Shown here one piece after another: positions 1 to 64,000 of a DNA stretch of 64,000 nucleotides. Positions within the stretch are counted from its first letter, which is position 1; each line of letters starts with the position of its first letter. A program made the position numbers and the translations under genes. The stretch is taken from positions 71,062 through 135,061 of the forward strand of contig JAFZTS010000002.1 in assembly GCA_017618715.1 (NCBI GenBank), read 5' to 3'. This DNA is from Bacteroidales bacterium (lineage in GTDB: Bacteria > Bacteroidota > Bacteroidia > Bacteroidales > UBA3663). The notes under the pieces are model-generated. The model ran no database searches and had not been told where the DNA came from. It saw only the letters and a list, made by a program, of their open reading frames with translations.

Positions 1-52
1 CAATAAAAATCGATGCTACCAAATTTTGTTGTCTATTTCTTACTATTTCCGT

Positions 53-1636
53 CTAAAAGTACTGGGCGACGAGGGCATCAGCACAGCGCCTGCCATCCAT
101 GGCAGACGAAACAATGCCGCCAGCAAAGCCTGCACCTTCACCGCAGGGATAGAGGCCACGGACGGTGGGATGACAAAGCGTTTCCTTGTCGCGTGGGATG
201 CGAATAGGCGAGGAAGTACGCGTCTCGGTGCCGACAAGCAAAGCCTCGTCGGTGAGAAAGCCGTGAGCCCGTTGACCGAAGAAACGAAGACCCTCCTGCA
301 ATCGTGCACTGATGAACTTGGGCAACCAGAAATGCAAAGGACTGGCCACCACGCCAGGGGAATAGGATGAGGCTGGAAGACTGGTAGAAAGACGACCGCG
401 AACGAAGTCGGTCATGCGCTGGGCGGGCGCCACCTGGGTGTGCGTTCCGTTGAGCCAGCATTGATGTTCAATCTCCTCCTGAATAGCCATCATGGCCAAG
501 GGACTTGCGGGGTCGATATCGAGATGAAGCTGTCTAGCCAAGAGCGGGATATCATCGACACGAATCTCAGTGACCATAGCAGCGTTGGCCCAACGACCAC
601 CGCGCGAACTTGTGCTCATACCATTGACGACGATTTGGTCGGACATCGTGGCCGAAGGTACGATAACACCTCCCGGACACATGCAGAAACTATAGACACC
701 ACGATTATCGACCTGCGTGACGAAGCTGTATTCAGCAGGGGGCAGATAGTCGCCACGACCTTCGCTGGAATGATATTGGATACGGTCGATAAGTGGCTGC
801 GGGTGTTCCAAACGGCAGCCGATGGCCAAGCCCTTGGCTTCGATTAGAATGCCTTCGTCGTGAAGCATGCGATAGATGTCACGTGCCGAATGGCCTGTTG
901 CCAAGATGACGGGACCCAAGAACTCACGACCATCGAGGGTGCGTGTGCCGACTACCTCATTGGCTGAAAGGATAAGTTGAGAGACAACAGTCTCGAAATA
1001 AATCTGGCCACCGCAAGCAATGATTTTCTCGCGAATACTGGAAATGATGGCTGGTAACTTCTCGGTGCCAATGTGGGGGTGGGAAGCATCAAGGATGCCT
1101 GTGTCTGCGCCGAACTGACACAGACCTTCGAGAACACCCTGTATGTTGCCACGTTTCTTGGAACGCGTGAAAAGCTTGCCATCAGAAAAGGCACCTGCTC
1201 CACCCTCGCCAAAACAATAGTTGGAGTTAGGATTGACGCGCTGTTCACGGGTGATAAGAGCCACATCTCGACGACGATCGCGAACATTGCGACCACGTTC
1301 GATGAGGATAGGTCGCACACCCAATTCAATGAGCCGAAGAGCAGCAAAGAGGCCACCAGGGCCTGCACCGACGACAATTGCCTGAGGTGCATTGGTAGGT
1401 ACTTCGCGATAATTCACTACCTGATATGTCTCCTGTGGCGGTTCCTCATTGATATATAGATCCACATCGAGCTGCACCATCACCTGACGCTGGCGTGCAT
1501 CGATGCTGGTGTGCTTCATGCGTAATCCACACAGTGATTTACGAGGGATGTCATACTCGCGGCAGAGTTGTGCCTCGAGCTTCTCGGCATCGCGCCATAC
1601 CTGCGGCAGAACACGTATCTTGACGTTCTTAATCAT
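53..1636 (-). CDS. FAD-dependent oxidoreductase (COG2509-type 'NAD(FAD)-utilizing dehydrogenase')
   Basis: 527-aa ORF. Dinucleotide-binding motif IVVGAGPGGLFAALRL...ERG. C-terminal GEGAGFAGGI motif. Its ATG overlaps the radA stop (TAATG). Confidence 0.8.
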   Translation of the reverse strand: MIKNVKIRVLPQVWRDAEKLEAQLCREYDIPRKSLCGLRMKHTSIDARQRQVMVQLDVDLYINEEPPQETYQVVNYREVPTNAPQAIVVGAGPGGLFAALRLIELGVRPILIERGRNVRDRRRDVALITREQRVNPNSNYCFGEGGAGAFSDGKLFTRSKKRGNIQGVLEGLCQFGADTGILDASHPHIGTEKLPAIISSIREKIIACGGQIYFETVVSQLILSANEVVGTRTLDGREFLGPVILATGHSARDIYRMLHDEGILIEAKGLAIGCRLEHPQPLIDRIQYHSSEGRGDYLPPAEYSFVTQVDNRGVYSFCMCPGGVIVPSATMSDQIVVNGMSTSSRGGRWANAAMVTEIRVDDIPLLARQLHLDIDPASPLAMMAIQEEIEHQCWLNGTHTQVAPAQRMTDFVRGRLSTSLPASSYSPGVVASPLHFWLPKFISARLQEGLRFFGQRAHGFLTDEALLVGTETRTSSPIRIPRDKETLCHPTVRGLYPCGEGAGFAGGIVSSAMDGRRCADALVAQYF

Positions 1637-3048
1637 TATTTAAATAGAAGACGGAAGGCCTCATCTACACGGGAGACGGGCGAAAGCTGGATGCGAAGGC
1701 TCTTAGTCTCAATGCTCTTGAGAGCGATATTGGGGATGAGGATACGTTCGAAACCAAGCTTTTCAGCCTCCCGGATGCGTTGTTCGAGTCGAGCAACGGG
1801 ACGTATCTCGCCCGAAAGACCCACCTCGCCCGTCATGCAGGTCAGCGCAGGGAGCGGCATATCCAAATTGGACGATAGGATGGCTGCCATCACGGCCAAA
1901 TCCATGGCGGGGTCTGAAACACGAAGACCTCCTGCTATATTGAGGAACACATCCTTCTGCGCTAATTTGAAACCTACACGCTTTTCGAGAACAGCAAGAA
2001 GCATGTTCAATCGTCGCTGGTCAAAGCCTGTGGTAGAACGCATCGCCGTGGCATAGACGCTGGTACTGACGAGCGCCTGCGTCTCGATAAGGAAGGGGCG
2101 CATGCCTTCGATAGCTGCGGCAATGGCAACACCCGACAAATCCTTGTGGTCGGTGTTGAGCAACAATTCGGAAGGATTGGTGACCTGACGCAGCCCTGTG
2201 CCCAGCATTTCGTAAATGCCCAACTCGGACGTCGAACCGAAGCGGTTCTTGATGGCACGCAAAATGCGATACATGTAATGCTGGTCGCCCTCGAACTGAA
2301 GAACAGTATCGACGATATGCTCAAGCACCTTCGGGCCCGCGAGAGAACCCTCCTTAGTGATATGTCCGATGAGGATGACTGGCGTGCCCGACTCCTTGGC
2401 GAACTTGAGGATGCGTGCCGCACATTCGCGCACCTGCCCCACACTGCCTGCACTCGATTCGAGTTCGTCGGTGGCGATGGTCTGGATGGAGTCGATGACG
2501 AGTATGTCGGGTTCGACATTGGCCACATGGGTGAAGATCTCGTCGAGGTTGGTCTCACAGGCGATGAAAACATGATCGATGTCGCCCGTGGCCAGGCGCG
2601 TGGCACGCAACTTGAGCTGATAGGCCGACTCCTCACCCGAACAATAGAGCACTTTCTTGTCGGGGATGTTCATGACGGTCTGCAGGACGAGCGTCGATTT
2701 GCCGATGCCAGGATCGCCACCCAGGAGCACCATCGAACCGGGCACTAGACCACCGCCCAACACGCGGTTGAGTTCGTCGTCATGCATGTCGATGCGCTGT
2801 TCCTCGCGCGCCTCAATCTCTGAGAGCCGACGAGGACGTTCCTTCTGTCCAGGTAGGCCCAACGTGCCGCCATGGCTCCACTGGACACCACCGCCCTTAC
2901 GCGAAACCTTACCGATGGCACCCGTCTGCGCATCGACAATCTCCTCGACACAGGTGCCCCACTCGCCGCACGACGGACACTTGCCGAACCACTTGGGCTC
3001 GTCGTTGCCGCAGGCACTGCAGAAATATGCTGTTTTTTTCTTTGCCAT
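1636..3048 (-). CDS. radA: DNA repair protein RadA/Sms
   Basis: 470 aa. N-terminal zinc ribbon CSACG...CPSCGEW, Walker A GGDPGIGKST, KNRFG motif, Lon-protease-like C-terminal domain. Confidence 0.95.
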   Translation of the reverse strand: MAKKKTAYFCSACGNDEPKWFGKCPSCGEWGTCVEEIVDAQTGAIGKVSRKGGGVQWSHGGTLGLPGQKERPRRLSEIEAREEQRIDMHDDELNRVLGGGLVPGSMVLLGGDPGIGKSTLVLQTVMNIPDKKVLYCSGEESAYQLKLRATRLATGDIDHVFIACETNLDEIFTHVANVEPDILVIDSIQTIATDELESSAGSVGQVRECAARILKFAKESGTPVILIGHITKEGSLAGPKVLEHIVDTVLQFEGDQHYMYRILRAIKNRFGSTSELGIYEMLGTGLRQVTNPSELLLNTDHKDLSGVAIAAAIEGMRPFLIETQALVSTSVYATAMRSTTGFDQRRLNMLLAVLEKRVGFKLAQKDVFLNIAGGLRVSDPAMDLAVMAAILSSNLDMPLPALTCMTGEVGLSGEIRPVARLEQRIREAEKLGFERILIPNIALKSIETKSLRIQLSPVSRVDEAFRLLFK

Positions 3049-3059
3049 ATTCTAATAGT

Positions 3060-4154
3060 TCATTTATCGAGCAGGGCAGGTTCGTTCTTATAAAAATAAA
3101 AGCCCAAAATAAAAGCCAAGGCAAGAAACACGACAACCACCATAAAGCCAACCAATATCATATAACCAAGCACACGTCGCTTCGAGTAGCCGGAGAACTG
3201 CTTGAACGTCACAAAGATCATTATGAATGAAATGAGCTTGAGGAGTCCGAAACCCAGCAGTTTTGCGAGAATCGAGTAGATACTGTAGGTGTTGGAGGTA
3301 CAGATGATCGCCACCATGAACTCGGAATACCTTAGATCAGGAATGGAGGGAGTGGAACGGAAGAAGATGAACAAAGGCAGCAAGAACAACGCCAACAACA
3401 GCAAGGAGAAGATGGCTGGATTCTGTTCGCTGAAGACATCAAAAGCCGATAAAACCTTGAATAATAACTTGCCGACTTTAGTTTGCAGATGGAGTTCCTC
3501 ATAGGTCATGCTATTGTGCTCATCGTTGGCATCGTCCGCGTCCTCATTCTGCTCGGCTTCATCCTCGGTGGGTTGTGCGTCGGCCACTCTCGTCTCGGGT
3601 TGCTCGTCAGCCTTGACCACATCGGGCAGAATATCGTCGAGGTTTACGGTTGATTCCGTGGCCTTATTGGGCTCGATTGTTTTATCGACACTACTGTCGG
3701 TGTATTTCTTCTCGTACTTTTCGATGTCGAACGTGAACCCCTTTTCGACAATCAGCGAGAACGTGGCAAGCAGGAAGAACAGCTTGAAGGGTGATAAATA
3801 GGCGGCCTGCATGCCATTCAGATAGTCGCGTATCATGTAGCCCGGGCGCAACATCAGGTCGAAGATGCTGCGGAACACACTGCGGTTGTTGACGTCCCAC
3901 ACGTCGAGGAAGAGCGCAAGGGCCTTGCGGAACGAAAAACGTCCCACCACCGACGCCTGACCGCAACGGGGACAGTAGTTACCAGTGTATTCCGTGCCGC
4001 AGCACGCACACTTGCAGCTTTTCTCAGACAGAGGAGCCAACTCGTGCGGCTTTCGCTGCCAGATGCGGAAGGAACGCCACCAGACAGCCCGATGCCGTTT
4101 GGTAGGTAGGTATTTGACGAGTTTCTGTGACTTATTCATTGCACGCTTTGCCAT
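3060..4154 (-). CDS. Zinc-ribbon membrane protein (DUF3667-like)
   Basis: Zinc ribbon CKCACCGTEYTGNYCPRCG followed by several hydrophobic helices and an acidic linker. The ORF-track start at 4163 is a TTG; the first ATG (MAKRAMNKS) is at 4154. Confidence 0.6.
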   Translation of the reverse strand: MAKRAMNKSQKLVKYLPTKRHRAVWWRSFRIWQRKPHELAPLSEKSCKCACCGTEYTGNYCPRCGQASVVGRFSFRKALALFLDVWDVNNRSVFRSIFDLMLRPGYMIRDYLNGMQAAYLSPFKLFFLLATFSLIVEKGFTFDIEKYEKKYTDSSVDKTIEPNKATESTVNLDDILPDVVKADEQPETRVADAQPTEDEAEQNEDADDANDEHNSMTYEELHLQTKVGKLLFKVLSAFDVFSEQNPAIFSLLLLALFLLPLFIFFRSTPSIPDLRYSEFMVAIICTSNTYSIYSILAKLLGFGLLKLISFIMIFVTFKQFSGYSKRRVLGYMILVGFMVVVVFLALAFILGFYFYKNEPALLDK

Positions 4155-4167
4155 AATAAACAAAAGG

Positions 4168-4227
4168 CCTTTGCAGCGCCTCGGCTGACAAGAATATCGT
4201 CAGGATTGCCTTTTGGCGCTGCAAAGG
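4168..4227 (-). terminator. Nested hairpin between the LiaF-like gene and the zinc-ribbon gene
   Basis: Perfect 13-bp inverted repeat cctttgcagcgcc (4168-4180) / ggcgctgcaaagg (4215-4227), with an inner ctgac(4185-4189)/gtcag(4199-4203) pair. On the minus strand it is followed by ccttttgttt. Confidence 0.4.
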
Positions 4228-4229
4228 TA
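4222..4229 (-). promoter_or_regulatory. Bacteroidota -7 box (TAccTTTG)
   Basis: The reverse complement of caaaggta matches TAnnTTTG. It lies about 68 nt upstream of the ATG at 4154 and inside the right arm of the hairpin above. Confidence 0.4.
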
Positions 4230-4279
4230 AGAATAAAAAAGGAATTATCAAAACTTTTGGGATAAAATCACACGAAATT

Positions 4280-4831
4280 CTATTCCTTGATACTTACTCC
4301 ACCGAAGAAGTTGCTTGCGACAATGTGGAGACACGGAGAATCCTTTTGGGAGGTGCGTACTGCTTCGTTGCCGACACCGCCGACAAAGCTGCGACTCTTG
4401 ACCTCGACATTGACAGTCTTAGGAACAAACAACTCAACACCACCTAAGAATGTGCGGATGTCGATCTCCTCGTCCTCGGTGATGACTGCCTCTCGCAAAT
4501 CCATGCGGATACCACCGCAGAAGGCATCGAGACGGGCACCCTTGAAAGGCTCGCCGTGAAAGATGTACTCGTCGCCGCCATAACGAGCAGTGCAACAGAT
4601 GCGCTTGCCCTCCTCGTTGATCGGGACCGGACGCTGCAGCCATTGGTCATGGCTATTTGTGTAACTGCTGATAATTAGTTCCACGCCAATGAACAGGAAG
4701 AACAAAGGTGCAAGAAAGGATGTCCACGGCTGTTGCCAGATCCAATCCAGGTTGACGAAACCACACAGGTCGGCTATCTTTAGGAGTGCAGCCACTACGA
4801 AAATAATACCGATGATTTTCCTTCTTTTCAT
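4280..4831 (-). CDS. LiaF-like / cell-wall-active-antibiotic response membrane protein (DUF2154-like C-terminal domain)
   Basis: 183 aa. Two N-terminal TM helices. C-terminal repeats of the FxGG type (FCGGIRMDL, FLGGVELFVP, FVGGVG, FFGGVSI), as in LiaF/YvqF C-terminal domains. Confidence 0.6.
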   Translation of the reverse strand: MKRRKIIGIIFVVAALLKIADLCGFVNLDWIWQQPWTSFLAPLFFLFIGVELIISSYTNSHDQWLQRPVPINEEGKRICCTARYGGDEYIFHGEPFKGARLDAFCGGIRMDLREAVITEDEEIDIRTFLGGVELFVPKTVNVEVKSRSFVGGVGNEAVRTSQKDSPCLHIVASNFFGGVSIKE

Positions 4832-5016
4832 ATTGATAGATGTTAAATGTGTTATTGTGATAAAGACAGTTGATTTTTCGAGTGCAAAGATACGGCAACG
4901 GTTTCGTTTTACAAAATTTCAGGGATAAACTGCTCTTTTTTGTGACGAATTGCAGGAGGACGTGGGATAAAAAGCAGAAATGTGACAAATTGTTTGGTAT
5001 TATCCCAAAAAGAGTG

Positions 5017-5024
5017 TATCTTTG
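5017..5024 (+). promoter_or_regulatory. -7 box TATCTTTG
   Basis: Exact TAnnTTTG 9 nt before the ATG at 5033. This implies a nearly leaderless mRNA and argues against the GTG start at 4982. Confidence 0.45.
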
Positions 5025-5032
5025 CCGACTGT

Positions 5033-5947
5033 ATGGATAAAGGACAAAAAGAAACATTCCGAATACGTATCATCAGCGTCGGATTTACGGTGCTATCATT
5101 GTTCGTGTTCAAGCCCTTTGGACTCGAGGCTTGGCAATGGGAGGCATATGCCCACTTATTGATCATTGGCATACTAGGTTTCGGAACATGTATGCTTGTC
5201 GAGATTATCTTGAAGTATCTTGTCCGGATGCCTCGATCGACGGGACGTGGCGTCGATTACATCATACGCCGCAACCTCTGGTTCCAGCTCATCAACACTC
5301 CGCTCATTTCGCTGATCATTTGTCTCTATCGTCACTACGTGTTGAGCGACCGCGAGCCTGGTAATCATCTCTCGTGGAGCAATTACTTCGAGACATTGTT
5401 TATCATTGCTTTCTGTTCCTTTGCCATCGGCTTATACTGGCGTTTCAAGTTCCGAAATAGGTATCTAAGAGCCGAGTTGGAGGAGACACAGCTGCTGAAT
5501 ATGCAGTTACAGAGGATGCAGCAACCTCTTGCTGCGATGGACGAAAGAAAACAGACCGAAGAATCTGGCGAAAACGCCGCTACGCCATCCGACTACACCC
5601 AACCACCGACAACAATTGTTCTCACTGGAACGACAAGCGAGACAGTGACACTGCATACATACGACCTCCTTTATATCGAAGCCGTAGGAAACTATGTGAA
5701 GGTATGCCAATTGTGTGAAGGCAAGGTGCATACCGATATGTTACGTGCCACGTCGAAACAGATGGAAGACGATCTGAAAGACTATCCGATGATTGTGCGC
5801 TGTCACCGCGCCTTCCTGGTGAATCTAGGACAAGTGGAGAAGATTGTCTCAAAGGCGGGTTCCATGCAACTCGTCATGAAGCACAACCACGATGCGATAC
5901 CCGTCTCGCGCAGCAACATGTCACAAGTTAAGAATGCAATTAGTTGA
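5033..5947 (+). CDS. Membrane-anchored LytTR-family DNA-binding protein (no receiver domain)
   Basis: About 4 hydrophobic helices in the N-terminal half, then a coiled-coil-like LEETQLLNMQLQRMQ segment. C-terminal LytTR signature: LLYIEAVGNYVKV...CHRAFLVNLGQVEKI. Confidence 0.8.
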   Translation: MDKGQKETFRIRIISVGFTVLSLFVFKPFGLEAWQWEAYAHLLIIGILGFGTCMLVEIILKYLVRMPRSTGRGVDYIIRRNLWFQLINTPLISLIICLYRHYVLSDREPGNHLSWSNYFETLFIIAFCSFAIGLYWRFKFRNRYLRAELEETQLLNMQLQRMQQPLAAMDERKQTEESGENAATPSDYTQPPTTIVLTGTTSETVTLHTYDLLYIEAVGNYVKVCQLCEGKVHTDMLRATSKQMEDDLKDYPMIVRCHRAFLVNLGQVEKIVSKAGSMQLVMKHNHDAIPVSRSNMSQVKNAIS

Positions 5948-6004
5948 ACATCCTCTTTCTTTACATCCGATCTTTATTAACATTCTAACGACACATAAAA
6001 CAAT

Positions 6005-6754
6005 ATGGAACAGAAACGTGCCATCGTAATGGGAGCCACCTCAGGTATAGGTCAAGCCGTCGCCAAGCGACTGACAAAAGAAGGGTGGCAGGTGGGTATC
6101 GCTGGGCGCAAGCTCGACCGGCTCATTGAAATGCAGCGCAAGGACCTTGACATAGTCGCCATCCAACAGATTGACATCACACATGACAATGCGCCCGAGC
6201 AATTGCTGACGCTGATCGGGAAGATGGGTGGCGAGATTGACCTCTACTTCCACAGCTCGGGCATCGGCTACCAGAATCCCGAGCTCGATGCCGAAAAAGA
6301 GCTCGCCACCGTTGAGACCAATGCCCTGGGTATGACACGTATGGTGCTGACTGCCTTTAAGTACTTCGAGACTCATCCCGACCGCGAGGGACAGATCGCG
6401 GTTATCAGCAGCATCGCAGGCACCAAAGGACTGGGCGCTGCGCCAGCCTACTCGGCAACTAAACGTTACGTAAATCATTATCTGGAATGTCTCACTCAAC
6501 TGAAACACATCAAGGGGCTCAAGAAACTGACCATCTCTGATATCCGTCCCGGCTTTGTGAAGACACCTTTGTTGAGCGATGGAGGGAAATACCCGTTGCA
6601 GCTCGACGTCGAAAAGGTCGCTGAAGAGATTGTGCGGAAAGTTGAAAAGAAAAAACAGATCATCACCATCGATTGGCGCTACCGCATTCTCGTCTTCTTC
6701 TGGCGTCTCATCCCTCGATGGATATGGGTAAGATTAAGAATTATTTCGAAATAA
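6005..6754 (+). CDS. SDR-family oxidoreductase
   Basis: 249 aa. GATSGIG cofactor motif and catalytic YSATK. Confidence 0.85.
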   Translation: MEQKRAIVMGATSGIGQAVAKRLTKEGWQVGIAGRKLDRLIEMQRKDLDIVAIQQIDITHDNAPEQLLTLIGKMGGEIDLYFHSSGIGYQNPELDAEKELATVETNALGMTRMVLTAFKYFETHPDREGQIAVISSIAGTKGLGAAPAYSATKRYVNHYLECLTQLKHIKGLKKLTISDIRPGFVKTPLLSDGGKYPLQLDVEKVAEEIVRKVEKKKQIITIDWRYRILVFFWRLIPRWIWVRLRIISK

Positions 6755-6799
6755 CAGTATTTATGAACGATATAGCTACAAATCTCAAACAAACACACT

Positions 6800-8551
6800 A
6801 TGAATAACAGAATTGCTACCTTAGCAGCTTCAGTTCTGGTAATCGCAAGCTGCACACTCACTTCATTGGCTCAGGCACCTTCGAAGACCTGGAATCCCAA
6901 TGCGAAGAATGGAATGTATCGCAACCCAATCATCGATGCCGACTATTCCGATCCCGATGTTTGCCGTGTAGGCAACGACTACTACATGACATCGTCGTCG
7001 TTTGCATGTTTCCCCGGCCTGCAGATCCTGCACAGCACGGATCTGGTGAATTGGGAAATCATTGGTCATGCCTTGACCGACGACTATTCCGTTCTGGAGG
7101 AGTATGAGGGTACCGACTTAGATTGGCACAAGAAAATCCAGCATGGCAACTATGTCTGGGCCCCTTCGATCCGCTATCACGATGGATGGTTCTATATCTT
7201 TTGCGGCGACCCCGATCAAGGCCTCTTCATGACCAAGACCAAAGATCCAGCAGGTACATGGGAACCCATCGTCTGGGTGAAGAAGGGCAAAGGACTCATC
7301 GACTGCTGTCCACTGTGGGACGAGGACGGCAAAGCATACATCTCTCATGGTTGTGCAGGTTCACGTGCTGGTGTGAAGTCCATCCTCTTTGTTGCACCAA
7401 TGTCTCCCGACGGAACCAAAGTCATCGGTCCATCGCGCGTAGTTTATGATGGACACGAGGATCAACCCACCATCGAAGGCACCAAGTTCTACAAACGTAA
7501 TGGCTATTACTACATCTTTAGCCCAGCTGGCGGCGTGAAATATGGCTGGCAGGTGGAACTCCGCAGTCGCAGCCCCTTCGGCCCCTACGAAGAATTTGTC
7601 GGCTTGGCTCAAGGAAAGTCAAAGATCAACGGTCCCCATCAAGGCGCATGGGTTGATACGCAGAATGGCGAAGACTGGTTCATACATTTCCAAGACAAGC
7701 ATGCCTATGGTCGCGTCGTACACTTGCAGCCTGCCAAATGGGTCAACGATTGGCTCGTCATCGGCGAGGACAAGGACGGTGATGGTTGTGGTGATGCCGT
7801 AGCCCAGTGGAAGAAGCCCAACCTCCCCTCATCGGGTGAATTCCAACCAGCCGAAGATGACGAATTCGATTCCACGGAACTCGGCCTGCAATGGCAGTTT
7901 GAAGGCCCATACAGCCACTATTGGTATTTCTGCGACGCCAACAAGAGCAAGCTGCGTCTATATGGCGTGCAGCGTCCCGACGACTATAACAACCTCTCCG
8001 ACCTGCAGAACGCCTTGCTCCAGAAGTTCCCCACCGAGAACTTCACGGCTACGGCCAAGATGCAGTTCATCCCCAATCCGGAATACAAGGACAAGGGAGA
8101 GGAAGGCGGCTTCATTGTCAAGGGACAAGACTATGCAGCACTCAAGATCGTTAGCACTAAGGAAGGCTGCGAGTTGCGCTACGTGACCTGCAAGGATGCG
8201 ATGAAGGGAAAAGCAGAAGAAATCGTGAAACGTGTAGATCTGAAATTGTCGAAGATGAAGGCGCCTTACACACAGAAGTACGCTGTGGATGATATCCCAC
8301 AACCACGTATGGCAACGCAGGACGTCTATGTACGCGTTACGGTGAAGAGTGAGGGCACAGGCAACTCTATCAAGGCCAAAGCGCAATTTGAATACAGCTT
8401 GGACGGAAAGAAGTTCAAGAAGATTGGCGATGTATTTACGGTCAAGGAGGGTCGATGGATTGGTGCGAAGCTTGGATTCTACAACACACGCCCAGGCGTG
8501 AAGAATGACGGTGCCTTCCTCGACGTTGATTGGATAAGATTTGAAAAGTAA
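6800..8551 (+). CDS. Glycoside hydrolase family 43 (beta-xylosidase/arabinofuranosidase type) with C-terminal lectin-like domain
   Basis: Signal peptide. NPIIDADYSDPDVCRVGNDYYM GH43 N-terminal signature, WAPSIRYHDGWFYIF, and a C-terminal beta-sandwich region ending in DVDWIRFEK. Confidence 0.85.
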   Translation: MNNRIATLAASVLVIASCTLTSLAQAPSKTWNPNAKNGMYRNPIIDADYSDPDVCRVGNDYYMTSSSFACFPGLQILHSTDLVNWEIIGHALTDDYSVLEEYEGTDLDWHKKIQHGNYVWAPSIRYHDGWFYIFCGDPDQGLFMTKTKDPAGTWEPIVWVKKGKGLIDCCPLWDEDGKAYISHGCAGSRAGVKSILFVAPMSPDGTKVIGPSRVVYDGHEDQPTIEGTKFYKRNGYYYIFSPAGGVKYGWQVELRSRSPFGPYEEFVGLAQGKSKINGPHQGAWVDTQNGEDWFIHFQDKHAYGRVVHLQPAKWVNDWLVIGEDKDGDGCGDAVAQWKKPNLPSSGEFQPAEDDEFDSTELGLQWQFEGPYSHYWYFCDANKSKLRLYGVQRPDDYNNLSDLQNALLQKFPTENFTATAKMQFIPNPEYKDKGEEGGFIVKGQDYAALKIVSTKEGCELRYVTCKDAMKGKAEEIVKRVDLKLSKMKAPYTQKYAVDDIPQPRMATQDVYVRVTVKSEGTGNSIKAKAQFEYSLDGKKFKKIGDVFTVKEGRWIGAKLGFYNTRPGVKNDGAFLDVDWIRFEK

Positions 8552-8563
8552 GAACAAATAATA

Positions 8564-10117
8564 ATGAACGCAACCCTGGTATTGGGCGTAATTGTCCTCT
8601 ACTTCATGATGGTGTTCGGCGTGAGTTGGTGGACTACCCGCCGGCGTGATCGAGACACCGAAACCTTCTATCGTGGCGATCGCAAAAGCCCATGGTGGGT
8701 GGTAGCGATTGCCATGATTGGCACTTCCATTTCGGGTGTGACCTACGTGAGTGTACCTGGAATGGTCGAGGCCAAGCAGATGAGCTACATACAGATGGTC
8801 ATAGGCTTTGTCTGTGGTTATTTTGCAGTGGCCTACATCTTGTTGCCCCTCTATTATCGGTTGGGTCTTTCGAGCATTTACGTCTATCTGGAACAACGTT
8901 ACGGTCGCTTTGCCCACAAGACAGGAGCCTCGTTCTTCCTCTTGAGCAAGTATCTGGGATGTGCGGTAAGAATGTACCTTACGGCCGTTGTACTTCAACT
9001 GGTACTCTTCGACCAACTGGGCGTACCCTTCGGCCTCTCGGTAGCCTGCATCATGCTCATTGTATGGATCTATTCGTTCCGTGGTGGCGTGAAGACTCTG
9101 GTTTGGACCGACCTGTTGCAGACACTCTGTCTGTTGGCCGCGATGATAGGCTTCGTGATATGCATCAGCTTGGCCATGGGTTTGGACTTCACAGGACTAT
9201 GCACAACCATTGCCGACAGTCCGATGTCGAGGGTGTGGTTCTTCGACGATGCGAATGACACGCGTTTCTTCTGGAAGCAATTTCTTGGCGGTATGTTCAC
9301 CACCATTGCCATGACAGGACTTGACCAGGACATGATGCAGAAAAACCTATCATGTAAATCGCTGAAGGAGGCACAGAAGAACATGGTCTCGTATGGCTTT
9401 GGCTTTCTGCCTGTCAACATCATCTTCCTTTCTCTTGGTATATTATTATATATGTACGCGCGAGAAATGGGCGTTGACAAGAGCGGTGATGAGCTATTCC
9501 CCTACCTTGCCACAGGCATCAATCCGACCACTGGGCAGCCCTTCCTGCCACTTATCGTGAGCGTGCTCTTTGTTCTAGGATTGGTAGCAGCTGCCTTCTC
9601 GTCGGCAGGTTCAGCAGTCACAGCCCTGACGACTGCCATCATGGTGGATTTCCTACGTAAGAAGCCCAGCGAGGAAGAAGAGAAAGGTTCAAGAAGTTTG
9701 AAGAGTTTGAGGGGATTGAAGAGTTTTAAGGATTCGAGATGTTTGAGGGGTTCGATAGAAGGCCAGCGTTTCTGGGTCCATATCATCAACTCCATCATGA
9801 TGGGATTCATGATCTACCTGTTCCACCTGTTGGCTTCGGGTTCAGTCATCAATGCCGTCTATGTCGTTGCATCCTATACCTATGGTCCGCTCATCGGCCT
9901 CTTCTTCTTCGGCATGTTCACAAAATGTAAGGTGAAGGACGGATGGTGGATACCGATCATCTGCATAGCCTCACCCCTCCTTTGCTTCTTCCTTGACCAA
10001 CACTCCGAGACCTGGTTCAACGGATATAAGATCGGCTACGAAATGCTGCTAATCAATGGTGCACTGACAGCGTTCGGACTATTTATTGCCTCCAATATCT
10101 TTCGCGAAGATAATTAA
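8564..10117 (+). CDS. Sodium:solute symporter (SSF) family transporter
   Basis: 517 aa, polytopic. Begins 12 nt after the GH43 stop, so probably an operon. SSF-like N-terminus (FYRGDRKSPWWVVAIAMIGTSISGVTYVSVPG). Confidence 0.85.
   Translation: MNATLVLGVIVLYFMMVFGVSWWTTRRRDRDTETFYRGDRKSPWWVVAIAMIGTSISGVTYVSVPGMVEAKQMSYIQMVIGFVCGYFAVAYILLPLYYRLGLSSIYVYLEQRYGRFAHKTGASFFLLSKYLGCAVRMYLTAVVLQLVLFDQLGVPFGLSVACIMLIVWIYSFRGGVKTLVWTDLLQTLCLLAAMIGFVICISLAMGLDFTGLCTTIADSPMSRVWFFDDANDTRFFWKQFLGGMFTTIAMTGLDQDMMQKNLSCKSLKEAQKNMVSYGFGFLPVNIIFLSLGILLYMYAREMGVDKSGDELFPYLATGINPTTGQPFLPLIVSVLFVLGLVAAAFSSAGSAVTALTTAIMVDFLRKKPSEEEEKGSRSLKSLRGLKSFKDSRCLRGSIEGQRFWVHIINSIMMGFMIYLFHLLASGSVINAVYVVASYTYGPLIGLFFFGMFTKCKVKDGWWIPIICIASPLLCFFLDQHSETWFNGYKIGYEMLLINGALTAFGLFIASNIFREDN
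9686..9757 (+). repeat. In-frame 9-bp tandem repeat (about 8 units, consensus RGTTTGARG) inside the symporter gene
   Basis: Units ggttcaaga agtttgaag agtttgagg ggattgaag agttttaag gattcgaga tgtttgagg ggttcgata. They translate to GSRSLKSLRGLKSFKDSRCLRGSIEG in a loop region. Confidence 0.8.
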
Positions 10118-10147
10118 TGGTTAAAGATTATCGGAAAATAAAAAAAG

Positions 10148-10183
10148 CGACCTTACTTTCTCAAGCAAGGTCGTTTGTTGTTG
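10148..10183. terminator. Bidirectional hairpin terminator
   Basis: cgacctt (10148-10154) / aaggtcg (10167-10173), preceded by an A-run and followed by tttgttgttg. It sits between the symporter (+) and tRNA-Thr (-). Confidence 0.5.
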
Positions 10184-10216
10184 TGATTTACCATTAAATC
10201 CCTTTAATATAATGGG

Positions 10217-10289
<73 letters not shown>

Positions 10290-10311
10290 ATTATTTGCTC
10301 AAAAGCGGGTG

Positions 10312-10319
10312 CAAAGATA
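10312..10319 (-). promoter_or_regulatory. -7 box (TATCTTTG) upstream of tRNA-Thr
   Basis: caaagata on the + strand, about 23 nt upstream of the mature tRNA 5' end. Confidence 0.45.
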
Positions 10320-10387
10320 GTGTATTTTCCTTATATCACCAAATTTTTCGAGAAGAATTTGTCTTTTCGAACGCAAATATCGTATTT

Positions 10388-11458
10388 TTACCTGAAAAAG
10401 ACATCGAAATCAAGCAATATAGGCAAATGATCGCTATAGCCACCCTCGTATTGGTATCCATAATAGCTGCGCTTGGGACGATGTCCGAGATGACTGGAAT
10501 CCTCGATGAGCATGAAAGGAAGGTGAAAGACTCGAGGGTTAGAGAAGTTTGAAGGATTGCTCCCTCCGTATAGCGCCGACAAAGCCTGGAGCGAAGGGCT
10601 CGAAGGAGAAAAAACAATAAACTGGTCCAAGAAAACCCATTCGCCTTGATACTTGTGGCTGCCGTATGCTGAAGGATGGAGTTTCAAGGATTTCTGTAAC
10701 GGTATCATAAGATTCACGTAATCCTTGCCCCACCAAGCCTTTGACCTCTTCGCAAAATCGTTCATGTCGCCCATGATTACGATGTTGGGTGAACGTCGAC
10801 GATAGCGTACGCTGTCGGCCACGTGCATCACCGTCCGTTGTGCTGCTTCGCGGGCAGCTTGGGTCTGTTTGGCACCTCCCAATCGACTGGGCAAATGGCA
10901 GACAATGACATCGAGCGTATCGCCACTCACCACACGTCCTGCGGCATGGAGAACATCGCGCGTAGGTCGAACTCCCTCGGGCATCACGACACGATGGAAA
11001 TCGGCATGAATCAACTTAAAGTCTGTTGGCTGATAGAGTAAGGCCGTCTGTATGCCACGCACGTCAGGGCCTTCGCTCACGATATAATTGTAATGCTGAT
11101 CCCAAAGGGGTGTGTTATGTGTCCAATAATGCATTGCGCTGTCACCTTCCACCTCGGCTAACCCCACTATCATGGGAGCCATGCCATCGCCAGCAGCCAC
11201 AATGACACGCGTTAATTGCAAGAGCTTCTGACGCAGGCGCGAACGTGTCCAATGACGGATGCCCTCAGGTGTGAATTCATCATCTTCCCGAAGGGAATCG
11301 TCGGCAGGCCAAAAGGCATTCTCGACATTCCAGAACATAATGCGTTGATGCTGGACGCGCAGACTGTCCGATTGTTCCTCACCAGCTGTAAGGGTAAAGA
11401 AAGTGAAGAGGGGAAAGAAAGATAAGAGGGTGATGAGGGCGTGAGAGTGTGAAGTCAT
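10388..11458 (-). CDS. Endonuclease/exonuclease/phosphatase (EEP) family protein, secreted
   Basis: 356 aa. Hydrophobic N-terminus. MFWNVENAF EEP N-terminal motif and C-terminal SDHLPILLDF motif. Confidence 0.8.
   Translation of the reverse strand: MTSHSHALITLLSFFPLFTFFTLTAGEEQSDSLRVQHQRIMFWNVENAFWPADDSLREDDEFTPEGIRHWTRSRLRQKLLQLTRVIVAAGDGMAPMIVGLAEVEGDSAMHYWTHNTPLWDQHYNYIVSEGPDVRGIQTALLYQPTDFKLIHADFHRVVMPEGVRPTRDVLHAAGRVVSGDTLDVIVCHLPSRLGGAKQTQAAREAAQRTVMHVADSVRYRRRSPNIVIMGDMNDFAKRSKAWWGKDYVNLMIPLQKSLKLHPSAYGSHKYQGEWVFLDQFIVFSPSSPSLQALSALYGGSNPSNFSNPRVFHLPFMLIEDSSHLGHRPKRSYYGYQYEGGYSDHLPILLDFDVFFR
10528..10563. repeat. Short 9-bp-period repeat related to the 9686-9757 array
   Basis: gactcgagg ggttagaga agtttgaag gattgctcc. 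It shares the 11-mer gaagtttgaag with 9693-9703. It lies in the EEP coding region on the opposite coding strand and encodes ..SNPSNFSNPRV... Confidence 0.55.
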
Positions 11459-11505
11459 AAGGATGGGAAGAGTTAAGAAAGAGGAGAAGGTGAAGAGTGC
11501 GAAGA
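11389..11505. repeat. Purine-rich 9/18-bp periodic tract spanning the EEP gene 5' end and upstream region
   Basis: aagaaagtgaagagggga / aagaaagataagagggtg (14/18 identical), followed by degenerate units. The complementary CT-rich strand encodes the signal peptide LITLLSFFPLFTFFTLT. Confidence 0.6.
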
Positions 11506-11537
11506 AAAAAACCGGACCATCGTGAAGATGATCCGGT
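11504..11537 (-). terminator. Rho-independent terminator of rpsP
   Basis: accggaccatc / gatgatccggt: an 11-bp stem with 1 mismatch and loop gtgaa. On the minus strand it is followed by T7. Confidence 0.8.
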
Positions 11538-11556
11538 ATGCCTTATCGATACTCGA

Positions 11557-12093
11557 TTAAGCCTCAGTAGCAGCAGCGGCAGCTTCAGCAGCGGCAGCAG
11601 CCTCAGCGGCAGCGGCAGCAGCCTTAGCGGCTGCCTCAGCCTTCTTGGCCTCCAGGGCCTCTTTCTTGGCATTCTTGACTGCAATCTCGGCATTGGTGGC
11701 TTCCTTCACCTTCTTGGCAGCCTCGGCAGCAAGACCAGAAATCTTAGAAGAGATCTTAGCCTCCTTGGCTTTCATCCAAGCGTCGAACTTAGCCTGAGCC
11801 TGCTCAGCGGTAAGAGCACCCTTCTTCACACCACCATTAAGGTGCTTCATCATCAGGACACCCTTGTAAGAGAGGATACGACCAGCGGTGATAGTGGGTT
11901 GTGCACCGGTTTCTACCCAATAAAGGGCGCGGTCGAAATCGAGTTGAATAGTAGCAGGGTTGGTGTTTGGATTGTAAGTACCGATCTTCTCAATATACTT
12001 ACCATCACGTGGCGCTCTGCTATCTGCGACTACGATGCTATAGACAGCGTAGTCCTTGTGACCATGTCGTGCAAGACGGATCTTTGTAGCCAT
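11557..12093 (-). CDS. rpsP: 30S ribosomal protein S16 with Ala/Lys-rich C-terminal extension
   Basis: [42 protein letters not shown] is canonical S16. The tail [27 protein letters not shown] is encoded by GCN repeats. Confidence 0.95.
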
Positions 12094-12177
12094 TTCGCAA
12101 ATTGATTTAAAGATGTTAATACTATTGCAATCCTTGGCGGGAGTGGTGACACGTCACGTTCCCCGGTTTTGCGACCG

Positions 12178-12185
12178 CAAAGATA
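12178..12185 (-). promoter_or_regulatory. -7 box (TATCTTTG) for rpsP
   Basis: caaagata on the + strand, about 85 nt upstream of the rpsP ATG. Confidence 0.45.
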
Positions 12186-12358
12186 GAGAATTAATAGATT
12201 CAAACCAAATAATTATGATGAAAAATGTACCATTCATTGATTTTTATCGTCGTATAGAATAAACTTTTACGTTTTTGCTACGTCAAAAAGACAAATGTTT
12301 TCAATTAACGATGAATAATTAACAAATTACAATTATTATCATTTAAAAAATAAGCTTT

Positions 12359-12865
12359 ATGAAAAAGATTCTTATGGCAGTTATCTGCTGCTTGACAATC
12401 GGTTTGGGCAGTGTAATGGCCCAGGATCAACCGCAAGGAAGAGGCATGCATGGTCCAGGACGTCAGCAAATGTTCCAGTTGGCCGACACCGCCATCACCA
12501 ACCACATGAACCTTACCACCGACCAACAGGTACAGATCGCTCAGCTCAACGAAAACTTCCAAGAGCAGATGAAGGAGGGCGGCGAAAGAGGCAAACGACT
12601 CGACAAGGAGGCACGCCAGGCGCAGCGTGCAAAGTTTGATGCCCAACGAACCGAAGCTCGCAAGCAGCTGCGCGCCATCCTCGGCACCGAACTCTATATC
12701 GAGTATCTTGAGAGAACCATCGATCGTCGTTCCATGATGATGGTTGGTCCGCGTGGTCAACGTCCCGATGGTCCGAACATGCGTGGTCGTGCTGCGCGCC
12801 CTGACGGCGTTGGCAATGCGTTCCGTGGCGGAGGTTTCGGTGACGGCTTCGGCGAAGATTTCTAA
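12359..12865 (+). CDS. Secreted helical protein, Spy/CpxP-like or DUF4890-like (hypothetical)
   Basis: Signal peptide MKKILMAVICCLTIGLGSVMA. LTTDQQVQIAQLNENFQEQMKE-type helical repeats. Gly/Arg-rich tail. Confidence 0.5.
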   Translation: MKKILMAVICCLTIGLGSVMAQDQPQGRGMHGPGRQQMFQLADTAITNHMNLTTDQQVQIAQLNENFQEQMKEGGERGKRLDKEARQAQRAKFDAQRTEARKQLRAILGTELYIEYLERTIDRRSMMMVGPRGQRPDGPNMRGRAARPDGVGNAFRGGGFGDGFGEDF

Positions 12866-12887
12866 ATAAGAACATCATATACATATT

Positions 12888-12922
12888 AGGAGATAAACAT
12901 CGGTCATTGATGTTTATCTCCT
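12888..12922. terminator. Bidirectional hairpin between convergent genes
   Basis: Perfect 14-bp stem aggagataaacatc / gatgtttatctcct with loop ggtcatt. There is no strong T-run. Confidence 0.55.
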
Positions 12923-12948
12923 AAAATCTTTATATGCTGTACCAGCCT

Positions 12949-15207
12949 TTACAGGTTCTTCTTGAAGTAATTGCAGACCTTCTTGTAGATGTGGACGTTG
13001 CTATTGCCTCCTGTGATGAAATGATTGCGGTTGGTATATACCATCATGTCGAAATCAAGATCGTTTTGCACAAAGGCTTCAGCTACCTCGTAGGTGTTCT
13101 GGGGATGAACGTTGTCGTCGGCTGTGCCGGTGACGATGAGGAGCTGGCCCTTAAGGTTCTGGGCACGGCTTAGAACAGAGCTGTTCTTATAGCCCTCTGC
13201 ATTCTGTTGGGGCGTACGCATAAAACGCTCGGTATAGATAGTGTCGTAGAATTTGAAGTCGGCAACAGGAGCCACCGCGACACCGGCCTTGAAGACGTCA
13301 TTACCTCCGCACATCGTCATGAGTGTATTGTAACCGCCGAAGCTCCAACCCCAGATGCCGATGCGCTGGGCATCGACGTAAGGAAGAGAGGCAGCATAAC
13401 GCCCTGCAGAAAGCTGATCTTCCGCCTCACGCACACCTAGTTCGCAATAGACTTGACGTTCCCATTGTGCACCACGACATGCCGTACCACGGCCATCGAC
13501 GGTCAATGCGACAAAGCCCTCCTGAACAAGATACATCGGGAAACCAAACTCCCAACGATCGAGCACCTCCTGAGAACCGGGGCCACCATATTGTTCAAGT
13601 ACACAGGGAGCCTTTGCGCCTCCATTGTTCGGCCGAATCACATAGCCATTGAGGCGGTCGCCACGTTCGGTAGTCATCTGGAAAAACTCACGCTTGGGCT
13701 GGCCAGCAACCTCCTGTCGAAGGGTTGCATTATCTTCGAGGGTCTTGATGACCTTCAGATTCTGTACGGTCTCAAGTGTGACACGGGTGGGTGTCTCAGC
13801 ATCGCTGTAATAATGCTGCATGTATATGAACCCACGACTGAAAGCGGCACTGTGAGTTCCACGACAGCCGGCGCCATCGCGTCCACCATTGAAGAGCGGT
13901 GTCATCACGCCCTTGGCATCAATCTTATAGATGCCACGAGTCAGTTCTGAAGGGACAGCCGATCCCTTGCCGACGTAGGCCAACTGAACATAAGCACAAC
14001 GTGAAACAGGGTCGTAGCCATAGACGTTGGTCAAATCAAAATTACCCTTGGTAAGCTGACGCTGCTGTTGACCCAACATATTATAATAGTATAGGTGCCG
14101 CCATCCGGAACGCTCACTGGCAAAAGTGAAACCACCTTCGTCGAAATAGATGGCATCGAGATCGGCTTCAGCGATATACTGGTCGTTAGTGTCCTCAAGG
14201 ATGAGCTTCGCCACACCGCTGCGAGGATTGACAAAATAGAGAGACAACTTGTTCTGAAGACGGTTCATCGTCACCACGGCAAGCTTGTCCTCGGACTTGG
14301 TGAACTGGATGCGCGGAATATAGCCATCGGCATCGACGGGGACATCGAGTTGGGTGAGCTTTTTGGTATAGACATCGTATGACCAAGCAGAGACCTTGGA
14401 ATTGATTTCACCAGCCACCGGATACTTATATACATACTGACCGGGATAGAGCTCGTATTCGGGGTATTCGGGGAATTGACCCTTGTAGGTGGGTAACCAA
14501 TATTCCTTTACTTCGCTTTCATCCCACTTCAAAAAACAAAAAGTCTTGGAATCGGGACTCCACGCAATAGCTCTGTCCATCGAAAACTCCTCCTCATAAA
14601 CCCAATCAGGCACACCATTGATGACCTTGTTGCGTGCACCGTCGTCGGTCACCTGACGTTCGGCAAGGTCGATGCCTGCCGACATCACACGCACATAAAA
14701 TAGATTGTTATCGCGCATGAAAACGAGCTGGCGTCCATCGGGAGCCATCGTCACAGCTTGCACCTTGCCTTCGGTCAAGCGCTTGAAAGCCTGACGACGC
14801 ACTCCCCCGGCCTCGATGACAAAGTAGAAATAATCAGCCTTGTAGCTGCGACGATAGATTGACTCTCGGTTGCTCCAAACAAGGAGACGTTCCTCGTCCT
14901 GCGAAAGCTCGTAACCGGAGAGTTTCAGGTTGCTCACGTCGAGCCCCTCTTCGGGCTTTACCTTATTGAGGTTGAGAAGCGTATCGACAGCCTGACCATT
15001 ACTGTACTGATATTTGACGATGGCACGACCATCGGCAGTAATGGCAGTATAATGCTTGCCGTCGGCAGTGCTGCGGAAGGCAGGCACACTCTTGCCGCGA
15101 TAATGACCACCACGAACGGCTTCGACCGTGATGGGTTCCGCTGCATTGGCGATAACCGAAATGGCCATGGCGACCATGCAGATGAATGAAGAAAAAAACT
15201 TGTTCAT
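12949..15207 (-). CDS. Dipeptidyl-peptidase IV (S9B family serine peptidase)
   Basis: 752 aa. Signal peptide, DPP-IV N-terminal propeller region, catalytic GWSFGGY, GTADDNVH and NRNH motifs. Confidence 0.9.
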   Translation of the reverse strand: MNKFFSSFICMVAMAISVIANAAEPITVEAVRGGHYRGKSVPAFRSTADGKHYTAITADGRAIVKYQYSNGQAVDTLLNLNKVKPEEGLDVSNLKLSGYELSQDEERLLVWSNRESIYRRSYKADYFYFVIEAGGVRRQAFKRLTEGKVQAVTMAPDGRQLVFMRDNNLFYVRVMSAGIDLAERQVTDDGARNKVINGVPDWVYEEEFSMDRAIAWSPDSKTFCFLKWDESEVKEYWLPTYKGQFPEYPEYELYPGQYVYKYPVAGEINSKVSAWSYDVYTKKLTQLDVPVDADGYIPRIQFTKSEDKLAVVTMNRLQNKLSLYFVNPRSGVAKLILEDTNDQYIAEADLDAIYFDEGGFTFASERSGWRHLYYYNMLGQQQRQLTKGNFDLTNVYGYDPVSRCAYVQLAYVGKGSAVPSELTRGIYKIDAKGVMTPLFNGGRDGAGCRGTHSAAFSRGFIYMQHYYSDAETPTRVTLETVQNLKVIKTLEDNATLRQEVAGQPKREFFQMTTERGDRLNGYVIRPNNGGAKAPCVLEQYGGPGSQEVLDRWEFGFPMYLVQEGFVALTVDGRGTACRGAQWERQVYCELGVREAEDQLSAGRYAASLPYVDAQRIGIWGWSFGGYNTLMTMCGGNDVFKAGVAVAPVADFKFYDTIYTERFMRTPQQNAEGYKNSSVLSRAQNLKGQLLIVTGTADDNVHPQNTYEVAEAFVQNDLDFDMMVYTNRNHFITGGNSNVHIYKKVCNYFKKNL

Positions 15208-15275
15208 TTATTTGAAAAAGAAGATGGGTATTATTGGAATAAAAGAAGCTATGGGATTGAAGAGAATGAAGGCAA

Positions 15276-16493
15276 TCAATCCATTCGGTGCTTGTAGTCT
15301 TCGTAAGTGTATTCGCGGAGGAGGTCGATCGAACTGTCTTCACGGAAGAACACGATGGCTGGATGTGCAACACCGTTAAAGGTATGTGTCTTGACCGTAG
15401 TGTAATGAAGCATATCCTCAAAGAGTATGTATTCTCCTACTTGCAGTTCGTGATCGAAACGCCATGAACCCAGGAAATCACCGCTCAGGCAACTATTGCC
15501 ACCCAATCGATAAATATAACCACGTCCATTGGAATCGTCAACCATGCCATGTTTGTCGGACACTTCGTCGGCAGCCGACAGCGGAAGGGACTGTGCCCCA
15601 CGTACGGCAGGTTGATAAGGCATCTCCAGGCAGTCAGGGGTATGACAAGCGAAGGAAATGTTGAGGATGGCGGTTCGGATGCCGTGGTTTTCAACGATAT
15701 CAACCACCTGGCTCAATAAAGGACCCGTCTGCCATGCGAAGGCACTACCAGGCTCAAGGATGACTTGAAGCCATGGATAGCGCTGGCGCAAAGTACGAAG
15801 CAGGCCGATGAGATGACGAATGTCGTAATCCCGACGCGTCATCAGGTGACCTCCACCCAGATTAAGCCACTTGATTTGTGGGAACCATCGATAAAACTTG
15901 TCCTCAAGATGCGCTAAGGTCCTTTCGAGTGTATAGGAATCGTCTTCGCAATGACAATGACAATGGAAACCCTCGATGCCCTCGGGAAGCTGTTCGGGAA
16001 GGTCGTCGGCCAAAATGCCGAAGCGGGAACCTGGCGCACAAGGATTGTAGAGAGCTGTTTCAATCTCGCTATATTCAGGATTCACCCTTATGCCACACGA
16101 AGCTTTTCCCTTGGCCTGTGGAAAGAAACGATGGTACTGGCTCAAGGAATTGAAGGTGATATGGCTTGAACAACGGACGATGGCAGGGAAGTTCTCTTCA
16201 GTATAGGCAGGGCTGTAAGTGTGTGCCTGTGAACCAAACTCTTCGAATGCAAGCCGGGCTTCCCAAACCGACGAGGCAGTCGTGTGGGAAATATATTCGC
16301 GAAAGACGGGAAAAGTCTTCCAAAGGGCATATGCTTTGAAAGCGAGGATGATCTCCACCCCCGCCTCACGAGCTACGTTCCGAATCAGAGAAAGGTTACG
16401 ACGCAGAAGCTTTTCTTCGAGGATATAGCAGGGCGACGGGAAGCGACTATAGTCAGACTCTCGGATATACGATTCGAAGGAATTAACGTTCAT
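15276..16493 (-). CDS. nspC: Carboxynorspermidine decarboxylase
   Basis: Fold-III PLP decarboxylase with the ILAFKAYA lysine motif. The start is set at MNVNSF (16493) because a -7 box at 16523-16530 lies downstream of the ORF-track ATG at 16547. Confidence 0.85.
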   Translation of the reverse strand: MNVNSFESYIRESDYSRFPSPCYILEEKLLRRNLSLIRNVAREAGVEIILAFKAYALWKTFPVFREYISHTTASSVWEARLAFEEFGSQAHTYSPAYTEENFPAIVRCSSHITFNSLSQYHRFFPQAKGKASCGIRVNPEYSEIETALYNPCAPGSRFGILADDLPEQLPEGIEGFHCHCHCEDDSYTLERTLAHLEDKFYRWFPQIKWLNLGGGHLMTRRDYDIRHLIGLLRTLRQRYPWLQVILEPGSAFAWQTGPLLSQVVDIVENHGIRTAILNISFACHTPDCLEMPYQPAVRGAQSLPLSAADEVSDKHGMVDDSNGRGYIYRLGGNSCLSGDFLGSWRFDHELQVGEYILFEDMLHYTTVKTHTFNGVAHPAIVFFREDSSIDLLREYTYEDYKHRMD

Positions 16494-16522
16494 CTTGATT
16501 CTTAAAGAAGATATTTCGGCGG

Positions 16523-16530
16523 CAAAGGTA
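16523..16530 (-). promoter_or_regulatory. -7 box (TACCTTTG) for nspC
   Basis: caaaggta on the + strand, 30 nt upstream of the ATG at 16493. Confidence 0.4.
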
Positions 16531-16592
16531 AGAAAATATTCCCACATTTTAAAATAATAGTCCTAAAATTTCGTCTTCTTATAAAAAAAAAC

Positions 16593-16600
16593 TATCTTTG
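16593..16600 (+). promoter_or_regulatory. -7 box TATCTTTG for speA
   Basis: Exact TAnnTTTG 24 nt upstream of the speA ATG. Confidence 0.5.
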
Positions 16601-16623
16601 CACCCTCAATTATTTTAGACAAG

Positions 16624-18522
16624 ATGAAGAAGTGGCACATTGAAGACTCCGCTGAGCTCTACAATATTCACGGGTGGGGTGTCAGTTATTTTGACATCAA
16701 CGAAGCAGGTCACGTAGTGGTGACCCCCAAGAAGGATGGTGTGCAGGTAGATCTGCGCGAAGTGATGGACGAACTGGCGCTGCGCGATATCCAGGCGCCC
16801 GTTCTCCTGCGTTTTCCTGACATTCTCGACAATCGTATCGAACGCATGTCACAATGCTTCCAGAAGGCTGCCGAAGAGTATGGCTACAAAGGAGAATGTT
16901 TCACCGTCTATCCTATCAAGGTTAACCAGATGCAGCCCGTCGTCACCGAGATGGTGAGCCATGGCAAAAAATTCAACCTGGGTCTTGAAGCCGGTTCAAA
17001 GCCGGAGCTACATGCTGTCATTGCGGCGTGTAGTGACTACGATACCATCATCATCTGCAATGGCTACAAGGACGATTCGTTCGTTGAGCTTGCCTTACTT
17101 GCCCAAAAGATGGGCAAGCGAATCTTTATCGTAGCCGAGAAACTTAACGAGCTCGAAATCATTCACCAGATTGCCAAGCGCCTAAATGTACGTCCTAACA
17201 TCGGCATCCGTATCAAACTAGCCTCATCCGGCTCCGGCAAATGGGAGGAGTCAGGCGGCGATGCCTCGAAGTTCGGACTCACCAGTTCGGAGTTACTGGA
17301 AGCTGTGGAATACTTGGAATCGCACGAATTGAAGGATTGCCTCAAACTCATTCATTTCCACATCGGTTCACAAGTCACCAATATCCGATATGTGAAGACG
17401 GCTATACGCGAAGCCTCGCAATTCTATGTGCAGCTCTGCAAGATGGGCTTTGGCGTACAATTTGTAGATACAGGCGGCGGTTTGGGTGTGGATTACGATG
17501 GCACGCGCAGTGCTTCGAACTGCTCATCGGTTAACTATTCCATCCAAGAGTACATCAACGACATTATGTACCAAATTATGGAGGCTGCCGACAAGAACAA
17601 TCTCCCCCACCCTAATATCATCACCGAATCGGGGCGTTCTTTGTCGGCTCACCATTCCGTACTTGTCATGGAAGTGCTCGAGACCGCTTCACACCCTGAG
17701 ATGCCCGAGGAATGGGTGGTCGATCCTGATGATCACGAGCTGGTCAAGGAACTTTACGAAATCTGGGATTCGCTGACCCAGCGTTCCGCCCTCGAATCAT
17801 GGCACGATGCCCAACAGATCCGCGACGAGGTACTCCAACTCTTCAGTCATGGCATCATTGATTTGAAGACACGTGCACAAATCGAGAAACTCTTCTGGAG
17901 CGTAACACGAGAAATCAACAATCTCATCTCGGGCATGAAGCGCGTCCCCGAGGAACTGCATACCATCCCGAAACTGCTTGCCGACAAGTATTATTGCAAC
18001 TTCTCGCTCTTCCAGTCGCTGCCCGACATGTGGTCGATCGACCAGATCTTCCCCATCATGCCCTTACAGCGCCTCAATGAACGTCCCGACCGGAAGGCCA
18101 CTCTGCAGGATATGACTTGCGACAGTGACGGTAAGGTGCAAAGTTATATTGCCGAGAACCAGATTGTCAATGCCATGCCCATCCATTCGCTCAAGAAGAA
18201 TGAAAAATATTACCTCGGAGTCTTTCTCGTCGGTGCCTATCAAGAAATCCTTGGTGACCTCCACAACCTCTTCGGTGATACCAACGCCGTGCATATCTCG
18301 GTCAACAAGAACGGCTACGAAATTGACCAGACCATCGATGGCGAAACCGTTCAAGACGTGCTTCGCTGGGTGGAATACGACACGAAGAAAATGGTTCGCG
18401 CTCTTGAAACCTGGGTCACGAAATCTGTCAAGACAGGACGTATCTCGCTCGAAGAAGGCAAGGAGTTTCTCAACAACTACCGCAACGGTCTTTACGGCTA
18501 CACCTATCTCGAAAGGGATTGA
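16624..18522 (+). CDS. speA: Biosynthetic arginine decarboxylase
   Basis: 632 aa. W..EDSAELYNI.GWG N-terminus, YPIKVNQ PLP-lysine motif, overall SpeA architecture. Confidence 0.95.
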   Translation: MKKWHIEDSAELYNIHGWGVSYFDINEAGHVVVTPKKDGVQVDLREVMDELALRDIQAPVLLRFPDILDNRIERMSQCFQKAAEEYGYKGECFTVYPIKVNQMQPVVTEMVSHGKKFNLGLEAGSKPELHAVIAACSDYDTIIICNGYKDDSFVELALLAQKMGKRIFIVAEKLNELEIIHQIAKRLNVRPNIGIRIKLASSGSGKWEESGGDASKFGLTSSELLEAVEYLESHELKDCLKLIHFHIGSQVTNIRYVKTAIREASQFYVQLCKMGFGVQFVDTGGGLGVDYDGTRSASNCSSVNYSIQEYINDIMYQIMEAADKNNLPHPNIITESGRSLSAHHSVLVMEVLETASHPEMPEEWVVDPDDHELVKELYEIWDSLTQRSALESWHDAQQIRDEVLQLFSHGIIDLKTRAQIEKLFWSVTREINNLISGMKRVPEELHTIPKLLADKYYCNFSLFQSLPDMWSIDQIFPIMPLQRLNERPDRKATLQDMTCDSDGKVQSYIAENQIVNAMPIHSLKKNEKYYLGVFLVGAYQEILGDLHNLFGDTNAVHISVNKNGYEIDQTIDGETVQDVLRWVEYDTKKMVRALETWVTKSVKTGRISLEEGKEFLNNYRNGLYGYTYLERD

Positions 18523-18554
18523 TAATCTAAAACAACCAGTTTAAAAACGAAAGA

Positions 18555-18588
18555 CAATCGTCATCACGACGACTGCCTTTCCTTTTGC
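18555..18588. terminator. Bidirectional terminator after speA
   Basis: caatcgtc / gacgactg (7 of 8 bp, loop atcac). Followed by cctttccttttg on the + strand and by tctttcgttttt on the minus strand. Confidence 0.45.
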
Positions 18589-18649
18589 CTTAATAATTAA
18601 TTACACATACAATTTGCTATTCACTAATTAAGAGTAATAACCTTTATTT

Positions 18650-18800
18650 GATTTAGAAAAATCGGCTTATTTAGATTTAGAAAAACTTTACAACGATTTA
18701 TAAAATCCTTTAGAATGATTCATAAAGGAAATCTAGAATGATTCATAAAGAATTTATAAAATCTTTTGTTCGATTTAATAAATCTACCATTTCTAAATCT
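18650..18800. promoter_or_regulatory. AT-rich motif array
   Basis: gatttagaaaaa at 18650 and 18674. gatttataaaatc at 18695, aatttataaaatc at 18751, gatttaataaatc at 18772. An inverted copy tttctaaatc at 18790. Two exact 17-mers tagaatgattcataaag at 18711 and 18734, each with a GAATnATTC palindromic core. Confidence 0.6.
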
Positions 18801-18805
18801 CGCTG

Positions 18806-18813
18806 CAAAGATA
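18806..18813 (-). promoter_or_regulatory. Orphan -7 box (TATCTTTG) reading into the motif array
   Basis: caaagata on the + strand. There is no downstream CDS, only the 18650-18800 array and the bidirectional terminator at 18555-18588. Confidence 0.35.
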
Positions 18814-19396
18814 AACGTATTTTTGAAACTGGCCAAAATAATTTGTAACATCATCGTTTTGTTTTGTTTCATCGCATATAAACGCATGTTTTATTTCTCT
18901 TTTTTGCTATTTTCGAGCTAAAAAAAGACGTAACAAAGGCGAAAAACAATGACTCGTCGATGTAATTTTCTATAAATTCAGTCTCCAACGACAAAGAATG
19001 CTCAACGAGATAGGGAACAAGATCAATTTCTTTTCGAAGTCAGTGCTGTGTCATAAAAAATTAATCAAAAAAGTTTTAAATTGTATCATTTCTGTACGAT
19101 TTTCCACCTATTTGCTTGCTGAATCGCCAATATGGCCATTTTTTCGATGTCATACCTCATGACTTCGTACAAGACATTGGCAAGTACGCCATTCAAGTTA
19201 TCCTGAACCATCGGGATTCCCTTTCTTCATGGAATTGCTCCAATATTCATGCATTCGTTCACTGAACATCTCGTCAACCTTGCCTAACGGGCGCCAGCAT
19301 CGCTTGACTGTACAAATAAAAAACCTTGGGCTGTCTCACGACTGTCCAAGGTCACAAAATCATTCACTTATTGTTACCATTTATTGCCTTATGGTG

Positions 19397-19404
19397 CAAA
19401 GATA
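19397..19404 (-). promoter_or_regulatory. Orphan -7 box (TATCTTTG)
   Basis: caaagata on the + strand. About 45 nt downstream on the minus strand is a weak hairpin ccttgg(19324-19329)/ccaagg(19346-19351), followed by a T-run. Confidence 0.3.
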
Positions 19405-19719
19405 TAGGATTTCTAAAAATATACCAAATTTTCTTACAACATTTTTTCCCATTTCATAACGAATCGCCCATTTTTCCCCATGAATATTTTTTGAGATTAC
19501 TGATAATGTCAACAAAAAGACAAAAAAGACATCTTTACCATCTGTTTTTGCTGGATGAAGAGCTAAGACACTATTTGTTATCATTTACCGTTTTCTTTTA
19601 GGCCCATTTTGCCATCAAGCGATGTTGGAATTGGATACCATGCATGACAATCTAGCCATTTAGAGCAACTTAATAGAAGAAAAACGAACAAAGAACACAG
19701 ACATTTCAAAAATACTACA

Positions 19720-19727
19720 TATCTTTG
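19720..19727 (+). promoter_or_regulatory. -7 box TATCTTTG for the aminotransferase-LicC-LicD operon
   Basis: Exact TAnnTTTG 55 nt upstream of the ATG at 19782. Confidence 0.5.
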
Positions 19728-19781
19728 TAAAACATTTACATAAAATCCCCATCCAGAAACAACCTTTCGTTAGAAGATTAT

Positions 19782-20819
19782 ATGAATTTCTTAGATCGCA
19801 ATGAGTTTAACTTCACGCCTTCACAGAAGGTGATTGATGCCGTAAAAAACTTCGACCCCAAGGACCTCTGCTTCTATACCCGTATCTACGACCAAGGCAA
19901 GAAGAGCGTCGTTTCAGTCCGCCTGAGTGAAATCTATGGCGTACCCGAGCCACAGGTGCTGTTAGGCTATGGAGGCGAGGATATCCTGAAGAATGCCGTC
20001 CATTATTATCTCACCAAAGGAGGAAACCGCTCCATCCTTATCCCTGAATTCTCCTGGTGGTATTACAACCGTATCGCCAGCGAGTGTGGCGGCGAGACCC
20101 ACATGTACCCACTACATGAACTTGATGACACCTTTGCTTACGATGTGGACGAGGTAATTGACTATACGTGCCGTGTGCATCCACGCATGCTCCTCATCGC
20201 CTCTCCCAATAATCCCACAGGAAACAGCCTTACCCCCGATGAGATCACGCGAATCATGGAGAATATTCCCTCCGATACCATGGTACTCATCGACGAGGCA
20301 TACGCGTCGTTTATCTCCGCCGACACCCATTATATTGCACCGTTGGTCGAGAAACATAGCAACCTCATCATCTCTCGTACACTCTCGAAGTTCTATGGGC
20401 TCCCTGGCCTTCGTATGGGCTTCGGTTTCATGGGCAAGGGCCATGAAGGCTTCCTCAACTATGCCAACAAATATCTGGGATACAACCGTTTCTCGGAAGC
20501 TGTAGCCCTTGCTGCCTTGGAGAGCGATGACCATTATCGCGACGTGGCCAATCAGATGCAGTGGGACCGCGACCTCTTTAAGCAGGAACTTGGCGACCTC
20601 CCAGGTTTCAAGGTGTATAAGTCGGTGGCCAACTTCATACTCATCAAATATCCCATCGAGATCAAGGAGCCACTGATGGAAGCTTTGAAGATACAGGACT
20701 ACAAAATCAAGTTCATGACCGACAAGGGCCTCGAATCGTGTCTGCGTATCACACTGGGCCGCCCCGAACAGATACAAGTGGTTGTCGATACTATCAAACG
20801 TATAGCACTGGCACCCTGA
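19782..20819 (+). CDS. Class I/II PLP-dependent aminotransferase/decarboxylase, HisC/CobD-like
   Basis: 345 aa. IASPNNPTGN, DEAYASF and the PLP-lysine motif SRTLSKFYGLPGLRMGF. Confidence 0.8.
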   Translation: MNFLDRNEFNFTPSQKVIDAVKNFDPKDLCFYTRIYDQGKKSVVSVRLSEIYGVPEPQVLLGYGGEDILKNAVHYYLTKGGNRSILIPEFSWWYYNRIASECGGETHMYPLHELDDTFAYDVDEVIDYTCRVHPRMLLIASPNNPTGNSLTPDEITRIMENIPSDTMVLIDEAYASFISADTHYIAPLVEKHSNLIISRTLSKFYGLPGLRMGFGFMGKGHEGFLNYANKYLGYNRFSEAVALAALESDDHYRDVANQMQWDRDLFKQELGDLPGFKVYKSVANFILIKYPIEIKEPLMEALKIQDYKIKFMTDKGLESCLRITLGRPEQIQVVVDTIKRIALAP

Positions 20820-20830
20820 TTTCTTCCGCT

Positions 20831-21592
20831 ATGAAAGCCCTAATCCTTGCGGCCGGCACTGCTTCACGGTTGAGGCCGTTGACCAACGACACTCCCAAGT
20901 GCCTGCTACTCGTAGGCCAACGCACTCTCCTCGGACGTTCCATGGACGCGTTGATCCAAAACGGAATACGAGAATTCGTCATTGTCACTGGCTATCTTCA
21001 CCAACAGATAGAGCAGTTTGTCAGCAATCAATATGCTGACCAAATCGAGGTTACCTTCATCCACAATGAAGTTTACGCAACGACCAACAACATCTACTCG
21101 CTTTGGCTGGCACGTCCTTCGGTTGAAGGCGAGGAGATTCTGTTGCTTGACAGTGATCTTCTCTACGACCCGCTGATTATCGCTCGTGTATTGGAGAACG
21201 ATTCCCCCAATGTGCTCACCCTTATCCGTCATCCATTAGGCGAAGAGGAAATGAAAGTGGTGACCGCTGCCAGTCGTAACAATGTCCAAGGGAATGCAGC
21301 CGACTCCATACTCGAGATCAGCAAGACCTGTCGTCCCGACAAAGCTGCCGGTGAAAGTTTGGGCATTGAGAAGATGAGTCCTGCCTACACCCATGCTCTC
21401 TACCGCGAACTCGACACCATGATGAACCAGGAACATCTCGAAAACAAGTTCTACGAACTCGCCTTTGAGCGTCTGATTCCTCAGGGGCATACCTTCAGCG
21501 TGCTCGATGTCACTGACCTCTTCAGCTGCGAACTCGATACAGTCGAAGATTTTGAGAATGCCCAACAAAAGATTCCCGCATCGCTCTATTGA
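20831..21592 (+). CDS. LicC-like nucleotidyltransferase (phospho-alcohol cytidylyltransferase family)
   Basis: Start taken at MKALILAAGTASRLRPLTNDTPKCLL (the G-x-G-T-R-L signature). The ORF-track N-terminal extension overlaps the previous gene. Confidence 0.8.
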   Translation: MKALILAAGTASRLRPLTNDTPKCLLLVGQRTLLGRSMDALIQNGIREFVIVTGYLHQQIEQFVSNQYADQIEVTFIHNEVYATTNNIYSLWLARPSVEGEEILLLDSDLLYDPLIIARVLENDSPNVLTLIRHPLGEEEMKVVTAASRNNVQGNAADSILEISKTCRPDKAAGESLGIEKMSPAYTHALYRELDTMMNQEHLENKFYELAFERLIPQGHTFSVLDVTDLFSCELDTVEDFENAQQKIPASLY

Positions 21593-21593
21593 T

Positions 21594-22415
21594 ATGGCCA
21601 CCTACGACATACGACCCTTGCAACTTCGCATTCTTCGCATTCTTCTCGCCGTCCAACAAGTCTGCAAAGAGCATAATCTGCGCTATTTCATCATTGCCGG
21701 CACTCTCCTTGGTGCAGTCCGGCATAAGGGCTTCATTCCCTGGGATGATGACCTTGATATTGCCATGCCGCGTAGCGATTACGACCTGCTGTGTCAACAT
21801 GCCAAGGAATGGCTGCCCGCACCCTACGAGTTGGTAAGCTTCGAAACCGATCCCGAAAACTATCCACTCCCATTCGCCAAGATACAGGATGCCAGTACCA
21901 CACTCATTGAGCGTATGCATCTAAAATATTTAGGCGGCATATACATTGACATCTTCCCCCTCGACGGCATGCCCAAGAGCGGGTGGCTGCGACGCCTCCA
22001 TTTCATACGCTACGAATGGTACAAGCGTGCCCTCTACCTCGTGCATCGTGACCCCTACAAGCATGGTCATGGGCCATCGAGTTGGGCTCCGCTGCTCTGC
22101 CGAAAATTTTACACAATGCAGGAGATACAGGAAAAACTACGCCAGTTTCAGCGTCGTTGGGATTATGATGCCAGCGATTATGTGGTCGATCATGACGATG
22201 GACTGAAGGGAGTGATGGCGAAATCCATATTGGGCAAACCCACGCCCATTGTATTCGAAGATGTAATGGTCTGGGGTGTTGAACATCCCCATGAATATCT
22301 TTCACAAAAATATGGCGAATATATGGTTATTCCCGATGGAGACCATCAGCGCCAGCACAACTTCCACCTTCTCGACCTCGATCTACCCTATCGAGAGTAT
22401 TCTCAAGGAGAATGA
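21594..22415 (+). CDS. LicD-family phosphotransferase
   Basis: Start at MATYDIRPLQLRIL, 1 nt after the previous stop. LicD signature YFIIAGTLLGAVRHKGFIPWDDDLDIAM plus IDIFPLD. Confidence 0.85.
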   Translation: MATYDIRPLQLRILRILLAVQQVCKEHNLRYFIIAGTLLGAVRHKGFIPWDDDLDIAMPRSDYDLLCQHAKEWLPAPYELVSFETDPENYPLPFAKIQDASTTLIERMHLKYLGGIYIDIFPLDGMPKSGWLRRLHFIRYEWYKRALYLVHRDPYKHGHGPSSWAPLLCRKFYTMQEIQEKLRQFQRRWDYDASDYVVDHDDGLKGVMAKSILGKPTPIVFEDVMVWGVEHPHEYLSQKYGEYMVIPDGDHQRQHNFHLLDLDLPYREYSQGE

Positions 22416-22472
22416 TATATCCTATCGATGTTTTCAAAAACCGTTTTTATATACATTTAATACCAAAACTTT

Positions 22473-22847
22473 ATGAGCAACGTGAACGAAATTTACAAAT
22501 GCAAGGAATGCGGCCTTATGGTAGAAGTTGTTATCGCAGGTGCTTGCGCTCCCGAATGCTGTGGCAAACCCATGCAGCTACTCAAGGAGAACACTACCGA
22601 CGGTGCCAAGGAAAAACATGTCCCCGTGGTTGAGAAGACCAGCGATGGATATCGTGTCAGAGTAGGTTCGGTGGATCATCCGATGACCGAGGCTCACTAT
22701 ATTCAGTGGATTGAACTCGTCACCGAAAATGGTGTGCTTCGCCAACACCTCACTCCTCAAGACCAGCCTGTTGCCGAATTCAAGACCGATGCCAAGGTAG
22801 TCTATGCACGCGAATTCTGCAATCTTCACGGACTTTGGAAATCCTGA
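22473..22847 (+). CDS. dfx: Desulfoferrodoxin (2Fe superoxide reductase)
   Basis: 124 aa. N-terminal desulforedoxin site CKECG...CC. EKHVPV and FCNLHGLW ligand motifs of the neelaredoxin domain. Confidence 0.9.
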   Translation: MSNVNEIYKCKECGLMVEVVIAGACAPECCGKPMQLLKENTTDGAKEKHVPVVEKTSDGYRVRVGSVDHPMTEAHYIQWIELVTENGVLRQHLTPQDQPVAEFKTDAKVVYAREFCNLHGLWKS

Positions 22848-22923
22848 TTTCTCACGAATCTTCATCTTTCCTATCATCAAGCCCGAATAATACGGGTTAT
22901 GGTTTGAACCATAACTGAACCAA

Positions 22924-22956
22924 ATGAAGCCTGGACAAGCAATGTCCAGGCTTCAT
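22924..22956. terminator. Bidirectional hairpin between dfx and the GH9-like gene
   Basis: Perfect 14-bp stem atgaagcctggaca / tgtccaggcttcat with a 5-nt loop. Confidence 0.6.
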
Positions 22957-22977
22957 CATTATCTTCGACCTCTCCAA

Positions 22978-25329
22978 TTAACGAATACTATAGAGATATG
23001 CGAGGAGCATCATCTTGCCACGCATGGTCTCACGCGGTGTAAATTCACCATTGACCCACATATACCGCTGATTGAAGTAGGATTCCTGACGAGGCCAGTT
23101 TTCCGTCCACTCGGGATAGCAACGATTGAGTAGGATACGTGCATCACCGCCATTCCCAGGCGACCATACCTCGGTGCCATTGAACGGGGTTTGACCAGGA
23201 TGGCTCTCTGGCGTTCCATCGTTGCGTCCAGTAGTATATACATCGGTAATATGACGTTGGCCAAGACCTGTCATCTCGACAATGTTGCCTGGATTGCGAC
23301 CCAATGCCCACCCTGCCTCAAAATACAGGGCACGCTCAAGCTGCTGGCGACGCGGCTTGGAGTTGGCGATATAGTGAGCCAAGACAACGAGGTGAAGGTT
23401 CTGTGAGGTCTGCCAGCGTGCATCGTTGGCGGCACGACGCGAAGGACGTTGATCAACAAAGTTGACATTGTAGGCATCGGCATGATAGTTGACGCTGGAC
23501 TTCATATTGGCATAAAGTTCGGGATAATGGCGTTCACGCGGACAACAGAGATAAGCAGCTGTAGCATAGTACTGGAAGTAGCCTACCTCGCCTGCACCGA
23601 AGACGTTGGTGACATTGGCCTCGAAGAATCCCTGACGTCCCTTGTTGAAAAGTGGAGTTTCACCTGTCTTGATCATGCTCTCGGAGGCCATGATGTCCTC
23701 CCATTCGCGTTCTCCCGTGACATTGTAGAGGAAGGCAGCAGCCATCTGGCGGAAATCACGTCCACGCATACTGATACTGCCGATGTCCTGCTTATCGTCG
23801 AGTTGGGAATTCTCCTGTTTTGAAGCATATCGGAACGCCTTGATGGCTTCTTGGGTGTAATAGCTGCAAAGAGAGTCCTTACCGTGGATACGTAGCGCCT
23901 CAGCGGTGATTGCACAGTTGGCGGCATTGGCCCATGCAGCCATTGTAGTACAGCCAGCCTGGAACATGATGGTCCATTCAGAGGATGGGTTGGTGACACC
24001 CTGTGAGTAACCTTCGCCATCACGTATGCTCAGGAAGAAGTCCACCTCGTTGCGTGCCTCGTCAATAAGGTCTGGCAGACCATTGCCACTCTCTCGAATG
24101 CCAAGGTTATCTTCTGAAAGACGTCCTTCAGAGAGGATATATGGTAACAGCTGGTCGTAGATATTGGAGACATGCGCAAGGTGGCGGTCCCAGTCGAAGG
24201 CATCGGAATGTCCTCCCTTGACCTCTACGTTCACTGGATTGCCTGGCAAGCGATGCTGCCAGAAGATGGAGGTGAGTGCCGGCTTGAAGTGGGGTTCGTC
24301 CCACACATCAGTATGCAGTGCCCTCCAGTCGGGATCCCATGGCTGGAAGTCAGTCTTATAGACGGTGAAGCCTTTCGGATCGACTTCGGGGATGAACTGT
24401 GGCTGACGAGGTACGGGACTAACGTGCTCGGGATCGATGGGTTCGCCCAAACGCATGTAGTAATAACCGCGCAACGAATAGCGGTAGGGCTGGTAATAGA
24501 CATCCTTACTGATATCGAAGTCCATACTGCAACCCACATCCTCAACGACAAGGCGATAGCGTCCGGGGGTAGTTGTATTGAAATCAACGTTCCAGACATC
24601 AGTGCCGACGAGGTTCTTCCGACCGGCCTCGTTGGATGAAGCTGTGGCAGGCAGCCAAAATCGAACAGTTCCCACCTTCTGCTTCTTCCCTGTGCGGACA
24701 TTGTAGAGATAGACCTTCTTGCCCTCGAAAGACTTGTAGTCACGCTGACCACCGTCGCCAAGCCACATATAGAGATCAGCCGCCTTGACAGCTTCTTCAG
24801 GACTGTAGCCCAAGATATTGACGTGAATAGCCTCGGACTGTGATGTCCAAATATCGTATTTCACCGTAGCTGTAGTCTGGTCAGCACCCAGACCTTCAGG
24901 GAAATTGACCTGATAAGTGCAGCCTTGGCGCATCGACTGGGGCAGTTGGAGGAAAATCCAGTGATCCAGTTCCGACGTGAGCGTATGGTCGGTGTTCATT
25001 GGCTTGCTCTTACGATAGACGACCCGCAGCTGATGAATCGGGAAGGTCTTGTCATCGGGTGAAGAAACTTGCCATGAAGCCGCCTGAGCAGCAATTGCGG
25101 CATCGAGACGAGGACCAAAGACGAGCAGTGTGTCATCGCCCTCGGCAAAGCTATGGCCAAGATAGGCGCTGGGACCCGTGGCATCATCACGGTAACGAAC
25201 TTCTCCATCGCGGAAATGGAGCATCAGATAATCCTTGTCAACTACCTGAATGCCGATGAACCGACTGGCCAAGGCGATGGATGGCAATAGGAAAGAAAGA
25301 AAAGAAATAAGAAATAACGTCTTTTTCAT
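22978..25329 (-). CDS. GH9-like (alpha/alpha)6-barrel glycoside hydrolase with N-terminal Ig-like domain (family assignment tentative)
   Basis: Start at MKKTLFLISF (signal peptide). GGHSDAFDWDRH aligns by eye with the GH9 GGWxDAGDxxK motif. GNGLPDLIDEARNEVDFFL aligns with the GH9 NGIPDILDEARWELEFLL motif. Confidence 0.5.
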   Translation of the reverse strand: MKKTLFLISFLSFLLPSIALASRFIGIQVVDKDYLMLHFRDGEVRYRDDATGPSAYLGHSFAEGDDTLLVFGPRLDAAIAAQAASWQVSSPDDKTFPIHQLRVVYRKSKPMNTDHTLTSELDHWIFLQLPQSMRQGCTYQVNFPEGLGADQTTATVKYDIWTSQSEAIHVNILGYSPEEAVKAADLYMWLGDGGQRDYKSFEGKKVYLYNVRTGKKQKVGTVRFWLPATASSNEAGRKNLVGTDVWNVDFNTTTPGRYRLVVEDVGCSMDFDISKDVYYQPYRYSLRGYYYMRLGEPIDPEHVSPVPRQPQFIPEVDPKGFTVYKTDFQPWDPDWRALHTDVWDEPHFKPALTSIFWQHRLPGNPVNVEVKGGHSDAFDWDRHLAHVSNIYDQLLPYILSEGRLSEDNLGIRESGNGLPDLIDEARNEVDFFLSIRDGEGYSQGVTNPSSEWTIMFQAGCTTMAAWANAANCAITAEALRIHGKDSLCSYYTQEAIKAFRYASKQENSQLDDKQDIGSISMRGRDFRQMAAAFLYNVTGEREWEDIMASESMIKTGETPLFNKGRQGFFEANVTNVFGAGEVGYFQYYATAAYLCCPRERHYPELYANMKSSVNYHADAYNVNFVDQRPSRRAANDARWQTSQNLHLVVLAHYIANSKPRRQQLERALYFEAGWALGRNPGNIVEMTGLGQRHITDVYTTGRNDGTPESHPGQTPFNGTEVWSPGNGGDARILLNRCYPEWTENWPRQESYFNQRYMWVNGEFTPRETMRGKMMLLAYLYSIR

Positions 25330-25364
25330 ATAATATGTGGTATTATACAGATAATATTGATTAA

Positions 25365-26354
25365 TCAAAATGGGTCAGAGGTAACGACAAGTTTGTCGCC
25401 ACTCAAATCGACTTCGAAAAGATGAGGTACGCGGATGTAGCGACCATTGGCGTTATAATGACTATGGCAACTCAATAGAATGCGACCCTCGAAGTCGCGG
25501 AACAACATGCCATGTCCAAAATTGGGTGGCGTGATAGGCTTCTCCTCCTGCACCCAGGGACCTGCCAACGTGCCCGACTCGGAATAGGCAACGCCCTGCG
25601 TATAGACGTCATAGACCCACGACGTCCAGATCATACCCAGACGTCCTGTCCCGGTACGGAAGAGGTAAGGACCATCGGTCACCTTGTTGGGATGCTCACC
25701 ATCCATATCCTTCTCCTTGCTCCATGGAGAGTCCTTGGCACGGAAGAGAATGCGTGGCTCGCCCACTGTACCACTGAGGTCATCCTTCAGTCGAATAGCC
25801 TCCATCGTTCCATTCCAGTTTTGCAGCCATTCGCCACAATAGATCATGTAGGGATGGCCATCGGTATCGACCCAGAATGTTCCGTCGAGTGTAGGTTGAT
25901 CGGCACGCAAGTAGGCTGGATCGCCGAAAAGACGATAGGGGCCATCAGGATAATCGCTGATAAGGACTTGTGACGCACGGCGAGGAATCACATTACCGCG
26001 TACGGAGTCGATTCGCACAGCATTGTTGGTAAACGTGGCAAAATAATAGTACTTTCCCTGATAAGGATGAAGCTCGGCCGCCCAAATCATTGGATGCGGA
26101 CCCATCCATGATGTAGAGTCGATATCGACCACGTTGTATGGGCCTGTCCACATCTCGAGATCTCGGCTTTTCCAAAGCATTCCACCCGTTCCAGTCATAT
26201 AATAGATGTGGGAGGCGGCATCGGGCAAGATGCAAGGGTCGCTGAGGATGATGGAATCACGAGGCACGGTACGAACCTGCATAGGACGACGCATACGCTG
26301 TGCTGCAGCAGTAAGCGTCACAAACGAAAGGAATAAGATAATAAAGTGTTTCAT
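25365..26354 (-). CDS. Glycoside hydrolase family 43
   Basis: 329 aa with signal peptide. LSDPCILPD...YYMTGT N-terminal signature, five-bladed-propeller-like repeats, WAAELH. Confidence 0.8.
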   Translation of the reverse strand: MKHFIILFLSFVTLTAAAQRMRRPMQVRTVPRDSIILSDPCILPDAASHIYYMTGTGGMLWKSRDLEMWTGPYNVVDIDSTSWMGPHPMIWAAELHPYQGKYYYFATFTNNAVRIDSVRGNVIPRRASQVLISDYPDGPYRLFGDPAYLRADQPTLDGTFWVDTDGHPYMIYCGEWLQNWNGTMEAIRLKDDLSGTVGEPRILFRAKDSPWSKEKDMDGEHPNKVTDGPYLFRTGTGRLGMIWTSWVYDVYTQGVAYSESGTLAGPWVQEEKPITPPNFGHGMLFRDFEGRILLSCHSHYNANGRYIRVPHLFEVDLSGDKLVVTSDPF

Positions 26355-26372
26355 GAAGGTAAGTATTTATCA

Positions 26373-27272
26373 TTATTGATAAAGTGAAGCCATCTGGACA
26401 GTGATGTCATGCATCTTGTTACGTAACGACTGAGGGGCAAGGACCTCTATGCTGGCACCGAATTCCAAAAACCTGTTGATCAAGTCGGGAGTAACAACGA
26501 GGTCATATTCGAAGATACTGTAATCAGAGTGTGTCTCAACCTCATGTTGCGATGAATGAAGTGGAAGTGTCCTAAAATATCCGCGCCAGAACAAATCGAC
26601 CTTGAGGAGAATCGTTTCAACAATAGGACTGACACCTGTATATACACCAAAATAATGAGCGAAATGCTCCTTAGGCTTAAAAAAATCAGGAATCTGAAAA
26701 TCCACTTCCTCAAGGATACGTAGTTGCTGCATACGATCGAGTGCAAAGACCTGCAAGTGTGAACTGTGATCTTTTCTGGCCAACAGATACCAGCGTTGCT
26801 GGGATAGTTTCACACAGTAAGGTTCAATGAAACAGGTATAAGGCTCACTATCATAGAACTTCTTGTAATCGAGTTCCATAGCCTTTCCCTTTGACATCGC
26901 TTCGATGATGGTGGTCAAGAAGAATTGGCCGGAAGGAATCTCCTCGAACATAATCCTTTCACGAAGGTTACTCCTTTCGGACACCAACTGGTTGACTGAG
27001 TAGGAAGACAGCAGCCATTCTGTAGCTTTCAAGCTTTCATCGCCCGCTATGAAGTAACGATACTGATCCTTTAAATCACATTCTATCGAAACCCCAAGCA
27101 CATCGAGCGCTGAACTGATGGCTCGATTCAACTGGTTGCGGGTCAACTCCTCTCCTCCACTCAATCCCTCGTTGTGTATCCATAGCTTATTCAATTCCTC
27201 CCTGTTGAGCTTTTTATAGTTCAGCAGCGTATTTACAAGCCACATTCCATGACGAAAACGCAGATTTTCCAT
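26373..27272 (-). CDS. WYL-domain transcriptional regulator
   Basis: 299 aa. N-terminal HTH-like region. The central region YCVKLSQQRWYLLARKD contains the WYL motif. C-terminal WCX-like region. Confidence 0.75.
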   Translation of the reverse strand: MENLRFRHGMWLVNTLLNYKKLNREELNKLWIHNEGLSGGEELTRNQLNRAISSALDVLGVSIECDLKDQYRYFIAGDESLKATEWLLSSYSVNQLVSERSNLRERIMFEEIPSGQFFLTTIIEAMSKGKAMELDYKKFYDSEPYTCFIEPYCVKLSQQRWYLLARKDHSSHLQVFALDRMQQLRILEEVDFQIPDFFKPKEHFAHYFGVYTGVSPIVETILLKVDLFWRGYFRTLPLHSSQHEVETHSDYSIFEYDLVVTPDLINRFLEFGASIEVLAPQSLRNKMHDITVQMASLYQ

Positions 27273-27335
27273 ATAATAAACGAAGCATTAACATTTTTTA
27301 GCAGAGGTGTATCAATGCTGGTAACACCCTCCCCT

Positions 27336-27343
27336 TATCTTTG
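27336..27343 (+). promoter_or_regulatory. -7 box TATCTTTG
   Basis: Exact TAnnTTTG 42 nt upstream of the ATG at 27385. Confidence 0.45.
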
Positions 27344-27384
27344 CAGCGTCAAAACAAGAATATCAACCACAAAAAAATACAACA

Positions 27385-27621
27385 ATGAAAAAACTTGCAA
27401 TCGTTCTCGTCATCGCCGCCATGGTAGTTTTCGACCTCATCCTCTCAGGCATGAATGTCATCTTGGGACTTTTGCTCATCTTGGGAGCAGGCCTGTTCTC
27501 ATATCTCATGGATTTGTCAAGCCGTCAACCTCGACGCACCACAAGCATCACCCGAGCAGCTCGTCAAAGTCGCGAGCAACGGAAAGCCGTAGCGAAAGCT
27601 GAGCTTAGTGTGGCTGCCTGA
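27385..27621 (+). CDS. Small membrane protein (hypothetical)
   Basis: 78 aa with two hydrophobic helices and a basic tail. Supported by its own -7 box. Confidence 0.5.
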   Translation: MKKLAIVLVIAAMVVFDLILSGMNVILGLLLILGAGLFSYLMDLSSRQPRRTTSITRAARQSREQRKAVAKAELSVAA

Positions 27622-28434
27622 TCATTTGATCACTCGGATCTTCATGCGCACGTCGGTCTTTGGACGGTTTACAGCATTACTCTCGAGTGCAGCGATCTTC
27701 GAGATGACATCCAATCCCTCGACAACCTCGCCATAGCATGTATATTCACCATAGATGTGGTAGGCGCCACCTACCGTGCTGTAGGCTTCACGCTCTGCCT
27801 GGGTGAAGAAACGTGTACCTGGCATCGTACGGGCAATGCTGTCGATGTCGTGATTGATCCGACGTGCCAACTGGTTATATTCGGCTATGCTGGTGGTCTT
27901 GAGCATGGCAAGCGAATCCTTCACCGCCTGTGTCATCACCTTGCGTTGTGCCGCCTTGCGTGCCGTGGCATTGTGGGTCTTCTCCCAATTGTTCAGCGTG
28001 GCCTCACTCATTACGTAGCCATCGACGATGAAGAACATCGACATATCGGAGTTGACAACACCTTCACGATGCGGAGCACAAAGCGCGCCTTTCTTAGGAA
28101 TGTGGTTCTTGTGGATTTCGGCAGGTATCTCCTCGCTGAGGTCTCCCCAGCCGATACTTTGCCCTGGGAGCGCAGTCTTGGAGTCGGGTGCGCCTCCCTG
28201 AATCATAAACGTGGGCATCACACGACCGAAAAGTGAATCGTCGTAGTAGCCAGCACGCACCTTCTTCAAGAAGTTGTTCACCGTACGAGGACAGTCGTCA
28301 TAAAGCATCACACGCATATTACCCATATTGGTGGTAATTAGCACCTCATGCGTCTGAGCCAATGAAGTACTACCATTCACGATGGGCAAAAGAAGAACAG
28401 CAAGGAGCGAAAGAATAGTGGATAGTTTTTTCAT
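27622..28434 (-). CDS. Cyclophilin-type peptidyl-prolyl isomerase with internal helical insertion
   Basis: Start at MKKLSTILS (signal peptide). F.RVMPTFMIQGG and YGEVVEGLDVISKI cyclophilin motifs are separated by about 95 aa of insertion. Confidence 0.85.
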   Translation of the reverse strand: MKKLSTILSLLAVLLLPIVNGSTSLAQTHEVLITTNMGNMRVMLYDDCPRTVNNFLKKVRAGYYDDSLFGRVMPTFMIQGGAPDSKTALPGQSIGWGDLSEEIPAEIHKNHIPKKGALCAPHREGVVNSDMSMFFIVDGYVMSEATLNNWEKTHNATARKAAQRKVMTQAVKDSLAMLKTTSIAEYNQLARRINHDIDSIARTMPGTRFFTQAEREAYSTVGGAYHIYGEYTCYGEVVEGLDVISKIAALESNAVNRPKTDVRMKIRVIK

Positions 28435-28530
28435 GATTGAAACTGAAAGGTAGAAGCCCTTCCCTCCGTTAAGAGAGAAGGGCAAGTTTGTTGTTATAAA
28501 TGACCGGAATGGTCAAAGTTGGTGAAACAA

Positions 28531-30033
<1,503 letters not shown>

Positions 30034-30073
30034 CTACAATCAGTGAATTGTAACGTTTGAATTTTATTGCCCG

Positions 30074-30081
30074 CAAAGATA
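30074..30081 (-). promoter_or_regulatory. -7 box (TATCTTTG) for guaB
   Basis: caaagata on the + strand, 62 nt upstream of the guaB ATG. Confidence 0.5.
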
Positions 30082-30095
30082 ATTGTTTTTTTCGA

Positions 30096-30146
30096 AACAA
30101 ACAAAAAATTAGCGGAAAATTTTCGTTTTCGGACGAAATTTCCCGC
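30096..30146 (-). terminator. Rho-independent terminator of the acyltransferase gene
   Basis: gcggaaaattttcg / cgaaatttcccgc imperfect stem (30112-30146). On the minus strand it is followed by taattttttgtttgttt. Confidence 0.6.
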
Positions 30147-30179
30147 TTTACGCGAATGATTGAAATCTGGGATGCAAGG

Positions 30180-30959
30180 TTATGATGGATTACTCTTCGC
30201 AGCTCTCTTCACCTGGGGAAGGAACTCGGCTTCAAGCTTTGCATAGTTTTCAACAAACCACTTATGCCAGTAACGTGTCATTTCGCCATGCGTTTGACCC
30301 ATAATACCATCGTCAAACGACACACGCTGACCGATTTCGATACACTCAGGACCAGGATTCAAGCAAAAGTCCTTTTTGGGCACCAAATAACCAGTGCCGA
30401 AGATGGTGACTGGTAGGATGTCGCACTTGAGCTGTTCGGCCAAATGGAATGCACCGCGACGAAACTTATGGATCTGACAGTCCTCCGAACGGGTACCCTC
30501 TGGGAAAATGAGCACCGAATAACCGCGCTTCATACACTTGCTGATATGTGCCAGCATCTCATCCATCGGCATCGTAGCCGGGAAGAAATCGGCAAAACGA
30601 ACGACATGCCCGTAAATCTTGCTGTCCCACACCCATTGCCCCGTCATCACGATCAGTCGGTTGGTGAGCATCAACGTAGCAGGCAAGTCGAGCAGCGACT
30701 GATGATTGGCGATGATAAGGGCTGGCTTTTTGAACGTCTCCTCATACGGGTTACGCACGATTGGAGTGACTCCTGTCACACAATGATAGGAGAAAAAACG
30801 GCAGAACCTGCGGATGTGACGATGCAGACGGTATCGAACACGTTCGTTGTCACCAAACCACGCATAGATCCTTGCCATAGGGGCAATGATGAAGAAGATG
30901 TATCCGAGAAGGATGCCAAATTCAATGTAGGTAATTATCAGTCTGAACCACCGTGGCAT
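30180..30959 (-). CDS. Lysophospholipid (1-acyl-sn-glycerol-3-phosphate-type) acyltransferase family protein
   Basis: N-terminal TM segment, H(x4)D motif NHQSLLD, FPEGTRS motif. Confidence 0.8.
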   Translation of the reverse strand: MPRWFRLIITYIEFGILLGYIFFIIAPMARIYAWFGDNERVRYRLHRHIRRFCRFFSYHCVTGVTPIVRNPYEETFKKPALIIANHQSLLDLPATLMLTNRLIVMTGQWVWDSKIYGHVVRFADFFPATMPMDEMLAHISKCMKRGYSVLIFPEGTRSEDCQIHKFRRGAFHLAEQLKCDILPVTIFGTGYLVPKKDFCLNPGPECIEIGQRVSFDDGIMGQTHGEMTRYWHKWFVENYAKLEAEFLPQVKRAAKSNPS

Positions 30960-31054
30960 AGTCTGGTTGGGTTTAGAGGGGTTATTTCGCTTCGCTCCAC
31001 ACAGGCGGAACTCGGAAAAGATGTAACAGGGTAAGGTAAGTTCGAAGAACTTGT

Positions 31055-32146
31055 TTAAAACCTAACTCCGAAGAAGAATCGCGACGACCAGTCGAACGAA
31101 TAAATTGAGAATTTTTCCTTTTCTGGAAAAGAATCGATATTGGCAAATACCATTACTCCCGTCACATATCGGCTGAAGTTATAGACGAAACTGGAATGTA
31201 CCGTCCCGTTGACAGCCAGCTTCTGACTGATGGCTACGACATGCCTCTCGTCCTGATAGCTTTGGGCAGTGCTGTCCCATGTGCGCTCGTCAAAATACCT
31301 GCGATTCCTATGCCATACCGACAGCATCGGCATGGCCGAAAAATGAAGCAGGATGTGCGCATCATTGAAGATGAAGTTATAGGCATATCCTCCACCCAGG
31401 CTGACCTGTGTCTGGGAGAGCCTGTAGTTAGCGATGCCCTCATAACCCAAATCAAGCACTTCATCACCGACGTAGTATTGCTGTTGTTCACCTTCCAATG
31501 TGGTTGACGAATGCCGATAGTTCATGATGGCCAACCATGAGCCGCTGCTCCTCTTCTGGATGATGGTATGCGACATGGCCGCGGGCAGCGAGAAGCGCTT
31601 GCGTCCGAAGACGTAGTAGAAATTACCCAAAAGCAAGCGCCGATGGCAATTCTTCATCTCAATGTCGTATTCGTCCATGATGCCAGCGCCCTCCAGGTCG
31701 AGCACACCACTGAACGAATAGGAGTTATGGATACGTGTCTCCAGTCCGTAGCCCTGCCCATAGGAACAGAACGACCACTCCGTGTCGCCGTTTTTCGAGA
31801 AGTCCTTCGAATAGCTCAGCCCCCAACCGCGATATGATACGCCGACCGAAAGCAAGGAGGCAACGCGTGTGCTGAGGGTACCCGACACATCGACTGTGCC
31901 ATTTTGGGCAAAGTTCTGGCTATAATTCAGGTATTCTTTCGAACCTGTCAGATAGACGTTGCCATAACCTACAAAGCCCTCCTTGGGTAGATGCAGATAG
32001 GTCGTGTCGCATCCCTTGATGTCAGCACTATCCACCCAGTTCTTGAGTGCACGCCAAAAGTCCCCGGCCTGTAATTGACCGGCCATGCTACACGTTAAAG
32101 CAAGCAGCACAAGACGAAGGGGTGAGATAGATGTTGACATAATCAT
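31055..32146 (-). CDS. Putative outer-membrane beta-barrel protein (DUF4421-like, hypothetical)
   Basis: Signal peptide, alternating beta-strand-like pattern, C-terminal FFFGVRF (terminal aromatic residue). Its ATG overlaps the ftsK stop (TAATG). Confidence 0.45.
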   Translation of the reverse strand: MIMSTSISPLRLVLLALTCSMAGQLQAGDFWRALKNWVDSADIKGCDTTYLHLPKEGFVGYGNVYLTGSKEYLNYSQNFAQNGTVDVSGTLSTRVASLLSVGVSYRGWGLSYSKDFSKNGDTEWSFCSYGQGYGLETRIHNSYSFSGVLDLEGAGIMDEYDIEMKNCHRRLLLGNFYYVFGRKRFSLPAAMSHTIIQKRSSGSWLAIMNYRHSSTTLEGEQQQYYVGDEVLDLGYEGIANYRLSQTQVSLGGGYAYNFIFNDAHILLHFSAMPMLSVWHRNRRYFDERTWDSTAQSYQDERHVVAISQKLAVNGTVHSSFVYNFSRYVTGVMVFANIDSFPEKEKFSIYSFDWSSRFFFGVRF

Positions 32147-34737
32147 TACTTTGCATTAAGGTCATCAAGGATGTTGCGCAGCTCAGAATCGCTGTTAACC
32201 AACACTGCGCGCGCCCTCGAACCGCTGTATGGTCCTACGATGCCAGCGGCCTCAAGTTGGTCCATGATACGACCGGCTCTGTTGTAGCCGATTTGGAACT
32301 TGCGCTGAATCATCGAAGTGGAACCTTGACCGGTTGCTACGACGAGCTCGGCACACTCAGAGAACAACGGGTCGAGCTGATGCAAATCGACCACCTCTCC
32401 ATTTCCATCAGGAGCCTCGCCCTCCTGTATCCTGGGTTCGGGCAGGATGAGAGCCGTTGGATAGCCCTGTTGTGAGGCAATGAACCGACAGATGCGATCC
32501 ACCTCGGGAGTATCGACGTAAGCGCATTGCACACGTTCGGGAGCTCTGCCTGTCGAGAACAGGAGGTCGCCACGTCCAATCAGGTTCTGCGCACCCGCCT
32601 GGTCAAGAATAATACCCGAATCGATACCCGACGACACACGGAAGGCCATACGGGCAGGGAAGTTAGCCTTGATGATACCCGTGACAATCTTGGCCGATGG
32701 TCGCTGTGTGGCAATAATCATGTGGATACCCACGGCACGCGCCTTTTGGGCGATGCGGGCAATGGGAAGTTCCACTTCCTTGCCCGCTGTCAAGATGAGG
32801 TCACCATACTCGTCGATGATAGCGACGATATAGGGCAAATAGCGGTGGTTGGTGCCCTCGCGGCTGCCGATAGGGGCCGAGATGTGCTTGCGGGGATTCA
32901 GCTGACGATGGATGAACTTCTCGTTGTACTCCTTGATGTTGCGCACACCTGCATCCTCTACCAGCGCATAACGATCTTCCATCTCGGCGCAAAGAGACTT
33001 GAGGATGTCCACGGTCTTCGTCACATCGGTGATGATGGGATTGTCCATGTCGGGCAGCTTGGCCAGGTAGTGTTTCTCGATACGCTTGTAGATACTGAAC
33101 TCTACCATCTTCGGATCGACCAGCACGATCTTCAACTGCGAAGGATGCTTCTTATAGAGCAGCGAAGTGATGATCGCATTCAGACCCACCGACTTACCCT
33201 GACCCGTAGCACCAGCCACAAGGAGGTGGGGTGCCTTGGTGAGGTCGAAGGTGAACACCTCGTTCGTGATTGTCTTTCCAAGAGCTATAGGAAGGTCGTA
33301 CTTCGACTCCTGGAAGGCTCGCGAGGAGATACAATCGCGCATCGACACGGTTTGTGGATCGTTATTGGGCACCTCGATACCGATAGCCGATTTGCCGGGA
33401 ATCGGAGCGATGATACGGATACCCGACTTCGAGGCTATCGACATGGCGATTTCGTCACTAAGGTTTTTCACGCGGCTGATCTTAGTGCCGCTTTCGAGTA
33501 CAATCTCGAAGAGCGTGATTGTAGGACCGACGGTGGCCGAGATTGACTGTATCTCGATGCCGTAGTCTGACAACGTCTGCCGAATCTTCTCCTTGTTCGC
33601 CGTCTGCTCATCCATGTCGATGGGCGAATGGTTCGGATAGGTTTTCAGCAGGTCGAAGGTCGGGAACTTGTAATTGAGGTCAGCCGTGGGGTCATAGTCG
33701 GTCTGGGGGAGGTCATCGGTGGTTTCTGCGACGGGAACCTTCACTGTGTCAGTCTTGCCCGTCTTGACCACAAAAACCGGGTCATTCCCAGCTTTTTCGT
33801 CAGCCCTGTCCTTGGTGTCGTCGCCTTTCTTAGTTGATTTGATAAGCTCATCCTCTCGCTCTTCGTCAACAGGAATGACAACGACAGGCCCTTTCGCAAT
33901 GTCAGTGTCCTGACGCTCAGTCTCTGTTTCTGCTGGCTGAACGCTCGGTTCCATCTCCTGTGCGGCAAGACGCTCCGCTTCCAGCTGCGCCTGTCTTTCA
34001 GCCTCACGCGCAGCTTCTTCCTCTTTGCGCTTATCAACGCGGCTCTGCAGCCAGGGGATAAGGCCGAAGAGGGTGCGGGTCTTCTCGATGGTGCTATCGA
34101 ACATGAACGTGGCGATGATCAGTCCCGAAGCAATGAGGAACAGCACCAGACCGAGCACATGGAGGTTGGTCACAAGCAACTGTGTAAGCTCATAGCCATG
34201 CTTGCCCCCCATAAAGAGGAAGTTCGACTGCAGCTCCGTGCCGAACAGCGTGTCGAGGATATAGCTCACGGCACTGAGCAGAAGCGACAACCAGATCACC
34301 ATGAATGACGTGCGCACAAATGCCCCGAGAAGGCGAGGCATGGGTCCCGACGAAATCAATCCTCGTCCGAAGCGGAACAGCAGCCCGACGAAGAGCAGGA
34401 CAGGCAAGCCGAGCCAGCGGTTCACACACCATTCCGAAGTGAAGGCGCCGAACGTGCCCACCCAGTTGTGGACATCATTGTTCGGAAGGAATATCTCGTA
34501 CCAGCTCAGGTTTTCCAGTATCGCCTGGTCGTCTTTGCCGGTGACGATGAACGACAAGAATCCGATGCCCAGCAGCGCTGACAGCAACATGACTAGTAAT
34601 CCTGCGGCGAACTTGGTCTGTTCGCCGCGCAAGAAGGCCAAGAAGCGTGAAGGCTTCTTCGGGCCTTTTCCCTTTGCATTTTTCTCCTTTACAGCAGTAG
34701 AGTTCTTTTCTTTGCCCATTCTATTTAATATTTCCAA
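32146..34737 (-). CDS. ftsK: DNA translocase FtsK
   Basis: 863 aa. N-terminal TM helices, acidic/Pro linker, motor domain with Walker A AGATGQGKS, C-terminal gamma (winged-helix) domain. Confidence 0.95.
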   Translation of the reverse strand: MEILNRMGKEKNSTAVKEKNAKGKGPKKPSRFLAFLRGEQTKFAAGLLVMLLSALLGIGFLSFIVTGKDDQAILENLSWYEIFLPNNDVHNWVGTFGAFTSEWCVNRWLGLPVLLFVGLLFRFGRGLISSGPMPRLLGAFVRTSFMVIWLSLLLSAVSYILDTLFGTELQSNFLFMGGKHGYELTQLLVTNLHVLGLVLFLIASGLIIATFMFDSTIEKTRTLFGLIPWLQSRVDKRKEEEAAREAERQAQLEAERLAAQEMEPSVQPAETETERQDTDIAKGPVVVIPVDEEREDELIKSTKKGDDTKDRADEKAGNDPVFVVKTGKTDTVKVPVAETTDDLPQTDYDPTADLNYKFPTFDLLKTYPNHSPIDMDEQTANKEKIRQTLSDYGIEIQSISATVGPTITLFEIVLESGTKISRVKNLSDEIAMSIASKSGIRIIAPIPGKSAIGIEVPNNDPQTVSMRDCISSRAFQESKYDLPIALGKTITNEVFTFDLTKAPHLLVAGATGQGKSVGLNAIITSLLYKKHPSQLKIVLVDPKMVEFSIYKRIEKHYLAKLPDMDNPIITDVTKTVDILKSLCAEMEDRYALVEDAGVRNIKEYNEKFIHRQLNPRKHISAPIGSREGTNHRYLPYIVAIIDEYGDLILTAGKEVELPIARIAQKARAVGIHMIIATQRPSAKIVTGIIKANFPARMAFRVSSGIDSGIILDQAGAQNLIGRGDLLFSTGRAPERVQCAYVDTPEVDRICRFIASQQGYPTALILPEPRIQEGEAPDGNGEVVDLHQLDPLFSECAELVVATGQGSTSMIQRKFQIGYNRAGRIMDQLEAAGIVGPYSGSRARAVLVNSDSELRNILDDLNAK

Positions 34738-34742
34738 AACAT

Positions 34743-36254
34743 TTAATTTTTCCAGAACATTGGCGTAAATATCACAATGACAGTAAATATCTCAAGACGA
34801 CCCACCAGCATCATGAAACCGAGGTACCATTTGGCAGCAGCCGGCAACCATGCCCAGTTGAAGGCCGGTCCCGTGTCACCCAGAGCTGGTCCCGTATTAC
34901 CGAGTGCTGAAATGGCAGTGCCGATAGCCGTTTCGAAATTGAGGCCGAAACATTGCAGGATGAATATCGACATGACCAGCAGCATCAGGTAGATCGACAG
35001 CATAGCCAGTATCTTGAAGACTGCGTCGTTCGAAAGCGCCTGCCCATTGAGTCGCACGTTGCTGTAAGAACGAGGCAATAGGGCATGCAATATCTGGTTG
35101 CGTCCATTCTTGATCAATACCACAAAACGGACCACCTTCAGACCGCCCGCCGTACTTGACGAACATCCGCCCATCACCATCATCAGAAGCGTGGGGAGCC
35201 AGAAGATTGAGCCCCACAGGTTGTAGTCGAAGTACTCGGCTTGATAACCTGCACTCGAGATGATGGTCAGCGTATGGAATAGCGAACTGCGCAACGTGCA
35301 CTCCAGCGAGCCGTCGCCCAGCGTCGCCATGTCGTCGGCAGGTATCAGTCCATGCAGCCGTGTCAGATAGTTGAGCAACATGAACAGCCCGGTGAATCCC
35401 ACCACCGCACCTGCAAACCATCGCAGCTCCTCGTTCTTCCACATCATACCTACATGTCCCTTCGACAGCATGTAGAACAGATTGAAATTGACCGAAGTCA
35501 GGAAGAGGAATACGATGCATACATATTCGATATAGGCAGAATGGAAATGGCCGATGGAATCGGAATACGTCGAGAATCCACCCGATGCCATGGTCGAGAA
35601 CGAATGGCAGACGGCATCGAACCATTCCATATCCCCTATCCCATAGAGCACGGCACAGGCCACAGTCAGAACCATGTAGATTCCCCACAGGCGACGTGCA
35701 GTCTCGTCTATCTTTGGTCGAAGCTTATCCACCGACAGACCATTTGTCTCAGCGCCGAACACCTGCGTGGCTCCCGCACCAATGAGTGGAAGCAAGGCCA
35801 GACTGAAGACCACAATACCGAGGCCGCCCATCCACTGCATCAGATGACGCCAGAACATGATGCCATGCGGCTGTGCCTCCAAATCGGTGATGGTCGTACA
35901 ACCCGTCGTCGTGAATCCTGACATCGTTTCGAGAAATGCGCTCGAAATGTCGTCACATGCGCCCGACAATCGCATCGGTATCATGCTGAGAAGGCAGAAG
36001 ACGAACCACGCCAGCGAGACAACGAGGAACCCTTCGCGTGTCGTGATCTTCGTCGAATGTTCGCGACTGCCATACCAGGCTCCGAAACCCGCAACAGCGG
36101 TAATCACCGTGCCCAGCAGCAGTGGCCACCAGTCACTCTCGCCAGCCGTATAGTGATAGTAGAGGGCAACCACGGTGCTCAAGCCCATGAAGCCTGCCTC
36201 CATGAGCAACAACACACCGAAGATGTAGCGGATCAACCGCCAGTTGATTTTCAT
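34743..36254 (-). CDS. trkH: TrkH-family potassium uptake protein
   Basis: 503 aa, polytopic. Repeated pore-loop GGxG/TTTG-like motifs (SGFTTTG, ASGGFS, SSAGY, NTGP). Confidence 0.9.
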   Translation of the reverse strand: MKINWRLIRYIFGVLLLMEAGFMGLSTVVALYYHYTAGESDWWPLLLGTVITAVAGFGAWYGSREHSTKITTREGFLVVSLAWFVFCLLSMIPMRLSGACDDISSAFLETMSGFTTTGCTTITDLEAQPHGIMFWRHLMQWMGGLGIVVFSLALLPLIGAGATQVFGAETNGLSVDKLRPKIDETARRLWGIYMVLTVACAVLYGIGDMEWFDAVCHSFSTMASGGFSTYSDSIGHFHSAYIEYVCIVFLFLTSVNFNLFYMLSKGHVGMMWKNEELRWFAGAVVGFTGLFMLLNYLTRLHGLIPADDMATLGDGSLECTLRSSLFHTLTIISSAGYQAEYFDYNLWGSIFWLPTLLMMVMGGCSSSTAGGLKVVRFVVLIKNGRNQILHALLPRSYSNVRLNGQALSNDAVFKILAMLSIYLMLLVMSIFILQCFGLNFETAIGTAISALGNTGPALGDTGPAFNWAWLPAAAKWYLGFMMLVGRLEIFTVIVIFTPMFWKN

Positions 36255-36258
36255 TGTT

Positions 36259-37596
36259 CTACTTCACAAACAGCTCCTGCACAGCCTCGATTTTCTCATT
36301 TCGACAGATTACCACCACCTGGTCGCCAGGCTGGATATGAGTCTGACCCGTGACGGTCTGTCCCTGTCCATTCCGCACCATGCCGCCTAAGGTGATACCC
36401 TTGGGCAGACGCAACTCCATCACCGGCTTCAGTGTGATGGATGAATTGTTCTGGGCTGTGAGGTCCACCACCTCGGCATCGATCAGGCTGAAACACTTTG
36501 CATTCGTCTTGTCCGACTCCAGCAGAATCTGATAGATAGATGCTGCCGTGAGTGATTTCTTGTCAACGGTCGAACCAATATTGAGGTTTTGAGCCATGGT
36601 TACCTGCTCCACGTCGCTCACTTCGACGATGCTCTTCCCCACACCCATCTTCTTGGCAGTCAGACAAGCCAGGATATTCGAATCGGAATCCGGACCTACG
36701 GCCACAAAAGCATCGTGGACGTTGATATTCAGATCGCTCAATGTCTCGATATAGTTCTTCATCCCCCTCACCACCTTCACTTTGGGCAGCTTGTCCATCA
36801 CATGATTGGCATTGTCAGCATCATCTTCGATGAAGACCACATCGTAGTTCTTCTTCAGGTAATAACAGAGTTGTATGCCCAGGCGATTACCACCCAGAAT
36901 GATGATGCGATGCAAGTCGCGGTTTTTCTTTCCGCAGGTGAAGCGTACCACGTCGGCCTTTTTTGGCAGTGTGATGAAATACACCAGGTCCTCGGCCTTG
37001 ACGACATCATTGCCGTTGGGGATGATCAAATCGACATCGCGCCTGATGGCAGCCACATGGAACGACTCATGATGCATGCGTCCAATATCCATGAGCTTCT
37101 TTCCTACGATGGGAGCTCCTTCACGCACTTTGACAGCCAGCAACAACAGGCTGCCATCGCAAAGCGAGATGCTCTGTCGCGCCCAAGGTAGGGCTATGGC
37201 ATCGGCAATAAATTGTCCTCCCAGCATTTCGGGATAGACGAGGTCGCTGATGCCGATGCGCTTGTAGAACTCTGCCGAGTCGGCCTTCTGTGTCTCGTAA
37301 TTGTCCACACGGGCCATCGTACGGCGGGCACCCAGGTTTGCAGCGAGGATGCACGCATGGATGTTCGTGCTCTCATCGGGAGTCACGGCAATGAATAGGT
37401 TACACTCAGGCACACCAGCTTCCGTTAGGGCATGGATGCTGGTGGGCTTGCCAGCCATGGTCATCAGGTTCATGAAGGTCAACTGAGAGATGCGGTTCAC
37501 ATCCGAATCCATCAGCACCACGTCATGATTCTCTTTCGCCAAAAGCTTGGCCAGATGTGTGCCCACTTCCTGGGCACCAGCGATAACTATTTTCAT
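36259..37596 (-). CDS. trkA: Trk system potassium uptake protein TrkA
   Basis: 445 aa with a tandem RCK/KTN NAD-binding domain architecture. Adjacent to trkH. Confidence 0.95.
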   Translation of the reverse strand: MKIVIAGAQEVGTHLAKLLAKENHDVVLMDSDVNRISQLTFMNLMTMAGKPTSIHALTEAGVPECNLFIAVTPDESTNIHACILAANLGARRTMARVDNYETQKADSAEFYKRIGISDLVYPEMLGGQFIADAIALPWARQSISLCDGSLLLLAVKVREGAPIVGKKLMDIGRMHHESFHVAAIRRDVDLIIPNGNDVVKAEDLVYFITLPKKADVVRFTCGKKNRDLHRIIILGGNRLGIQLCYYLKKNYDVVFIEDDADNANHVMDKLPKVKVVRGMKNYIETLSDLNINVHDAFVAVGPDSDSNILACLTAKKMGVGKSIVEVSDVEQVTMAQNLNIGSTVDKKSLTAASIYQILLESDKTNAKCFSLIDAEVVDLTAQNNSSITLKPVMELRLPKGITLGGMVRNGQGQTVTGQTHIQPGDQVVVICRNEKIEAVQELFVK

Positions 37597-37601
37597 TGCT
37601 C

Positions 37602-37655
37602 TAATCTCTGATTACTCGGAATACTCGGAGTACTCCAATTACTCCGAATCCTCCA
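37602..37655. repeat. 9-bp-period array (about 6 units) bridging the dxs stop and the trkA start
   Basis: ctaatctct g attactcgg aatactcgg agtactcca attactccg aatcctcca. The centre is a 10-bp palindrome ggagtactcc. The dxs stop codon (37639-37641) lies inside the array. Confidence 0.7.
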
Positions 37656-39591
37656 CCAAAGTCTTCGCGATGCTCGAGGCATCGATTCCGCAGAGCCGGT
37701 AGAGTTCGCTCACCGAGCCTTGGGCGATGAACTCGTCGGGAATACCAAGGTTAAGGATCTTGCCCTTGTAACCCTGACGATTGGCTTCTTCGAGCACAGC
37801 ACTGCCGAAACCTCCTGCCAATGCTCCATCCTCGACCGTAATGATACGCGTGTACATATTAAATATACGCGCGAGAAGCTCCACGTCAAGGGGCTTGCAG
37901 AAGACCATGTCATAGTGAGCGACACCCTTCTTCGAAAGGATTGGGCCATCTGTCGTGGCGATTCCCTTCTCTGCCATGTCTATGGCTTTTGATGCTTCAA
38001 TGCCAATCGGACCGAAAGTGAGCACTGCCGTATTGCCGCTTCCCTCCCTGAGACAGTAGCCACGTCCAATCTCAACGGGTTCGAGAGCGTTCTTCCAGTT
38101 CGGGTTGCCATCCGCATCCTTACCCGGGATGCTGCCACGTCCGCGTGGATAACGTATCATAAAAGGACCATCCGCAACTTCGACGGCAGTCGTCATCAGC
38201 TTGCGAAGCCAATGCTCATCGATGGGTGAGCAAACCGTCATGCCTGGAATGGCGCGGAAATACGGGATGTCGAGTACGCCGTGATGCGTAGGGCCATCGG
38301 CTCCTACCAGTCCTGCACGATCCAGACAGAAGATGACGTGCAAGTGTTGCAGCGATACGTCGTTCACCACCTGGTCGATGGCACGTTGCATGAAAGTCGA
38401 ATAGATGTTGCAGAACGGCAACATGCCCTCCTTGGCCAACCCGCCGCTGAAGGTCACGGCATGTTCTTCGGCAATGCCCACGTCGAACGTGCGGTCGGGG
38501 AAACGTTCCATCATATAGGTCATCGAGCAGCCCGTTGGCATGGCAGGTGTCACACCCACGATACGCTCGTTCCTCTCGGCCAGTTCCACCAGCGTCTTAC
38601 CGAAGATATCCTGAAACTTCGACGGCAAACCCTCCGTATTCTCCTTGATGCGTTCGCCCGTTGCAGGGTCGAACTTACCCGGCGCATGCCAGATGGTGGC
38701 CTGCTCCTCGGCTTGCTTGAAGCCCTTGCCCTTGATGGTGCAGACATGCAGCATCTTCGGTCCACCCAAGTCCTTGATCTTGCGCAAGGTCTTGACGAGC
38801 GACACCACGTTGTGGCCATCCACGGGTCCGAAATAACGGATATCGAGACCCTCGAAGATATTCTGTCGGCGCGAGAAGAGCGACTTCACGCTGTTGGCGA
38901 AGCGTATCAACGCGCGACGCAAGCCGTCGCTGATCAATCCATGGCGCTTCAAAGCATTGTATGCCTTGTAGCGCAGCAGATTGTAGCGCTGGCTGGTGGT
39001 GATACTTGTCAGATAGTGGTAGAGGGCTCCCACATTCTGATCGATGGCCATCTGGTTGTCGTTGAGCAGGATGAGCAGATCGTTCGGATGCGAAGATGCA
39101 TTATTCAGACCCTCGAAAGCCATGCCTCCGCTAATTGATGCATCACCAATCACGGCTACCACCTTGCGCTTGTTGCCCTCCAGCTTGTTGGCCACAGCCA
39201 TACCCAAGGCAGCTGAAATGCTGTTCGAAGCATGGCCGGTAGAGAACGTATCGTACTCACTCTCCTTCGGGGTGGGGAAGCCGCTCAGTCCTCCCATCTG
39301 ACGCAGGGTGGGAAACGTGTCACGTCGTCCGGTCAATATCTTGTGGGCATAAGCCTGATGTCCTACGTCCCACACCAGACGATCTTCAGGCGTGTCATAG
39401 ACGTAATGCAATGCCACAATAATCTCAATGGCACCCAGGCTCGAAGCGAAGTGACCCGGATGAACGCTCACCTGTTCTATGATGAACTGACGAAGTGCCT
39501 GACATACATCCGGCAACTGCTCGACGGGCAGCTTCCTTAGGTCGGCAGGACTATCGATCCGCTCAAGTATGTTCTTATATTTTTCTTCCAA
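37639..39591 (-). CDS. dxs: 1-deoxy-D-xylulose-5-phosphate synthase
   Basis: 650 aa. [16 protein letters not shown], the TPP motif [16 protein letters not shown], and transketolase-like pyrimidine and C-terminal domains. The start codon is TTG at 39591, and there is no in-frame ATG nearby. Confidence 0.97.
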
Positions 39592-39605
39592 AGTATTACT
39601 TTTTT

Positions 39606-39650
39606 CTATAGTACCTATAGTTACTATAGTGTCTATAGTTTCTATTGCAT
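39606..39650. repeat. 9-bp-period array of the palindrome CTATAG (4-5 units) between the wbqC stop and the dxs start
   Basis: ctatagtac ctatagtta ctatagtgt ctatagttt ctattgcat. The array ends at the wbqC-like stop codon (39650-39652). Confidence 0.8.
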
Positions 39651-40294
39651 TATGAGGTACCTTTAACTATCTTCTCCAGAATAAGGATCGACTCAGGACC
39701 CATGTTGAATAGCAAATCCAAGATACTAACGTCTGCCATGAATTGTTGTCGTCCCCCGACACACGCCACCTGATAATAAGGTGGTATCTTCATGCTACCC
39801 AGTGGCAGCGAAGGAGCGTCGCTTCGGAATAAGCCATTTGGTGTGATGCAGTCCAAAGTTCCCATCCATTGTTCGGAGTAGCGAATCTTTGGCTCAAAGC
39901 CTATCTCCCTGCAGATATGTTGGCGCAGCGCCTCGTTCATTCCGAAGAGTGTCCCGTCGTGACCATGTAGGAAAACCTCCCGCAGATCGTCGATGTAGTA
40001 CTCGTAGAAAGGCGAATTGCCGTAATAGGTGGCCAACGAATAAAGATGTTGGCGCTGCCAGTCGCCGTGGTTGCTCAAATGCACCTCGCGAATGGGCATC
40101 TTCAGTTTGTTGCCCTTCTCGACGTTCACCGACAGTGTCTGTGGGCCTTGATCGGTAGCTATGATGCAGCGGGTGCGGAGCGTCTGCTTTGTGTAATGCT
40201 CGTTCGCCTCTATCACCACCTCTTCACCCGCATAGAGCACGGCATAATACGAGACGGGAGCAAAATATGCGACAGGCAATACGACGTGCGACAT
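39650..40294 (-). CDS. WbqC-family protein
   Basis: Start at [17 protein letters not shown], whose ATG overlaps the lepB stop (TGATG). [13 protein letters not shown] and NSPFYEYY motifs typical of WbqC-like proteins. Confidence 0.7.
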
Positions 40295-41775
40295 CAGAGT
40301 CCCTTCACTTTCTTGAACCAGCGATCCTTGCGCCATTCGCCCGTCTCCTGGTTGATCGAGAACCAGACGAAAAGTGGGGTGCCCACAACGTGGTCTTCCG
40401 GCACGAATCCCCAGTAACGCGAGTCGAGCGAGTTGTCGCGGTTGTCACCCATCATCCAGTAGTAGTCGTAGCCGAAGGTAAACTCCTGGGTCTCCTTGCC
40501 ATTCAGCTCGTATTTGTCCTTGCCGAGACGGACTAGCTGGTTGCCCTGACCGTCGCCTGTGGCCTGATTGGGTTCATATACGCGAATGCAGCGACCGTAA
40601 AGCTTTACGTTCTCATCGGTCAGCTTGATACTTTTGCCTTTTTGGGGAATCCATAACGGGCCAAAGTTCGAACCTGTCCAGTCTGATAGTTCATCCTGCG
40701 GATAAACCGAGCCGGGAGCCTCCTGATAAGGGCTGTCCTTGATCCACTCCACCTTGCCAGATTTCTCCAATCGCTCCTTCGCCTCGCTCGTCAGGTTCAC
40801 AAGATAGAGGGGAGCATAACGTCCGGTGACGCTGTCGGGACTGATCTCATAATAATGGTAGAACGAAGCATCCTGTATCGGCTGCACATCGGGACCCACC
40901 GAGCCGTTACTGCTACCCTTGGTATAGATGCCCATCCGCTTCCATTCGCGTTCGGTGATGATGCCGCCCTTCGTCAGCACCACATACCTGTGCTGCAGGT
41001 ATTGCGGGTCTTTCAGTTCCTTGCCGTCAATCAACACCTTGCGGTCGATAATCTGCAGCGTCTCGCCCGGCATACCGATCAGACGCTTTACGTAGTTCTC
41101 GCGACGATCGACTGGGCGGGTGACGATTTCGCCAAAGGTCTTCTTGTCGCTCCACACCTTGTCACGCCCGTACATGCTGCAGAGCGTGTAGTAGTCGGGG
41201 TTCTCGCAATTCACGCATACTGTGTCGCCATTCGGGTAGTTGAACACCACAATGTCGTAGCGCTCCATCTTCGTCAATCCCGGCATGCGCCTGTAGTTCA
41301 CCTGCGGATGGGTGATATAGCTCTTGCCGAAACGTGTCGAGCCAATCGACACCGTATGCTGGAACAGGGGCAACGACAAGGGAGTCATCGGCACGCGCGG
41401 TCCGTAGTGGTATTTCGACACGAGCAAATAATCGCCCGCCATCATCGTCTTCTCGAGCGAAGTGGTAGGAATCTGGAAGTTCTGGAAGAAGAAGTTCTGT
41501 AGCACCCACACAGCCACCAAGGCAAAGACGATGGCATCAACCCACGACATCGTGCTGCGCAGGAATCCGTTCTTGATGCTCTTGTACCAGTCCCATTTGA
41601 TGAATCGAGTCCAATACACATCCACCACAAACGGGAGGACGAGGAAGGGCACGAACGAGTCCATCCACAACGCAAAGAGTACAATCGCAATAATTCCGAC
41701 CACCAGCCACACCTTGTCGCTCGTGGTCATCTTGCGGCCGAAGCCGCGTATTTCCTTTTCTGTATTTTCACTCAT
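40294..41775 (-). CDS. lepB: Signal peptidase I
   Basis: 493 aa. TM anchors, KRLIGMPGE (catalytic Lys box) and GDNRDNSLDSRYWGFV box E. Confidence 0.9.
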   Translation of the reverse strand: MSENTEKEIRGFGRKMTTSDKVWLVVGIIAIVLFALWMDSFVPFLVLPFVVDVYWTRFIKWDWYKSIKNGFLRSTMSWVDAIVFALVAVWVLQNFFFQNFQIPTTSLEKTMMAGDYLLVSKYHYGPRVPMTPLSLPLFQHTVSIGSTRFGKSYITHPQVNYRRMPGLTKMERYDIVVFNYPNGDTVCVNCENPDYYTLCSMYGRDKVWSDKKTFGEIVTRPVDRRENYVKRLIGMPGETLQIIDRKVLIDGKELKDPQYLQHRYVVLTKGGIITEREWKRMGIYTKGSSNGSVGPDVQPIQDASFYHYYEISPDSVTGRYAPLYLVNLTSEAKERLEKSGKVEWIKDSPYQEAPGSVYPQDELSDWTGSNFGPLWIPQKGKSIKLTDENVKLYGRCIRVYEPNQATGDGQGNQLVRLGKDKYELNGKETQEFTFGYDYYWMMGDNRDNSLDSRYWGFVPEDHVVGTPLFVWFSINQETGEWRKDRWFKKVKGL

Positions 41776-41778
41776 AAA

Positions 41779-42567
41779 TTAAAAACTCATCAGATCGGTC
41801 ATCGTGAACACACCCTTCTTACCATCGCTCATCCATTCGGCGGCAACAACAGCACCGAGGGCGAAACCGCGACGCGACTTGGCCGAATGGGTCATCGTGA
41901 TGGTATCCACGTCGCTGTCGTAGGTCACAGTGTGGATACCCGGCACCTCGCCGCGGCGGAAGGCAATCACCTCCAGTTCGTCATCATGATGTGCCTTGAA
42001 GGTTGTACCCACCTCGGCATTCCTTGCCACATCCACGCTCTGGTCCTCATGCTGCCAGATGGCAGCCGTCTCTTTCCACGTACGCTTGCGCTCGAGGTTT
42101 TCGGTGATAGCGTCGGCGATGGTAATAGCCGTACCGCTGGGTGAGTCAAGTTTATGGATGTGGTGTGTTTCACTCAGCGTAACATCATACTGCGGATAAC
42201 TGTTCATGATTCTGGCCACAAACTTCTGCATAGCCACGAAGACGTTCACGCCAATCGAGAAATTCGAAGCCCAGAAGAGCGAACCATTCGCCTTCTCCAC
42301 CTCCTCCTTCACCTTAGGCAGTTCGTCATACCAACCTGTCGAACCCACCACGACGGTCACTCCCTTGTCGAGACACTTGCGGACATTGGCGAGGCAAGTC
42401 TTCGGGGTAGTGAACTCGATAGCCACATCAGCTGTACGGAAGGCTTCACTCTCGAAATCCTCCTGATTATTGATATCTATCGCGCATACCACTTCATGTC
42501 CGCGGCTCTTAGCTATCTCTTCGATGATATGGCCCATCTTGCCATACCCTATCAATGCAATCTTCAT
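41779..42567 (-). CDS. dapB: 4-hydroxy-tetrahydrodipicolinate reductase
   Basis: MKIALIGYGKMG NAD(P) motif and ETHHIHKLDSPSGTA signature. Confidence 0.95.
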   Translation of the reverse strand: MKIALIGYGKMGHIIEEIAKSRGHEVVCAIDINNQEDFESEAFRTADVAIEFTTPKTCLANVRKCLDKGVTVVVGSTGWYDELPKVKEEVEKANGSLFWASNFSIGVNVFVAMQKFVARIMNSYPQYDVTLSETHHIHKLDSPSGTAITIADAITENLERKRTWKETAAIWQHEDQSVDVARNAEVGTTFKAHHDDELEVIAFRRGEVPGIHTVTYDSDVDTITMTHSAKSRRGFALGAVVAAEWMSDGKKGVFTMTDLMSF

Positions 42568-42619
42568 ATTGTATCTTTCTACAAACCAACAATTGTTAAT
42601 TGATACCGATATATCGGGG

Positions 42620-42627
42620 CAAATATA
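42620..42627 (-). promoter_or_regulatory. -7 box (TATATTTG) for dapB
   Basis: caaatata on the + strand, 53 nt upstream of the dapB ATG. Confidence 0.45.
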
Positions 42628-42721
42628 CGCATTTTTTCTGACATAATAGCCAACTTAACAAAAAATAATACGGATTTTGAATATTTTTGCCTAATTTGCT
42701 GTCCATGTCTCAGAAAATTAT

Positions 42722-42729
42722 TATATTTG
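42722..42729 (+). promoter_or_regulatory. -7 box TATATTTG for the DUF2851 gene
   Basis: TAnnTTTG 90 nt upstream of the ATG at 42819. Confidence 0.4.
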
Positions 42730-42818
42730 CACCCTATATTTTGCAAAACAATTCTCCGTTTCTCTACTTCGTGAGAAAGAGATTGATGTCTAATCTTTAT
42801 AAATTTTGAAACACCCCC

Positions 42819-44132
42819 ATGGAGGAACTCATGTATTTCGTTTGGCAGCAGCGTCTCTTCCTCACCATCGAGACGCCAGACCATCAACCCCTCGACATAC
42901 TCCATCCAGGACTACGCAACTACGACGCTGGACCTGACTTCTTTAACGCAAAGGTCAAGGAAGACGGCATCGTGTGGGCCGGTAACGTGGAGATGCATGT
43001 CAAGGCATCCGACTGGTATCGCCATCATCATCAGGACGATCCCGCCTACGATTCGGTGATTTTGCACGTCGTCATGGAACCTGACACTGAGGTACGACTG
43101 CGCAATGGCACACCAATCAAGACCGTGGTAATGCACATCCCCGATGATTTGATGAAACGATACCGTCAGCTTTGCAGCGGCAGTTCTGCCCCGCTCCTGC
43201 CTGGACAAGTACCAACCTATTCGTCCATTTCCTGTTCAAGCCGATTGGATCAGGTGCCGAACGTGGTGTTGCACGACTGGTTGACAGCCCTTTGCACCCA
43301 ACGAATGATCGAGAAACTCCAACGTGTGCGTGACCTCGTTGAAGGACAGCTCAAGGCATGGCCCGAAGCGTTCTATGTGGTGCTCACACGAAGTCTCGGC
43401 ACAGGCGTAAACAGCGACAACATGGAGCGATTGGCACGCAGTCTGCCCTATAGTTGTCTGCTGCATCATAAGGATAACTTTCTGCAGATTCAAGCCCTTT
43501 TGCTTGGTCAGGCAGGCCTCCTGCAAATGCAGGATGCGGAATCAAAAGATGCAAAAGACCAGCAGGAATGGCGACTAATGCAGCGCGAATACGCTTTCTT
43601 GAGGCAGAAATTCAGCCTTACGCCTCTCAATGGGTCCTACTGGAAGATGGGGCGTGTGCGTCCTCCCGCACAGCCTGAAGCTCGTTTACGTGCCTTGGCC
43701 AAGCTTATTTGGACACATCAGGACCTCTTCGATGAAGTACTCGAAGCCAACAGTTTGGAACAACTGGAAAAGATTTTCGGAGGAAAGGGCCTCGGTCGGC
43801 AAACGGTACGTAGCCTTATCATCAATGCCGTTGTTCCTCTCCTACTTGCCTATGCACAGTGGCAAGGCGATGACGAGCGCTGCGAAAAGGCACTCAATCT
43901 GCTCGAAGAACTTCCTCCAGAAAGCAATCGATACATCAACCAATGGATTGAGGCTGGCATCACCGTAAAGTCCGCCATGGACACACAAGCTTTGCTCCAT
44001 CTCTTCAAGAACTACTGCCAGCCACATAAATGCTTGCGTTGCCGCATCGGTTGCTGGCTGCTGAAAAAGGCCGACACATCCCCATCAAGTGGTGAAAGCC
44101 CACTCCAAGTCTCAGATGAGATTCCTTTTTGA
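42819..44132 (+). CDS. DUF2851-family protein
   Basis: 437 aa. N-terminal LMYFVWQQRLF...DAGPDFFNAKVK...WAGNVEMHVKASDWYRHHH...VILHVV pattern as recalled for DUF2851. C-terminal CxxC. Confidence 0.7.
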   Translation: MEELMYFVWQQRLFLTIETPDHQPLDILHPGLRNYDAGPDFFNAKVKEDGIVWAGNVEMHVKASDWYRHHHQDDPAYDSVILHVVMEPDTEVRLRNGTPIKTVVMHIPDDLMKRYRQLCSGSSAPLLPGQVPTYSSISCSSRLDQVPNVVLHDWLTALCTQRMIEKLQRVRDLVEGQLKAWPEAFYVVLTRSLGTGVNSDNMERLARSLPYSCLLHHKDNFLQIQALLLGQAGLLQMQDAESKDAKDQQEWRLMQREYAFLRQKFSLTPLNGSYWKMGRVRPPAQPEARLRALAKLIWTHQDLFDEVLEANSLEQLEKIFGGKGLGRQTVRSLIINAVVPLLLAYAQWQGDDERCEKALNLLEELPPESNRYINQWIEAGITVKSAMDTQALLHLFKNYCQPHKCLRCRIGCWLLKKADTSPSSGESPLQVSDEIPF

Positions 44133-44138
44133 GGAAAC

Positions 44139-44558
44139 GTCCATTTTACGATTCAGAATTGGACACACGCGATTGGAACCGTCCATTTTACGATCGAGAA
44201 TTGGACGCACACGATTGGGAACGTCCATTTTACGATCGAGAATTGGACGCTCACGATTGGAAATGTCCATTTTACGATCGAGAATTGGACACTCACGATT
44301 GGAAACGTCCAATTTACGATTGTGAATTGGACACACACGATTGGGAACGTCCATTTTACGATCGAGAATTGGACGCACGCGATTAGAAACGTCCAATTTA
44401 CGATTGAGAATTGGACGCTCACGATTGGAAATGTCCAATTTACGATCGGGAATTGGACGTACGCGATTGGAAATGTCCAATTTACGATTGTGAATTGGAC
44501 GCGTGCAATCAGAAATGTCCAATTTTAGATCGGGAATTGGACGTACGCAATTTACGAC
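44139..44558. repeat. Tandem repeat: 10 x 42 bp (consensus GTCCAWTTTACGATYGNGAATTGGACRCWCRCGATTGGRAAY)
   Basis: Unit starts at 44139, 44181, 44223, 44265, 44307, 44349, 44391, 44433, 44475 and 44517, an exact 42-bp period. Each unit has the inverted repeat GTCCAATT/AATTGGAC with a 10-nt loop. There are no unique spacers. Confidence 0.95.
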
Positions 44559-44718
44559 AGATCATTCTTCTTTCCAAGTGAGTTCTTCGTCCTCAACTAT
44601 TGATGAAGTATGAGAAATGAATGGGTGCGAAATACGCAATTACCTTGGATCAATAATACTGGGAGTCAATATTTGCGGTTTTCACTACCATTTTCTTGGC
44701 GAATAGTACAATATGCGT

Positions 44719-44726
44719 TATCTTTG
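44719..44726 (+). promoter_or_regulatory. -7 box TATCTTTG
   Basis: Exact TAnnTTTG 129 nt upstream of the ATG at 44855. Confidence 0.35.
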
Positions 44727-44854
44727 AATCGAAATGAATCCTTAAGTACAAATAAATTGTTTACTTTTGTGTAAAATTGACACTTATTATTGGAGGCTCC
44801 CCAGTAAGAGGATGAGCCAAACAAGAAAAACACTTCAACCAAAAAACAAAAACA

Positions 44855-45184
44855 ATGGAATTAACATTTGAGAAATGGGATAACGGCAAATGGTATGTCG
44901 TACTGCCAGAATGGGATGGATTACAAGAAGACCTTGAAATGGTCGATGGAGCCGACACACTGCTTGACTTCTTGACAACTGACGGAATGTATGTCACGCT
45001 TGAAGTGAGCCTGGACGAACAACCCGATTGGGCTTTGCTGGAACTGGCGGATCACGATGCCATGGGAGGCACTTATAACGTCCACAACGTGGAAGGATTC
45101 CATCAAGAAGCTTGGCTTTGCAACGTCGTCCATTTCGTTTTCGACGAACACCCTGAATACATTTACTTCAAAGTAGTAGAATAA
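44855..45184 (+). CDS. Small, strongly acidic hypothetical protein
   Basis: 109 aa with 13 Glu + 12 Asp against 3 Lys + 0 Arg. Followed by a strong hairpin. No family recognised with confidence. Confidence 0.55.
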   Translation: MELTFEKWDNGKWYVVLPEWDGLQEDLEMVDGADTLLDFLTTDGMYVTLEVSLDEQPDWALLELADHDAMGGTYNVHNVEGFHQEAWLCNVVHFVFDEHPEYIYFKVVE

Positions 45185-45202
45185 CATAGCATAGTAACAA
45201 AT

Positions 45203-45298
45203 AATCCCCCGCCATCGCATTTTAACGATAGCGGGGGAAATTTATGAATAAACAAAGGAATAACTTGAGATCCTCAACAGAGGCCTGAGCTGCAGTCA
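45203..45298. repeat. Degenerate duplicate of the ppdK 3' end plus terminator (partner at 46531-46623)
   Basis: aatcccccgccatcg is identical in both copies. The right hairpin arm is 13/15 identical. The 35-nt coding-end segment at 45264-45298 matches 46589-46623 at 31/35 positions (AAQASVEDLKL versus [10 protein letters not shown]). Confidence 0.8.
45205..45238. terminator. Hairpin (orphan copy of the ppdK terminator) after the acidic-protein gene
   Basis: tcccccgccatcg / cgatagcggggga: a 13-bp stem with 1 mismatch and loop cattttaa. Confidence 0.55.
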
Positions 45299-45497
45299 AC
45301 AGATGTTGATAATCTGCCGCTTACTGGTTTAGTTATAATTCTGGCTCCAAATGTCAGGCACATTCTGCACGTTTTTACACGCTCATGTCAACGTTAGACA
45401 GGATTAATGGCAAATATTCTATTTTCAATATCATATTTCAAGCGACAAGTACTACTCGTAATAGTCTTTTATGTTTATAATTCTGGCTAAAAAAATA

Positions 45498-46328
45498 TTA
45501 CTTTTCTATAAGATATGGGAAAGTCCACCCAGCGATTCCATTGGCACGGAATTCGCCATTGATAAATGAAACTTTCCATGGATAATAAGCCTTCAACAGA
45601 CCTTCCATCTCAGTTGCAAGTCGATGATTATCGTTGGGTTTAAGGACTTTTACTTCACATTCTACAAGATTCCCTTGACTATTTACGCGAGCCTTTTTGA
45701 TATAGAACACGATGCGTTTGGCATTTGCCAGTTCAGGATATTGTTCAATGTGTATCGGGAATAACCTTCTTAACTCTGAGTTGTTCTCTACTTTATCAAA
45801 AGAAAATCCGTCTATGACGTAATTGTGATATACCTTCTTTCCGATAACTTTTCCTTTGTCGATGCTAATGATTTGTTCGTCTTCATAATTCCGCTCAAAA
45901 CCCATATGCTCATAGTAAATCACTTTGCCTTTAGCCACGCGGATATCTTCCGTCAGCCAGCTACCCACAATACGATCTCCCGTTACATGCTTCTTGAACA
46001 CACGTAATAAAGTGGCTGATGGCATGCGATTGCCAATGTGATCCTTGATGTCTGAGTCATAGTGCTCACTTCGGATGCTGTCCAGGTAGAGCACATTTTG
46101 CTTGATACTCCAATAGGCAGTGAATCCATCCCAGTTGGCAGTGGAATTGTATCGTTCTGGGGGGAGCACGGCTTTTAAATCGTGGTATAGCAGAGAGTCT
46201 ACACATATTGGTCTGCCCAATAACTCCCAACGGGTACCATCAATATATATTATGTCACCAACTTGGCCTGTTGCATTAACGGCAATTGCCATAATCAGAT
46301 ATTGAATGAATAAAAGGGCTCTCTTCAT
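45498..46328 (-). CDS. Secreted hypothetical protein (C-terminal region possibly TonB-C-like)
   Basis: 276 aa with signal peptide MKRALLFIQYLIMAIAVNA. Visibly lower GC than its neighbours. The C-terminal pattern VFYIKKARVNSQGNLVECEVK...ATEMEGLLKAY.PWKVSFINGE resembles TonB C-terminal domains, but the evidence is weak. Confidence 0.55.
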   Translation of the reverse strand: MKRALLFIQYLIMAIAVNATGQVGDIIYIDGTRWELLGRPICVDSLLYHDLKAVLPPERYNSTANWDGFTAYWSIKQNVLYLDSIRSEHYDSDIKDHIGNRMPSATLLRVFKKHVTGDRIVGSWLTEDIRVAKGKVIYYEHMGFERNYEDEQIISIDKGKVIGKKVYHNYVIDGFSFDKVENNSELRRLFPIHIEQYPELANAKRIVFYIKKARVNSQGNLVECEVKVLKPNDNHRLATEMEGLLKAYYPWKVSFINGEFRANGIAGWTFPYLIEK

Positions 46329-46404
46329 AACTAAATTTCGATGAATTTTAACTTCTATCTTTTACTATCCTCTAATACAATTTGTAACGTCGACAATTCT
46401 GCGG

Positions 46405-46412
46405 CAAAATTA
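46405..46412 (-). promoter_or_regulatory. -7 box (TAATTTTG)
   Basis: caaaatta on the + strand, about 77 nt upstream of the ATG at 46328. Confidence 0.35.
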
Positions 46413-46526
46413 CGAAGAAAATACCAAATAACCAAATTTTCAAGGAAATAACGCAAAATTTGCGACGTTTTTATTAATAAAACGTCGTATCCCAACTTTT
46501 AACTGGCTTTTTATGCATAAATGTAC

Positions 46527-46563
46527 AAAAAATCCCCCGCCATCGGAAATCGATGACGGGGGA
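46527..46563 (-). terminator. Rho-independent terminator of ppdK
   Basis: tcccccgccatcg / cgatgacggggga: a 13-bp stem with 1 mismatch and loop gaaat. On the minus strand it is followed by T6. Confidence 0.75.
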
Positions 46564-46585
46564 AACCTGTGATAATCAGTATTGA

Positions 46586-49320
46586 TTACTTGAGATCCTC
46601 AACAGCGGCCTGTGCGGCAGCCAGACGTGCGATGGGCACGCGGAATGGAGAGCAGGAGACGTAGTTGAGACCTACGCGGTGGCAGAACTTAACTGACGAT
46701 GGCTCACCGCCGTGCTCGCCGCAGATACCGCACTTGAGATCGGGACGTACCGAACGGCCCTTCTGTACAGCCATCTGGATGAGCTGACCAACACCCTTCT
46801 GGTCGAGTACCTGGAATGGATCGACCTTGAGGATCTTCTTGTCGAGATAGACAGGAAGGAAGCTGGCAATATCGTCACGCGAATAACCGAAGGTCATCTG
46901 GGTAAGGTCGTTGGTACCGAACGAGAAGTACTCGGCGCGAGCAGCTACTGCATCGGCAGTGAGGGCAGCACGTGGAACCTCGATCATCGTACCTACCTTG
47001 AACTCGAATGGCTCAACGCCTTCAGCCTTGAAGAGCTCGGCAGCAGTCTTGCGAATGACAGCTTCCTGCTGGTCGAACTCGTGGTGCTTGCCGACGAGTG
47101 GAACCATGATCTCGGGATGCGGGTCGTGACCTTCGCGACGGAGCTGGATAGCGGCGCCGAGGATGGCCTTGGTCTGCATCTCAGTGATCTCGGGATAGGT
47201 GTTGCCCAGACGGCAGCCACGGTGACCGAGCATCGGGTTATTCTCGGAGAGTGAAGCTACACGGCCCTGGATGTATTCCAGGCTTACACCCATGGCTTCA
47301 GCCATCTCCTCCTGACCCTTCAGATCATGAGGTACGAACTCGTGAAGCGGTGGGTCGAGCAGACGGATGTTGACTGGAAGTCCGTCATGGCGAGGAGGAT
47401 GCCGTAGAAGTCCTTGGTCTGGTAAGGCAGCAGCTTGTTGAGTGCCTTCTCACGACCAGCCTTGTCCTCAGCAAGAATCATCTCGCGCATGGCTTTGATC
47501 TTCTCACCCTCGAAGAACATGTGCTCGGTACGGCAAAGACCTACACCGACAGCACCGAAGTTACGAGCCACGGTAGCATCGTGTGGAGTATCGGCATTGG
47601 TGCGTACAACGAGCTTGGTGTACTTGTTGCAGAGATTCATGAGTTCGGCGAAGTCGCCGGAAATCTCGGCAGCCTTGGTCTCAACCTCGCCAAGGATTAC
47701 CTGGCCGGTAGAACCATTGAGTGAGATGAAGTCGCCCTCCTTGAGGGTGATATCCTCAATCTTGACAGTCTTCTCAACATAGTCAACCTGGATAGCACCA
47801 GCACCCGAAACGCAGCACTTGCCCATACCACGTGCCACAACGGCAGCGTGTGAGGTCATACCGCCACGGCAGGTGAGGATACCCTCGGCAGCTGCCATAC
47901 CAGCGAGATCCTCGGGAGAGGTCTCGATACGTACCATGATGACCTTGTGGCCATTCTTGTGCCATGTCTCAGCATCGTCGGCATTGAAGACGATCTGACC
48001 GCAGGCAGCACCAGGAGAGGCGGGAAGACCAGTGGTGAGAACCTTGGCCTTCTTCAGGGCGTTCTTGTCGAAGACGGGGTGCAGCAGCTCGTCGAGCTTC
48101 TGAGGCTCGCAGCGCTGGATGGCAGTCTTCTCGTCGATAAGACCCTCGTGCATAAGGTCCATGGCAATCTTGACCATTGCAGTACCGGTGCGCTTGCCGT
48201 TACGGGTCTGGAGGAACCAGAGCTTGCCTTCCTGTACGGTGAACTCCATGTCCTGCATGTCGTGATAGTGATTCTCGAGCTTGGTCTGCAGGGCGTCGAG
48301 CTCCTTGTAGATCTCGGGCATGGCCTCTTCCATCGAAGGATACTTGGCGGCACGCTCTTCCTCGGAAATCTCGGCACGCTTTGCCCAACGACGAGAGCCC
48401 TCGATGGTGATCTGCTGTGGTGTGCGGATACCGGCCACAACGTCCTCACCCTGTGCATTGACGAGGTACTCACCATTGAAGATGTTCTCACCCGTAGCAG
48501 CATCGCGGCTGAAGCATACGCCAGTAGCCGAAGTGTTGCCCATGTTGCCGAATACCATAGCCATTACGGAAACGGCTGTGCCCCACTCTGCGGGGATGCC
48601 CTCCATCTTGCGATAGAGGATAGCACGCTCGTTCATCCAAGAGTCGAACACGGCGCAGATGGCGCCCCACAGCTGCTCGTAAACGTCAACGGGGAATGCC
48701 TTACCGGTGCGCTCCTTGATCATGGCCTTGAACTTGGTGACAAGTTCCTGAAGGCCCTCTACGGGGATGTCCTTGTCAAGAACAACATTGTACTCCTCCT
48801 TCACCTTCTCGATGATAGCCTCGAATGGATCGATATCGGTCTTGTTGACCGGCTTGAGACCCATCACAACGTCACCGTACATCTGCACGAAACGACGATA
48901 GGAATCCCATGCGAAGTGAGGATTGCCAGTCTTCTTGGAGAGGCCTTCCACTACCTCGTCGTTGAGACCAAGGTTGAGGATGGTATCCATCATGCCTGGC
49001 ATGGAAGCACGGGCACCTGAACGTACAGAAACAAGCAGTGGGTTGGCTGGATCGCCAAAGGTGTTGTTCATCAGCACCTCGATATGCTTGACAGCAGCCA
49101 GCACATCGTCCTTGAGGACTTCCACTACGTTGTCCTTTCCAATCTGGTAATACTCATTACAAACGTCGGTCGTAATGGTGAATCCAGGAGGAACGGGCAC
49201 TCCAATAAGATTCATCTCGGCAAGGTTAGCACCCTTGCCACCCAGAAGATTTCTCATGTCTGCCTTACCTTCAGCCTTACCATTGCCGAAGAGATAGACG
49301 CGCTTTTTGTTTTCTGCCAT
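46586..49320 (-). pseudogene. ppdK: Pyruvate, phosphate dikinase interrupted by a 1-nt deletion (or a sequencing error)
   Basis: Two ORFs (47320-49320, 666 aa; 46586-47305, 239 aa) together cover a full-length PPDK of about 905 aa. After ...DFYGILLAM (ATG at 47386-47388) the homologous frame [20 protein letters not shown] continues in the -1 frame. The phosphohistidine region GGMTSHAAVVARG and the C-terminal TIM-barrel domain are intact. Confidence 0.85.
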
Positions 49321-49425
49321 AATTAAAAATTAAAACAGGTTTACAGGTTTGTTATAGAAATTTATTCACTCAGCAAAATGATTGGCCGTCAGCCAGTGAG
49401 GCTGGCGCTTCCTTATTTTAGGCTG

Positions 49426-49433
49426 CAAAGATA
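49426..49433 (-). promoter_or_regulatory. -7 box (TATCTTTG) for ppdK
   Basis: caaagata on the + strand, about 106 nt upstream of the ppdK ATG. Confidence 0.5.
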
Positions 49434-49536
49434 CCGATTTTCGATGACAATTCCAAATTTTTAAGCCTAAAAAAACGTGAAAAGCCCCATTTAATCGGTT
49501 GCGCACCGACCAAATGGGGTCTGATGACATGTTTTT

Positions 49537-50391
49537 TCAATCGTACACGCCATAATCAGGCGCATCAGCAGGTGCCTTGACGACCTTGTCGGCATCGATT
49601 TCGAAGAGGGCGGTTAGCACTCCAGTGAGCTGGACACATAGCGTAGTCTTGCGCTTGTAGATTGGATTGCCTTCGCTGTCGAGAATCTGATTGCCCTGGC
49701 GATCCTTCTCATATTCCTGTTTGCTCACCGTCTCGCGGACGGAGGCGAGGTAGGCGACATGTCCGCGGAGAGGACCTTCGAGTACCAGCACCTTGTCGCC
49801 GATAGCGTAGGTGGGTTTTTCGACCGATTCGAGCCAGTCAGCTTCGCTCAATGCCTTGAACTCGAGCATCTGGATGTCGGGAATGGGCTGCGGCCAATGG
49901 CGGGTGCGATCGTTGAGGAAGCCGACGACGTATTCGGAGATGCGACTGTGGAACAACGGATCACGATTGTCGAGGATGGTGTGCACAAAGATGATTCCAG
50001 GTGTCTGCACCTTCTCCTTCCACACCATGCGGTCGGAGTACTTGACATGGACGCGCTTGAGAGGGACGAAACACTCCATCAGCACCTTTTCGGGTTCGAC
50101 AGGAATGAAGAGATCTTCTTTCTTGGCCTTGGCGCGACGACGCTTCTTCTTCGTATCGATGCCCATAAGATAATCGTGAATCTGCATCTCGTGTCCCGGA
50201 TGCACATAGACAGCGTACCAATGAAGGGTTGAATAGTGCCGCTTCTTGGCCATACGAGTCAGTTCGGTGGGATCGTTGAGCTCCTGAAGCGTAGGGAGTA
50301 TTCTGGGTGGTTGCTCAGTATTGGGTTGCTCGTTGACGGGCTGCTCGTTAATAGGTTGCTCGTTAATGGGTTGTTCGTTGTTTTCGGACAT
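49537..50391 (-). CDS. NusG-paralog transcription antiterminator (UpxY-like) with N-terminal EQPxN repeats
   Basis: 284 aa. NGN-like region HWYAVYVHPGHEMQIHDYL...GIIFVHT. KOW-like IGDKVLVLEGPLRGHVAYLASV. N-terminus NEQPI NEQPI NEQPV NEQPN TEQPP (15-bp DNA period). Confidence 0.7.
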   Translation of the reverse strand: MSENNEQPINEQPINEQPVNEQPNTEQPPRILPTLQELNDPTELTRMAKKRHYSTLHWYAVYVHPGHEMQIHDYLMGIDTKKKRRRAKAKKEDLFIPVEPEKVLMECFVPLKRVHVKYSDRMVWKEKVQTPGIIFVHTILDNRDPLFHSRISEYVVGFLNDRTRHWPQPIPDIQMLEFKALSEADWLESVEKPTYAIGDKVLVLEGPLRGHVAYLASVRETVSKQEYEKDRQGNQILDSEGNPIYKRKTTLCVQLTGVLTALFEIDADKVVKAPADAPDYGVYD

Positions 50392-50402
50392 AGTTGTGAG
50401 GG

Positions 50403-51536
50403 TTAAGAGAGTTTAGTTGGGTCAAGAAGGGACAAAAGGTTTTTCGTAAAGACAGGCCAGCTATACTTTTCGCGTTCGGATGCAAGACCCGAGGAGAAAT
50501 CGGGATGCTCTGTGACGAAGCGAATGAGGGCAGCGGTTATATCCTTGGGATTGGGATCGACAACATAACCGACCTTGCCATCGGGGACGATTTCGGGCAG
50601 ACCGCCGACACGTGTCACCAACATGGGCCGTTGAAAATGATAGGCGATCTGGGTAACACCGCTCTGGGTGGCCGATTTGTAAGGTTGTACCACAAGGTCG
50701 GCAGCTGCAAAGAAATATCGCACCTCGTGGTCGGATACAAACTCGGTCCGCCAAATTACCTTGTCGTCAATACCCAAGTGCGTGGCTTGGGCATGATAAC
50801 GCTCTTCTCCGCTGTAGAATTCACCTGCGACAATGAGTTTCACCTCTGGAAATACTTTAACCAGCCCGGCGTAGGCTTCCAACAAAAGGTCAAGCCCCTT
50901 GTAATCGCGTATCAAACCGAAGAACAGCAGAAAGCGCGACGACTCATCAAGCCCCAGATGACTACATGCTTCTGCACGATCCATTGGTTCGCCGAAATTG
51001 TCGTAGAGAGGATGGGGCGAAGCAACAGTCGGCATCGTAGGAGCATATTGGTGGACATCGTCACACACGGATTGTGAAAGTGCCGCTACGTATTCCACCG
51101 AGCCGATGAAATATTTGGTCAGTAGTCGGTCAAAGGGTCGCGATTCGTGAGGAATGAGATTATGGCAAAGAGCAATGACATGCGTTGAGCCATTGCCTTT
51201 GGCGATTCGGCCTACCGTACCAAGACAAGGTGCCATGAAGGGCATCCAATAAGCAAGGACAAGTAGATCGGGAGCTTCACGCCTGATGCGACGTCCCAGA
51301 GATACCCAGGTAAACGGATTGACTGATGACAGCTTACGTTCGATGCGAAGATCTGGTGGTGCCGGTTCTGCACTTAACTGTGTTTTGCCCGGGAAAAGGA
51401 ATCCAGGATATTGCAAAGTGAAAGTATATAGCTGCACTTCATGCCCTTCCGACTGAAGCTGATGTGCCAACCGCTCATTGAACGCCGCTATGCCGCCTCT
51501 ATAAGGCCAGGCAGGACCTACAATGGTTACTCTCAT
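50403..51536 (-). CDS. Glycosyltransferase family 4 (GT-B)
   Basis: Start at MRVTIVGPAWPYRGGI, whose ATG overlaps the YfhO stop (TAATG). C-terminal E(x7)E-type region GGLPEIV. Confidence 0.85.
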   Translation of the reverse strand: MRVTIVGPAWPYRGGIAAFNERLAHQLQSEGHEVQLYTFTLQYPGFLFPGKTQLSAEPAPPDLRIERKLSSVNPFTWVSLGRRIRREAPDLLVLAYWMPFMAPCLGTVGRIAKGNGSTHVIALCHNLIPHESRPFDRLLTKYFIGSVEYVAALSQSVCDDVHQYAPTMPTVASPHPLYDNFGEPMDRAEACSHLGLDESSRFLLFFGLIRDYKGLDLLLEAYAGLVKVFPEVKLIVAGEFYSGEERYHAQATHLGIDDKVIWRTEFVSDHEVRYFFAAADLVVQPYKSATQSGVTQIAYHFQRPMLVTRVGGLPEIVPDGKVGYVVDPNPKDITAALIRFVTEHPDFSSGLASEREKYSWPVFTKNLLSLLDPTKLS

Positions 51537-54046
51537 TATTTCTTGACAAATATTTCTTTCAGGCCTAAACCTATGCATCCGAGGATGACAAGATACATCA
51601 AGACGACAAAGAACATCGACAATCTATTGCCCTTCTCGACGGACTCAGGACGGAATTCGAAGCGAATGTGATGATTGCCAGCCGGCACATTGAGCGCACG
51701 AAGCATATAGTTCACTCGGTAATAGTCGGCAGGCTGACCGTCAATGATAGCCTTCCATCCCTTGTTGTAATAGATTTCGCTAAAGACAATCGTCCCCGGT
51801 TGGGAAGACTTGGAATCGTACTCGACATATTCAGGAGTATATTTTGTAAGGCTTACACTTGCTGTACTATCATTGGCATTGACAGCCAACCCATCGTTAA
51901 CAGCTCCCGGCAACATGCTGGAAAAAGCCTTGTCCACGACAGCCGTATGATGGAGGTCATATTGCATAAGTCCATCACACTCCTCATTGGGTGTCTGTAC
52001 GACACGGAGCGTATCGACAAACCAAGCATTGCCCATGGCTTCGGGATTGAGCTGCACCTGTGGCTGGCCACCCTGCTGATCCTGAAAAACAATGTATTTG
52101 GCATTGAGCATATTGAGCACCGGCCAGTGCATTTTGGAGAGATGCTGGTCGATGAGGTCCTGGTAACGACGCAGCTTGGCTGCCGAATACCCGCCGATGG
52201 ACTTCAGGCGATAGGACGTGCGTGCATCGTTGAAGGTGTTGGCAGCGAGATTGAATACGCGGAAGTTGGGGTCCTTGTCATTGTCAAGGATTTGTTTTTC
52301 CCAAGGCTGGATCTTATAGCTCTGCTCGAAAGTATTGGCCTTCGAGAACATACTATCGTTCATATAGCGCTTATCAACCGGCCACATGTCGAGCAGGATG
52401 AGGGCTCCCAAAATGAGGGCAAGGATGGCAGTGCCGCGGAACTTGTGGCTCTTGACATAGGCATAAATAACGACAGCTGCCGCAAGCACAAAGCCCAACG
52501 AACGGAAGACATCCGCCTTGAACATGGCAGCACGTTCCGCTACGATGCCATCGACCAACCAATCGGGAAGCTGCGAGAACATACCTTCATCATTCGGGCC
52601 CATAAAGCCGGAAGTGGTAGCGAATGCAATAAGCAGCAGCACAACAATAACTCCTGCCGATATGAGTACATTGCGCGCCAAATCCTTGATTACGGCTGAA
52701 GCAGCATACTGTTCGGCCGAATCGCCTGCTGCCTCAAGAGCAGCCTCCTTTGCTTCGGTGATGCGTTTGAGGGCGAGGAAGCCGAGCAATGGCATGGTGA
52801 TTTCGGCAATGACAAGGATGGAAGAAACGGCACGGAATTTGTTATACATCGGAACCGCTTCGAAGAAGAAGCGTGTCAACCCCATCCAATGATTGCCCCA
52901 GGAAAGGGCGATGCTGAGCAGGGTGACAGCCAGCAGGCACCATTTGTAGGGACCACGGACGATCAAAAGACCGAGCAAGAAGAGCAGACAAACGATGGAA
53001 CCCATATAGACTGGACCAGCTGTGAACGGCTGGTCGCCCCAATAGAGCGGCACGCTCTGGCAGAACTGTTCGGCTGTCTTGCGCGGCACACCTTTTCCGA
53101 CCATGTCCTTGTAAAGGTCCGAGTCCTTGTCAAGAGCATAGTTTGACGAGCCGCCCATATAATCAGGAATCAGGAACGTCCATGACTCACTGATTCCATA
53201 GCTCCAGGCCGTCGCATAATCAAGGTCGAGACCCTTGGTCTTGTTCATCTCGTCGCTGGCTTTTTCGAGGTCGGAATGCCCTCCTCGCATGGTTTCCTCG
53301 GCATATTCAAGGTTAGCAAAGATAGCCGCCGTACCCGTACCCAAGCCGATACCGAAAGCTGCCGCAAAAAGCAGTGTCGAAAGACCAAATGCCTTCCATG
53401 CCTTGGAAGTGATGGCATAGCACAGTTCGGCAATCCAGAATGCACCAAGGATGAAGCAGACGTAGTACGACATCTGAGGATGCGGATAGAAACCGATGGC
53501 CGAACAAAGCAATGTGAGGACTATGCCCGTCTTGCGATGACCATGGAAAATCAGATAGAAGCCCGCCACGACAGCAGACATGAGCGCCAACGTTGATGTC
53601 TTGGAGTGATGGTTGGCTCCGATGATGATGAAGAAATAACTGGAGAAAGCAATGGCCAATGCACCCACGATAGAAAGCCACTTATCGACCTTCATCGAAC
53701 GCAACAACGCGAAGAAGCAGAGGCAATAGATCAGCACGATAGCAATCACATTGCGATGTCCCCAAAGCAGGACATCCTTGACAGGCTGCAGCCAGTAATC
53801 CTTCAGGTACTTTCCACCACCAATCTGATAGTTCGGCATACCCGAGAACATCGAACCGGTCCACCACGTGCGATTTCCCGTCTGCTCGTAATACTCGACG
53901 GCCTCGTGCACAGCTGCTCGACCCTGCACGCCATCACTCGTGGCGATGATCTTGCCGTCGAGCACAGGCGACATATAGACGCACGCCACCACAGCAAAGA
54001 CGAGAATGGCCAGAAGAGTGGGCCATAGTTTCTTGATAGTATTCAT
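51536..54046 (-). CDS. YfhO-family polytopic membrane protein (GT-C-like)
   Basis: 836 aa. About 12 or more TM helices in the N-terminal two thirds, then a soluble C-terminal domain and a terminal TM. N-terminal pattern as recalled for PF09586. Confidence 0.7.
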   Translation of the reverse strand: MNTIKKLWPTLLAILVFAVVACVYMSPVLDGKIIATSDGVQGRAAVHEAVEYYEQTGNRTWWTGSMFSGMPNYQIGGGKYLKDYWLQPVKDVLLWGHRNVIAIVLIYCLCFFALLRSMKVDKWLSIVGALAIAFSSYFFIIIGANHHSKTSTLALMSAVVAGFYLIFHGHRKTGIVLTLLCSAIGFYPHPQMSYYVCFILGAFWIAELCYAITSKAWKAFGLSTLLFAAAFGIGLGTGTAAIFANLEYAEETMRGGHSDLEKASDEMNKTKGLDLDYATAWSYGISESWTFLIPDYMGGSSNYALDKDSDLYKDMVGKGVPRKTAEQFCQSVPLYWGDQPFTAGPVYMGSIVCLLFLLGLLIVRGPYKWCLLAVTLLSIALSWGNHWMGLTRFFFEAVPMYNKFRAVSSILVIAEITMPLLGFLALKRITEAKEAALEAAGDSAEQYAASAVIKDLARNVLISAGVIVVLLLIAFATTSGFMGPNDEGMFSQLPDWLVDGIVAERAAMFKADVFRSLGFVLAAAVVIYAYVKSHKFRGTAILALILGALILLDMWPVDKRYMNDSMFSKANTFEQSYKIQPWEKQILDNDKDPNFRVFNLAANTFNDARTSYRLKSIGGYSAAKLRRYQDLIDQHLSKMHWPVLNMLNAKYIVFQDQQGGQPQVQLNPEAMGNAWFVDTLRVVQTPNEECDGLMQYDLHHTAVVDKAFSSMLPGAVNDGLAVNANDSTASVSLTKYTPEYVEYDSKSSQPGTIVFSEIYYNKGWKAIIDGQPADYYRVNYMLRALNVPAGNHHIRFEFRPESVEKGNRLSMFFVVLMYLVILGCIGLGLKEIFVKK

Positions 54047-54889
54047 TTATATGTTGTTTTTGATATAGTCCTTGACGCTTTGCGCCAAACCCTTCTTGAA
54101 CCAAAGGATGCGCATCACTCCATCGAATTGCTCGAGATGGAGGTCGGCATAACGCCCATCCTGTTTCATCGCATCGAAAGCCTTTTTGAGCTTGTTGAGA
54201 GCCGAAAGACGGGTTTTGTAGCGATGCTTGTCTCGTCCGGTGCTCAACGACTCATCCCGAACGCAATAGACATAAAGCGGTTCATCAACGCAGGCGATAC
54301 GCCGGGCCAAAAGAAGACAGCGCGTGAGGAAATTGGTATCCTCACTATTCCTTTCGTCGGGAAATCTCAGTTCGTTCTCATCGAGGAATTGCCGCCGAAA
54401 AAGGAAACATACCGAAAAAGTGACGAAGTGGAGCAAGAAATGGCGTTTCGCCTCGAAAGTGAACGCGCCAGCTTCGACGACAGGATTGCGAAAAACGCGA
54501 CCGTCATTTGCTCCTCCGCGATACTTGAGCTGACAGAAGGCGAGGTCGGTCTGCGATGTTTCTGCCGCATGAAGCAACTTCTCGAGGAAAGTGGGTTTCC
54601 ACTCGTCGTCACTGTCGATGAATGCTACGTATTCACCCTTTGCCGCCTCAAGGCCAACGTTGCGAGCCACACCAGGGCCACTGTTCCGAGGAGTTTCAAG
54701 AAAACGGAACTTCTCCATCACTCCTTCCTGTTCGACAAAGGCATGGGCCAGATCCATGCTCCCATCCCCACCATGGTCATCTACCAATAGTACCTCAAAG
54801 TCCTGGCAGGTCTGTGCCATGAGGCTTTGAAGGCATCCCTTGATATAGGGAGCACAACGATAGATGGGGGTAACAATACTAACCTTCAT
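54047..54889 (-). CDS. Glycosyltransferase family 2
   Basis: VSIVTPIYRCAPYIKGCLQSL, VDDHGGDGS, FIDSDDEW (DxD). Confidence 0.85.
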   Translation of the reverse strand: MKVSIVTPIYRCAPYIKGCLQSLMAQTCQDFEVLLVDDHGGDGSMDLAHAFVEQEGVMEKFRFLETPRNSGPGVARNVGLEAAKGEYVAFIDSDDEWKPTFLEKLLHAAETSQTDLAFCQLKYRGGANDGRVFRNPVVEAGAFTFEAKRHFLLHFVTFSVCFLFRRQFLDENELRFPDERNSEDTNFLTRCLLLARRIACVDEPLYVYCVRDESLSTGRDKHRYKTRLSALNKLKKAFDAMKQDGRYADLHLEQFDGVMRILWFKKGLAQSVKDYIKNNI

Positions 54890-54892
54890 CTT

Positions 54893-55681
54893 TCATTTGC
54901 CTAATTTGCGTCGAATCTTATTGGGCCAGCCAGCCACGCGTTGAGGCACCTTGATGGTCCAACGACATAGTTCATCGGCCTTGAAACCAATACGCTGCAC
55001 GATGGAAAACGATGGGCGGTGGAGTCCACGCAGAGCATACGCTTCATCGATGACAGCATCGATTCGCAGACGATGGTTGACATCCTTCCGATCGTTGCCT
55101 TCAAAGAGATGGGTCAGGATACCTGGATTGTATTGACGCGCGAACCACGTGTGAAGACAAAAGTCGAGGCGGGTTGTGATGCCATCGGTGTGTCGTTCGT
55201 TGTCGAGATACAAGGTCTTGCCAGGGAAAGTTCGCACCATCCAGTGAAAGAAGTTGTAGTAAGGCTCGATGCCCTTGTAACTATCTTGCTTGAGTTCGGG
55301 GATGAGACGATAAGCGTTCCAGGCCTTGCGAATATCATGCAGGTTGAAGACATTAAAAAACGGATTGGTCACCGTAGGATCGCCCTTACGTGGCACACCC
55401 TTGCCTGCATCCGAGCACCCGATATTGACCCACCCTTCGGTCTGAGCCTTTTTGGCCAACGCCAACACGGCATCGAGATCGGTGATGAAGCAGTCCTCAT
55501 CGACATTGATGGCTATGTCGCAGGTTTCGTCGGCAAGCATCGTATAGAAGTACCCGTCGGCTGTCTGGTCGGTGAGACGAATGCACGGGTAGCCGGCCTG
55601 CTCATACAACCCTCGGCTGAGCAGGTAAAGCTCCTTGTTGAAGCTACGGCAATAAAACTTGATGCGAAGCTTGGGGGTCAT
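54893..55681 (-). CDS. Hypothetical protein in glycan locus (possible GT-A-like; DxD-like VDEDC)
   Basis: 262-aa ORF packed tightly between two GT2 genes. No family recognised. Confidence 0.5.
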   Translation of the reverse strand: MTPKLRIKFYCRSFNKELYLLSRGLYEQAGYPCIRLTDQTADGYFYTMLADETCDIAINVDEDCFITDLDAVLALAKKAQTEGWVNIGCSDAGKGVPRKGDPTVTNPFFNVFNLHDIRKAWNAYRLIPELKQDSYKGIEPYYNFFHWMVRTFPGKTLYLDNERHTDGITTRLDFCLHTWFARQYNPGILTHLFEGNDRKDVNHRLRIDAVIDEAYALRGLHRPSFSIVQRIGFKADELCRWTIKVPQRVAGWPNKIRRKLGK

Positions 55682-55698
55682 ATCTACTTTGAAGGATA

Positions 55699-56793
55699 TT
55701 ACTTGCGGAACACACGCACATAAACATACTTGGCCAACCTATCTACCTGATGGTTGATAAACTCAAACCAAGTGGGCCAACGCTTGTGATGCTTGTGCCA
55801 ATACTTGATATAGTCGATGCGGAGAAGCTTATTCTCAGGCCATAGGACGAAGTGGAAATCCAACTCTTGACAGATGGGCCAATATTTTTGATCAAAGGCT
55901 TCCATTTCCTCAATCTTGAAATCCTCGCGAGGCATGTCAAGCAAATAGAGCTTGTAAAGGATGCGCATTCGATTCTCAAAATATTGCTTCAACCAACCTT
56001 TTCTAATATGCGTTATTTGTTCGTCGTTTATGTGCTGACGATAGTATTGAAGCATATTATCAGTGACTTTCGAAAGTTGATTGATGCACTTCATCAGAAC
56101 CTTTGGATCCATGGTCTGCCCCTCTCGGTCGGCATTGTACTGATAGAGATTCAAATTGAGAAACAGAATGTTCTTCGCCCAAAATGTCGGATAACATGAC
56201 CATTTTGTATCGGTATAAGAAACTCCTTCAGTCTGTCTATACCTCATTTCTCGCAACAATTCAGTGCGATAAGTCAAGGCATGCATCAAAAAGAATCGGA
56301 TATATCCGCCTTTTAGAACCTCATCCAAGTCATAGACTCGCCCATACTCGTAGGGTTCCTTGCCCATAGTGTTATATCGGATAACCTCCTTTACACCATT
56401 TGGACCCAGCAAAGTGAATGGCGTATGGACTATGTCCGGGTTCACGTCTTTTTTGAGTGTATCATTCAAGACGGAGAGGAATTCATCGAGTGCTTTTGTG
56501 TCGAACCAATCGTCCGAATCCAAAACCTTGATGTATGATCCTTTGGCTATTGGTAATGCCGCATTGATAGTCGAACCGTAATTGCCATTGGGCTTATCAA
56601 TGACAGTAATGGTTTCAGGATATCTCTCTTGCCACATCCTTGCCACGTCCAAAGAATTATCCTGTGATCCATCATTGACCACAATAGCCTCCAACCATTC
56701 TTTGGCTCCATTCGCCTGTACCAACGACTCCAAACAACGTGGCAACAGCGCAGCCATGTTGAATGTAGGGATGATGAGGGAGAGAAGTTTCAT
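55699..56793 (-). CDS. Glycosyltransferase family 2
   Basis: LSLIIPTFNMAALLPRCLESL, VNDGSQDNS, LDSDDWF. Confidence 0.85.
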   Translation of the reverse strand: MKLLSLIIPTFNMAALLPRCLESLVQANGAKEWLEAIVVNDGSQDNSLDVARMWQERYPETITVIDKPNGNYGSTINAALPIAKGSYIKVLDSDDWFDTKALDEFLSVLNDTLKKDVNPDIVHTPFTLLGPNGVKEVIRYNTMGKEPYEYGRVYDLDEVLKGGYIRFFLMHALTYRTELLREMRYRQTEGVSYTDTKWSCYPTFWAKNILFLNLNLYQYNADREGQTMDPKVLMKCINQLSKVTDNMLQYYRQHINDEQITHIRKGWLKQYFENRMRILYKLYLLDMPREDFKIEEMEAFDQKYWPICQELDFHFVLWPENKLLRIDYIKYWHKHHKRWPTWFEFINHQVDRLAKYVYVRVFRK

Positions 56794-56798
56794 ATAAA

Positions 56799-57620
56799 CT
56801 AATAGTTTACCTTACCTACTTGTTCATCAACTAATACACAGACCGCGTGGGTACGACGACGACTCTTTTCCGGTATTTTCATATAATCACCGTAAATATC
56901 TCGCAAACATTGGTCTGGATTTGCCGGTCCCATAACCTTATGACCTTCATATTCGATTTCTTTCAAAGGAAAGATTGCATCCTTTGAGGAATATAGGCCA
57001 TAAGAGTATCTTTCCGGAGTGAAAAAATACTTGTCACTTTTTCCAAATAGATAGAAGAAGTTGAAGATTCCCTTATGAAACAGATAGGAGATTGGATAGA
57101 GGAAATAACAAACTATGGTACGAAACGTAATCAAGCAGGGATAATGATAGAATCCATAGGACAATGATATTCGTTTAGACAAATAACGGAAAAGTGACTT
57201 GGGCATTTTAGGACAATTAATACTCTTAAAAACATCCACAAATATGCCTTTGTTATAGTCCAATTTGAAACTGTCAAAATCATTGATATAGAGCGAGCGT
57301 CGATCACGTATTTTAATCAATCCTCCACCCATGCCGGAACAGGGTTCGTTTTTCTCGGTTTGAACATACAACCAATCCGGAAGTGATTTGTTGCAAACCT
57401 CAATGAACTTGTCAAAATCATCTTCAAAAACGCAAATATCGGTATCGTCATCCCAAGGAATAAAACCTCCATGACGCACCGCACCTAATAAGGTTCCATA
57501 TTCTATCCAATAACGAATACCATTATTGCGACAAACCTTATCCACTTCAAGCAAAATCTCTGTCATTCTCAGCTGAAGTGCTCGGAGGTTCCCTGTTGCC
57601 TGTGGAATACTTTCTTGCAT
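56799..57620 (-). CDS. LicD-family phosphotransferase (second paralog)
   Basis: Start at MQESIPQ (57620), 4 nt after the SDR stop. YWIEYGTLLGAVRHGGFIPWDDDTDICV signature. The 392-aa ORF-track version overlaps the SDR gene. Confidence 0.85.
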   Translation of the reverse strand: MQESIPQATGNLRALQLRMTEILLEVDKVCRNNGIRYWIEYGTLLGAVRHGGFIPWDDDTDICVFEDDFDKFIEVCNKSLPDWLYVQTEKNEPCSGMGGGLIKIRDRRSLYINDFDSFKLDYNKGIFVDVFKSINCPKMPKSLFRYLSKRISLSYGFYHYPCLITFRTIVCYFLYPISYLFHKGIFNFFYLFGKSDKYFFTPERYSYGLYSSKDAIFPLKEIEYEGHKVMGPANPDQCLRDIYGDYMKIPEKSRRRTHAVCVLVDEQVGKVNY

Positions 57621-57624
57621 ACCA

Positions 57625-58356
57625 TCAACGTTTGCGTCCGTTCTTCTTGTACCAATAGGAATCGATGCCGTACTTGTGTGGATTGTCCTGATAACGTTGC
57701 AGCACGCCCTTGAACACCTCGTCGTACTGAGGGATGAAGAGCTGCTGACGAACCTTGGAACGCTCCACGATTTCGCGAGCCAATGCGGTGGTCTGTGCCG
57801 GATCGGACTGTCCCCCATTGAACGATGTGCCCTTGAGCGAACCTGGCGAAACCTCCATGATGCGATTCTCGGAACCCTGCACCTCGAGTTCGACGTTAGC
57901 GGCTTCGATGAACATGCGCACAGCTGCCTTAGTAGCACTATAGTAGGCAAAGAGTGGAGATGACAAATGGGCAGCAATGCTTACCATCACCGCACAATGG
58001 AATGGCTTTGCCTCCAGCATCTGTGGATAGAAATGACGCAGGATACGGATTGGACCTTCGGCATTCACGGCAAAAATGGAACGAATATACTTGTCGTCGA
58101 AGTCCTCAACCATTCCTAAATGTCCATAACCTGCGGTGATATAGAGGGCATCTATATCATCGTATCTTTCAAGCGCACTATAGTCCTCGCAGGTTACATC
58201 AAAGATATCTGCCGAGATCTTCTCTTGCTTGTATTGCTCTTCGAAAGGCTTCTTGTCGAGTACAAATACACGCTCAACGTCTTCCTGTCGAGCCAAATAA
58301 AGAGACAGGGACAGGCCAATACCTGAAGCCCCACCCACAATCAGTACACGTTTCAT
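57625..58356 (-). CDS. SDR-family oxidoreductase
   Basis: VLIVGGASGIG cofactor motif and YSATK catalytic motif. Confidence 0.8.
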   Translation of the reverse strand: MKRVLIVGGASGIGLSLSLYLARQEDVERVFVLDKKPFEEQYKQEKISADIFDVTCEDYSALERYDDIDALYITAGYGHLGMVEDFDDKYIRSIFAVNAEGPIRILRHFYPQMLEAKPFHCAVMVSIAAHLSSPLFAYYSATKAAVRMFIEAANVELEVQGSENRIMEVSPGSLKGTSFNGGQSDPAQTTALAREIVERSKVRQQLFIPQYDEVFKGVLQRYQDNPHKYGIDSYWYKKNGRKR

Positions 58357-58369
58357 TTCTCAAAAATGA

Positions 58370-58747
58370 TTAATAGTGATGAAACATTCGCTCAGTCATC
58401 TGCCACTTTTCATCGCTCTTGGCATTCGGGTCACAGCCCTGATAAGCTGCAACGAAAGCTTCCCACTCGGCCTGTCGAGGCAGCGTGGCGAGTTTGGCCA
58501 TAGCCTTCTCCCAGTCGAAGTCGGCAACAGTTTCGACAATCATCACCAGATGATTATCCTTGCGGTAAATCTCCATGTCAAGAATACCGACCTCATTCTG
58601 TCCCTTCTGTATCTCAGGCCAGAACACTTCCTGGGAATGACAGTGACAATACTTGCGGATAAGTTCGGGGTCATTGGTAATGTCAAGAATCTGCACATAA
58701 CGCTTGGTAGGCTGGTCAAATTTCTTGACGGGTGTTCCTTCATTCAT
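58370..58747 (-). CDS. L-rhamnose mutarotase (RhaM)-family protein
   Basis: 125 aa. KRYVQILDI..DPELIRKY...H..VWPEI......GILDMEIYR..NHLVMIVE pattern of the RhaM/DUF718 fold. Confidence 0.7.
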   Translation of the reverse strand: MNEGTPVKKFDQPTKRYVQILDITNDPELIRKYCHCHSQEVFWPEIQKGQNEVGILDMEIYRKDNHLVMIVETVADFDWEKAMAKLATLPRQAEWEAFVAAYQGCDPNAKSDEKWQMTERMFHHY

Positions 58748-58771
58748 AATATTATATTTTTTGGAAATACA

Positions 58772-59728
58772 TCAGACACAAGCGAAGTAGTCAATGATGC
58801 CACAGAAGCGGTCATCCTTATCCAGCACGATGAGGGCATGGATAGAATTGCTGAGCATAAGGTCGGCTGCCTGCGACAACTTGGCATCAGAATGGATCTG
58901 CTTGGGGCGGCGAGTCATCACATCCTCCACCTTGAGGCGAAAGAATGCCTCACGATGGCGTTGCATGGCGCGACGCACGTCTCCGTCGGTAATGATACCC
59001 ACCACATCCTGCTGCTCATTCAATGCCACCACAAGGCCCTTGCGTCCCTGGCTGATCTTGGTGATGACATCCGAAAGCATATCCGAGGGACTAACTCTCC
59101 AGATGTCGAGTGCATCGGTGGCCATAAAGTCGCGCACTTTCGAAAGCAACCGCTTGCCAAGGCTGCCTCCCGGATGGAAACAAGCGAAATCGGCATCCTC
59201 GAAATGACGCACCTTGACCAAAGCACAAGCCAAGGCATCGCCCATGGCCAAAGTCGCCGTGGTAGAAGAAGTCGGAGCAAGATTGAGCGGATCAGCCTCA
59301 TGACTGACGGCTATATTGAGATGAATAGTGCTGTATCGAGCCAACAAGGAATCTGGATTTCCCGAGATGCCAATGATGGGTATCTCACGCTCGAGGATCA
59401 AGGGGATGAAACGAAGCAGTTCATCGGTGTTTCCCGAGTAAGAGATAGCCATCACCACGTCACCTGGAGCTATCATGCCGAGGTCACCGTGATAGGCATC
59501 GAGCGGATTCAAATAGAACGAGGGTGTACCCGTAGAAGCCAGGGTAGCTGCAATCTTCGAACCGATATGTCCCGACTTGCCTACTCCAGTCACAATGACC
59601 TTGCCACGGCAGTTCAATAACAAGTCAATCGACTTCTCGAACTCCTCTCCCATCCGTGGAATCAGATCGAGAATCGCTTGTGCCTCGTCGGTCAAACATC
59701 TTATGCCTGTATCTATTATCTCACTCAT
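58772..59728 (-). CDS. kdsD: KpsF/GutQ-type arabinose-5-phosphate isomerase
   Basis: SIS domain (VTGVGKSGHIGSKIAATLASTGTPS) plus a tandem CBS pair. Confidence 0.9.
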   Translation of the reverse strand: MSEIIDTGIRCLTDEAQAILDLIPRMGEEFEKSIDLLLNCRGKVIVTGVGKSGHIGSKIAATLASTGTPSFYLNPLDAYHGDLGMIAPGDVVMAISYSGNTDELLRFIPLILEREIPIIGISGNPDSLLARYSTIHLNIAVSHEADPLNLAPTSSTTATLAMGDALACALVKVRHFEDADFACFHPGGSLGKRLLSKVRDFMATDALDIWRVSPSDMLSDVITKISQGRKGLVVALNEQQDVVGIITDGDVRRAMQRHREAFFRLKVEDVMTRRPKQIHSDAKLSQAADLMLSNSIHALIVLDKDDRFCGIIDYFACV

Positions 59729-59771
59729 TGACTATGGATGTAAAAAAGATTATCTAAGCTCCTCAGAATAC

Positions 59772-60524
59772 TTACAGCAATGAAACAACGACTTGCTCCA
59801 GATCCTTCAAGAAGAGCATGTTCGGCCCGTCACTCAAAGCTCGCTCGGGATTGGGATGCGTCTCGAAGAAATATCCTGTAGCGCCGAATGCCTTTGCGGC
59901 CAATGCCATGGCAGGAACGAACTCGCGATTGCCACCTGTCTTGCCTCCGGCTGCTCCAGGGCGCTGAACCGAATGGGTACAGTCCATAATAACGCGTGGA
60001 ACAATCTTCAGCATATCGGGAATATTACGGAAATCTACGACCAGATTGTTATAGCCAAAGCTATTGCCACGCTCCGTAAGCCAAACCTCCTTGCCACCCG
60101 ACTCAAGCACCTTCTGCACAGGATACTGCATGTCGGCACCCGACAGGAACTGTGCCTTTTTTATATTGATACTTTTCCCTGTCTTCGCAGCAGCAACAAG
60201 CAGATCGGTCTGACGGCACAGGAAAGCTGGAATCTGTAACACATCCACCACCTCGGCAGCGGGTGCTGCTTGATACGCTTCGTGTATATCTGTAAGCAAC
60301 CGTAAGCCATATTTGGCCTTGATGTCGGCAAGCATCTGCAAGCCTTTTTCCAAGCCTGGTCCACGATAAGACGTTATCGACGTGCGATTGGCTTTATCGA
60401 ACGATGCCTTGAAAATTATCTCAAGACCATATTTGACATTGAGGCGCACCAACTCTTCAGCCACAGTCTCAAGGCATTCCTGAGACTCAATCACACAGGG
60501 GCCTGCGATGAATATCGGTTTCAT
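59772..60524 (-). CDS. kdsA: 3-deoxy-8-phosphooctulonate (Kdo-8-P) synthase
   Basis: 250 aa. AGPCVIES, FKASFDKANRTS, LQIPAFLCRQTDL, DCTHSVQ. Confidence 0.95.
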   Translation of the reverse strand: MKPIFIAGPCVIESQECLETVAEELVRLNVKYGLEIIFKASFDKANRTSITSYRGPGLEKGLQMLADIKAKYGLRLLTDIHEAYQAAPAAEVVDVLQIPAFLCRQTDLLVAAAKTGKSINIKKAQFLSGADMQYPVQKVLESGGKEVWLTERGNSFGYNNLVVDFRNIPDMLKIVPRVIMDCTHSVQRPGAAGGKTGGNREFVPAMALAAKAFGATGYFFETHPNPERALSDGPNMLFLKDLEQVVVSLL

Positions 60525-62026
60525 TTCTTCAAGGTTTTAGGGTCTTTGCGCAAAATCTTAGTGTGGATGAACCAGCTGATTTGCGGTGAAATCTTCAACA
60601 CATAGACCAGAATAAAAGCAATGACAGCTATAATCGACGTGCGGACAAGGACATCAAGCAGAGGAGAAACCTCAGACAAAGATGGAATAAACAAATTGGC
60701 CACAAAAAGAAGAACCAGGAATGGGAGAATCCTCGCATGTGCCCAACTGAATGGATTGGTCTTTATCTTGGTCTGCACAAGGTACTGCTGATAGGCGTAG
60801 CTTACCAACACCGTTATCAAAGAGGCAAATGCCGCACCACTCAAGCCCCAAATGGGAATGAAATGGAGATTGGTGATGATGGAGATGGCTGCCAGGATAA
60901 GGGCGATGAAAAGCGTCCAATAGTAATACTTTGAGAAGGATATCAGCGTATTGCCGAAATTAAGAGTTCCATAAACAACCTTCGAAAGCCCAAGGAAAAG
61001 GACGGCCCATCGACCCTCGGCGAACTTTTCTCCATTGGGAATGATTGCATATATATTATCCAAATTGATCCAAACTATCAAAAGCAGCACCGAAGAAGCG
61101 AGCATCTGATGGACGCTGACTTGACGATAGAGTTGCTGAGCACGCGCAATGTTGCCATCCTTCATCGCCTGTGAAGCCAATGGGGTACTGATGGGCGTAA
61201 TGTTGCGCGATGGCAAATTCACAATCTCTGCCATATATATCACAATGGTGTAGATGCCTGCGTCATATAATCCTTTGACACCTGCCAGCATGAAGGTGTC
61301 CATCTGCTGGATGATGTTTCCGCTGATGGTAGCCAACATCAGGAAGCCCGCATACTTGAGTACCTTGCTGCGCAATTCAGGAGTGATGAAACTCCAGTCG
61401 TGTTTGAGTGTTCGACTGCCCACACTCAACGAATAGACTCCCGCAAAAACCATGCAGACGCCGTAGCAGACGATAAACCCAACAATCAGCCCTGTCACTC
61501 CAATATATCCGAAACCGTATGCCAAATAGATGCCCAACATCATCAATCGCATGCCTATCTCACGAACTGCCTTCGGAACGGCTATCCGCATGTTGATATT
61601 GGCATAGTTTTCGGCCCATACCCAAAACGCCAGCACAATCAGCATCGGTATGACATAATAGAAATGCTGGTTGAAGAGCGGGCTCTTGGCCTCGAAATAT
61701 GATTCTATCGGACCGCGAAAGGCAAGATATAACAGCGTTATCGTAATAACTCCGAAAATCGGAAAGAGCAGATAATAATAAAGGAAGCCATGATTGCCGG
61801 TCTTTTCATCCTTGAAGTATGGAAAGAACCTCATGCCAGTGCTGCCTGAGCCAAATAGCGCCAATGAGCTCAACAGGAACGCCACCTCATAAACCACCTT
61901 GCTTAGTCCGATAACCTCTGGATCAAGGAACTTGGCGACAATGTAGAACTGGACAAAGATGCCCAGCACTACGCCAATGTAATTGACAAAGGTCCCTTTC
62001 AGGGATTGACGAACTACAACGCCCAT
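60521..62026 (-). CDS. wzx: Wzx-type oligosaccharide flippase (MOP superfamily)
   Basis: 501 aa with about 12-14 TM helices. 4-nt overlap with the kdsA start. Confidence 0.8.
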   Translation of the reverse strand: MGVVVRQSLKGTFVNYIGVVLGIFVQFYIVAKFLDPEVIGLSKVVYEVAFLLSSLALFGSGSTGMRFFPYFKDEKTGNHGFLYYYLLFPIFGVITITLLYLAFRGPIESYFEAKSPLFNQHFYYVIPMLIVLAFWVWAENYANINMRIAVPKAVREIGMRLMMLGIYLAYGFGYIGVTGLIVGFIVCYGVCMVFAGVYSLSVGSRTLKHDWSFITPELRSKVLKYAGFLMLATISGNIIQQMDTFMLAGVKGLYDAGIYTIVIYMAEIVNLPSRNITPISTPLASQAMKDGNIARAQQLYRQVSVHQMLASSVLLLIVWINLDNIYAIIPNGEKFAEGRWAVLFLGLSKVVYGTLNFGNTLISFSKYYYWTLFIALILAAISIITNLHFIPIWGLSGAAFASLITVLVSYAYQQYLVQTKIKTNPFSWAHARILPFLVLLFVANLFIPSLSEVSPLLDVLVRTSIIAVIAFILVYVLKISPQISWFIHTKILRKDPKTLKK

Positions 62027-62051
62027 TTGTAACTTTTTTTGATAATAGATG

Positions 62052-62087
62052 CTATAGTGACTATAAATACTATAGTGACTATATCTA
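62052..62087. repeat. 9-bp-period CTATAG array (4 units) between the rfbD stop and the wzx start
   Basis: ctatagtga ctataaata ctatagtga ctatatcta. The last unit contains the rfbD stop codon (62085-62087). Confidence 0.75.
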
Positions 62088-62981
62088 CAACTGCCCCTTA
62101 ATCTCCCTCAAACACTTCTCAAGCGAATGGGTCCAATAGGGAATCCTGATGCCAAAGGTCTCCTTGATCTTGGTCTTGTCGAGCACAGAGTAGGCAGGAC
62201 GCTTGACAGGCGATGGGAATTCGTCGGAATGGCATGGCTGGATATCGCAATTCGTATTGCCTGCCAATGCAGCAATCTTCATCGTGAAATCGTACCACGA
62301 GCATACTCCTTCGTTCGAATAATGATAGATGCCTGTCTTGCCTTCCCACTTGCGGTTCTCGACGATATCGAAAATCACATCAGCGAGGTCACCGGCAAAG
62401 GTAGGCGTACCCACCTGATCGAAAACGACCTTCAATGCCGGTTTTGTGGCAGTCAGATTGAGCATGGTCTTGACAAAATTCCTGCCAAAAGCGGAATAGA
62501 GCCATGCTGTACGAATAATGATGTACTTACAACCCGATGCAATAATGTTCTGCTCCCCATGCAACTTGGTTAGTCCATACACACCCGAAGGTGTTCCCTG
62601 CTGATCTTCCTTGCAAGGCACATTGTAGGGATCGGCGCCAAAGACATAGTCGGTCGAAACATGAACAAGCAGACCTCCGCGCTCTTTCATGACTTCGGCA
62701 AGGTATTGAGGAGCCTTGGCATTCAACGTTTCGCAAAACTCAGCATCCGACTCTGCCTTATCTACATTGGTATAAGCTGCACAATTAACAATAACATCCA
62801 CCTGCTCGGCTTCACACAACGCGCGTACATTATTTATATTTGTTATGTCAAGGATCGTTGTCTCGACACCTTCGGGAGCCACCACATCAGTATAAATATA
62901 ATGATTGGAAGACGTTGCCCCCAAACGCCGCATTTGATTGCCCAACTGACCGTTTGCTCCAGTGACAAGAATATTCATCAT
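62085..62981 (-). CDS. rfbD: dTDP-4-dehydrorhamnose reductase
   Basis: MNILVTGANGQLG and STDYVF, with overall RmlD length and pattern. Confidence 0.95.
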   Translation of the reverse strand: MMNILVTGANGQLGNQMRRLGATSSNHYIYTDVVAPEGVETTILDITNINNVRALCEAEQVDVIVNCAAYTNVDKAESDAEFCETLNAKAPQYLAEVMKERGGLLVHVSTDYVFGADPYNVPCKEDQQGTPSGVYGLTKLHGEQNIIASGCKYIIIRTAWLYSAFGRNFVKTMLNLTATKPALKVVFDQVGTPTFAGDLADVIFDIVENRKWEGKTGIYHYSNEGVCSWYDFTMKIAALAGNTNCDIQPCHSDEFPSPVKRPAYSVLDKTKIKETFGIRIPYWTHSLEKCLREIKGQL

Positions 62982-62992
62982 TGTTTGTTGAT

Positions 62993-63592
62993 TTACTTTG
63001 AGAACTCGGGATAAAGGTTATCGTTATAGTCGAAATCCAATGGGCCATCCAACAGATTGGCATGACGAAGATCCTTTTCCGAAAGGATAGCCTTGTCGGC
63101 AGGGATACGCCAATCGATGCCGAACATTTCATCTTTGATATTGATGCCGGCATCTGCCTGAGGATGATAGAACGCGTCGCACTTGTATTGGAAAACAGCC
63201 GTCTCGGACAGCACGGAGAAACCATGGGCAAAGCCGCGCGGAACAAAGAACTGCAAATGATTCTCCTCGTTGAGCTCCACGGCCACATGCTGGCCAAAGG
63301 TCGGTGAACCCTTGCGGATATCGACAGCGACATCAAGGACAGCACCTTTCACGCAACGCACTAGCTTGGACTGGGTATAGGGCATCCTTTGGTAATGCAG
63401 TCCACGCATCACGCCATAACTCGACATCGACTCATTGTCCTGCACAAAGCGGATGGGATGTCCAAGGATGGCATTTATCTTCTCATCAAATTCCCGTTGT
63501 GAATAACTTTCGAAAAAGTAACCTCGCGAATCCTTGAAGACTCGTGGCTCGATGATCAATACACCGGGGATAGCTGTTTCGATGATGTTCAT
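62993..63592 (-). CDS. rfbC: dTDP-4-dehydrorhamnose 3,5-epimerase
   Basis: F.DSRGYFFESY, RGLHYQ....QSKLVRCV.G.VLDVAVDIRKGSPTFG. Confidence 0.95.
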   Translation of the reverse strand: MNIIETAIPGVLIIEPRVFKDSRGYFFESYSQREFDEKINAILGHPIRFVQDNESMSSYGVMRGLHYQRMPYTQSKLVRCVKGAVLDVAVDIRKGSPTFGQHVAVELNEENHLQFFVPRGFAHGFSVLSETAVFQYKCDAFYHPQADAGINIKDEMFGIDWRIPADKAILSEKDLRHANLLDGPLDFDYNDNLYPEFSK

Positions 63593-63602
63593 AAGTTGTA
63601 TT

Positions 63603-64000
63603 TTATTCGTTTTCTTTCATTTGCTCGCGTTTCACTTTCTTGCCGCGAATGGTGTAGTGCCACCAGAGGGAAGCTACAATCTGGATAGACTGATTGGATG
63701 ATTGCTCGAATTCATCTGCCTTGGTGTCTGGCCAGATGTTAGCAAGACCATAATAATATCGGCCCTGTAACTGAAGGCTTACCTTTGGGCCGAACTTGAA
63801 CTCGTAACCGAGGCCTGCCTGAATGCCATAGTCAAACTTGCGGCTTACAGGCAACGTATGATGGGCCGTGACTTTGATGTTATATTCCGAACCTTCCTCG
63901 CCGAAATCGGCTGGCAGATTGCTATCGATCTTATCGCTCAGATACCATCCGATCTTGGGACCGGCATCAAACGCTATCTCGTTGTGCGATCCCATCTTGA
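63603..64000 (-). CDS. Outer-membrane beta-barrel ('porin family') protein; N-terminus probably beyond the window
   Basis: Alternating aromatic/Gly beta-strand pattern (GIQAGLGYEF, LQLQGRYYYGL). The ORF is open to within 5 nt of the window edge. Confidence 0.4.
   Translation of the reverse strand, partial: KMGSHNEIAFDAGPKIGWYLSDKIDSNLPADFGEEGSEYNIKVTAHHTLPVSRKFDYGIQAGLGYEFKFGPKVSLQLQGRYYYGLANIWPDTKADEFEQSSNQSIQIVASLWWHYTIRGKKVKREQMKENE

What the first reader, a model, noticed from the sequence alone, without database searches (positions are those of the whole stretch)
19782..22415. HisC/CobD-like PLP enzyme + LicC-like nucleotidyltransferase + LicD: putative pathway installing an amino-alcohol phosphate on a glycan
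Three tightly spaced genes (gaps of 11 and 1 nt) combine two kinds of enzyme. The first is a class I/II PLP enzyme of the histidinol-phosphate aminotransferase / threonine-phosphate decarboxylase type. The other two make up the LicC + LicD pair that, in the phosphocholine pathway, activates a phospho-alcohol as its CDP derivative and transfers it to a glycan. There is no choline kinase or transporter (LicA/LicB) and no PEP mutase. HisC/CobD-family enzymes act on phosphorylated amino-alcohol or keto substrates: histidinol-P, L-Thr-P to aminopropanol-P, and, in Campylobacter capsule work, DHAP to serinol-P or Ser-P to ethanolamine-P. The simplest hypothesis is de novo synthesis of an amino-alcohol phosphate head group, followed by CTP activation and LicD-mediated transfer to LPS, capsule or a glycoprotein. 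I am not aware of this trio being characterised in Bacteroidota.
Basis: partly seen in the sequence, partly recalled or inferred. Interest (0 to 1): 0.55.

Follow-up and report, generated by a model that had tools for sequence, protein, structure and literature searches.

The report
Self-supplied CDP-amino-alcohol cassette feeding LicD
A rumen-type Prevotella carries an uncharacterised gene pair (a histidine-pathway-like vitamin-B6 enzyme and a LicC-like activating enzyme) that most likely makes its own CDP-activated amino-alcohol phosphate, which a LicD enzyme then puts on a surface sugar chain; relatives plug the same pair into lipid or teichoic-acid-type transferases.

Summary
Three same-strand genes lie at 19782-20819 (PLP enzyme), 20831-21592 (LicC-like nucleotidyltransferase) and 21594-22415 (LicD), with gaps of 11 and 1 nt.

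- **The PLP enzyme is not the housekeeping HisC.** The genome has a true hisC elsewhere. This protein belongs to a separate, well-supported clade outside both HisC and CobD.
- **The conserved unit is the pair, not the trio.** Every clade member with readable context down to about 40% identity has the LicC-like gene beside it. That is 14/14 in the genus and all loci of the wider Bacteroidales, Desulfobacterales and Ignavibacteria-type samples.
- **The third gene is swapped**, even between near-identical PLP genes. It can be LicD, a TagF-like phosphotransferase, or a CDP-alcohol phosphatidyltransferase with lipid genes, in some loci next to serine palmitoyltransferase. All three families use CDP-alcohol donors.
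- **The nucleotidyltransferase** keeps the two acidic residues that contact the amine in LicC and PntC.
- **The PLP enzyme** keeps HisC-type residues, including an acidic residue that known or presumed decarboxylases of this fold lack.

Best reading: DHAP is transaminated to serinol phosphate, activated to a CDP-amino-alcohol, and transferred by LicD to a glycan. Phosphoserine to CDP-ethanolamine is the main rival. Nothing here is biochemically shown.

I found no paper on this cassette. The scan has noted the same cassette before on other genomes.

The parts
19720..19727 (+). Candidate Bacteroidota-type -7 promoter box, TATCTTTG (TAnnTTTG), 55 nt before the first ATG
   Evidence: Read directly from the sequence. 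The motif definition comes from general knowledge of Bacteroides promoters. It was not tested. The sigma-70 scan of the region was at chance level.
19782..20819 (+). HisC-paralogue fold-type-I PLP enzyme (345 aa). Predicted phospho-keto to phospho-amino-alcohol aminotransferase, with DHAP to serinol phosphate the most likely reaction.
   Evidence: PF00155. hisC model 206 bits, below the 276.55 cut-off. Only 26% identical to the genome's true HisC. AF2 model pLDDT 95.4, with HisC structures as top matches. Sits in its own clade with SH-aLRT 100. Signature residues are listed.
20831..21592 (+). LicC/PntC-like nucleotidyltransferase (253 aa). Predicted CTP:phospho-amino-alcohol cytidylyltransferase.
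   Evidence: PF00483/PF12804. The family profile matches LicC 1jyk at 107.6 bits and PntC 6pd1 at 99.4 bits over the full length. D107 and E209 align with the amine-contacting residues of LicC and PntC (PMC6697681).
21594..22415 (+). LicD-family phospho-alcohol transferase (273 aa). Predicted to move the phospho-amino-alcohol from the CDP donor to a glycan or glycolipid.
   Evidence: PF04991, 153.8 bits. The GxLLGAxRHxxxIPWDDDLD motif aligns with the catalytic region of FKRP 6kaj. The weak best NCBIfam hit is the Mycoplasma Mf1 cholinephosphotransferase.
22924..22956 (+). Strong hairpin (14 pairs) after the desulfoferrodoxin gene. It is the first terminator-like site downstream of the trio, so the trio may be co-transcribed with dfx (22473-22847).
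   Evidence: No terminator-like site lies between 22415 and 22473.
56799..57620 (-). Second LicD paralogue (31% identical to the first) inside a polysaccharide locus, with no nucleotidyltransferase of its own nearby. It is a possible second user of the same CDP donor.
   Evidence: The only close LicC-like gene found in the assembly is the one in the trio. Use of the same donor is an inference.

Best explanation
The locus is a kinase-free, Lic/Kennedy-type head-group pathway whose conserved core is two genes.

Step 1 (inferred). The HisC-paralogue PLP enzyme makes a 2-substituted phosphoethanolamine from a central metabolite. The most likely reaction is transamination of dihydroxyacetone phosphate with glutamate to serinol phosphate. 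This is the HisC reaction with a hydroxyl in place of the imidazole.

Step 2 (inferred from family and residues). The LicC/PntC-like enzyme condenses that product with CTP to give a CDP-amino-alcohol.

Step 3 (inferred from family). LicD transfers the phospho-amino-alcohol to a hydroxyl of a surface glycan or glycolipid. The probable acceptor is LPS core, O-antigen or capsule, giving a zwitterionic decoration.

In relatives, the same two-gene donor cassette is wired to a TagF-like phosphotransferase. In others it is wired to a CDP-alcohol phosphatidyltransferase with lipid and sphingolipid genes.

My odds:
- General scheme (de novo phospho-amino-alcohol, then CDP activation, then transfer): about 0.7.
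- Aminotransferase chemistry: about 0.6.
- Serinol phosphate specifically: about 0.4.
- The acceptor being LPS or CPS in this organism: about 0.5.
For: **Not a redundant HisC**
- A true hisC (343 bits, over cut-off) lies on another contig.
- This protein is 26% identical to it.
- It lacks the HisC N-terminal arm that carries Tyr20.

**Phylogeny**
- The NTase-linked proteins form one clade (SH-aLRT 100, stem 1.08) apart from HisC and CobD-like proteins.
- All 19 rows with known context carry a LicC-like neighbour. None of about 55 HisC-like rows does.

**Linkage surveys**
- 11 of 301 genomes of the order have the PLP gene, and the LicC-like gene lies next to it or within three genes at all 11.
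- 14/14 PLP-carrying genomes of the genus have the pair.
- Named MAGs of Prevotella, Bacteroidales and Desulfobacterales carry it too.

**Outlet swapping**
- Near-identical PLP genes sit with LicD in one genome and with TagF-like or CDP-OH_P_transf in another: L043 against L026, and L039 against L037.
- All three outlet families use CDP-alcohol donors (established knowledge of LicD/FKRP, TagF and PF01066).

**Lipid contexts**
- Some loci have serine palmitoyltransferase (NF047600, 681 bits, over cut-off) two genes upstream.
- Others carry LPG_synthase_TM and CarboxypepD_reg/DUF5686 genes. The same accessory genes accompany the proposed CDP-inositol lipid cluster of Heaver et al. (PMC9246714).

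**NTase pocket**
- Invariant D107 and E209 align with LicC D105/D192 and PntC E104/E196. Those residues contact the head-group nitrogen.

**PLP chemistry**
- Retained: Lys203, Asp171, Tyr174, Arg211, Asn144, Arg322 (= E. coli R335), basic K310 (= R322), and the HisC N-E motif.
- Position 66 (= E. coli D85) is Glu in 98% of the family and D/N in HisC.
- The same position is T/V/A in the CobD clade, T in the Ser-P decarboxylase SMUL_1544, and A/S in fused NTase-PLP proteins of FrbH-like architecture.
- The family profile scores 214 bits on HisC structures, 158 on SMUL_1544 and 105-112 on CobD.

**Precedent**
- HisC/CobD-fold enzymes make serinol-P from DHAP (Cj1437) and ethanolamine-P from Ser-P (Cj1436) in C. 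jejuni (PMC11800397).

**No alternative supply found**
- No choline kinase and no PEP mutase were found in the assembly.
Against: - There is no biochemical or expression evidence of any kind.
- The aminotransferase-versus-decarboxylase call rests on a handful of aligned residues and on similarity scores. The catalytic residues of the two chemistries are the same.
- I could not obtain Cj1436, Cj1437 or FrbH sequences for a direct comparison.
- In a quick tree, the PLP domains of fused NTase-PLP proteins (the architecture of FrbH, whose PLP domain is a decarboxylase to my knowledge) fall on the same side of the long branch as this family. Those rows are long branches.
- Phosphoethanolamine is a very common bacterial decoration. 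I found no report of a phosphoserinol decoration, CDP-serinol or a serinol phospholipid, so prior odds favour ethanolamine.
- The trio here is not inside a glycan locus. Its neighbours are speA, a DPP-IV-like peptidase, desulfoferrodoxin and a GH9-like gene, so the acceptor is unknown.
- The genome is only 78% complete, so 'not found' is not 'absent'.
- One deep clade member (Saccharibacteria, 34% identity) has no NTase nearby.
Confidence: 0.6

Rival explanations
1. Phosphoserine route to CDP-ethanolamine. The PLP enzyme is a CobD/Cj1436/SMUL_1544-type decarboxylase that turns L-serine O-phosphate (an intermediate of serine synthesis) into phosphoethanolamine. The NTase then makes CDP-ethanolamine and LicD adds phosphoethanolamine to a glycan. 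In relatives the outlet would give PE or ceramide phosphoethanolamine.
For: - Decarboxylases of this fold exist and act on Ser-P: Cj1436 (PMC11800397) and SMUL_1544, PDB 6oux, which is the fifth-best PDB hit at E 1.3e-22.
- Phosphoethanolamine decorations and ceramide phosphoethanolamine are well known in bacteria, including Bacteroidales (my knowledge).
- Linkage to serine palmitoyltransferase in L021, L044 and L050 fits a sphingolipid head group.
- I found no paper that reports a phosphoserinol decoration or lipid.
- Ser-P needs no kinase, which matches the kinase-less cassette.
Against: - The family has an invariant-like Glu at position 66, where CobD-type proteins, SMUL_1544 and the fused FrbH-like proteins have T/V/A/S. 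It also lacks the Trp that those decarboxylases share at position 232.
- It keeps the HisC N-E motif, which the CobD clade has lost.
- The family profile scores higher on HisC structures than on any decarboxylase.
- The cassette is rare in the order (11/301), whereas ceramide phosphoethanolamine is common there.
- A TagF-like outlet fits a donor that keeps a free hydroxyl, like CDP-glycerol, better than it fits CDP-ethanolamine. This last point is my inference.
Confidence: 0.2
2. FrbH-like order of steps. The nucleotidyltransferase acts first on an amino-acid phosphate such as Ser-P to give a CDP-linked amino acid. The PLP enzyme then works on the CDP-linked substrate, by decarboxylation or transamination, to give the final CDP-amino-alcohol.
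For: - FrbH cytidylylates L-2-amino-4-phosphonobutyrate (PMC6697681). To my knowledge its PLP domain then decarboxylates the CMP-conjugate.
- Fused NTase-PLP proteins are common among the distant hits, and their PLP domains group with this family in a quick tree.
- The family lacks the HisC N-terminal arm that closes over the substrate phosphate. It has extra conserved basic residues (R34, K70, R236) that could accommodate a diphosphate. This is inference.
Against: - The acidic amine pocket of the NTase (D107, E209) resembles that of enzymes acting on free phospho- or phosphono-amines.
- The fused proteins differ from this family at the signature positions.
- Their placement rests on long branches in a quick tree.
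- For the aminotransferase version, the NTase would have to accept DHAP, which has no amine.
Confidence: 0.1
3. The head group is not an amino alcohol made by gene 1. The NTase would activate a sugar-1-phosphate, inositol phosphate, glycerol or ribitol phosphate, or scavenged phosphocholine. The PLP gene would be an unrelated amino-acid aminotransferase that merely sits upstream.
For: - NCBIfam's best partial hits for the NTase are sugar-1-phosphate and inositol-phosphate nucleotidyltransferases, covering the N-terminal half only.
- LicD-family enzymes also transfer ribitol or glycerol phosphate (FKRP).
Against: - PLP-NTase adjacency is universal in the clade across several phyla and survives repeated swaps of the third gene.
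- Full-length best matches of the NTase profile are LicC and PntC, with the amine-contacting residues kept.
- No choline kinase was found.
- The genome already has a HisC.
Confidence: 0.06

Closest known systems
Lic1 phosphocholine pathway (LicA, LicB, LicC, LicD) of Streptococcus pneumoniae and Haemophilus influenzae
   Same: A LicC-type cytidylyltransferase makes a CDP-activated amino-alcohol phosphate, and a LicD-family enzyme puts it on a surface glycan. The NTase profile matches LicC over its full length, and LicD is a clear PF04991 member.
   Different: There is no transporter and no kinase. The phospho-base is made inside the cell by a PLP enzyme. The head group is probably a primary amine, not choline. 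The donor pair is also used with non-LicD outlets in relatives.
Cj1437 (DHAP to (S)-serinol phosphate) and Cj1436 (L-Ser-P to ethanolamine phosphate) of the Campylobacter jejuni HS:2 capsule locus
   Same: These are HisC/CobD-fold PLP enzymes that make small amino-alcohol phosphates from central metabolites for a surface polysaccharide (PMC11800397). This is the chemistry proposed here.
   Different: In C. jejuni the products are joined as amides to glucuronate by an ATP-grasp ligase and then dephosphorylated. There is no CTP activation and no phosphodiester. Sequence relatedness to this family could not be tested because the sequences were not obtainable with the tools.
Pnt pathway: PntC (CMP-2-aminoethylphosphonate synthase), including the PntC-aminotransferase fusion Tde1415 (PDB 6pd1/6pd2)
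   Same: A LicC-like NTase is genetically coupled to a PLP enzyme that supplies a self-made amino head group, often with LicD-like transferases nearby (PMC6697681). The second-best structural relative of the NTase is PntC, and E209 matches PntC E196.
   Different: Pnt needs PEP mutase, and none was found here. Its PLP enzyme is class V, not HisC-like. Its product is a phosphonate.
Proposed CDP-inositol ('alternative') inositol-lipid cluster of Bacteroides vulgatus and Prevotella (Heaver et al. 2022)
   Same: It follows Kennedy-like logic in Bacteroidota: a head-group synthase, an NTP transferase and a CDP-alcohol phosphatidyltransferase, accompanied by BT_1521-like (LPG_synthase_TM) and BT_1527-like (CarboxypepD_reg) genes. 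The lipid-type versions of this cassette have the same layout.
   Different: The head-group supplier there is myo-inositol-phosphate synthase, whereas here it is a HisC-like PLP enzyme. The two NTases are only about 26% identical over about 110 residues where both occur in one locus. That pathway is itself unconfirmed.
FrbH (FR-900098 pathway): fused cytidylyltransferase and PLP decarboxylase
   Same: It combines a nucleotidyltransferase and a class I/II PLP domain acting on one small amino-phosph(on)ate. Fused relatives group with this family in a quick tree.
   Different: FrbH is a single polypeptide that acts on a phosphonate amino acid, with the NTase step first. The fused proteins lack this family's signature residues E66, Y231-L232-G233 and K310.
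Histidinol-phosphate aminotransferase HisC
   Same: It has the same fold and PLP-binding residues. HisC structures are the best structural and profile matches. The proposed reaction is HisC chemistry on a smaller substrate.
   Different: It scores below the hisC model cut-off, sits in a separate clade, lacks the N-terminal arm, has a remodelled side-chain pocket (W92, Y94, Y231-L232-G233, R34, R236), and is never found in a his operon context.

Membership tests
HisC, histidinol-phosphate aminotransferase (TIGR01141) | Score at or above the curated equivalog cut-off (276.55 bits) | tested here: not met
   206.2 bits. The genome's other copy on contig C43 scores 342.7 bits.
HisC, histidinol-phosphate aminotransferase (TIGR01141) | Groups with bona fide HisC in a tree | tested here: not met
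   It falls in a separate clade with SH-aLRT 100. E. coli HisC and the genome's own HisC lie on the other side of the branch.
HisC, histidinol-phosphate aminotransferase (TIGR01141) | Fold-type-I PLP site: Schiff-base Lys, Asp to the pyridine N, Tyr/Asn to O3', Arg to the PLP phosphate, and C-terminal Arg for the substrate phosphate or carboxylate | tested here: met
   K203, D171, Y174, N144, R211 and R322 align with E. coli K214, D184, Y187, N157, R222 and R335. The residue roles come from my knowledge of the E. coli structures.
HisC, histidinol-phosphate aminotransferase (TIGR01141) | N-terminal arm with Tyr20, and side-chain pocket residues Tyr110 and Tyr243 | tested here: not met
   The protein starts after the arm. 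Y110 is replaced by W92, M112 by Y94, and P-Y-P/N by Y231-L232-G233.
CobD, L-threonine-O-3-phosphate decarboxylase (TIGR01140) | Score at or above the cut-off (290.55 bits), and the clade's diagnostic residues | tested here: not met
   113.9 bits. At positions 5, 8, 66, 94, 202, 232 and 326 the Bacteroidales CobD-like clade has S, V/I, T/V/A, E, T, W and Q. This family has D, E, E, Y, S, L and G.
LicC/PntC-type CTP:phospho-base cytidylyltransferase | N-terminal GXG(T/S)R-X4-8-PK signature | tested here: met
   The motif A-G9-T-A-S-R13...P22-K23 is present. R13 and K23 are invariant in the family, and the second Gly is Ala. The motif is as given in PMC6697681.
LicC/PntC-type CTP:phospho-base cytidylyltransferase | Two acidic residues that contact the head-group nitrogen (LicC D105/D192; PntC E104/E196), and the metal-binding acidic residues | tested here: met
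   Invariant D107, D109, E209, E234 and D236. D107 aligns with PntC E104, and E209 with PntC E196 and LicC D192, in the profile alignments. The residue roles are from PMC6697681.
LicC/PntC-type CTP:phospho-base cytidylyltransferase | CTP-dependent activation of a phospho-amino-alcohol | not testable with these tools
   This needs an enzyme assay.
LicD family (PF04991) | Pfam score above the gathering threshold, and the conserved Asp-rich catalytic motif | tested here: met
   153.8 bits against a threshold of 22.6. The motif IPWDDDLD aligns with FKRP IPWDYDVD.
Lic1 phosphocholine system | Choline kinase LicA (and the permease LicB) supplying phosphocholine | tested here: not met
   No PF01633 match in the assembly, which is 78% complete. 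None is present in the locus. LicB was not searched.
Pnt phosphonate-tailoring system | PEP mutase | tested here: not met
   No PF13714 match in the assembly.

The most novel reading that the evidence does not exclude
The cassette makes CDP-serinol, a nucleotide-activated head group for which I found no report. Phosphoserinol would then be a new zwitterionic decoration of Prevotella surface glycans. In relatives that couple the pair to CDP-alcohol phosphatidyltransferases and serine palmitoyltransferase, it would be the head group of an undescribed class of phospholipids or sphingophospholipids. By mass these lie 0.98 Da below the phosphoglycerol forms and could have been misassigned.
Probability: 0.35. 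Interest if true: 0.75.

Novelty: new variant of a known kind. Interest (0 to 1): 0.6.

Why it matters
Zwitterionic phospho-base decorations such as phosphocholine, phosphoethanolamine and aminoethylphosphonate shape how host immunity and antimicrobial peptides see bacterial surfaces. All well-studied routes need either an imported base plus a kinase, a donor phospholipid, or PEP mutase.

Here a compact two-gene module would make the activated head group from a glycolytic or serine-pathway intermediate alone. It behaves as a portable donor cassette that evolution plugs into glycan, teichoic-acid-type or lipid transferases.

It occurs in many rumen and gut Prevotella and other Bacteroidales, which are dominant members of the gut microbiota, and their surface chemistry is poorly known. 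If the product is serinol-based, it adds a new nucleotide-activated building block and possibly a new lipid class.

The hypothesis is directly testable with three soluble proteins and cheap substrates.

Tried and rejected
- **Rfam.** A scan of 18400-23100 found nothing.
- **Promoter scan.** The sigma-70 scan was at chance level.
- **Structure search.** The excellent AF2 model gave HisC, CobD and SMUL_1544 all at TM 0.76-0.85. The fold alone does not separate aminotransferase from decarboxylase.
- **Phosphonate route.** Rejected, because no PEP mutase was found.
- **Choline salvage.** Rejected, because no choline kinase was found.
- **'Just a second HisC'.** Rejected.
- **Reference sequences.** I could not obtain Cj1436, Cj1437 or FrbH for a direct tree. 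The Medicago HISN6 and SMUL_1544 structure papers are not in the held library, so several residue roles rest on my memory of the E. coli HisC structures.
- **Synteny with desulfoferrodoxin.** It holds only in the six closest species, so dfx is a neighbour and not a part of the system.
- **Deep clade member.** A Saccharibacteria relative at 34% identity has no NTase nearby. The 'always linked' statement therefore applies to the subclade down to about 40% identity, not to the whole deep clade.
- **Fusion P0160.** Its N-terminal domain is not an NTase. It looks like a hexapeptide acyltransferase.
- **Complex prediction.** No job was sent, because no claim here depends on the proteins binding each other.


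Full report
**What is there**

The + strand carries three genes: 19782-20819 (345 aa), 20831-21592 (253 aa) and 21594-22415 (273 aa). The spacers are 11 nt and 1 nt. The ORF lister offers longer upstream starts for genes 2 and 3. Homologues from other genomes, however, align from the first residue of the short forms.

- Gene 1 is a class I/II PLP enzyme (PF00155). Its best curated model is hisC (TIGR01141) at 206 bits, below the 276.55-bit cut-off. CobD (TIGR01140) gives 114 bits.
- Gene 2 is a nucleotidyltransferase (PF00483/PF12804). Its best solved relatives are S. pneumoniae LicC (1jyk) and the PntC domain of Treponema Tde1415 (6pd1).
- Gene 3 is a clear LicD (PF04991, 153.8 bits). Its IPWDDDLD motif aligns with the catalytic region of FKRP.

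**Setting**

The trio does not sit in a glycan locus.
- Upstream lie biosynthetic arginine decarboxylase speA (16624-18522), a second PLP decarboxylase, a DPP-IV-like peptidase, and then a 1.26-kb AT-rich spacer.
- Downstream lie desulfoferrodoxin (22473-22847) and, convergent to it, a GH9-like gene.
- A TAnnTTTG box (TATCTTTG, 19720-19727) lies 55 nt before the first ATG.
- The first terminator-like hairpin is at 22924-22956, after dfx.

The genome is a 3.0-Mb MAG, 78% complete. Close homologues carry the names Prevotella, Prevotellaceae and Bacteroidaceae MAGs, mostly from rumen and gut.

**The PLP enzyme is not HisC**

- The assembly has a true hisC on another contig (343 bits, over cut-off). 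The trio's protein is only 26% identical to it.
- An alignment with E. coli HisC (locus L032) shows that the PLP machinery is kept. K203, D171, Y174, N144, R211, R322 and Y32 match E. coli K214, D184, Y187, N157, R222, R335 and Y55.
- The N-terminal arm that carries Tyr20 is missing, and the side-chain pocket is remodelled. Y110 becomes W92, M112 becomes Y94, and P-Y-P/N becomes Y231-L232-G233. There are new conserved basic residues R34 and R236, and R322 becomes K310.
- The AlphaFold model is excellent (pLDDT 95.4). Its best structural matches are HisC structures, with CobD and SMUL_1544 close behind. The fold alone does not decide the chemistry.

**A conserved two-gene core with interchangeable outlets**

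This is the main result.
- In a sample of 301 genomes of the order, 11 carry a homologue at E <= 1e-60 (43-67% identity). The LicC-like gene is adjacent or within three genes at all 11: 9 showed it within the first 1.5-kb flanks, and the other two (L016, L018) once wider flanks (L022, L024) were read.
- In the window's genus, 15 of 39 genomes have the PLP gene, and all 14 others carry the LicC-like gene next to it.
- Named loci from the genome collection extend this to rumen Prevotella MAGs, other Bacteroidales, an unclassified Bacteroidetes MAG and a Desulfobacterales MAG. An Ignavibacteriae contig ends inside the PLP gene, so its context is unread.
- In a maximum-likelihood tree of 105 HisC-like proteins, the NTase-linked proteins form one clade (SH-aLRT 100, stem length 1.08). 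That clade lies outside both the HisC group (the genome's own and E. coli's) and a CobD-like group. All 19 rows with known context have the NTase, and none of about 55 HisC-like rows does.

The third gene varies.
- LicD: this window, L027, L028, L038, L039, L043 and most congeners.
- A TagF-like CDP-glycerol-type phosphotransferase (PF04464): L025, L026, L045, L140-L142.
- A CDP-alcohol phosphatidyltransferase (PF01066): L019-L023, L034, L036, L037, L044, L046-L048.

The swap occurs between almost identical PLP genes. L043 with LicD and L026 with TagF-like are separated by a path of 0.07. L039 and L037 are sisters. LicD/FKRP, TagF and PF01066 enzymes all take CDP-alcohols as donors (established knowledge). 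The simplest reading is that the pair makes a CDP-alcohol that any of them can use.

**Where the product goes in relatives**

The PF01066 versions are lipid loci.
- In L021, L044 and L050 the order is: serine palmitoyltransferase (NF047600, 681 bits, over cut-off), two paralogous unknown proteins, PLP, CDP-alcohol phosphatidyltransferase, NTase, and a LysE-like membrane protein.
- In rumen Prevotella L036 and L037 the pair sits with a CDP-alcohol phosphatidyltransferase, an LPG_synthase_TM protein and a CarboxypepD_reg/DUF5686 protein.
- These are the same accessory genes (BT_1521- and BT_1527-like) that Heaver et al. describe around their proposed, Kennedy-like CDP-inositol lipid cluster of B. 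vulgatus and Prevotella (PMC9246714).
- L021 even has such a second NTase/PF01066/LPG_synthase_TM set beside the first. The two NTases are barely related, at 26% over 109 residues.

One LicD version (L027) sits between a WaaL-like O-antigen ligase and a GT4 plus a Kdo/WaaP-type kinase, which is an LPS-core context.

In the window itself the acceptor is not indicated by neighbours. A polysaccharide locus lies at 54-64 kb on the minus strand, with GT2s, an SDR, KdsD-like, KdsA, Wzx, RmlD and RmlC genes. It contains a second LicD (56799-57620, 31% identical to the first) with no NTase of its own. The trio's NTase is the only close LicC-like gene found in the assembly.

**What the nucleotidyltransferase says**

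A profile of 17 family members matches LicC (107.6 bits) and PntC (99.4 bits) over the full length. Inositol-phosphate and sugar-phosphate enzymes match more weakly or only in the N-terminal half. Rice et al. report that the head-group nitrogen is contacted by E104 and E196 in PntC, and that the equivalent LicC positions are D105 and D192 (PMC6697681). In the profile alignments, the family's invariant D107 aligns with PntC E104, and its invariant E209 aligns with PntC E196 and LicC D192. The aromatic positions before E209 (F207, Y208) match LicC Y190 and W191. This supports a substrate with an amine close to the phosphate, not a sugar or polyol phosphate.

**Aminotransferase or decarboxylase?**

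Both chemistries are known in this fold, and both give suitable products.
- Cj1437 converts DHAP to (S)-serinol-P, and Cj1436 converts L-Ser-P to ethanolamine-P (PMC11800397).
- CobD and SMUL_1544 are decarboxylases.

The catalytic residues are the same, so I looked for residues that separate the groups.
- The family keeps the HisC N-E motif (N7-E8), Ser before the Schiff-base Lys, and Gly326. The Bacteroidales CobD-like clade has N-V/I, Thr and Gln at these positions.
- Position 66 is the most telling. It corresponds to E. coli D85, which to my memory contacts the substrate side chain.

| Group | Residue at position 66 |
|---|---|
| HisC | D/N |
| This family | E (98%) |
| CobD-like clade | T/V/A |
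| SMUL_1544 | T |
| Three fused NTase-PLP proteins of FrbH-like architecture | A/S |

- The decarboxylases CobD and SMUL_1544 also share a Trp at position 232, where this family has Leu.
- An acidic side chain next to the substrate is hard to reconcile with a substrate carboxylate that has to leave as CO2. It fits a hydroxyl-bearing substrate.
- The family profile scores 214 bits on HisC structures, 158 on SMUL_1544 and 105-112 on CobD.

I therefore favour transamination (about 0.6). Within that, I favour DHAP to serinol-P, because DHAP is imidazole-acetol phosphate with the imidazole replaced by OH, and the pocket is filled with bulkier, polar aromatic residues.

Caveats:
- In a quick tree the fused proteins' PLP domains fall on this family's side of the long branch. 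Their branches are long.
- Phosphoethanolamine is the commoner decoration in nature.
- I could not fetch Cj1436, Cj1437 or FrbH for direct comparison.
- An FrbH-like order of steps (NTase first, PLP enzyme on the CDP-linked substrate) is not excluded (PMC6697681, for FrbH's cytidylyl transfer).

**Comparison with what is known**

The system works like the Lic1 and Kennedy pathways: a CDP-activated base, then phospho-transfer. It is not a Lic1 system, because no kinase was found, and the permease LicB was not searched for. It is not a Pnt system, because there is no PEP mutase. Its PLP enzyme fails the membership tests for both HisC and CobD.

Searches of the held literature found no paper on a LicC/LicD pair fed by a HisC-like enzyme, and none on CDP-serinol or serinol phospholipids.

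The scan itself has seen this cassette before on other genomes.
- First-reader notes e1-2301006, e1-2328806 and e1-4832708 describe the same cassette.
- A follow-up (e1-3160057) reached the same general reading on a rumen Prevotella.
- My work agrees with that and adds several points: the residue-level argument on chemistry, the NTase amine-pocket test, the within-genus survey, the link to the Heaver-type lipid cluster and to serine palmitoyltransferase, and the relation to the fused FrbH-like proteins.

**Verdict**

This is a real, conserved and biochemically uncharacterised donor cassette. I class it as a new variant of a known kind of pathway. Interest is moderate to high, because it is widespread in important gut and rumen bacteria, it may define a new activated head group, and it can be tested with simple enzymology.

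Noticed in passing
window 18523-19781: A 1.26-kb AT-rich, ORF-poor spacer lies between speA and the trio. It carries short direct repeats, for example TAGAATGATTCATAAAG twice at 18711-18756. The same spacer ranges from about 0.77 kb to about 2.8 kb in the closest species. There is no Rfam match.
   Followed up: partly
window 54047-63592 (minus strand): A polysaccharide locus: two GT2 genes, an unknown 261-aa protein, a second LicD (56799-57620) next to an SDR (57625-58356), a KdsD-like SIS+CBS protein, KdsA, a Wzx-type flippase, RmlD and RmlC. This LicD has no nucleotidyltransferase of its own nearby.
   Followed up: partly
G000:C81:98926-99846 and downstream (locus L147): Elsewhere in the same genome there is a CDP-alcohol phosphatidyltransferase (31-37% identical to the PLP-linked ones) followed by an LPG_synthase_TM protein. 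It is preceded by a 485-aa protein with a faint ATP-grasp (inositol-trisphosphate kinase-like) match. No NTase lies within 1.5 kb. It could be a second consumer of the CDP donor or an ordinary CDP-DAG enzyme.
   Followed up: partly
L021 4998-7276; L044 2458-4873; L050 3647-5924: Two paralogous proteins of 373 and 384 aa (about 43% identical) with no significant Pfam match and no NCBIfam match always sit between serine palmitoyltransferase and the PLP-CDP-OH_PT-NTase-LysE block. They are candidate unknown lipid-pathway enzymes.
   Followed up: no
L022 9951-11036; L047 7862-8947: A 362-aa protein with no family match is inserted between the CDP-alcohol phosphatidyltransferase and the NTase in two Bacteroidales genomes.
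   Followed up: no
L026 7570-8312: A PIN-domain protein (143 aa) and a 104-aa partner, which look like a toxin-antitoxin pair, are inserted between the PLP gene and the NTase gene in one genome. Its PLP gene is nearly identical to that of an uninterrupted LicD-type locus (L043).
   Followed up: no
L028 10283-11215: A tyrosine recombinase (phage integrase family) lies directly downstream of, and convergent with, the LicD gene in one relative. This hints that the cassette can travel with mobile DNA.
   Followed up: no
protein P0160 (595 aa, metagenomic): A member of this PLP family with all signature residues is fused to an N-terminal hexapeptide-repeat acyltransferase-like domain, not an NTase. 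This suggests N-acylation of the amino-alcohol in some lineages.
   Followed up: partly
window 22415-22956: No terminator-like site lies between LicD and the desulfoferrodoxin gene. The first strong hairpin (22924-22956) follows dfx and faces the convergent GH9-like gene. The trio-dfx-GH9 order is conserved only in the six closest species.
   Followed up: partly
window 26373-27272 (minus strand): A WYL + WCX domain protein (a putative transcription regulator of the kind often tied to defence or DNA-damage systems) sits between a GH43 gene and a cyclophilin-type isomerase.
   Followed up: no

Follow-up and report, generated by a model that had tools for sequence, protein, structure and literature searches.

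Palindromic 42-bp tandem arrays at intergenic sites in rumen Bacteroidales: a lineage-restricted non-coding family

A ten-unit array directly behind a DUF2851 gene

The window analysed here, a 64,000-nucleotide stretch of a Bacteroidales genome, carries ten 42-bp units arranged head-to-tail and free of indels at 44133-44552 on the plus strand, as laid out in register and counted by column. The register opens at 44133, directly 3' of the TGA of a DUF2851 gene (44130-44132), and the first hairpin arm lies 6 nt past the stop codon. Tandem Repeats Finder (TRF) reports the repeat at 44133-44543 with a period of 42, 9.8 copies, 87% matches, 0% indels and a score of 547. A scan for the hairpin pattern returned ten plus-strand matches inside the array and none elsewhere in the 64 kb, where shuffled sequences lead one to expect none. 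The first-pass annotation had proposed ten exact 42-bp units beginning 7 nt after the stop codon; the repeat was confirmed by TRF and by layout, and its limits shift to those given here, with the register directly after the stop codon. The features of the locus are as follows.

42819-44132, plus strand: DUF2851 gene, 437 aa (Pfam PF11013, E=6e-109; orthologous loci)
44112-44522, minus strand: 136-aa open reading frame through the array, judged spurious (not conserved; no gene call in full-length same-species contigs)
44133-44552, plus strand: array of ten A modules, 42 bp each, head-to-tail (TRF, register layout, column counts, pattern scan)
44139-44164, plus strand: module 1 palindrome, GTCCATTT-N10-AATTGGAC, T.T mismatch at the sixth pair, loop TACGATTCAG (layout and pattern scan, as for the nine palindromes below)
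44181-44206, plus strand: module 2 palindrome, GTCCATTT variant, loop TACGATCGAG
44223-44248, plus strand: module 3 palindrome, GTCCATTT variant
44265-44290, plus strand: module 4 palindrome, GTCCATTT variant
44307-44332, plus strand: module 5 palindrome, perfect 8-bp arms, loop TACGATTGTG
44349-44374, plus strand: module 6 palindrome, GTCCATTT variant
44391-44416, plus strand: module 7 palindrome, perfect 9-bp arms CGTCCAATT/AATTGGACG
44433-44458, plus strand: module 8 palindrome, perfect arms
44475-44500, plus strand: module 9 palindrome, perfect arms
44517-44542, plus strand: module 10 palindrome, perfect arms, degenerate loop TTAGATCGGG
44762-44769, plus strand: TACTTTTG, putative -7 promoter match read from the sequence, 86 nt upstream of the DUF6717 ATG
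44855-45184, plus strand: DUF6717 gene, 109 aa (Pfam PF20475; flank graph)
45205-45238, no strand assigned: first terminator-like GC-rich hairpin after DUF2851, beyond DUF6717 (terminator scan)

The consensus of these units, here termed module A, is GGAAACGTCCAWTTTACGATYGNGAATTGGACRCNCRCGATT, with the palindrome GTCCAWTT-N10-AATTGGAC; the orientation of the array is set by a conserved loop half, TTTACGAT. The inverted repeat GTCCAATT/AATTGGAC had been described for every unit. It is perfect in five of the ten, while units 1-4 and 6 read GTCCATTT and so contain a T.T mismatch. ATTGG/CCAAT had been counted three times per unit; CCAAT is found only in the five units with A at column 12. Six of the ten units do carry GATC in the loop, which had been taken as the usual form, but the exact loop TACGATCGAG appears in only four. 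Because column 21 is either C or T, GATC is not a conserved feature, so the earlier emphasis on GATC and methylation falls away, and a relevance of Dam was rejected on the same ground. The proposed series of 21-bp half-sites was recovered: RCGATYGRRAAY, with at most one mismatch, stands at 17 consecutive positions of exact 21-bp spacing (44148-44484). Seven further matches lie in the window outside this series, and TRF matches at the 21-bp period reach only 56-59%. Repetition extends to the 10-nt loops and 16-nt linkers, in which a few columns have two states.

Three modules in a single register

A search for the unit in other genomes and in metagenome contigs uncovered a dispersed multi-locus family built from three interchangeable 42-bp modules, which the first-pass annotation had not foreseen. 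In addition to A there are two further palindromic types, B and C, each exactly 42 bp long and able to take the place of A; no solitary B or C module was found in the window. Arms measure 8-9 bp in A, 13 bp with an internal mismatch in B and 13 bp in C. The dyads of the three palindromes (26, 32 and 34 bp) nevertheless fall on the same column, longer arms being matched by shorter linkers, and because they share this column the dyad-to-dyad spacing is always 42 bp. Across the family, arrays may be A-only, B-rich or strictly alternating A/B, and modules run head-to-tail throughout, as judged by the asymmetric loop half and the linkers.

Conservation is concentrated in the arms. At the DUF2851 site each array shows 0-1 arm departures per 126-140 arm positions, whereas four-fold degenerate sites differ by 30-46%; loops and linkers drift while the 8-bp arms stay almost invariant. 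The spacer next to the array is gap-ridden between species, whereas the array is virtually indel-free even though its units differ by 10-13%. Within the 26-34-nt palindromes, variation is concentrated at unpaired positions, and a mismatch is kept in B and common in A. Conservation is also asymmetric about the dyad, the 5' loop half TTTACGAT being conserved and the 3' half, YGNG, free. Much of the variation is CpG-to-TpG/CpA drift, in which the loop CpG is conserved while other CpGs decay.

Pair 12/27 changes from A.T to T.T or A.A and is never compensated, and B hairpins keep their internal mismatch through several different base combinations. Neither compensatory base changes nor covariation were found in any stem, all of them being invariant or carrying uncompensated mismatches; this absence leaves hairpin folding neither proved nor disproved. 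Folding is strong on both strands of the array (z = -15.1 and -9.9), and the plus strand folds 36 kcal/mol better than the minus strand.

Distribution and genomic setting

Arrays of A units occur at 38 genome loci in about eight rumen Bacteroidales MAGs and at 89 metagenome loci, in a census that took in loci with at least one exact pattern match from incomplete MAGs and metagenome contigs. The host range thus comprises about eight rumen Bacteroidales/Prevotellaceae species together with many rumen metagenome contigs. The 88 complete arrays, all of them intergenic, collapse to about 13 orthologous locus groups and contain 2-11 modules with a mode of 9-10, the maximum of 11 being that seen in short-read assemblies. 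Nearly all A modules (709 of 739) sit in arrays, and a single genuine solitary locus was found. Ten of 13 loci adjoin a gene 3' end with gaps of 0-80 bp and the other three lie between divergent gene starts; relative to flanking genes, arrays are sense at four loci, antisense at four and in divergent regions at three. Both in the window and at 10 other array flanks, the adjoining genes have housekeeping roles. This family of 42-bp arrays is apparently undescribed.

A dispersed REP/MITE lacking positional conservation had been named among the outcomes that would refute the first-pass interpretation. The arrays are indeed dispersed and REP-like, yet their position is strongly conserved. The boundaries of 25 arrays from different loci have only partial linkers in common, without a shared leader, tail or terminal inverted repeat, and MITE-like ends were rejected on this basis. 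No target duplications were seen at the arrays, and there was neither a transposase among 17 array-flanking proteins scanned nor a recurring partition or DNA-binding gene among the scanned flanking proteins. A phage or plasmid origin was rejected after blastn against phages and plasmids gave no matches and scans of viral contigs for modules A and B gave 0. Searches of Rfam returned no match at gathering thresholds, and when E was relaxed to 10 the only hits were noise that scored far below gathering. Another array, L144, with a 42/84-bp period, gave no nhmmer match to the 42-bp units and was rejected as a homologue, the period alone being held in common. At 8 of 11 locus groups the flanking sequence, read in array orientation, has a negative GC skew, a trend that is not significant and is confounded by gene orientation; a link between orientation and replication was rejected accordingly.

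L037, L009, L028, L003 and L035 all carry the DUF2851-site array, with flanks 79-85% identical. DUF2851 acts as an anchor gene, the array staying at its 3' end in all array-bearing species, and the site is empty in more distant relatives whose DUF2851 is 77, 70 and 59% identical. Compared unit by unit, the arrays of the closest species show 95.9% identity in register vs about 88% out of register. The behaviour of a hypervariable VNTR, one of the possibilities raised at the outset, is evident in the window's own species, where contigs carry 10 or 6 units at this site with hybrid units at the junctions, and module number ranges from 5 to 11 within orthologous groups. Five of eight same-species assemblies ended inside this array. 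It is well supported that the arrays are vertically inherited and that slippage or unequal recombination adds or removes whole modules in register. One subtype dominates at at least five different loci in the window's species group, whereas in the sister group each locus has subtypes of its own; this suggests inter-locus homogenisation. The flank graphs are star-shaped and show no exchange between anchor genes, and reciprocal recombination between arrays was rejected on this basis.

Downstream of the array, DUF6717 starts 302 bp away in a flank that varies between species: the genes following the DUF2851-site array are DUF6717 or ORFs of 201, 176 or 122 aa, depending on the species. The array itself aside, no terminator-like site was found between the DUF2851 stop codon and DUF6717. 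In the A/B species the array is flanked by the DUF2851 stop on one side and, on the other, by a hairpin which, read by eye, has GC-rich (C5/G5) arms; a consensus scan of these species found no terminator-like site at that position. The putative promoter element TACTTTTG fits TAnnTTTG, the Bacteroidetes -7 promoter consensus. A different layout is found at the YgjP-type locus, where a C hairpin is followed by nine A modules and a bidirectional intrinsic terminator, the last of which stands between array and gene. Even where the upstream flank is a different one, the C hairpin stays with the array, forming a 'leader' at this locus only, and no conserved promoter was found upstream of the arrays there.

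What the arrays may do

That the window array is one copy of a lineage-restricted family of non-coding palindromic-unit tandem arrays is well supported. As to its role, the best explanation, held tentatively and at slightly less than an even chance, is by analogy a REP/BIME-like palindromic-unit minisatellite that would serve as an orientation-independent multi-hairpin block at gene ends. The array would then behave like an E. coli REP/BIME cluster, in particular a tandem BIME-2-type cluster such as the 12-hairpin REP325. It would be transcribed as a 3' extension of DUF2851, because no other terminator lies between DUF2851 and DUF6717, and the transcript would fold into a stack of hairpins. 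By holding up 3'-to-5' exonucleases, such a stack would stabilise the message upstream, and it would also reduce read-through into the gene that follows. Either orientation would serve, the units being palindromic. E. coli REPs, too, are described as imperfect palindromes that vary mainly where bases are unpaired and keep an internal mismatch; they form clusters of 1-12 palindromic units, among which REP325, between two tandem genes, is both a terminator and an mRNA stabiliser (bioRxiv 10.64898/2026.03.23.713779).

Several observations stand against the REP-like reading. Three of 13 loci lie between divergent gene starts, compared to about 1% of E. coli REPs (bioRxiv 10.64898/2026.03.23.713779). 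A bidirectional terminator intervenes between gene and array at the YgjP-type locus, and no stem has undergone a compensatory base change. Modules run head-to-tail instead of in BIME-like alternation, REP units within clusters being described as alternating in orientation (Nunvar 2010), and neither a RAYT nor another partner gene was seen among the 17 scanned flanking proteins. Furthermore, a role as RNA hairpins does not call for dyads that keep a strict 42-bp spacing whether the palindrome measures 26, 32 or 34 bp.

Such spacing would come naturally to an array that works as duplex DNA, the phased protein-binding array (iteron or centromere) among the first-pass proposals, a reading that is rather unlikely. 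The palindromes would be sites of a dimeric sequence-specific protein, ten of them 42 bp (four helical turns) apart on one helical face and assembled into a nucleoprotein complex, with A and B perhaps bound by paralogues. Complexes of this kind, sopC-like and set at roughly a dozen chromosomal sites, could serve nucleoid organisation or act as a boundary or roadblock. The three dyads on one column of the register agree with it, as does the near absence of indels despite unit differences of 10-13% and a gap-ridden adjacent spacer. Arms conserved as sequence, with the W position uncompensated, point the same way, as do the independence of orientation, the occurrence in divergent promoter regions, the preference for arrays over single units (709 of 739 A modules) and the narrow mode of array length at 9-10 modules; the sopC architecture is a documented precedent (PMC3177203). 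However, a symmetric dimer would not be expected to preserve TTTACGAT while leaving YGNG free, and the mismatch that B hairpins keep is of consequence when a single strand folds and not in duplex DNA. Among the scanned neighbours there is no recurring partition or DNA-binding gene, and the constant length of the arrays could simply reflect indel-free descent with in-register recombination. Because the family is confined to a few species, the array cannot be a core chromosome function.

In a bolder and decidedly unlikely form, the arrays would be multivalent, helically phased landing pads for a putative sequence-specific factor, forming sopC-like complexes at about 12 fixed chromosomal sites of one rumen Prevotellaceae lineage. 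The factor might be a paralogous pair for the A and B palindromes, or a single-stranded ATTGG/CCAAT-hairpin binder. If true, the arrays would constitute a chromosomal centromere-like or domain-boundary system made of interchangeable 42-bp modules, with array length kept near 9-10 modules.

It is unlikely, too, that the arrays are selfish or neutral minisatellites devoid of host function. Their hairpin units would promote slippage and in-register gene conversion, units with intact palindromes would be preferentially duplicated by molecular drive, and arrays would persist just beyond stop codons where they are tolerated. Whole-unit gain and loss with hybrid units inside one species, the range of 5-11 modules within orthologous groups, the spread of one subtype over at least five loci in the window's species group, the prevalence of CpG-to-TpG/CpA drift and the restricted host range are all consistent with such turnover. 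Even the ten of 13 loci at gene 3' ends fit a rough estimate of about 75% for random intergenic placement. What neutrality explains poorly is constancy confined to certain columns: with neutral sites 30-46% diverged, the arms have changed at only 0-1 of 126-140 positions, and the loop CpG is conserved while other CpGs decay. Column-specific conservation is hard to obtain by conversion alone, because the loops and linkers of the same units are not homogenised. Arrays also occupy the same sites across species, with unit order kept in closely related species; signs of recent transposition (target duplications, leader/tail, transposase) are missing, and there are almost no solo units.

A stand-alone non-coding RNA gene or small-RNA precursor with its own promoter is very improbable. 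Its product would sequester an RNA-binding protein, as CsrB/RsmZ do, or be cut into 42-nt units in the manner of ToxI or pre-crRNA. The layout of the YgjP-type locus, whose C hairpin moves with the array ahead of nine A modules and a bidirectional intrinsic terminator, is suggestive of this, and so are the presence of RCGATYGRRAAY in both loop and linker, every 21 nt, and the 36 kcal/mol advantage of the plus-strand fold. On the other side are the failure to find a conserved upstream promoter, the absence of an adjoining toxin, cas or nuclease gene, the mixed orientation to genes, with most arrays adjoining a stop codon, and the lack of covariation and of any Rfam family match even at E up to 10.

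Finally, the idea that the array encodes a 14-residue-repeat protein, in the 136-aa minus-strand frame or in a plus-strand frame continuing that of DUF2851 (repeat GNVQFTIENWTHAI), is effectively refuted. The 136-aa frame reported earlier does exist (44112-44522), the period is divisible by 3 and indel-free, and gene callers have placed ORFs on truncated contigs. Yet in a six-frame test over 31 arrays no frame is open in all, the best is open in 15 and the 136-aa frame in only 9, with 4-8 stops in orthologous A/B arrays; this upholds the earlier view of the array as non-coding. Moreover, an in-frame TGA interrupts the YgjP-site subtype consensus, the L009 array is 1 nt out of the DUF2851 frame, arrays occur in both orientations relative to anchor genes, full-length same-species contigs have no called ORF and Pfam matches are only sub-threshold noise. 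A codon-phase test found third-position variation highest in frame +0 in all A subtypes, which would favour coding; this excess is absent from B modules and, with the constrained columns identical in all subtypes, it is not independent evidence. Coding was thus rejected on six frames (31 arrays), codon-phase variation (seven subtypes) and read-through of the DUF2851 stop.

If the REP-like reading is right, the REP/BIME kind of element extends to uncultured rumen Bacteroidales in an unusually regular form, with interchangeable palindromic modules, a fixed 42-bp register and few conserved sites. The family would then offer a clean natural system for asking whether RNA 3'-end structure or a phased DNA-binding platform is at work, and for studying the enforcement of unit length and inter-locus homogenisation within one genome. 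In practice, the arrays break short-read assemblies and attract spurious ORF calls, and they could be strain-typing VNTR markers for rumen Prevotellaceae.

Comparison with known systems

Regularly spaced palindromic repeats recall CRISPR and ToxI. ToxI is a tandem array of 36-nt units. The 42-bp arrays differ from both in having no unique spacers, no cas or toxN-like neighbour and many loci per genome, and from type III toxin-antitoxin loci in that no fixed endoribonuclease gene lies downstream, the downstream genes varying by species and locus. The earlier judgement that the array is not CRISPR-like therefore holds, given the lack of unique spacers and its housekeeping neighbours; no cas genes were found among the neighbour proteins scanned at the window and 10 other array flanks. 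CRISPR, ToxI and known RNA families were rejected for want of spacers, cas/toxin neighbours or an Rfam match.

MIRU-type VNTRs of Mycobacterium and BOX elements of Streptococcus pneumoniae are dispersed intergenic minisatellites with 40-100-bp units whose number varies between strains. MIRUs are co-oriented with flanking genes, and their small ORFs overlap the stop or start codons of these genes; the 42-bp arrays resemble them as dispersed intergenic minisatellites of strain-variable copy number (10 vs 6 units) and differ in their mixed orientation and lack of a conserved frame. In BOX elements a modular boxB with stable folds is repeated variably between fixed terminal boxA and boxC, and such fixed terminal modules are absent from the 42-bp arrays. 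Within the same bacterial order, BrickBuilt of Porphyromonas gingivalis is a minisatellite-MITE of about 19 intergenic loci per genome near coding sequences, with 23-nt units and conserved leader/tail subunits bearing small inverted-repeat ends (PMC4596501). It is likewise a lineage-specific intergenic minisatellite, but the units of the family described here are palindromic modules of 42 bp, and its loci have neither leader nor tail nor terminal inverted repeat in common.

SopB binds sopC of plasmid F, which consists of twelve 43-bp repeats with a 16-bp inverted repeat in every one (PMC3177203). Both systems thus have some 10-12 direct repeats of 42-43 bp with an inverted repeat in each, whereas sopC is a single plasmid locus beside sopAB and the present arrays occupy about 13 chromosomal loci with housekeeping neighbours. 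No par genes were found among the scanned neighbours, and blastn gave no plasmid match.

The GTAG/CGTC REP superfamilies are defined by a conserved, unpaired four-base tag at one end, the CGTC type having an 8-9-bp stem, a 4-5-nt loop and a 3-nt tail; they are mainly head-to-head dimers, head-to-tail being described as negligible (PMC3733652). Bacteroidetes are among the groups from which CGTC repeats are on record (Di Nocera et al. 2013, PMC3733652). The present elements are also short stem-loops with 8-9-bp stems, window-type hairpins start with CGTC (CGTCCAATT) and GTAG precedes some A/B-type units. However, the window-type CGTC overlaps the stem (G7, T8 and C9 are paired) and is not an unpaired tag, GTAG is variable (GTAG, GTGG, GCAG, GGAG, GGAT), the loop is 10 nt instead of 4-5 nt and the units run head-to-tail. 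With the tag paired or unconserved, membership was rejected.

From E. coli REPs the arrays are set apart by phylum, by the lack of a conserved unpaired GTAG tag and by numbers: 355 loci there and about a dozen here, and more than 100 copies per genome with many single units or pairs there, compared to about 13 locus groups and units almost never solitary here. E. coli BIMEs alternate their units, whereas these arrays are head-to-tail with strict 42-bp dyad spacing. The likenesses are nonetheless extensive. REP units are imperfect palindromes of 20-50 nt that lie only outside genes, and the 26-34-nt palindromes of the intergenic 42-bp arrays agree with this. Both are extragenic imperfect palindromes of about 30 nt in regular arrays of up to about 12 units, both are mosaics of unit types (Y/Z1/Z2 in E. 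coli, A/B/C here), and in both variation falls mainly at unpaired positions and most loci are at gene 3' ends. REP325 in particular shares the tandem-gene layout seen in DUF2851-array-DUF6717.

A family of palindromic tandem arrays

The feature is well supported as belonging to a non-coding, vertically inherited and lineage-restricted family of tandem arrays built from palindromic units. In the window it is laid out as follows:

42819-44132, + strand: DUF2851 gene, 437 aa (Pfam E = 6e-109)
44133-44552, + strand: 42-bp repeat array, ten head-to-tail units (Tandem Repeats Finder, TRF, and register layout)
44855-45184, + strand: DUF6717 gene, 109 aa, 302 bp past the array end

The first base of the array directly follows the TGA of the DUF2851 gene, and there is no terminator-like site after that gene before 45205-45238. 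Over 44133-44543, TRF counts 9.8 copies at period 42, 87% matching and free of indels. The unit consensus is GGAAAC-GTCCAWTT-TACGATYGNG-AATTGGAC-RCNCRCGATT, and a pattern scan of the 64-kb window found the hairpin pattern in this array only, with none expected by chance. A first-pass annotation holds in most of its details but needs correcting in some. Its inverted repeat of 8 bp, assigned to each unit, is perfect in five of ten; the other five carry GTCCATTT and hence a T.T mismatch; its GATC-containing loop, TACGATCGAG, is exact in four units, and GATC is present in six. The proposed 21-bp sub-period holds as a motif, RCGATYGRRAAY matching at 17 consecutive positions spaced exactly 21 bp apart. 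Other repeats in the window include a CAGCAG/GCAGC-rich tandem repeat at 11560-11640 (overlapping TRF periods of 6-21 bp), and a 15-bp repeat of 4.7 copies at 50309-50379, within the minus-strand ORF 49537-50391, which encodes N-terminal NEQP(I/V) pentapeptides of a 284-aa NusG/UpxY-like protein.

The window array belongs to a dispersed family. A degenerate hairpin pattern, run against a single genome for each species, returned 38 loci which, barring a few single chance matches in unrelated phyla, come from some eight MAGs of uncultured rumen Bacteroidales/Prevotellaceae (cattle, sheep, buffalo, reindeer), with several arrays per MAG and matches 42 or 84 bp apart; a metagenome scan added 89 loci. 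Phage collections, plasmid collections and viral contigs contain no match to the array units, Rfam gives no family match to the array even at E up to 10, and a description of the family was not found in the searchable literature.

Three modules in one register

Across the family (loci are denoted by L-numbers), the period that TRF detects is 42 in some arrays and 84 in others, the latter consisting of module A, the only type in the window, alternating with module B. Module B, GCATACAG-N16-CTGTATGC, is in effect a hairpin whose arms measure 13 bp, and B-rich arrays of period 42 occur too (L027). Module C, AGCATGACCAATC-N8-GATTGGTCATGCT, precedes A units in phase at one locus, beside a YgjP-like peptidase gene, and stays with that array when the upstream flank differs. 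The elements at the two ends of this array are:

L011:1871-1904: module C (likewise in L010, L055, L062, L063, L116 and L126)
L011:2295-2320: bidirectional intrinsic terminator, at the opposite end from C

The palindromes span 26 bp (A), 32 bp (B) and 34 bp (C), all with dyads at column 19.5 of the 42-bp register, and linkers are shorter where palindromes are longer. Nearly all A modules (709/739) lie within arrays. A solitary A hairpin is genuine at one locus only (L004:3025-3050, L087:2649-2674, L021:55-80), with a 10-bp stem in L004 and L087 (ACGTCCAATT...AATTGGACGT) and a stem extended to 13 bp in L021 (GACGCGTCCAATT...AATTGGACGCGTC). Complete arrays (n=91) hold 2-11 modules, none exceeding 11.6, with a mode of 9-10; the upper bound could partly be an assembly limit, which the mode cannot be.

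In a relative whose DUF2851 is only 65% identical, a different tandem array lies about 440 bp downstream of that gene (L144:3130-3500), with a 42-bp period, an 84-bp super-period, 95% matches, CGCCACGATGTGGRAA every 42 bp and a called 84-aa ORF. Since nhmmer finds no significant similarity to window-type units, the two have only their period and a brief linker-like resemblance in common.

Genomic context

The 88 complete arrays fall into about 13 orthologous locus groups, and every array is intergenic. Ten of the 13 loci have the array 0-80 bp from a gene 3' end, and three have it between the starts of divergent genes; measured against the nearest gene end, four loci carry it in sense and four in antisense orientation. 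Its neighbors are ordinary (dnaE, typA/bipA, glycerate kinase, DUF6057, YgjP-like peptidase, helicase, GH97, laccase-like protein), and transposase, par, cas and toxin genes are absent among the flanking genes examined. Flank graphs are star-shaped, tying each array to one anchor gene end (DUF2851, DUF6057 and YgjP-like genes among them) while the other flank differs by species; they reveal no exchange between anchor genes, and different loci have neither leader, tail nor terminal inverted repeat in common. At the YgjP-type locus the terminator separates gene from array. In A/B species the array at the DUF2851 site lies between the stop codon and a hairpin, read by eye, whose arms are GC-rich (C5/G5); a consensus scan calls no terminator there.

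On the non-anchor side, synteny is often lost precisely at the array edge (L001-L141). The gene after DUF2851 is, by species, DUF6717 or an ORF of 201, 176, 122 or 276-318 aa, and L029 has a different upstream gene with the same downstream flank. Flanking GC skew in array orientation is negative at 8/11 locus groups, not significantly and confounded by gene orientation; it may reflect an orientation bias relative to replication or the prevailing direction of transcription.

Persistence and turnover

At the DUF2851 site, L037 and L009 have A-only arrays of 10 and 9 units (flanks 84-85% identical), and L028, L003 and L035 have alternating A/B arrays of 11 modules (flanks 79-82%). The site has no array in relatives with DUF2851 identities of 77, 70 and 59%, in which the stop codon is directly followed by the next gene. 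Orthology unit by unit is preserved in the closest species pairs; in L003/L028, identity is 95.9% between units in register and about 88% between units out of register. The signal is gone at about 15% flank divergence. In one species group subtypes are locus-specific and common to several species. The window's group has a single subtype at at least five loci, which suggests that homogenisation or replacement has occurred between loci.

The window's ten units recur in two independent assemblies. Among same-species contigs, defined by identical DUF2851 or DUF6717 proteins, L045 has six units, the junction being a hybrid of units 2 and 6, and L046 has a hybrid of units 8 and 10; the array is thus a VNTR that varies by whole units. 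Short-read assemblies of this species often end inside it (L041, L042, L043, L046-L051). Downstream, the window's pyruvate phosphate dikinase gene (46586-49320) is split into two ORFs (239 + 666 aa; junction about 47305-47320), while same-species contigs encode an intact 911-aa protein. Against L044 and L045, blastn aligns 1685 bp with just one gap, of 1 base, and the split is either an assembly frameshift in the window or a true pseudogene.

Constraint without coding or covariation

Among the window, L037 and L009, 30-46% of DUF2851 four-fold degenerate sites differ and 52/306 columns of the non-repeat spacer alignment are gapped, while the arrays show no indels and only 0-1 departures per 126-140 non-degenerate arm positions (14 per unit) in each. 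Loops and linkers vary in the same units, largely by CpG-to-TpG/CpA changes (columns 6, 21, 33 and 37), and the loop CpG at columns 17-18 is conserved, a pattern hinting at methylation-driven decay of cytosines plus local protection or selection. Because the conservation is column-specific, which array-wide homogenisation alone would not give, it speaks for selection acting on the arms and on the 5' half of the loop (TTTACGAT).

Protein coding is rejected: no frame is open throughout all arrays, the best reaching 15/31. The 136-aa minus-strand ORF of the first-pass annotation is present in the window, but as a gene it fails, being open in 9/31 arrays and interrupted by 4-8 stops in orthologous A/B arrays. 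A third-codon-position excess in the + frame recurs across A subtypes and is absent in B; it is not independent evidence, as all subtypes have the same constrained columns. The YgjP-site subtype consensus has an in-frame TGA in the + frame, the L009 array is offset by one base from the DUF2851 frame, and full-length same-species contigs carry no gene call on the array. On truncated contigs (L041, L042) gene callers place spurious minus-strand ORFs of 85 and 70 aa.

Both strands fold far more stably than shuffled controls (+, -198.7 kcal/mol, z = -15.1; -, -162.3 kcal/mol, z = -9.9); at minimum energy the array forms one long fold-back, not ten individual hairpins, because every unit is quasi-palindromic. 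A stems are near-invariant, at least 207/209 units being identical at each pair save 12/27, where T.T (35 units) and A.A (8) occur and compensation is never seen. In B, a formal count finds no compensatory changes and pairing is lower than in every shuffle, a result whose strength the p-value overstates, as units are related by descent. The deficit arises because central pairs 11/28 and 12/27 are rarely intact together (10/203 unique units, via several base combinations; L003, L028, L035, L012 and others), and B hairpins almost always retain at least one internal mismatch. Covariation is uninformative or negative; B is thus a maintained imperfect palindrome, as in REPs.

Possible mechanisms

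By analogy, a mechanism like that of REP/BIME elements is tentatively favored. Against it stand the three loci between divergent genes, the terminator parting YgjP from its array, the lack of covariation, and an exact 42-bp dyad spacing that an RNA role does not need. That spacing, arms conserved at the sequence level and orientation independence would suit a phased duplex-binding platform resembling sopC (12 repeats of 43 bp that each contain a 16-bp inverted repeat; PMC3177203), an unlikely alternative; against it, loop conservation is asymmetric, a mismatch is maintained and no partner gene is seen beside the arrays. A function-less minisatellite spread by molecular drive is about as unlikely, disfavored by column-specific constraint and long persistence at the same positions. 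A stand-alone or processed RNA, for which the C-A9-terminator layout at one locus is the only point in favor, is very improbable. The array family is real and tidy, with unusual regularities, and would become weightier if a specific binding factor or RNA role were demonstrated.

Comparison with known systems

Membership in several known families fails. BIMEs alternate in orientation and reach high copy number; in the GTAG/CGTC REP superfamilies the tag is unpaired, loops are 4-5 nt long and dimers are head-to-head (PMC3733652), points on each of which the array departs; and the Porphyromonas gingivalis BrickBuilt minisatellite-MITE is bordered by a leader and a tail whose ends are inverted repeats (PMC4596501), which the array loci do not share. 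CRISPR, ToxI, sopC-type centromeres and MIRUs each fail as well. The favored REP/BIME-like reading draws on E. coli, where REP clusters comprise 1-12 palindromic units of three types in which mainly unpaired bases vary, and where the 12-hairpin REP325, between two tandem genes, is both a partial terminator and an mRNA stabiliser (bioRxiv 10.64898/2026.03.23.713779). The window likewise has a gene-array-gene layout, DUF2851-array-DUF6717, and on this reading its array would work as REP325 does, partially terminating transcription and stabilising mRNA.
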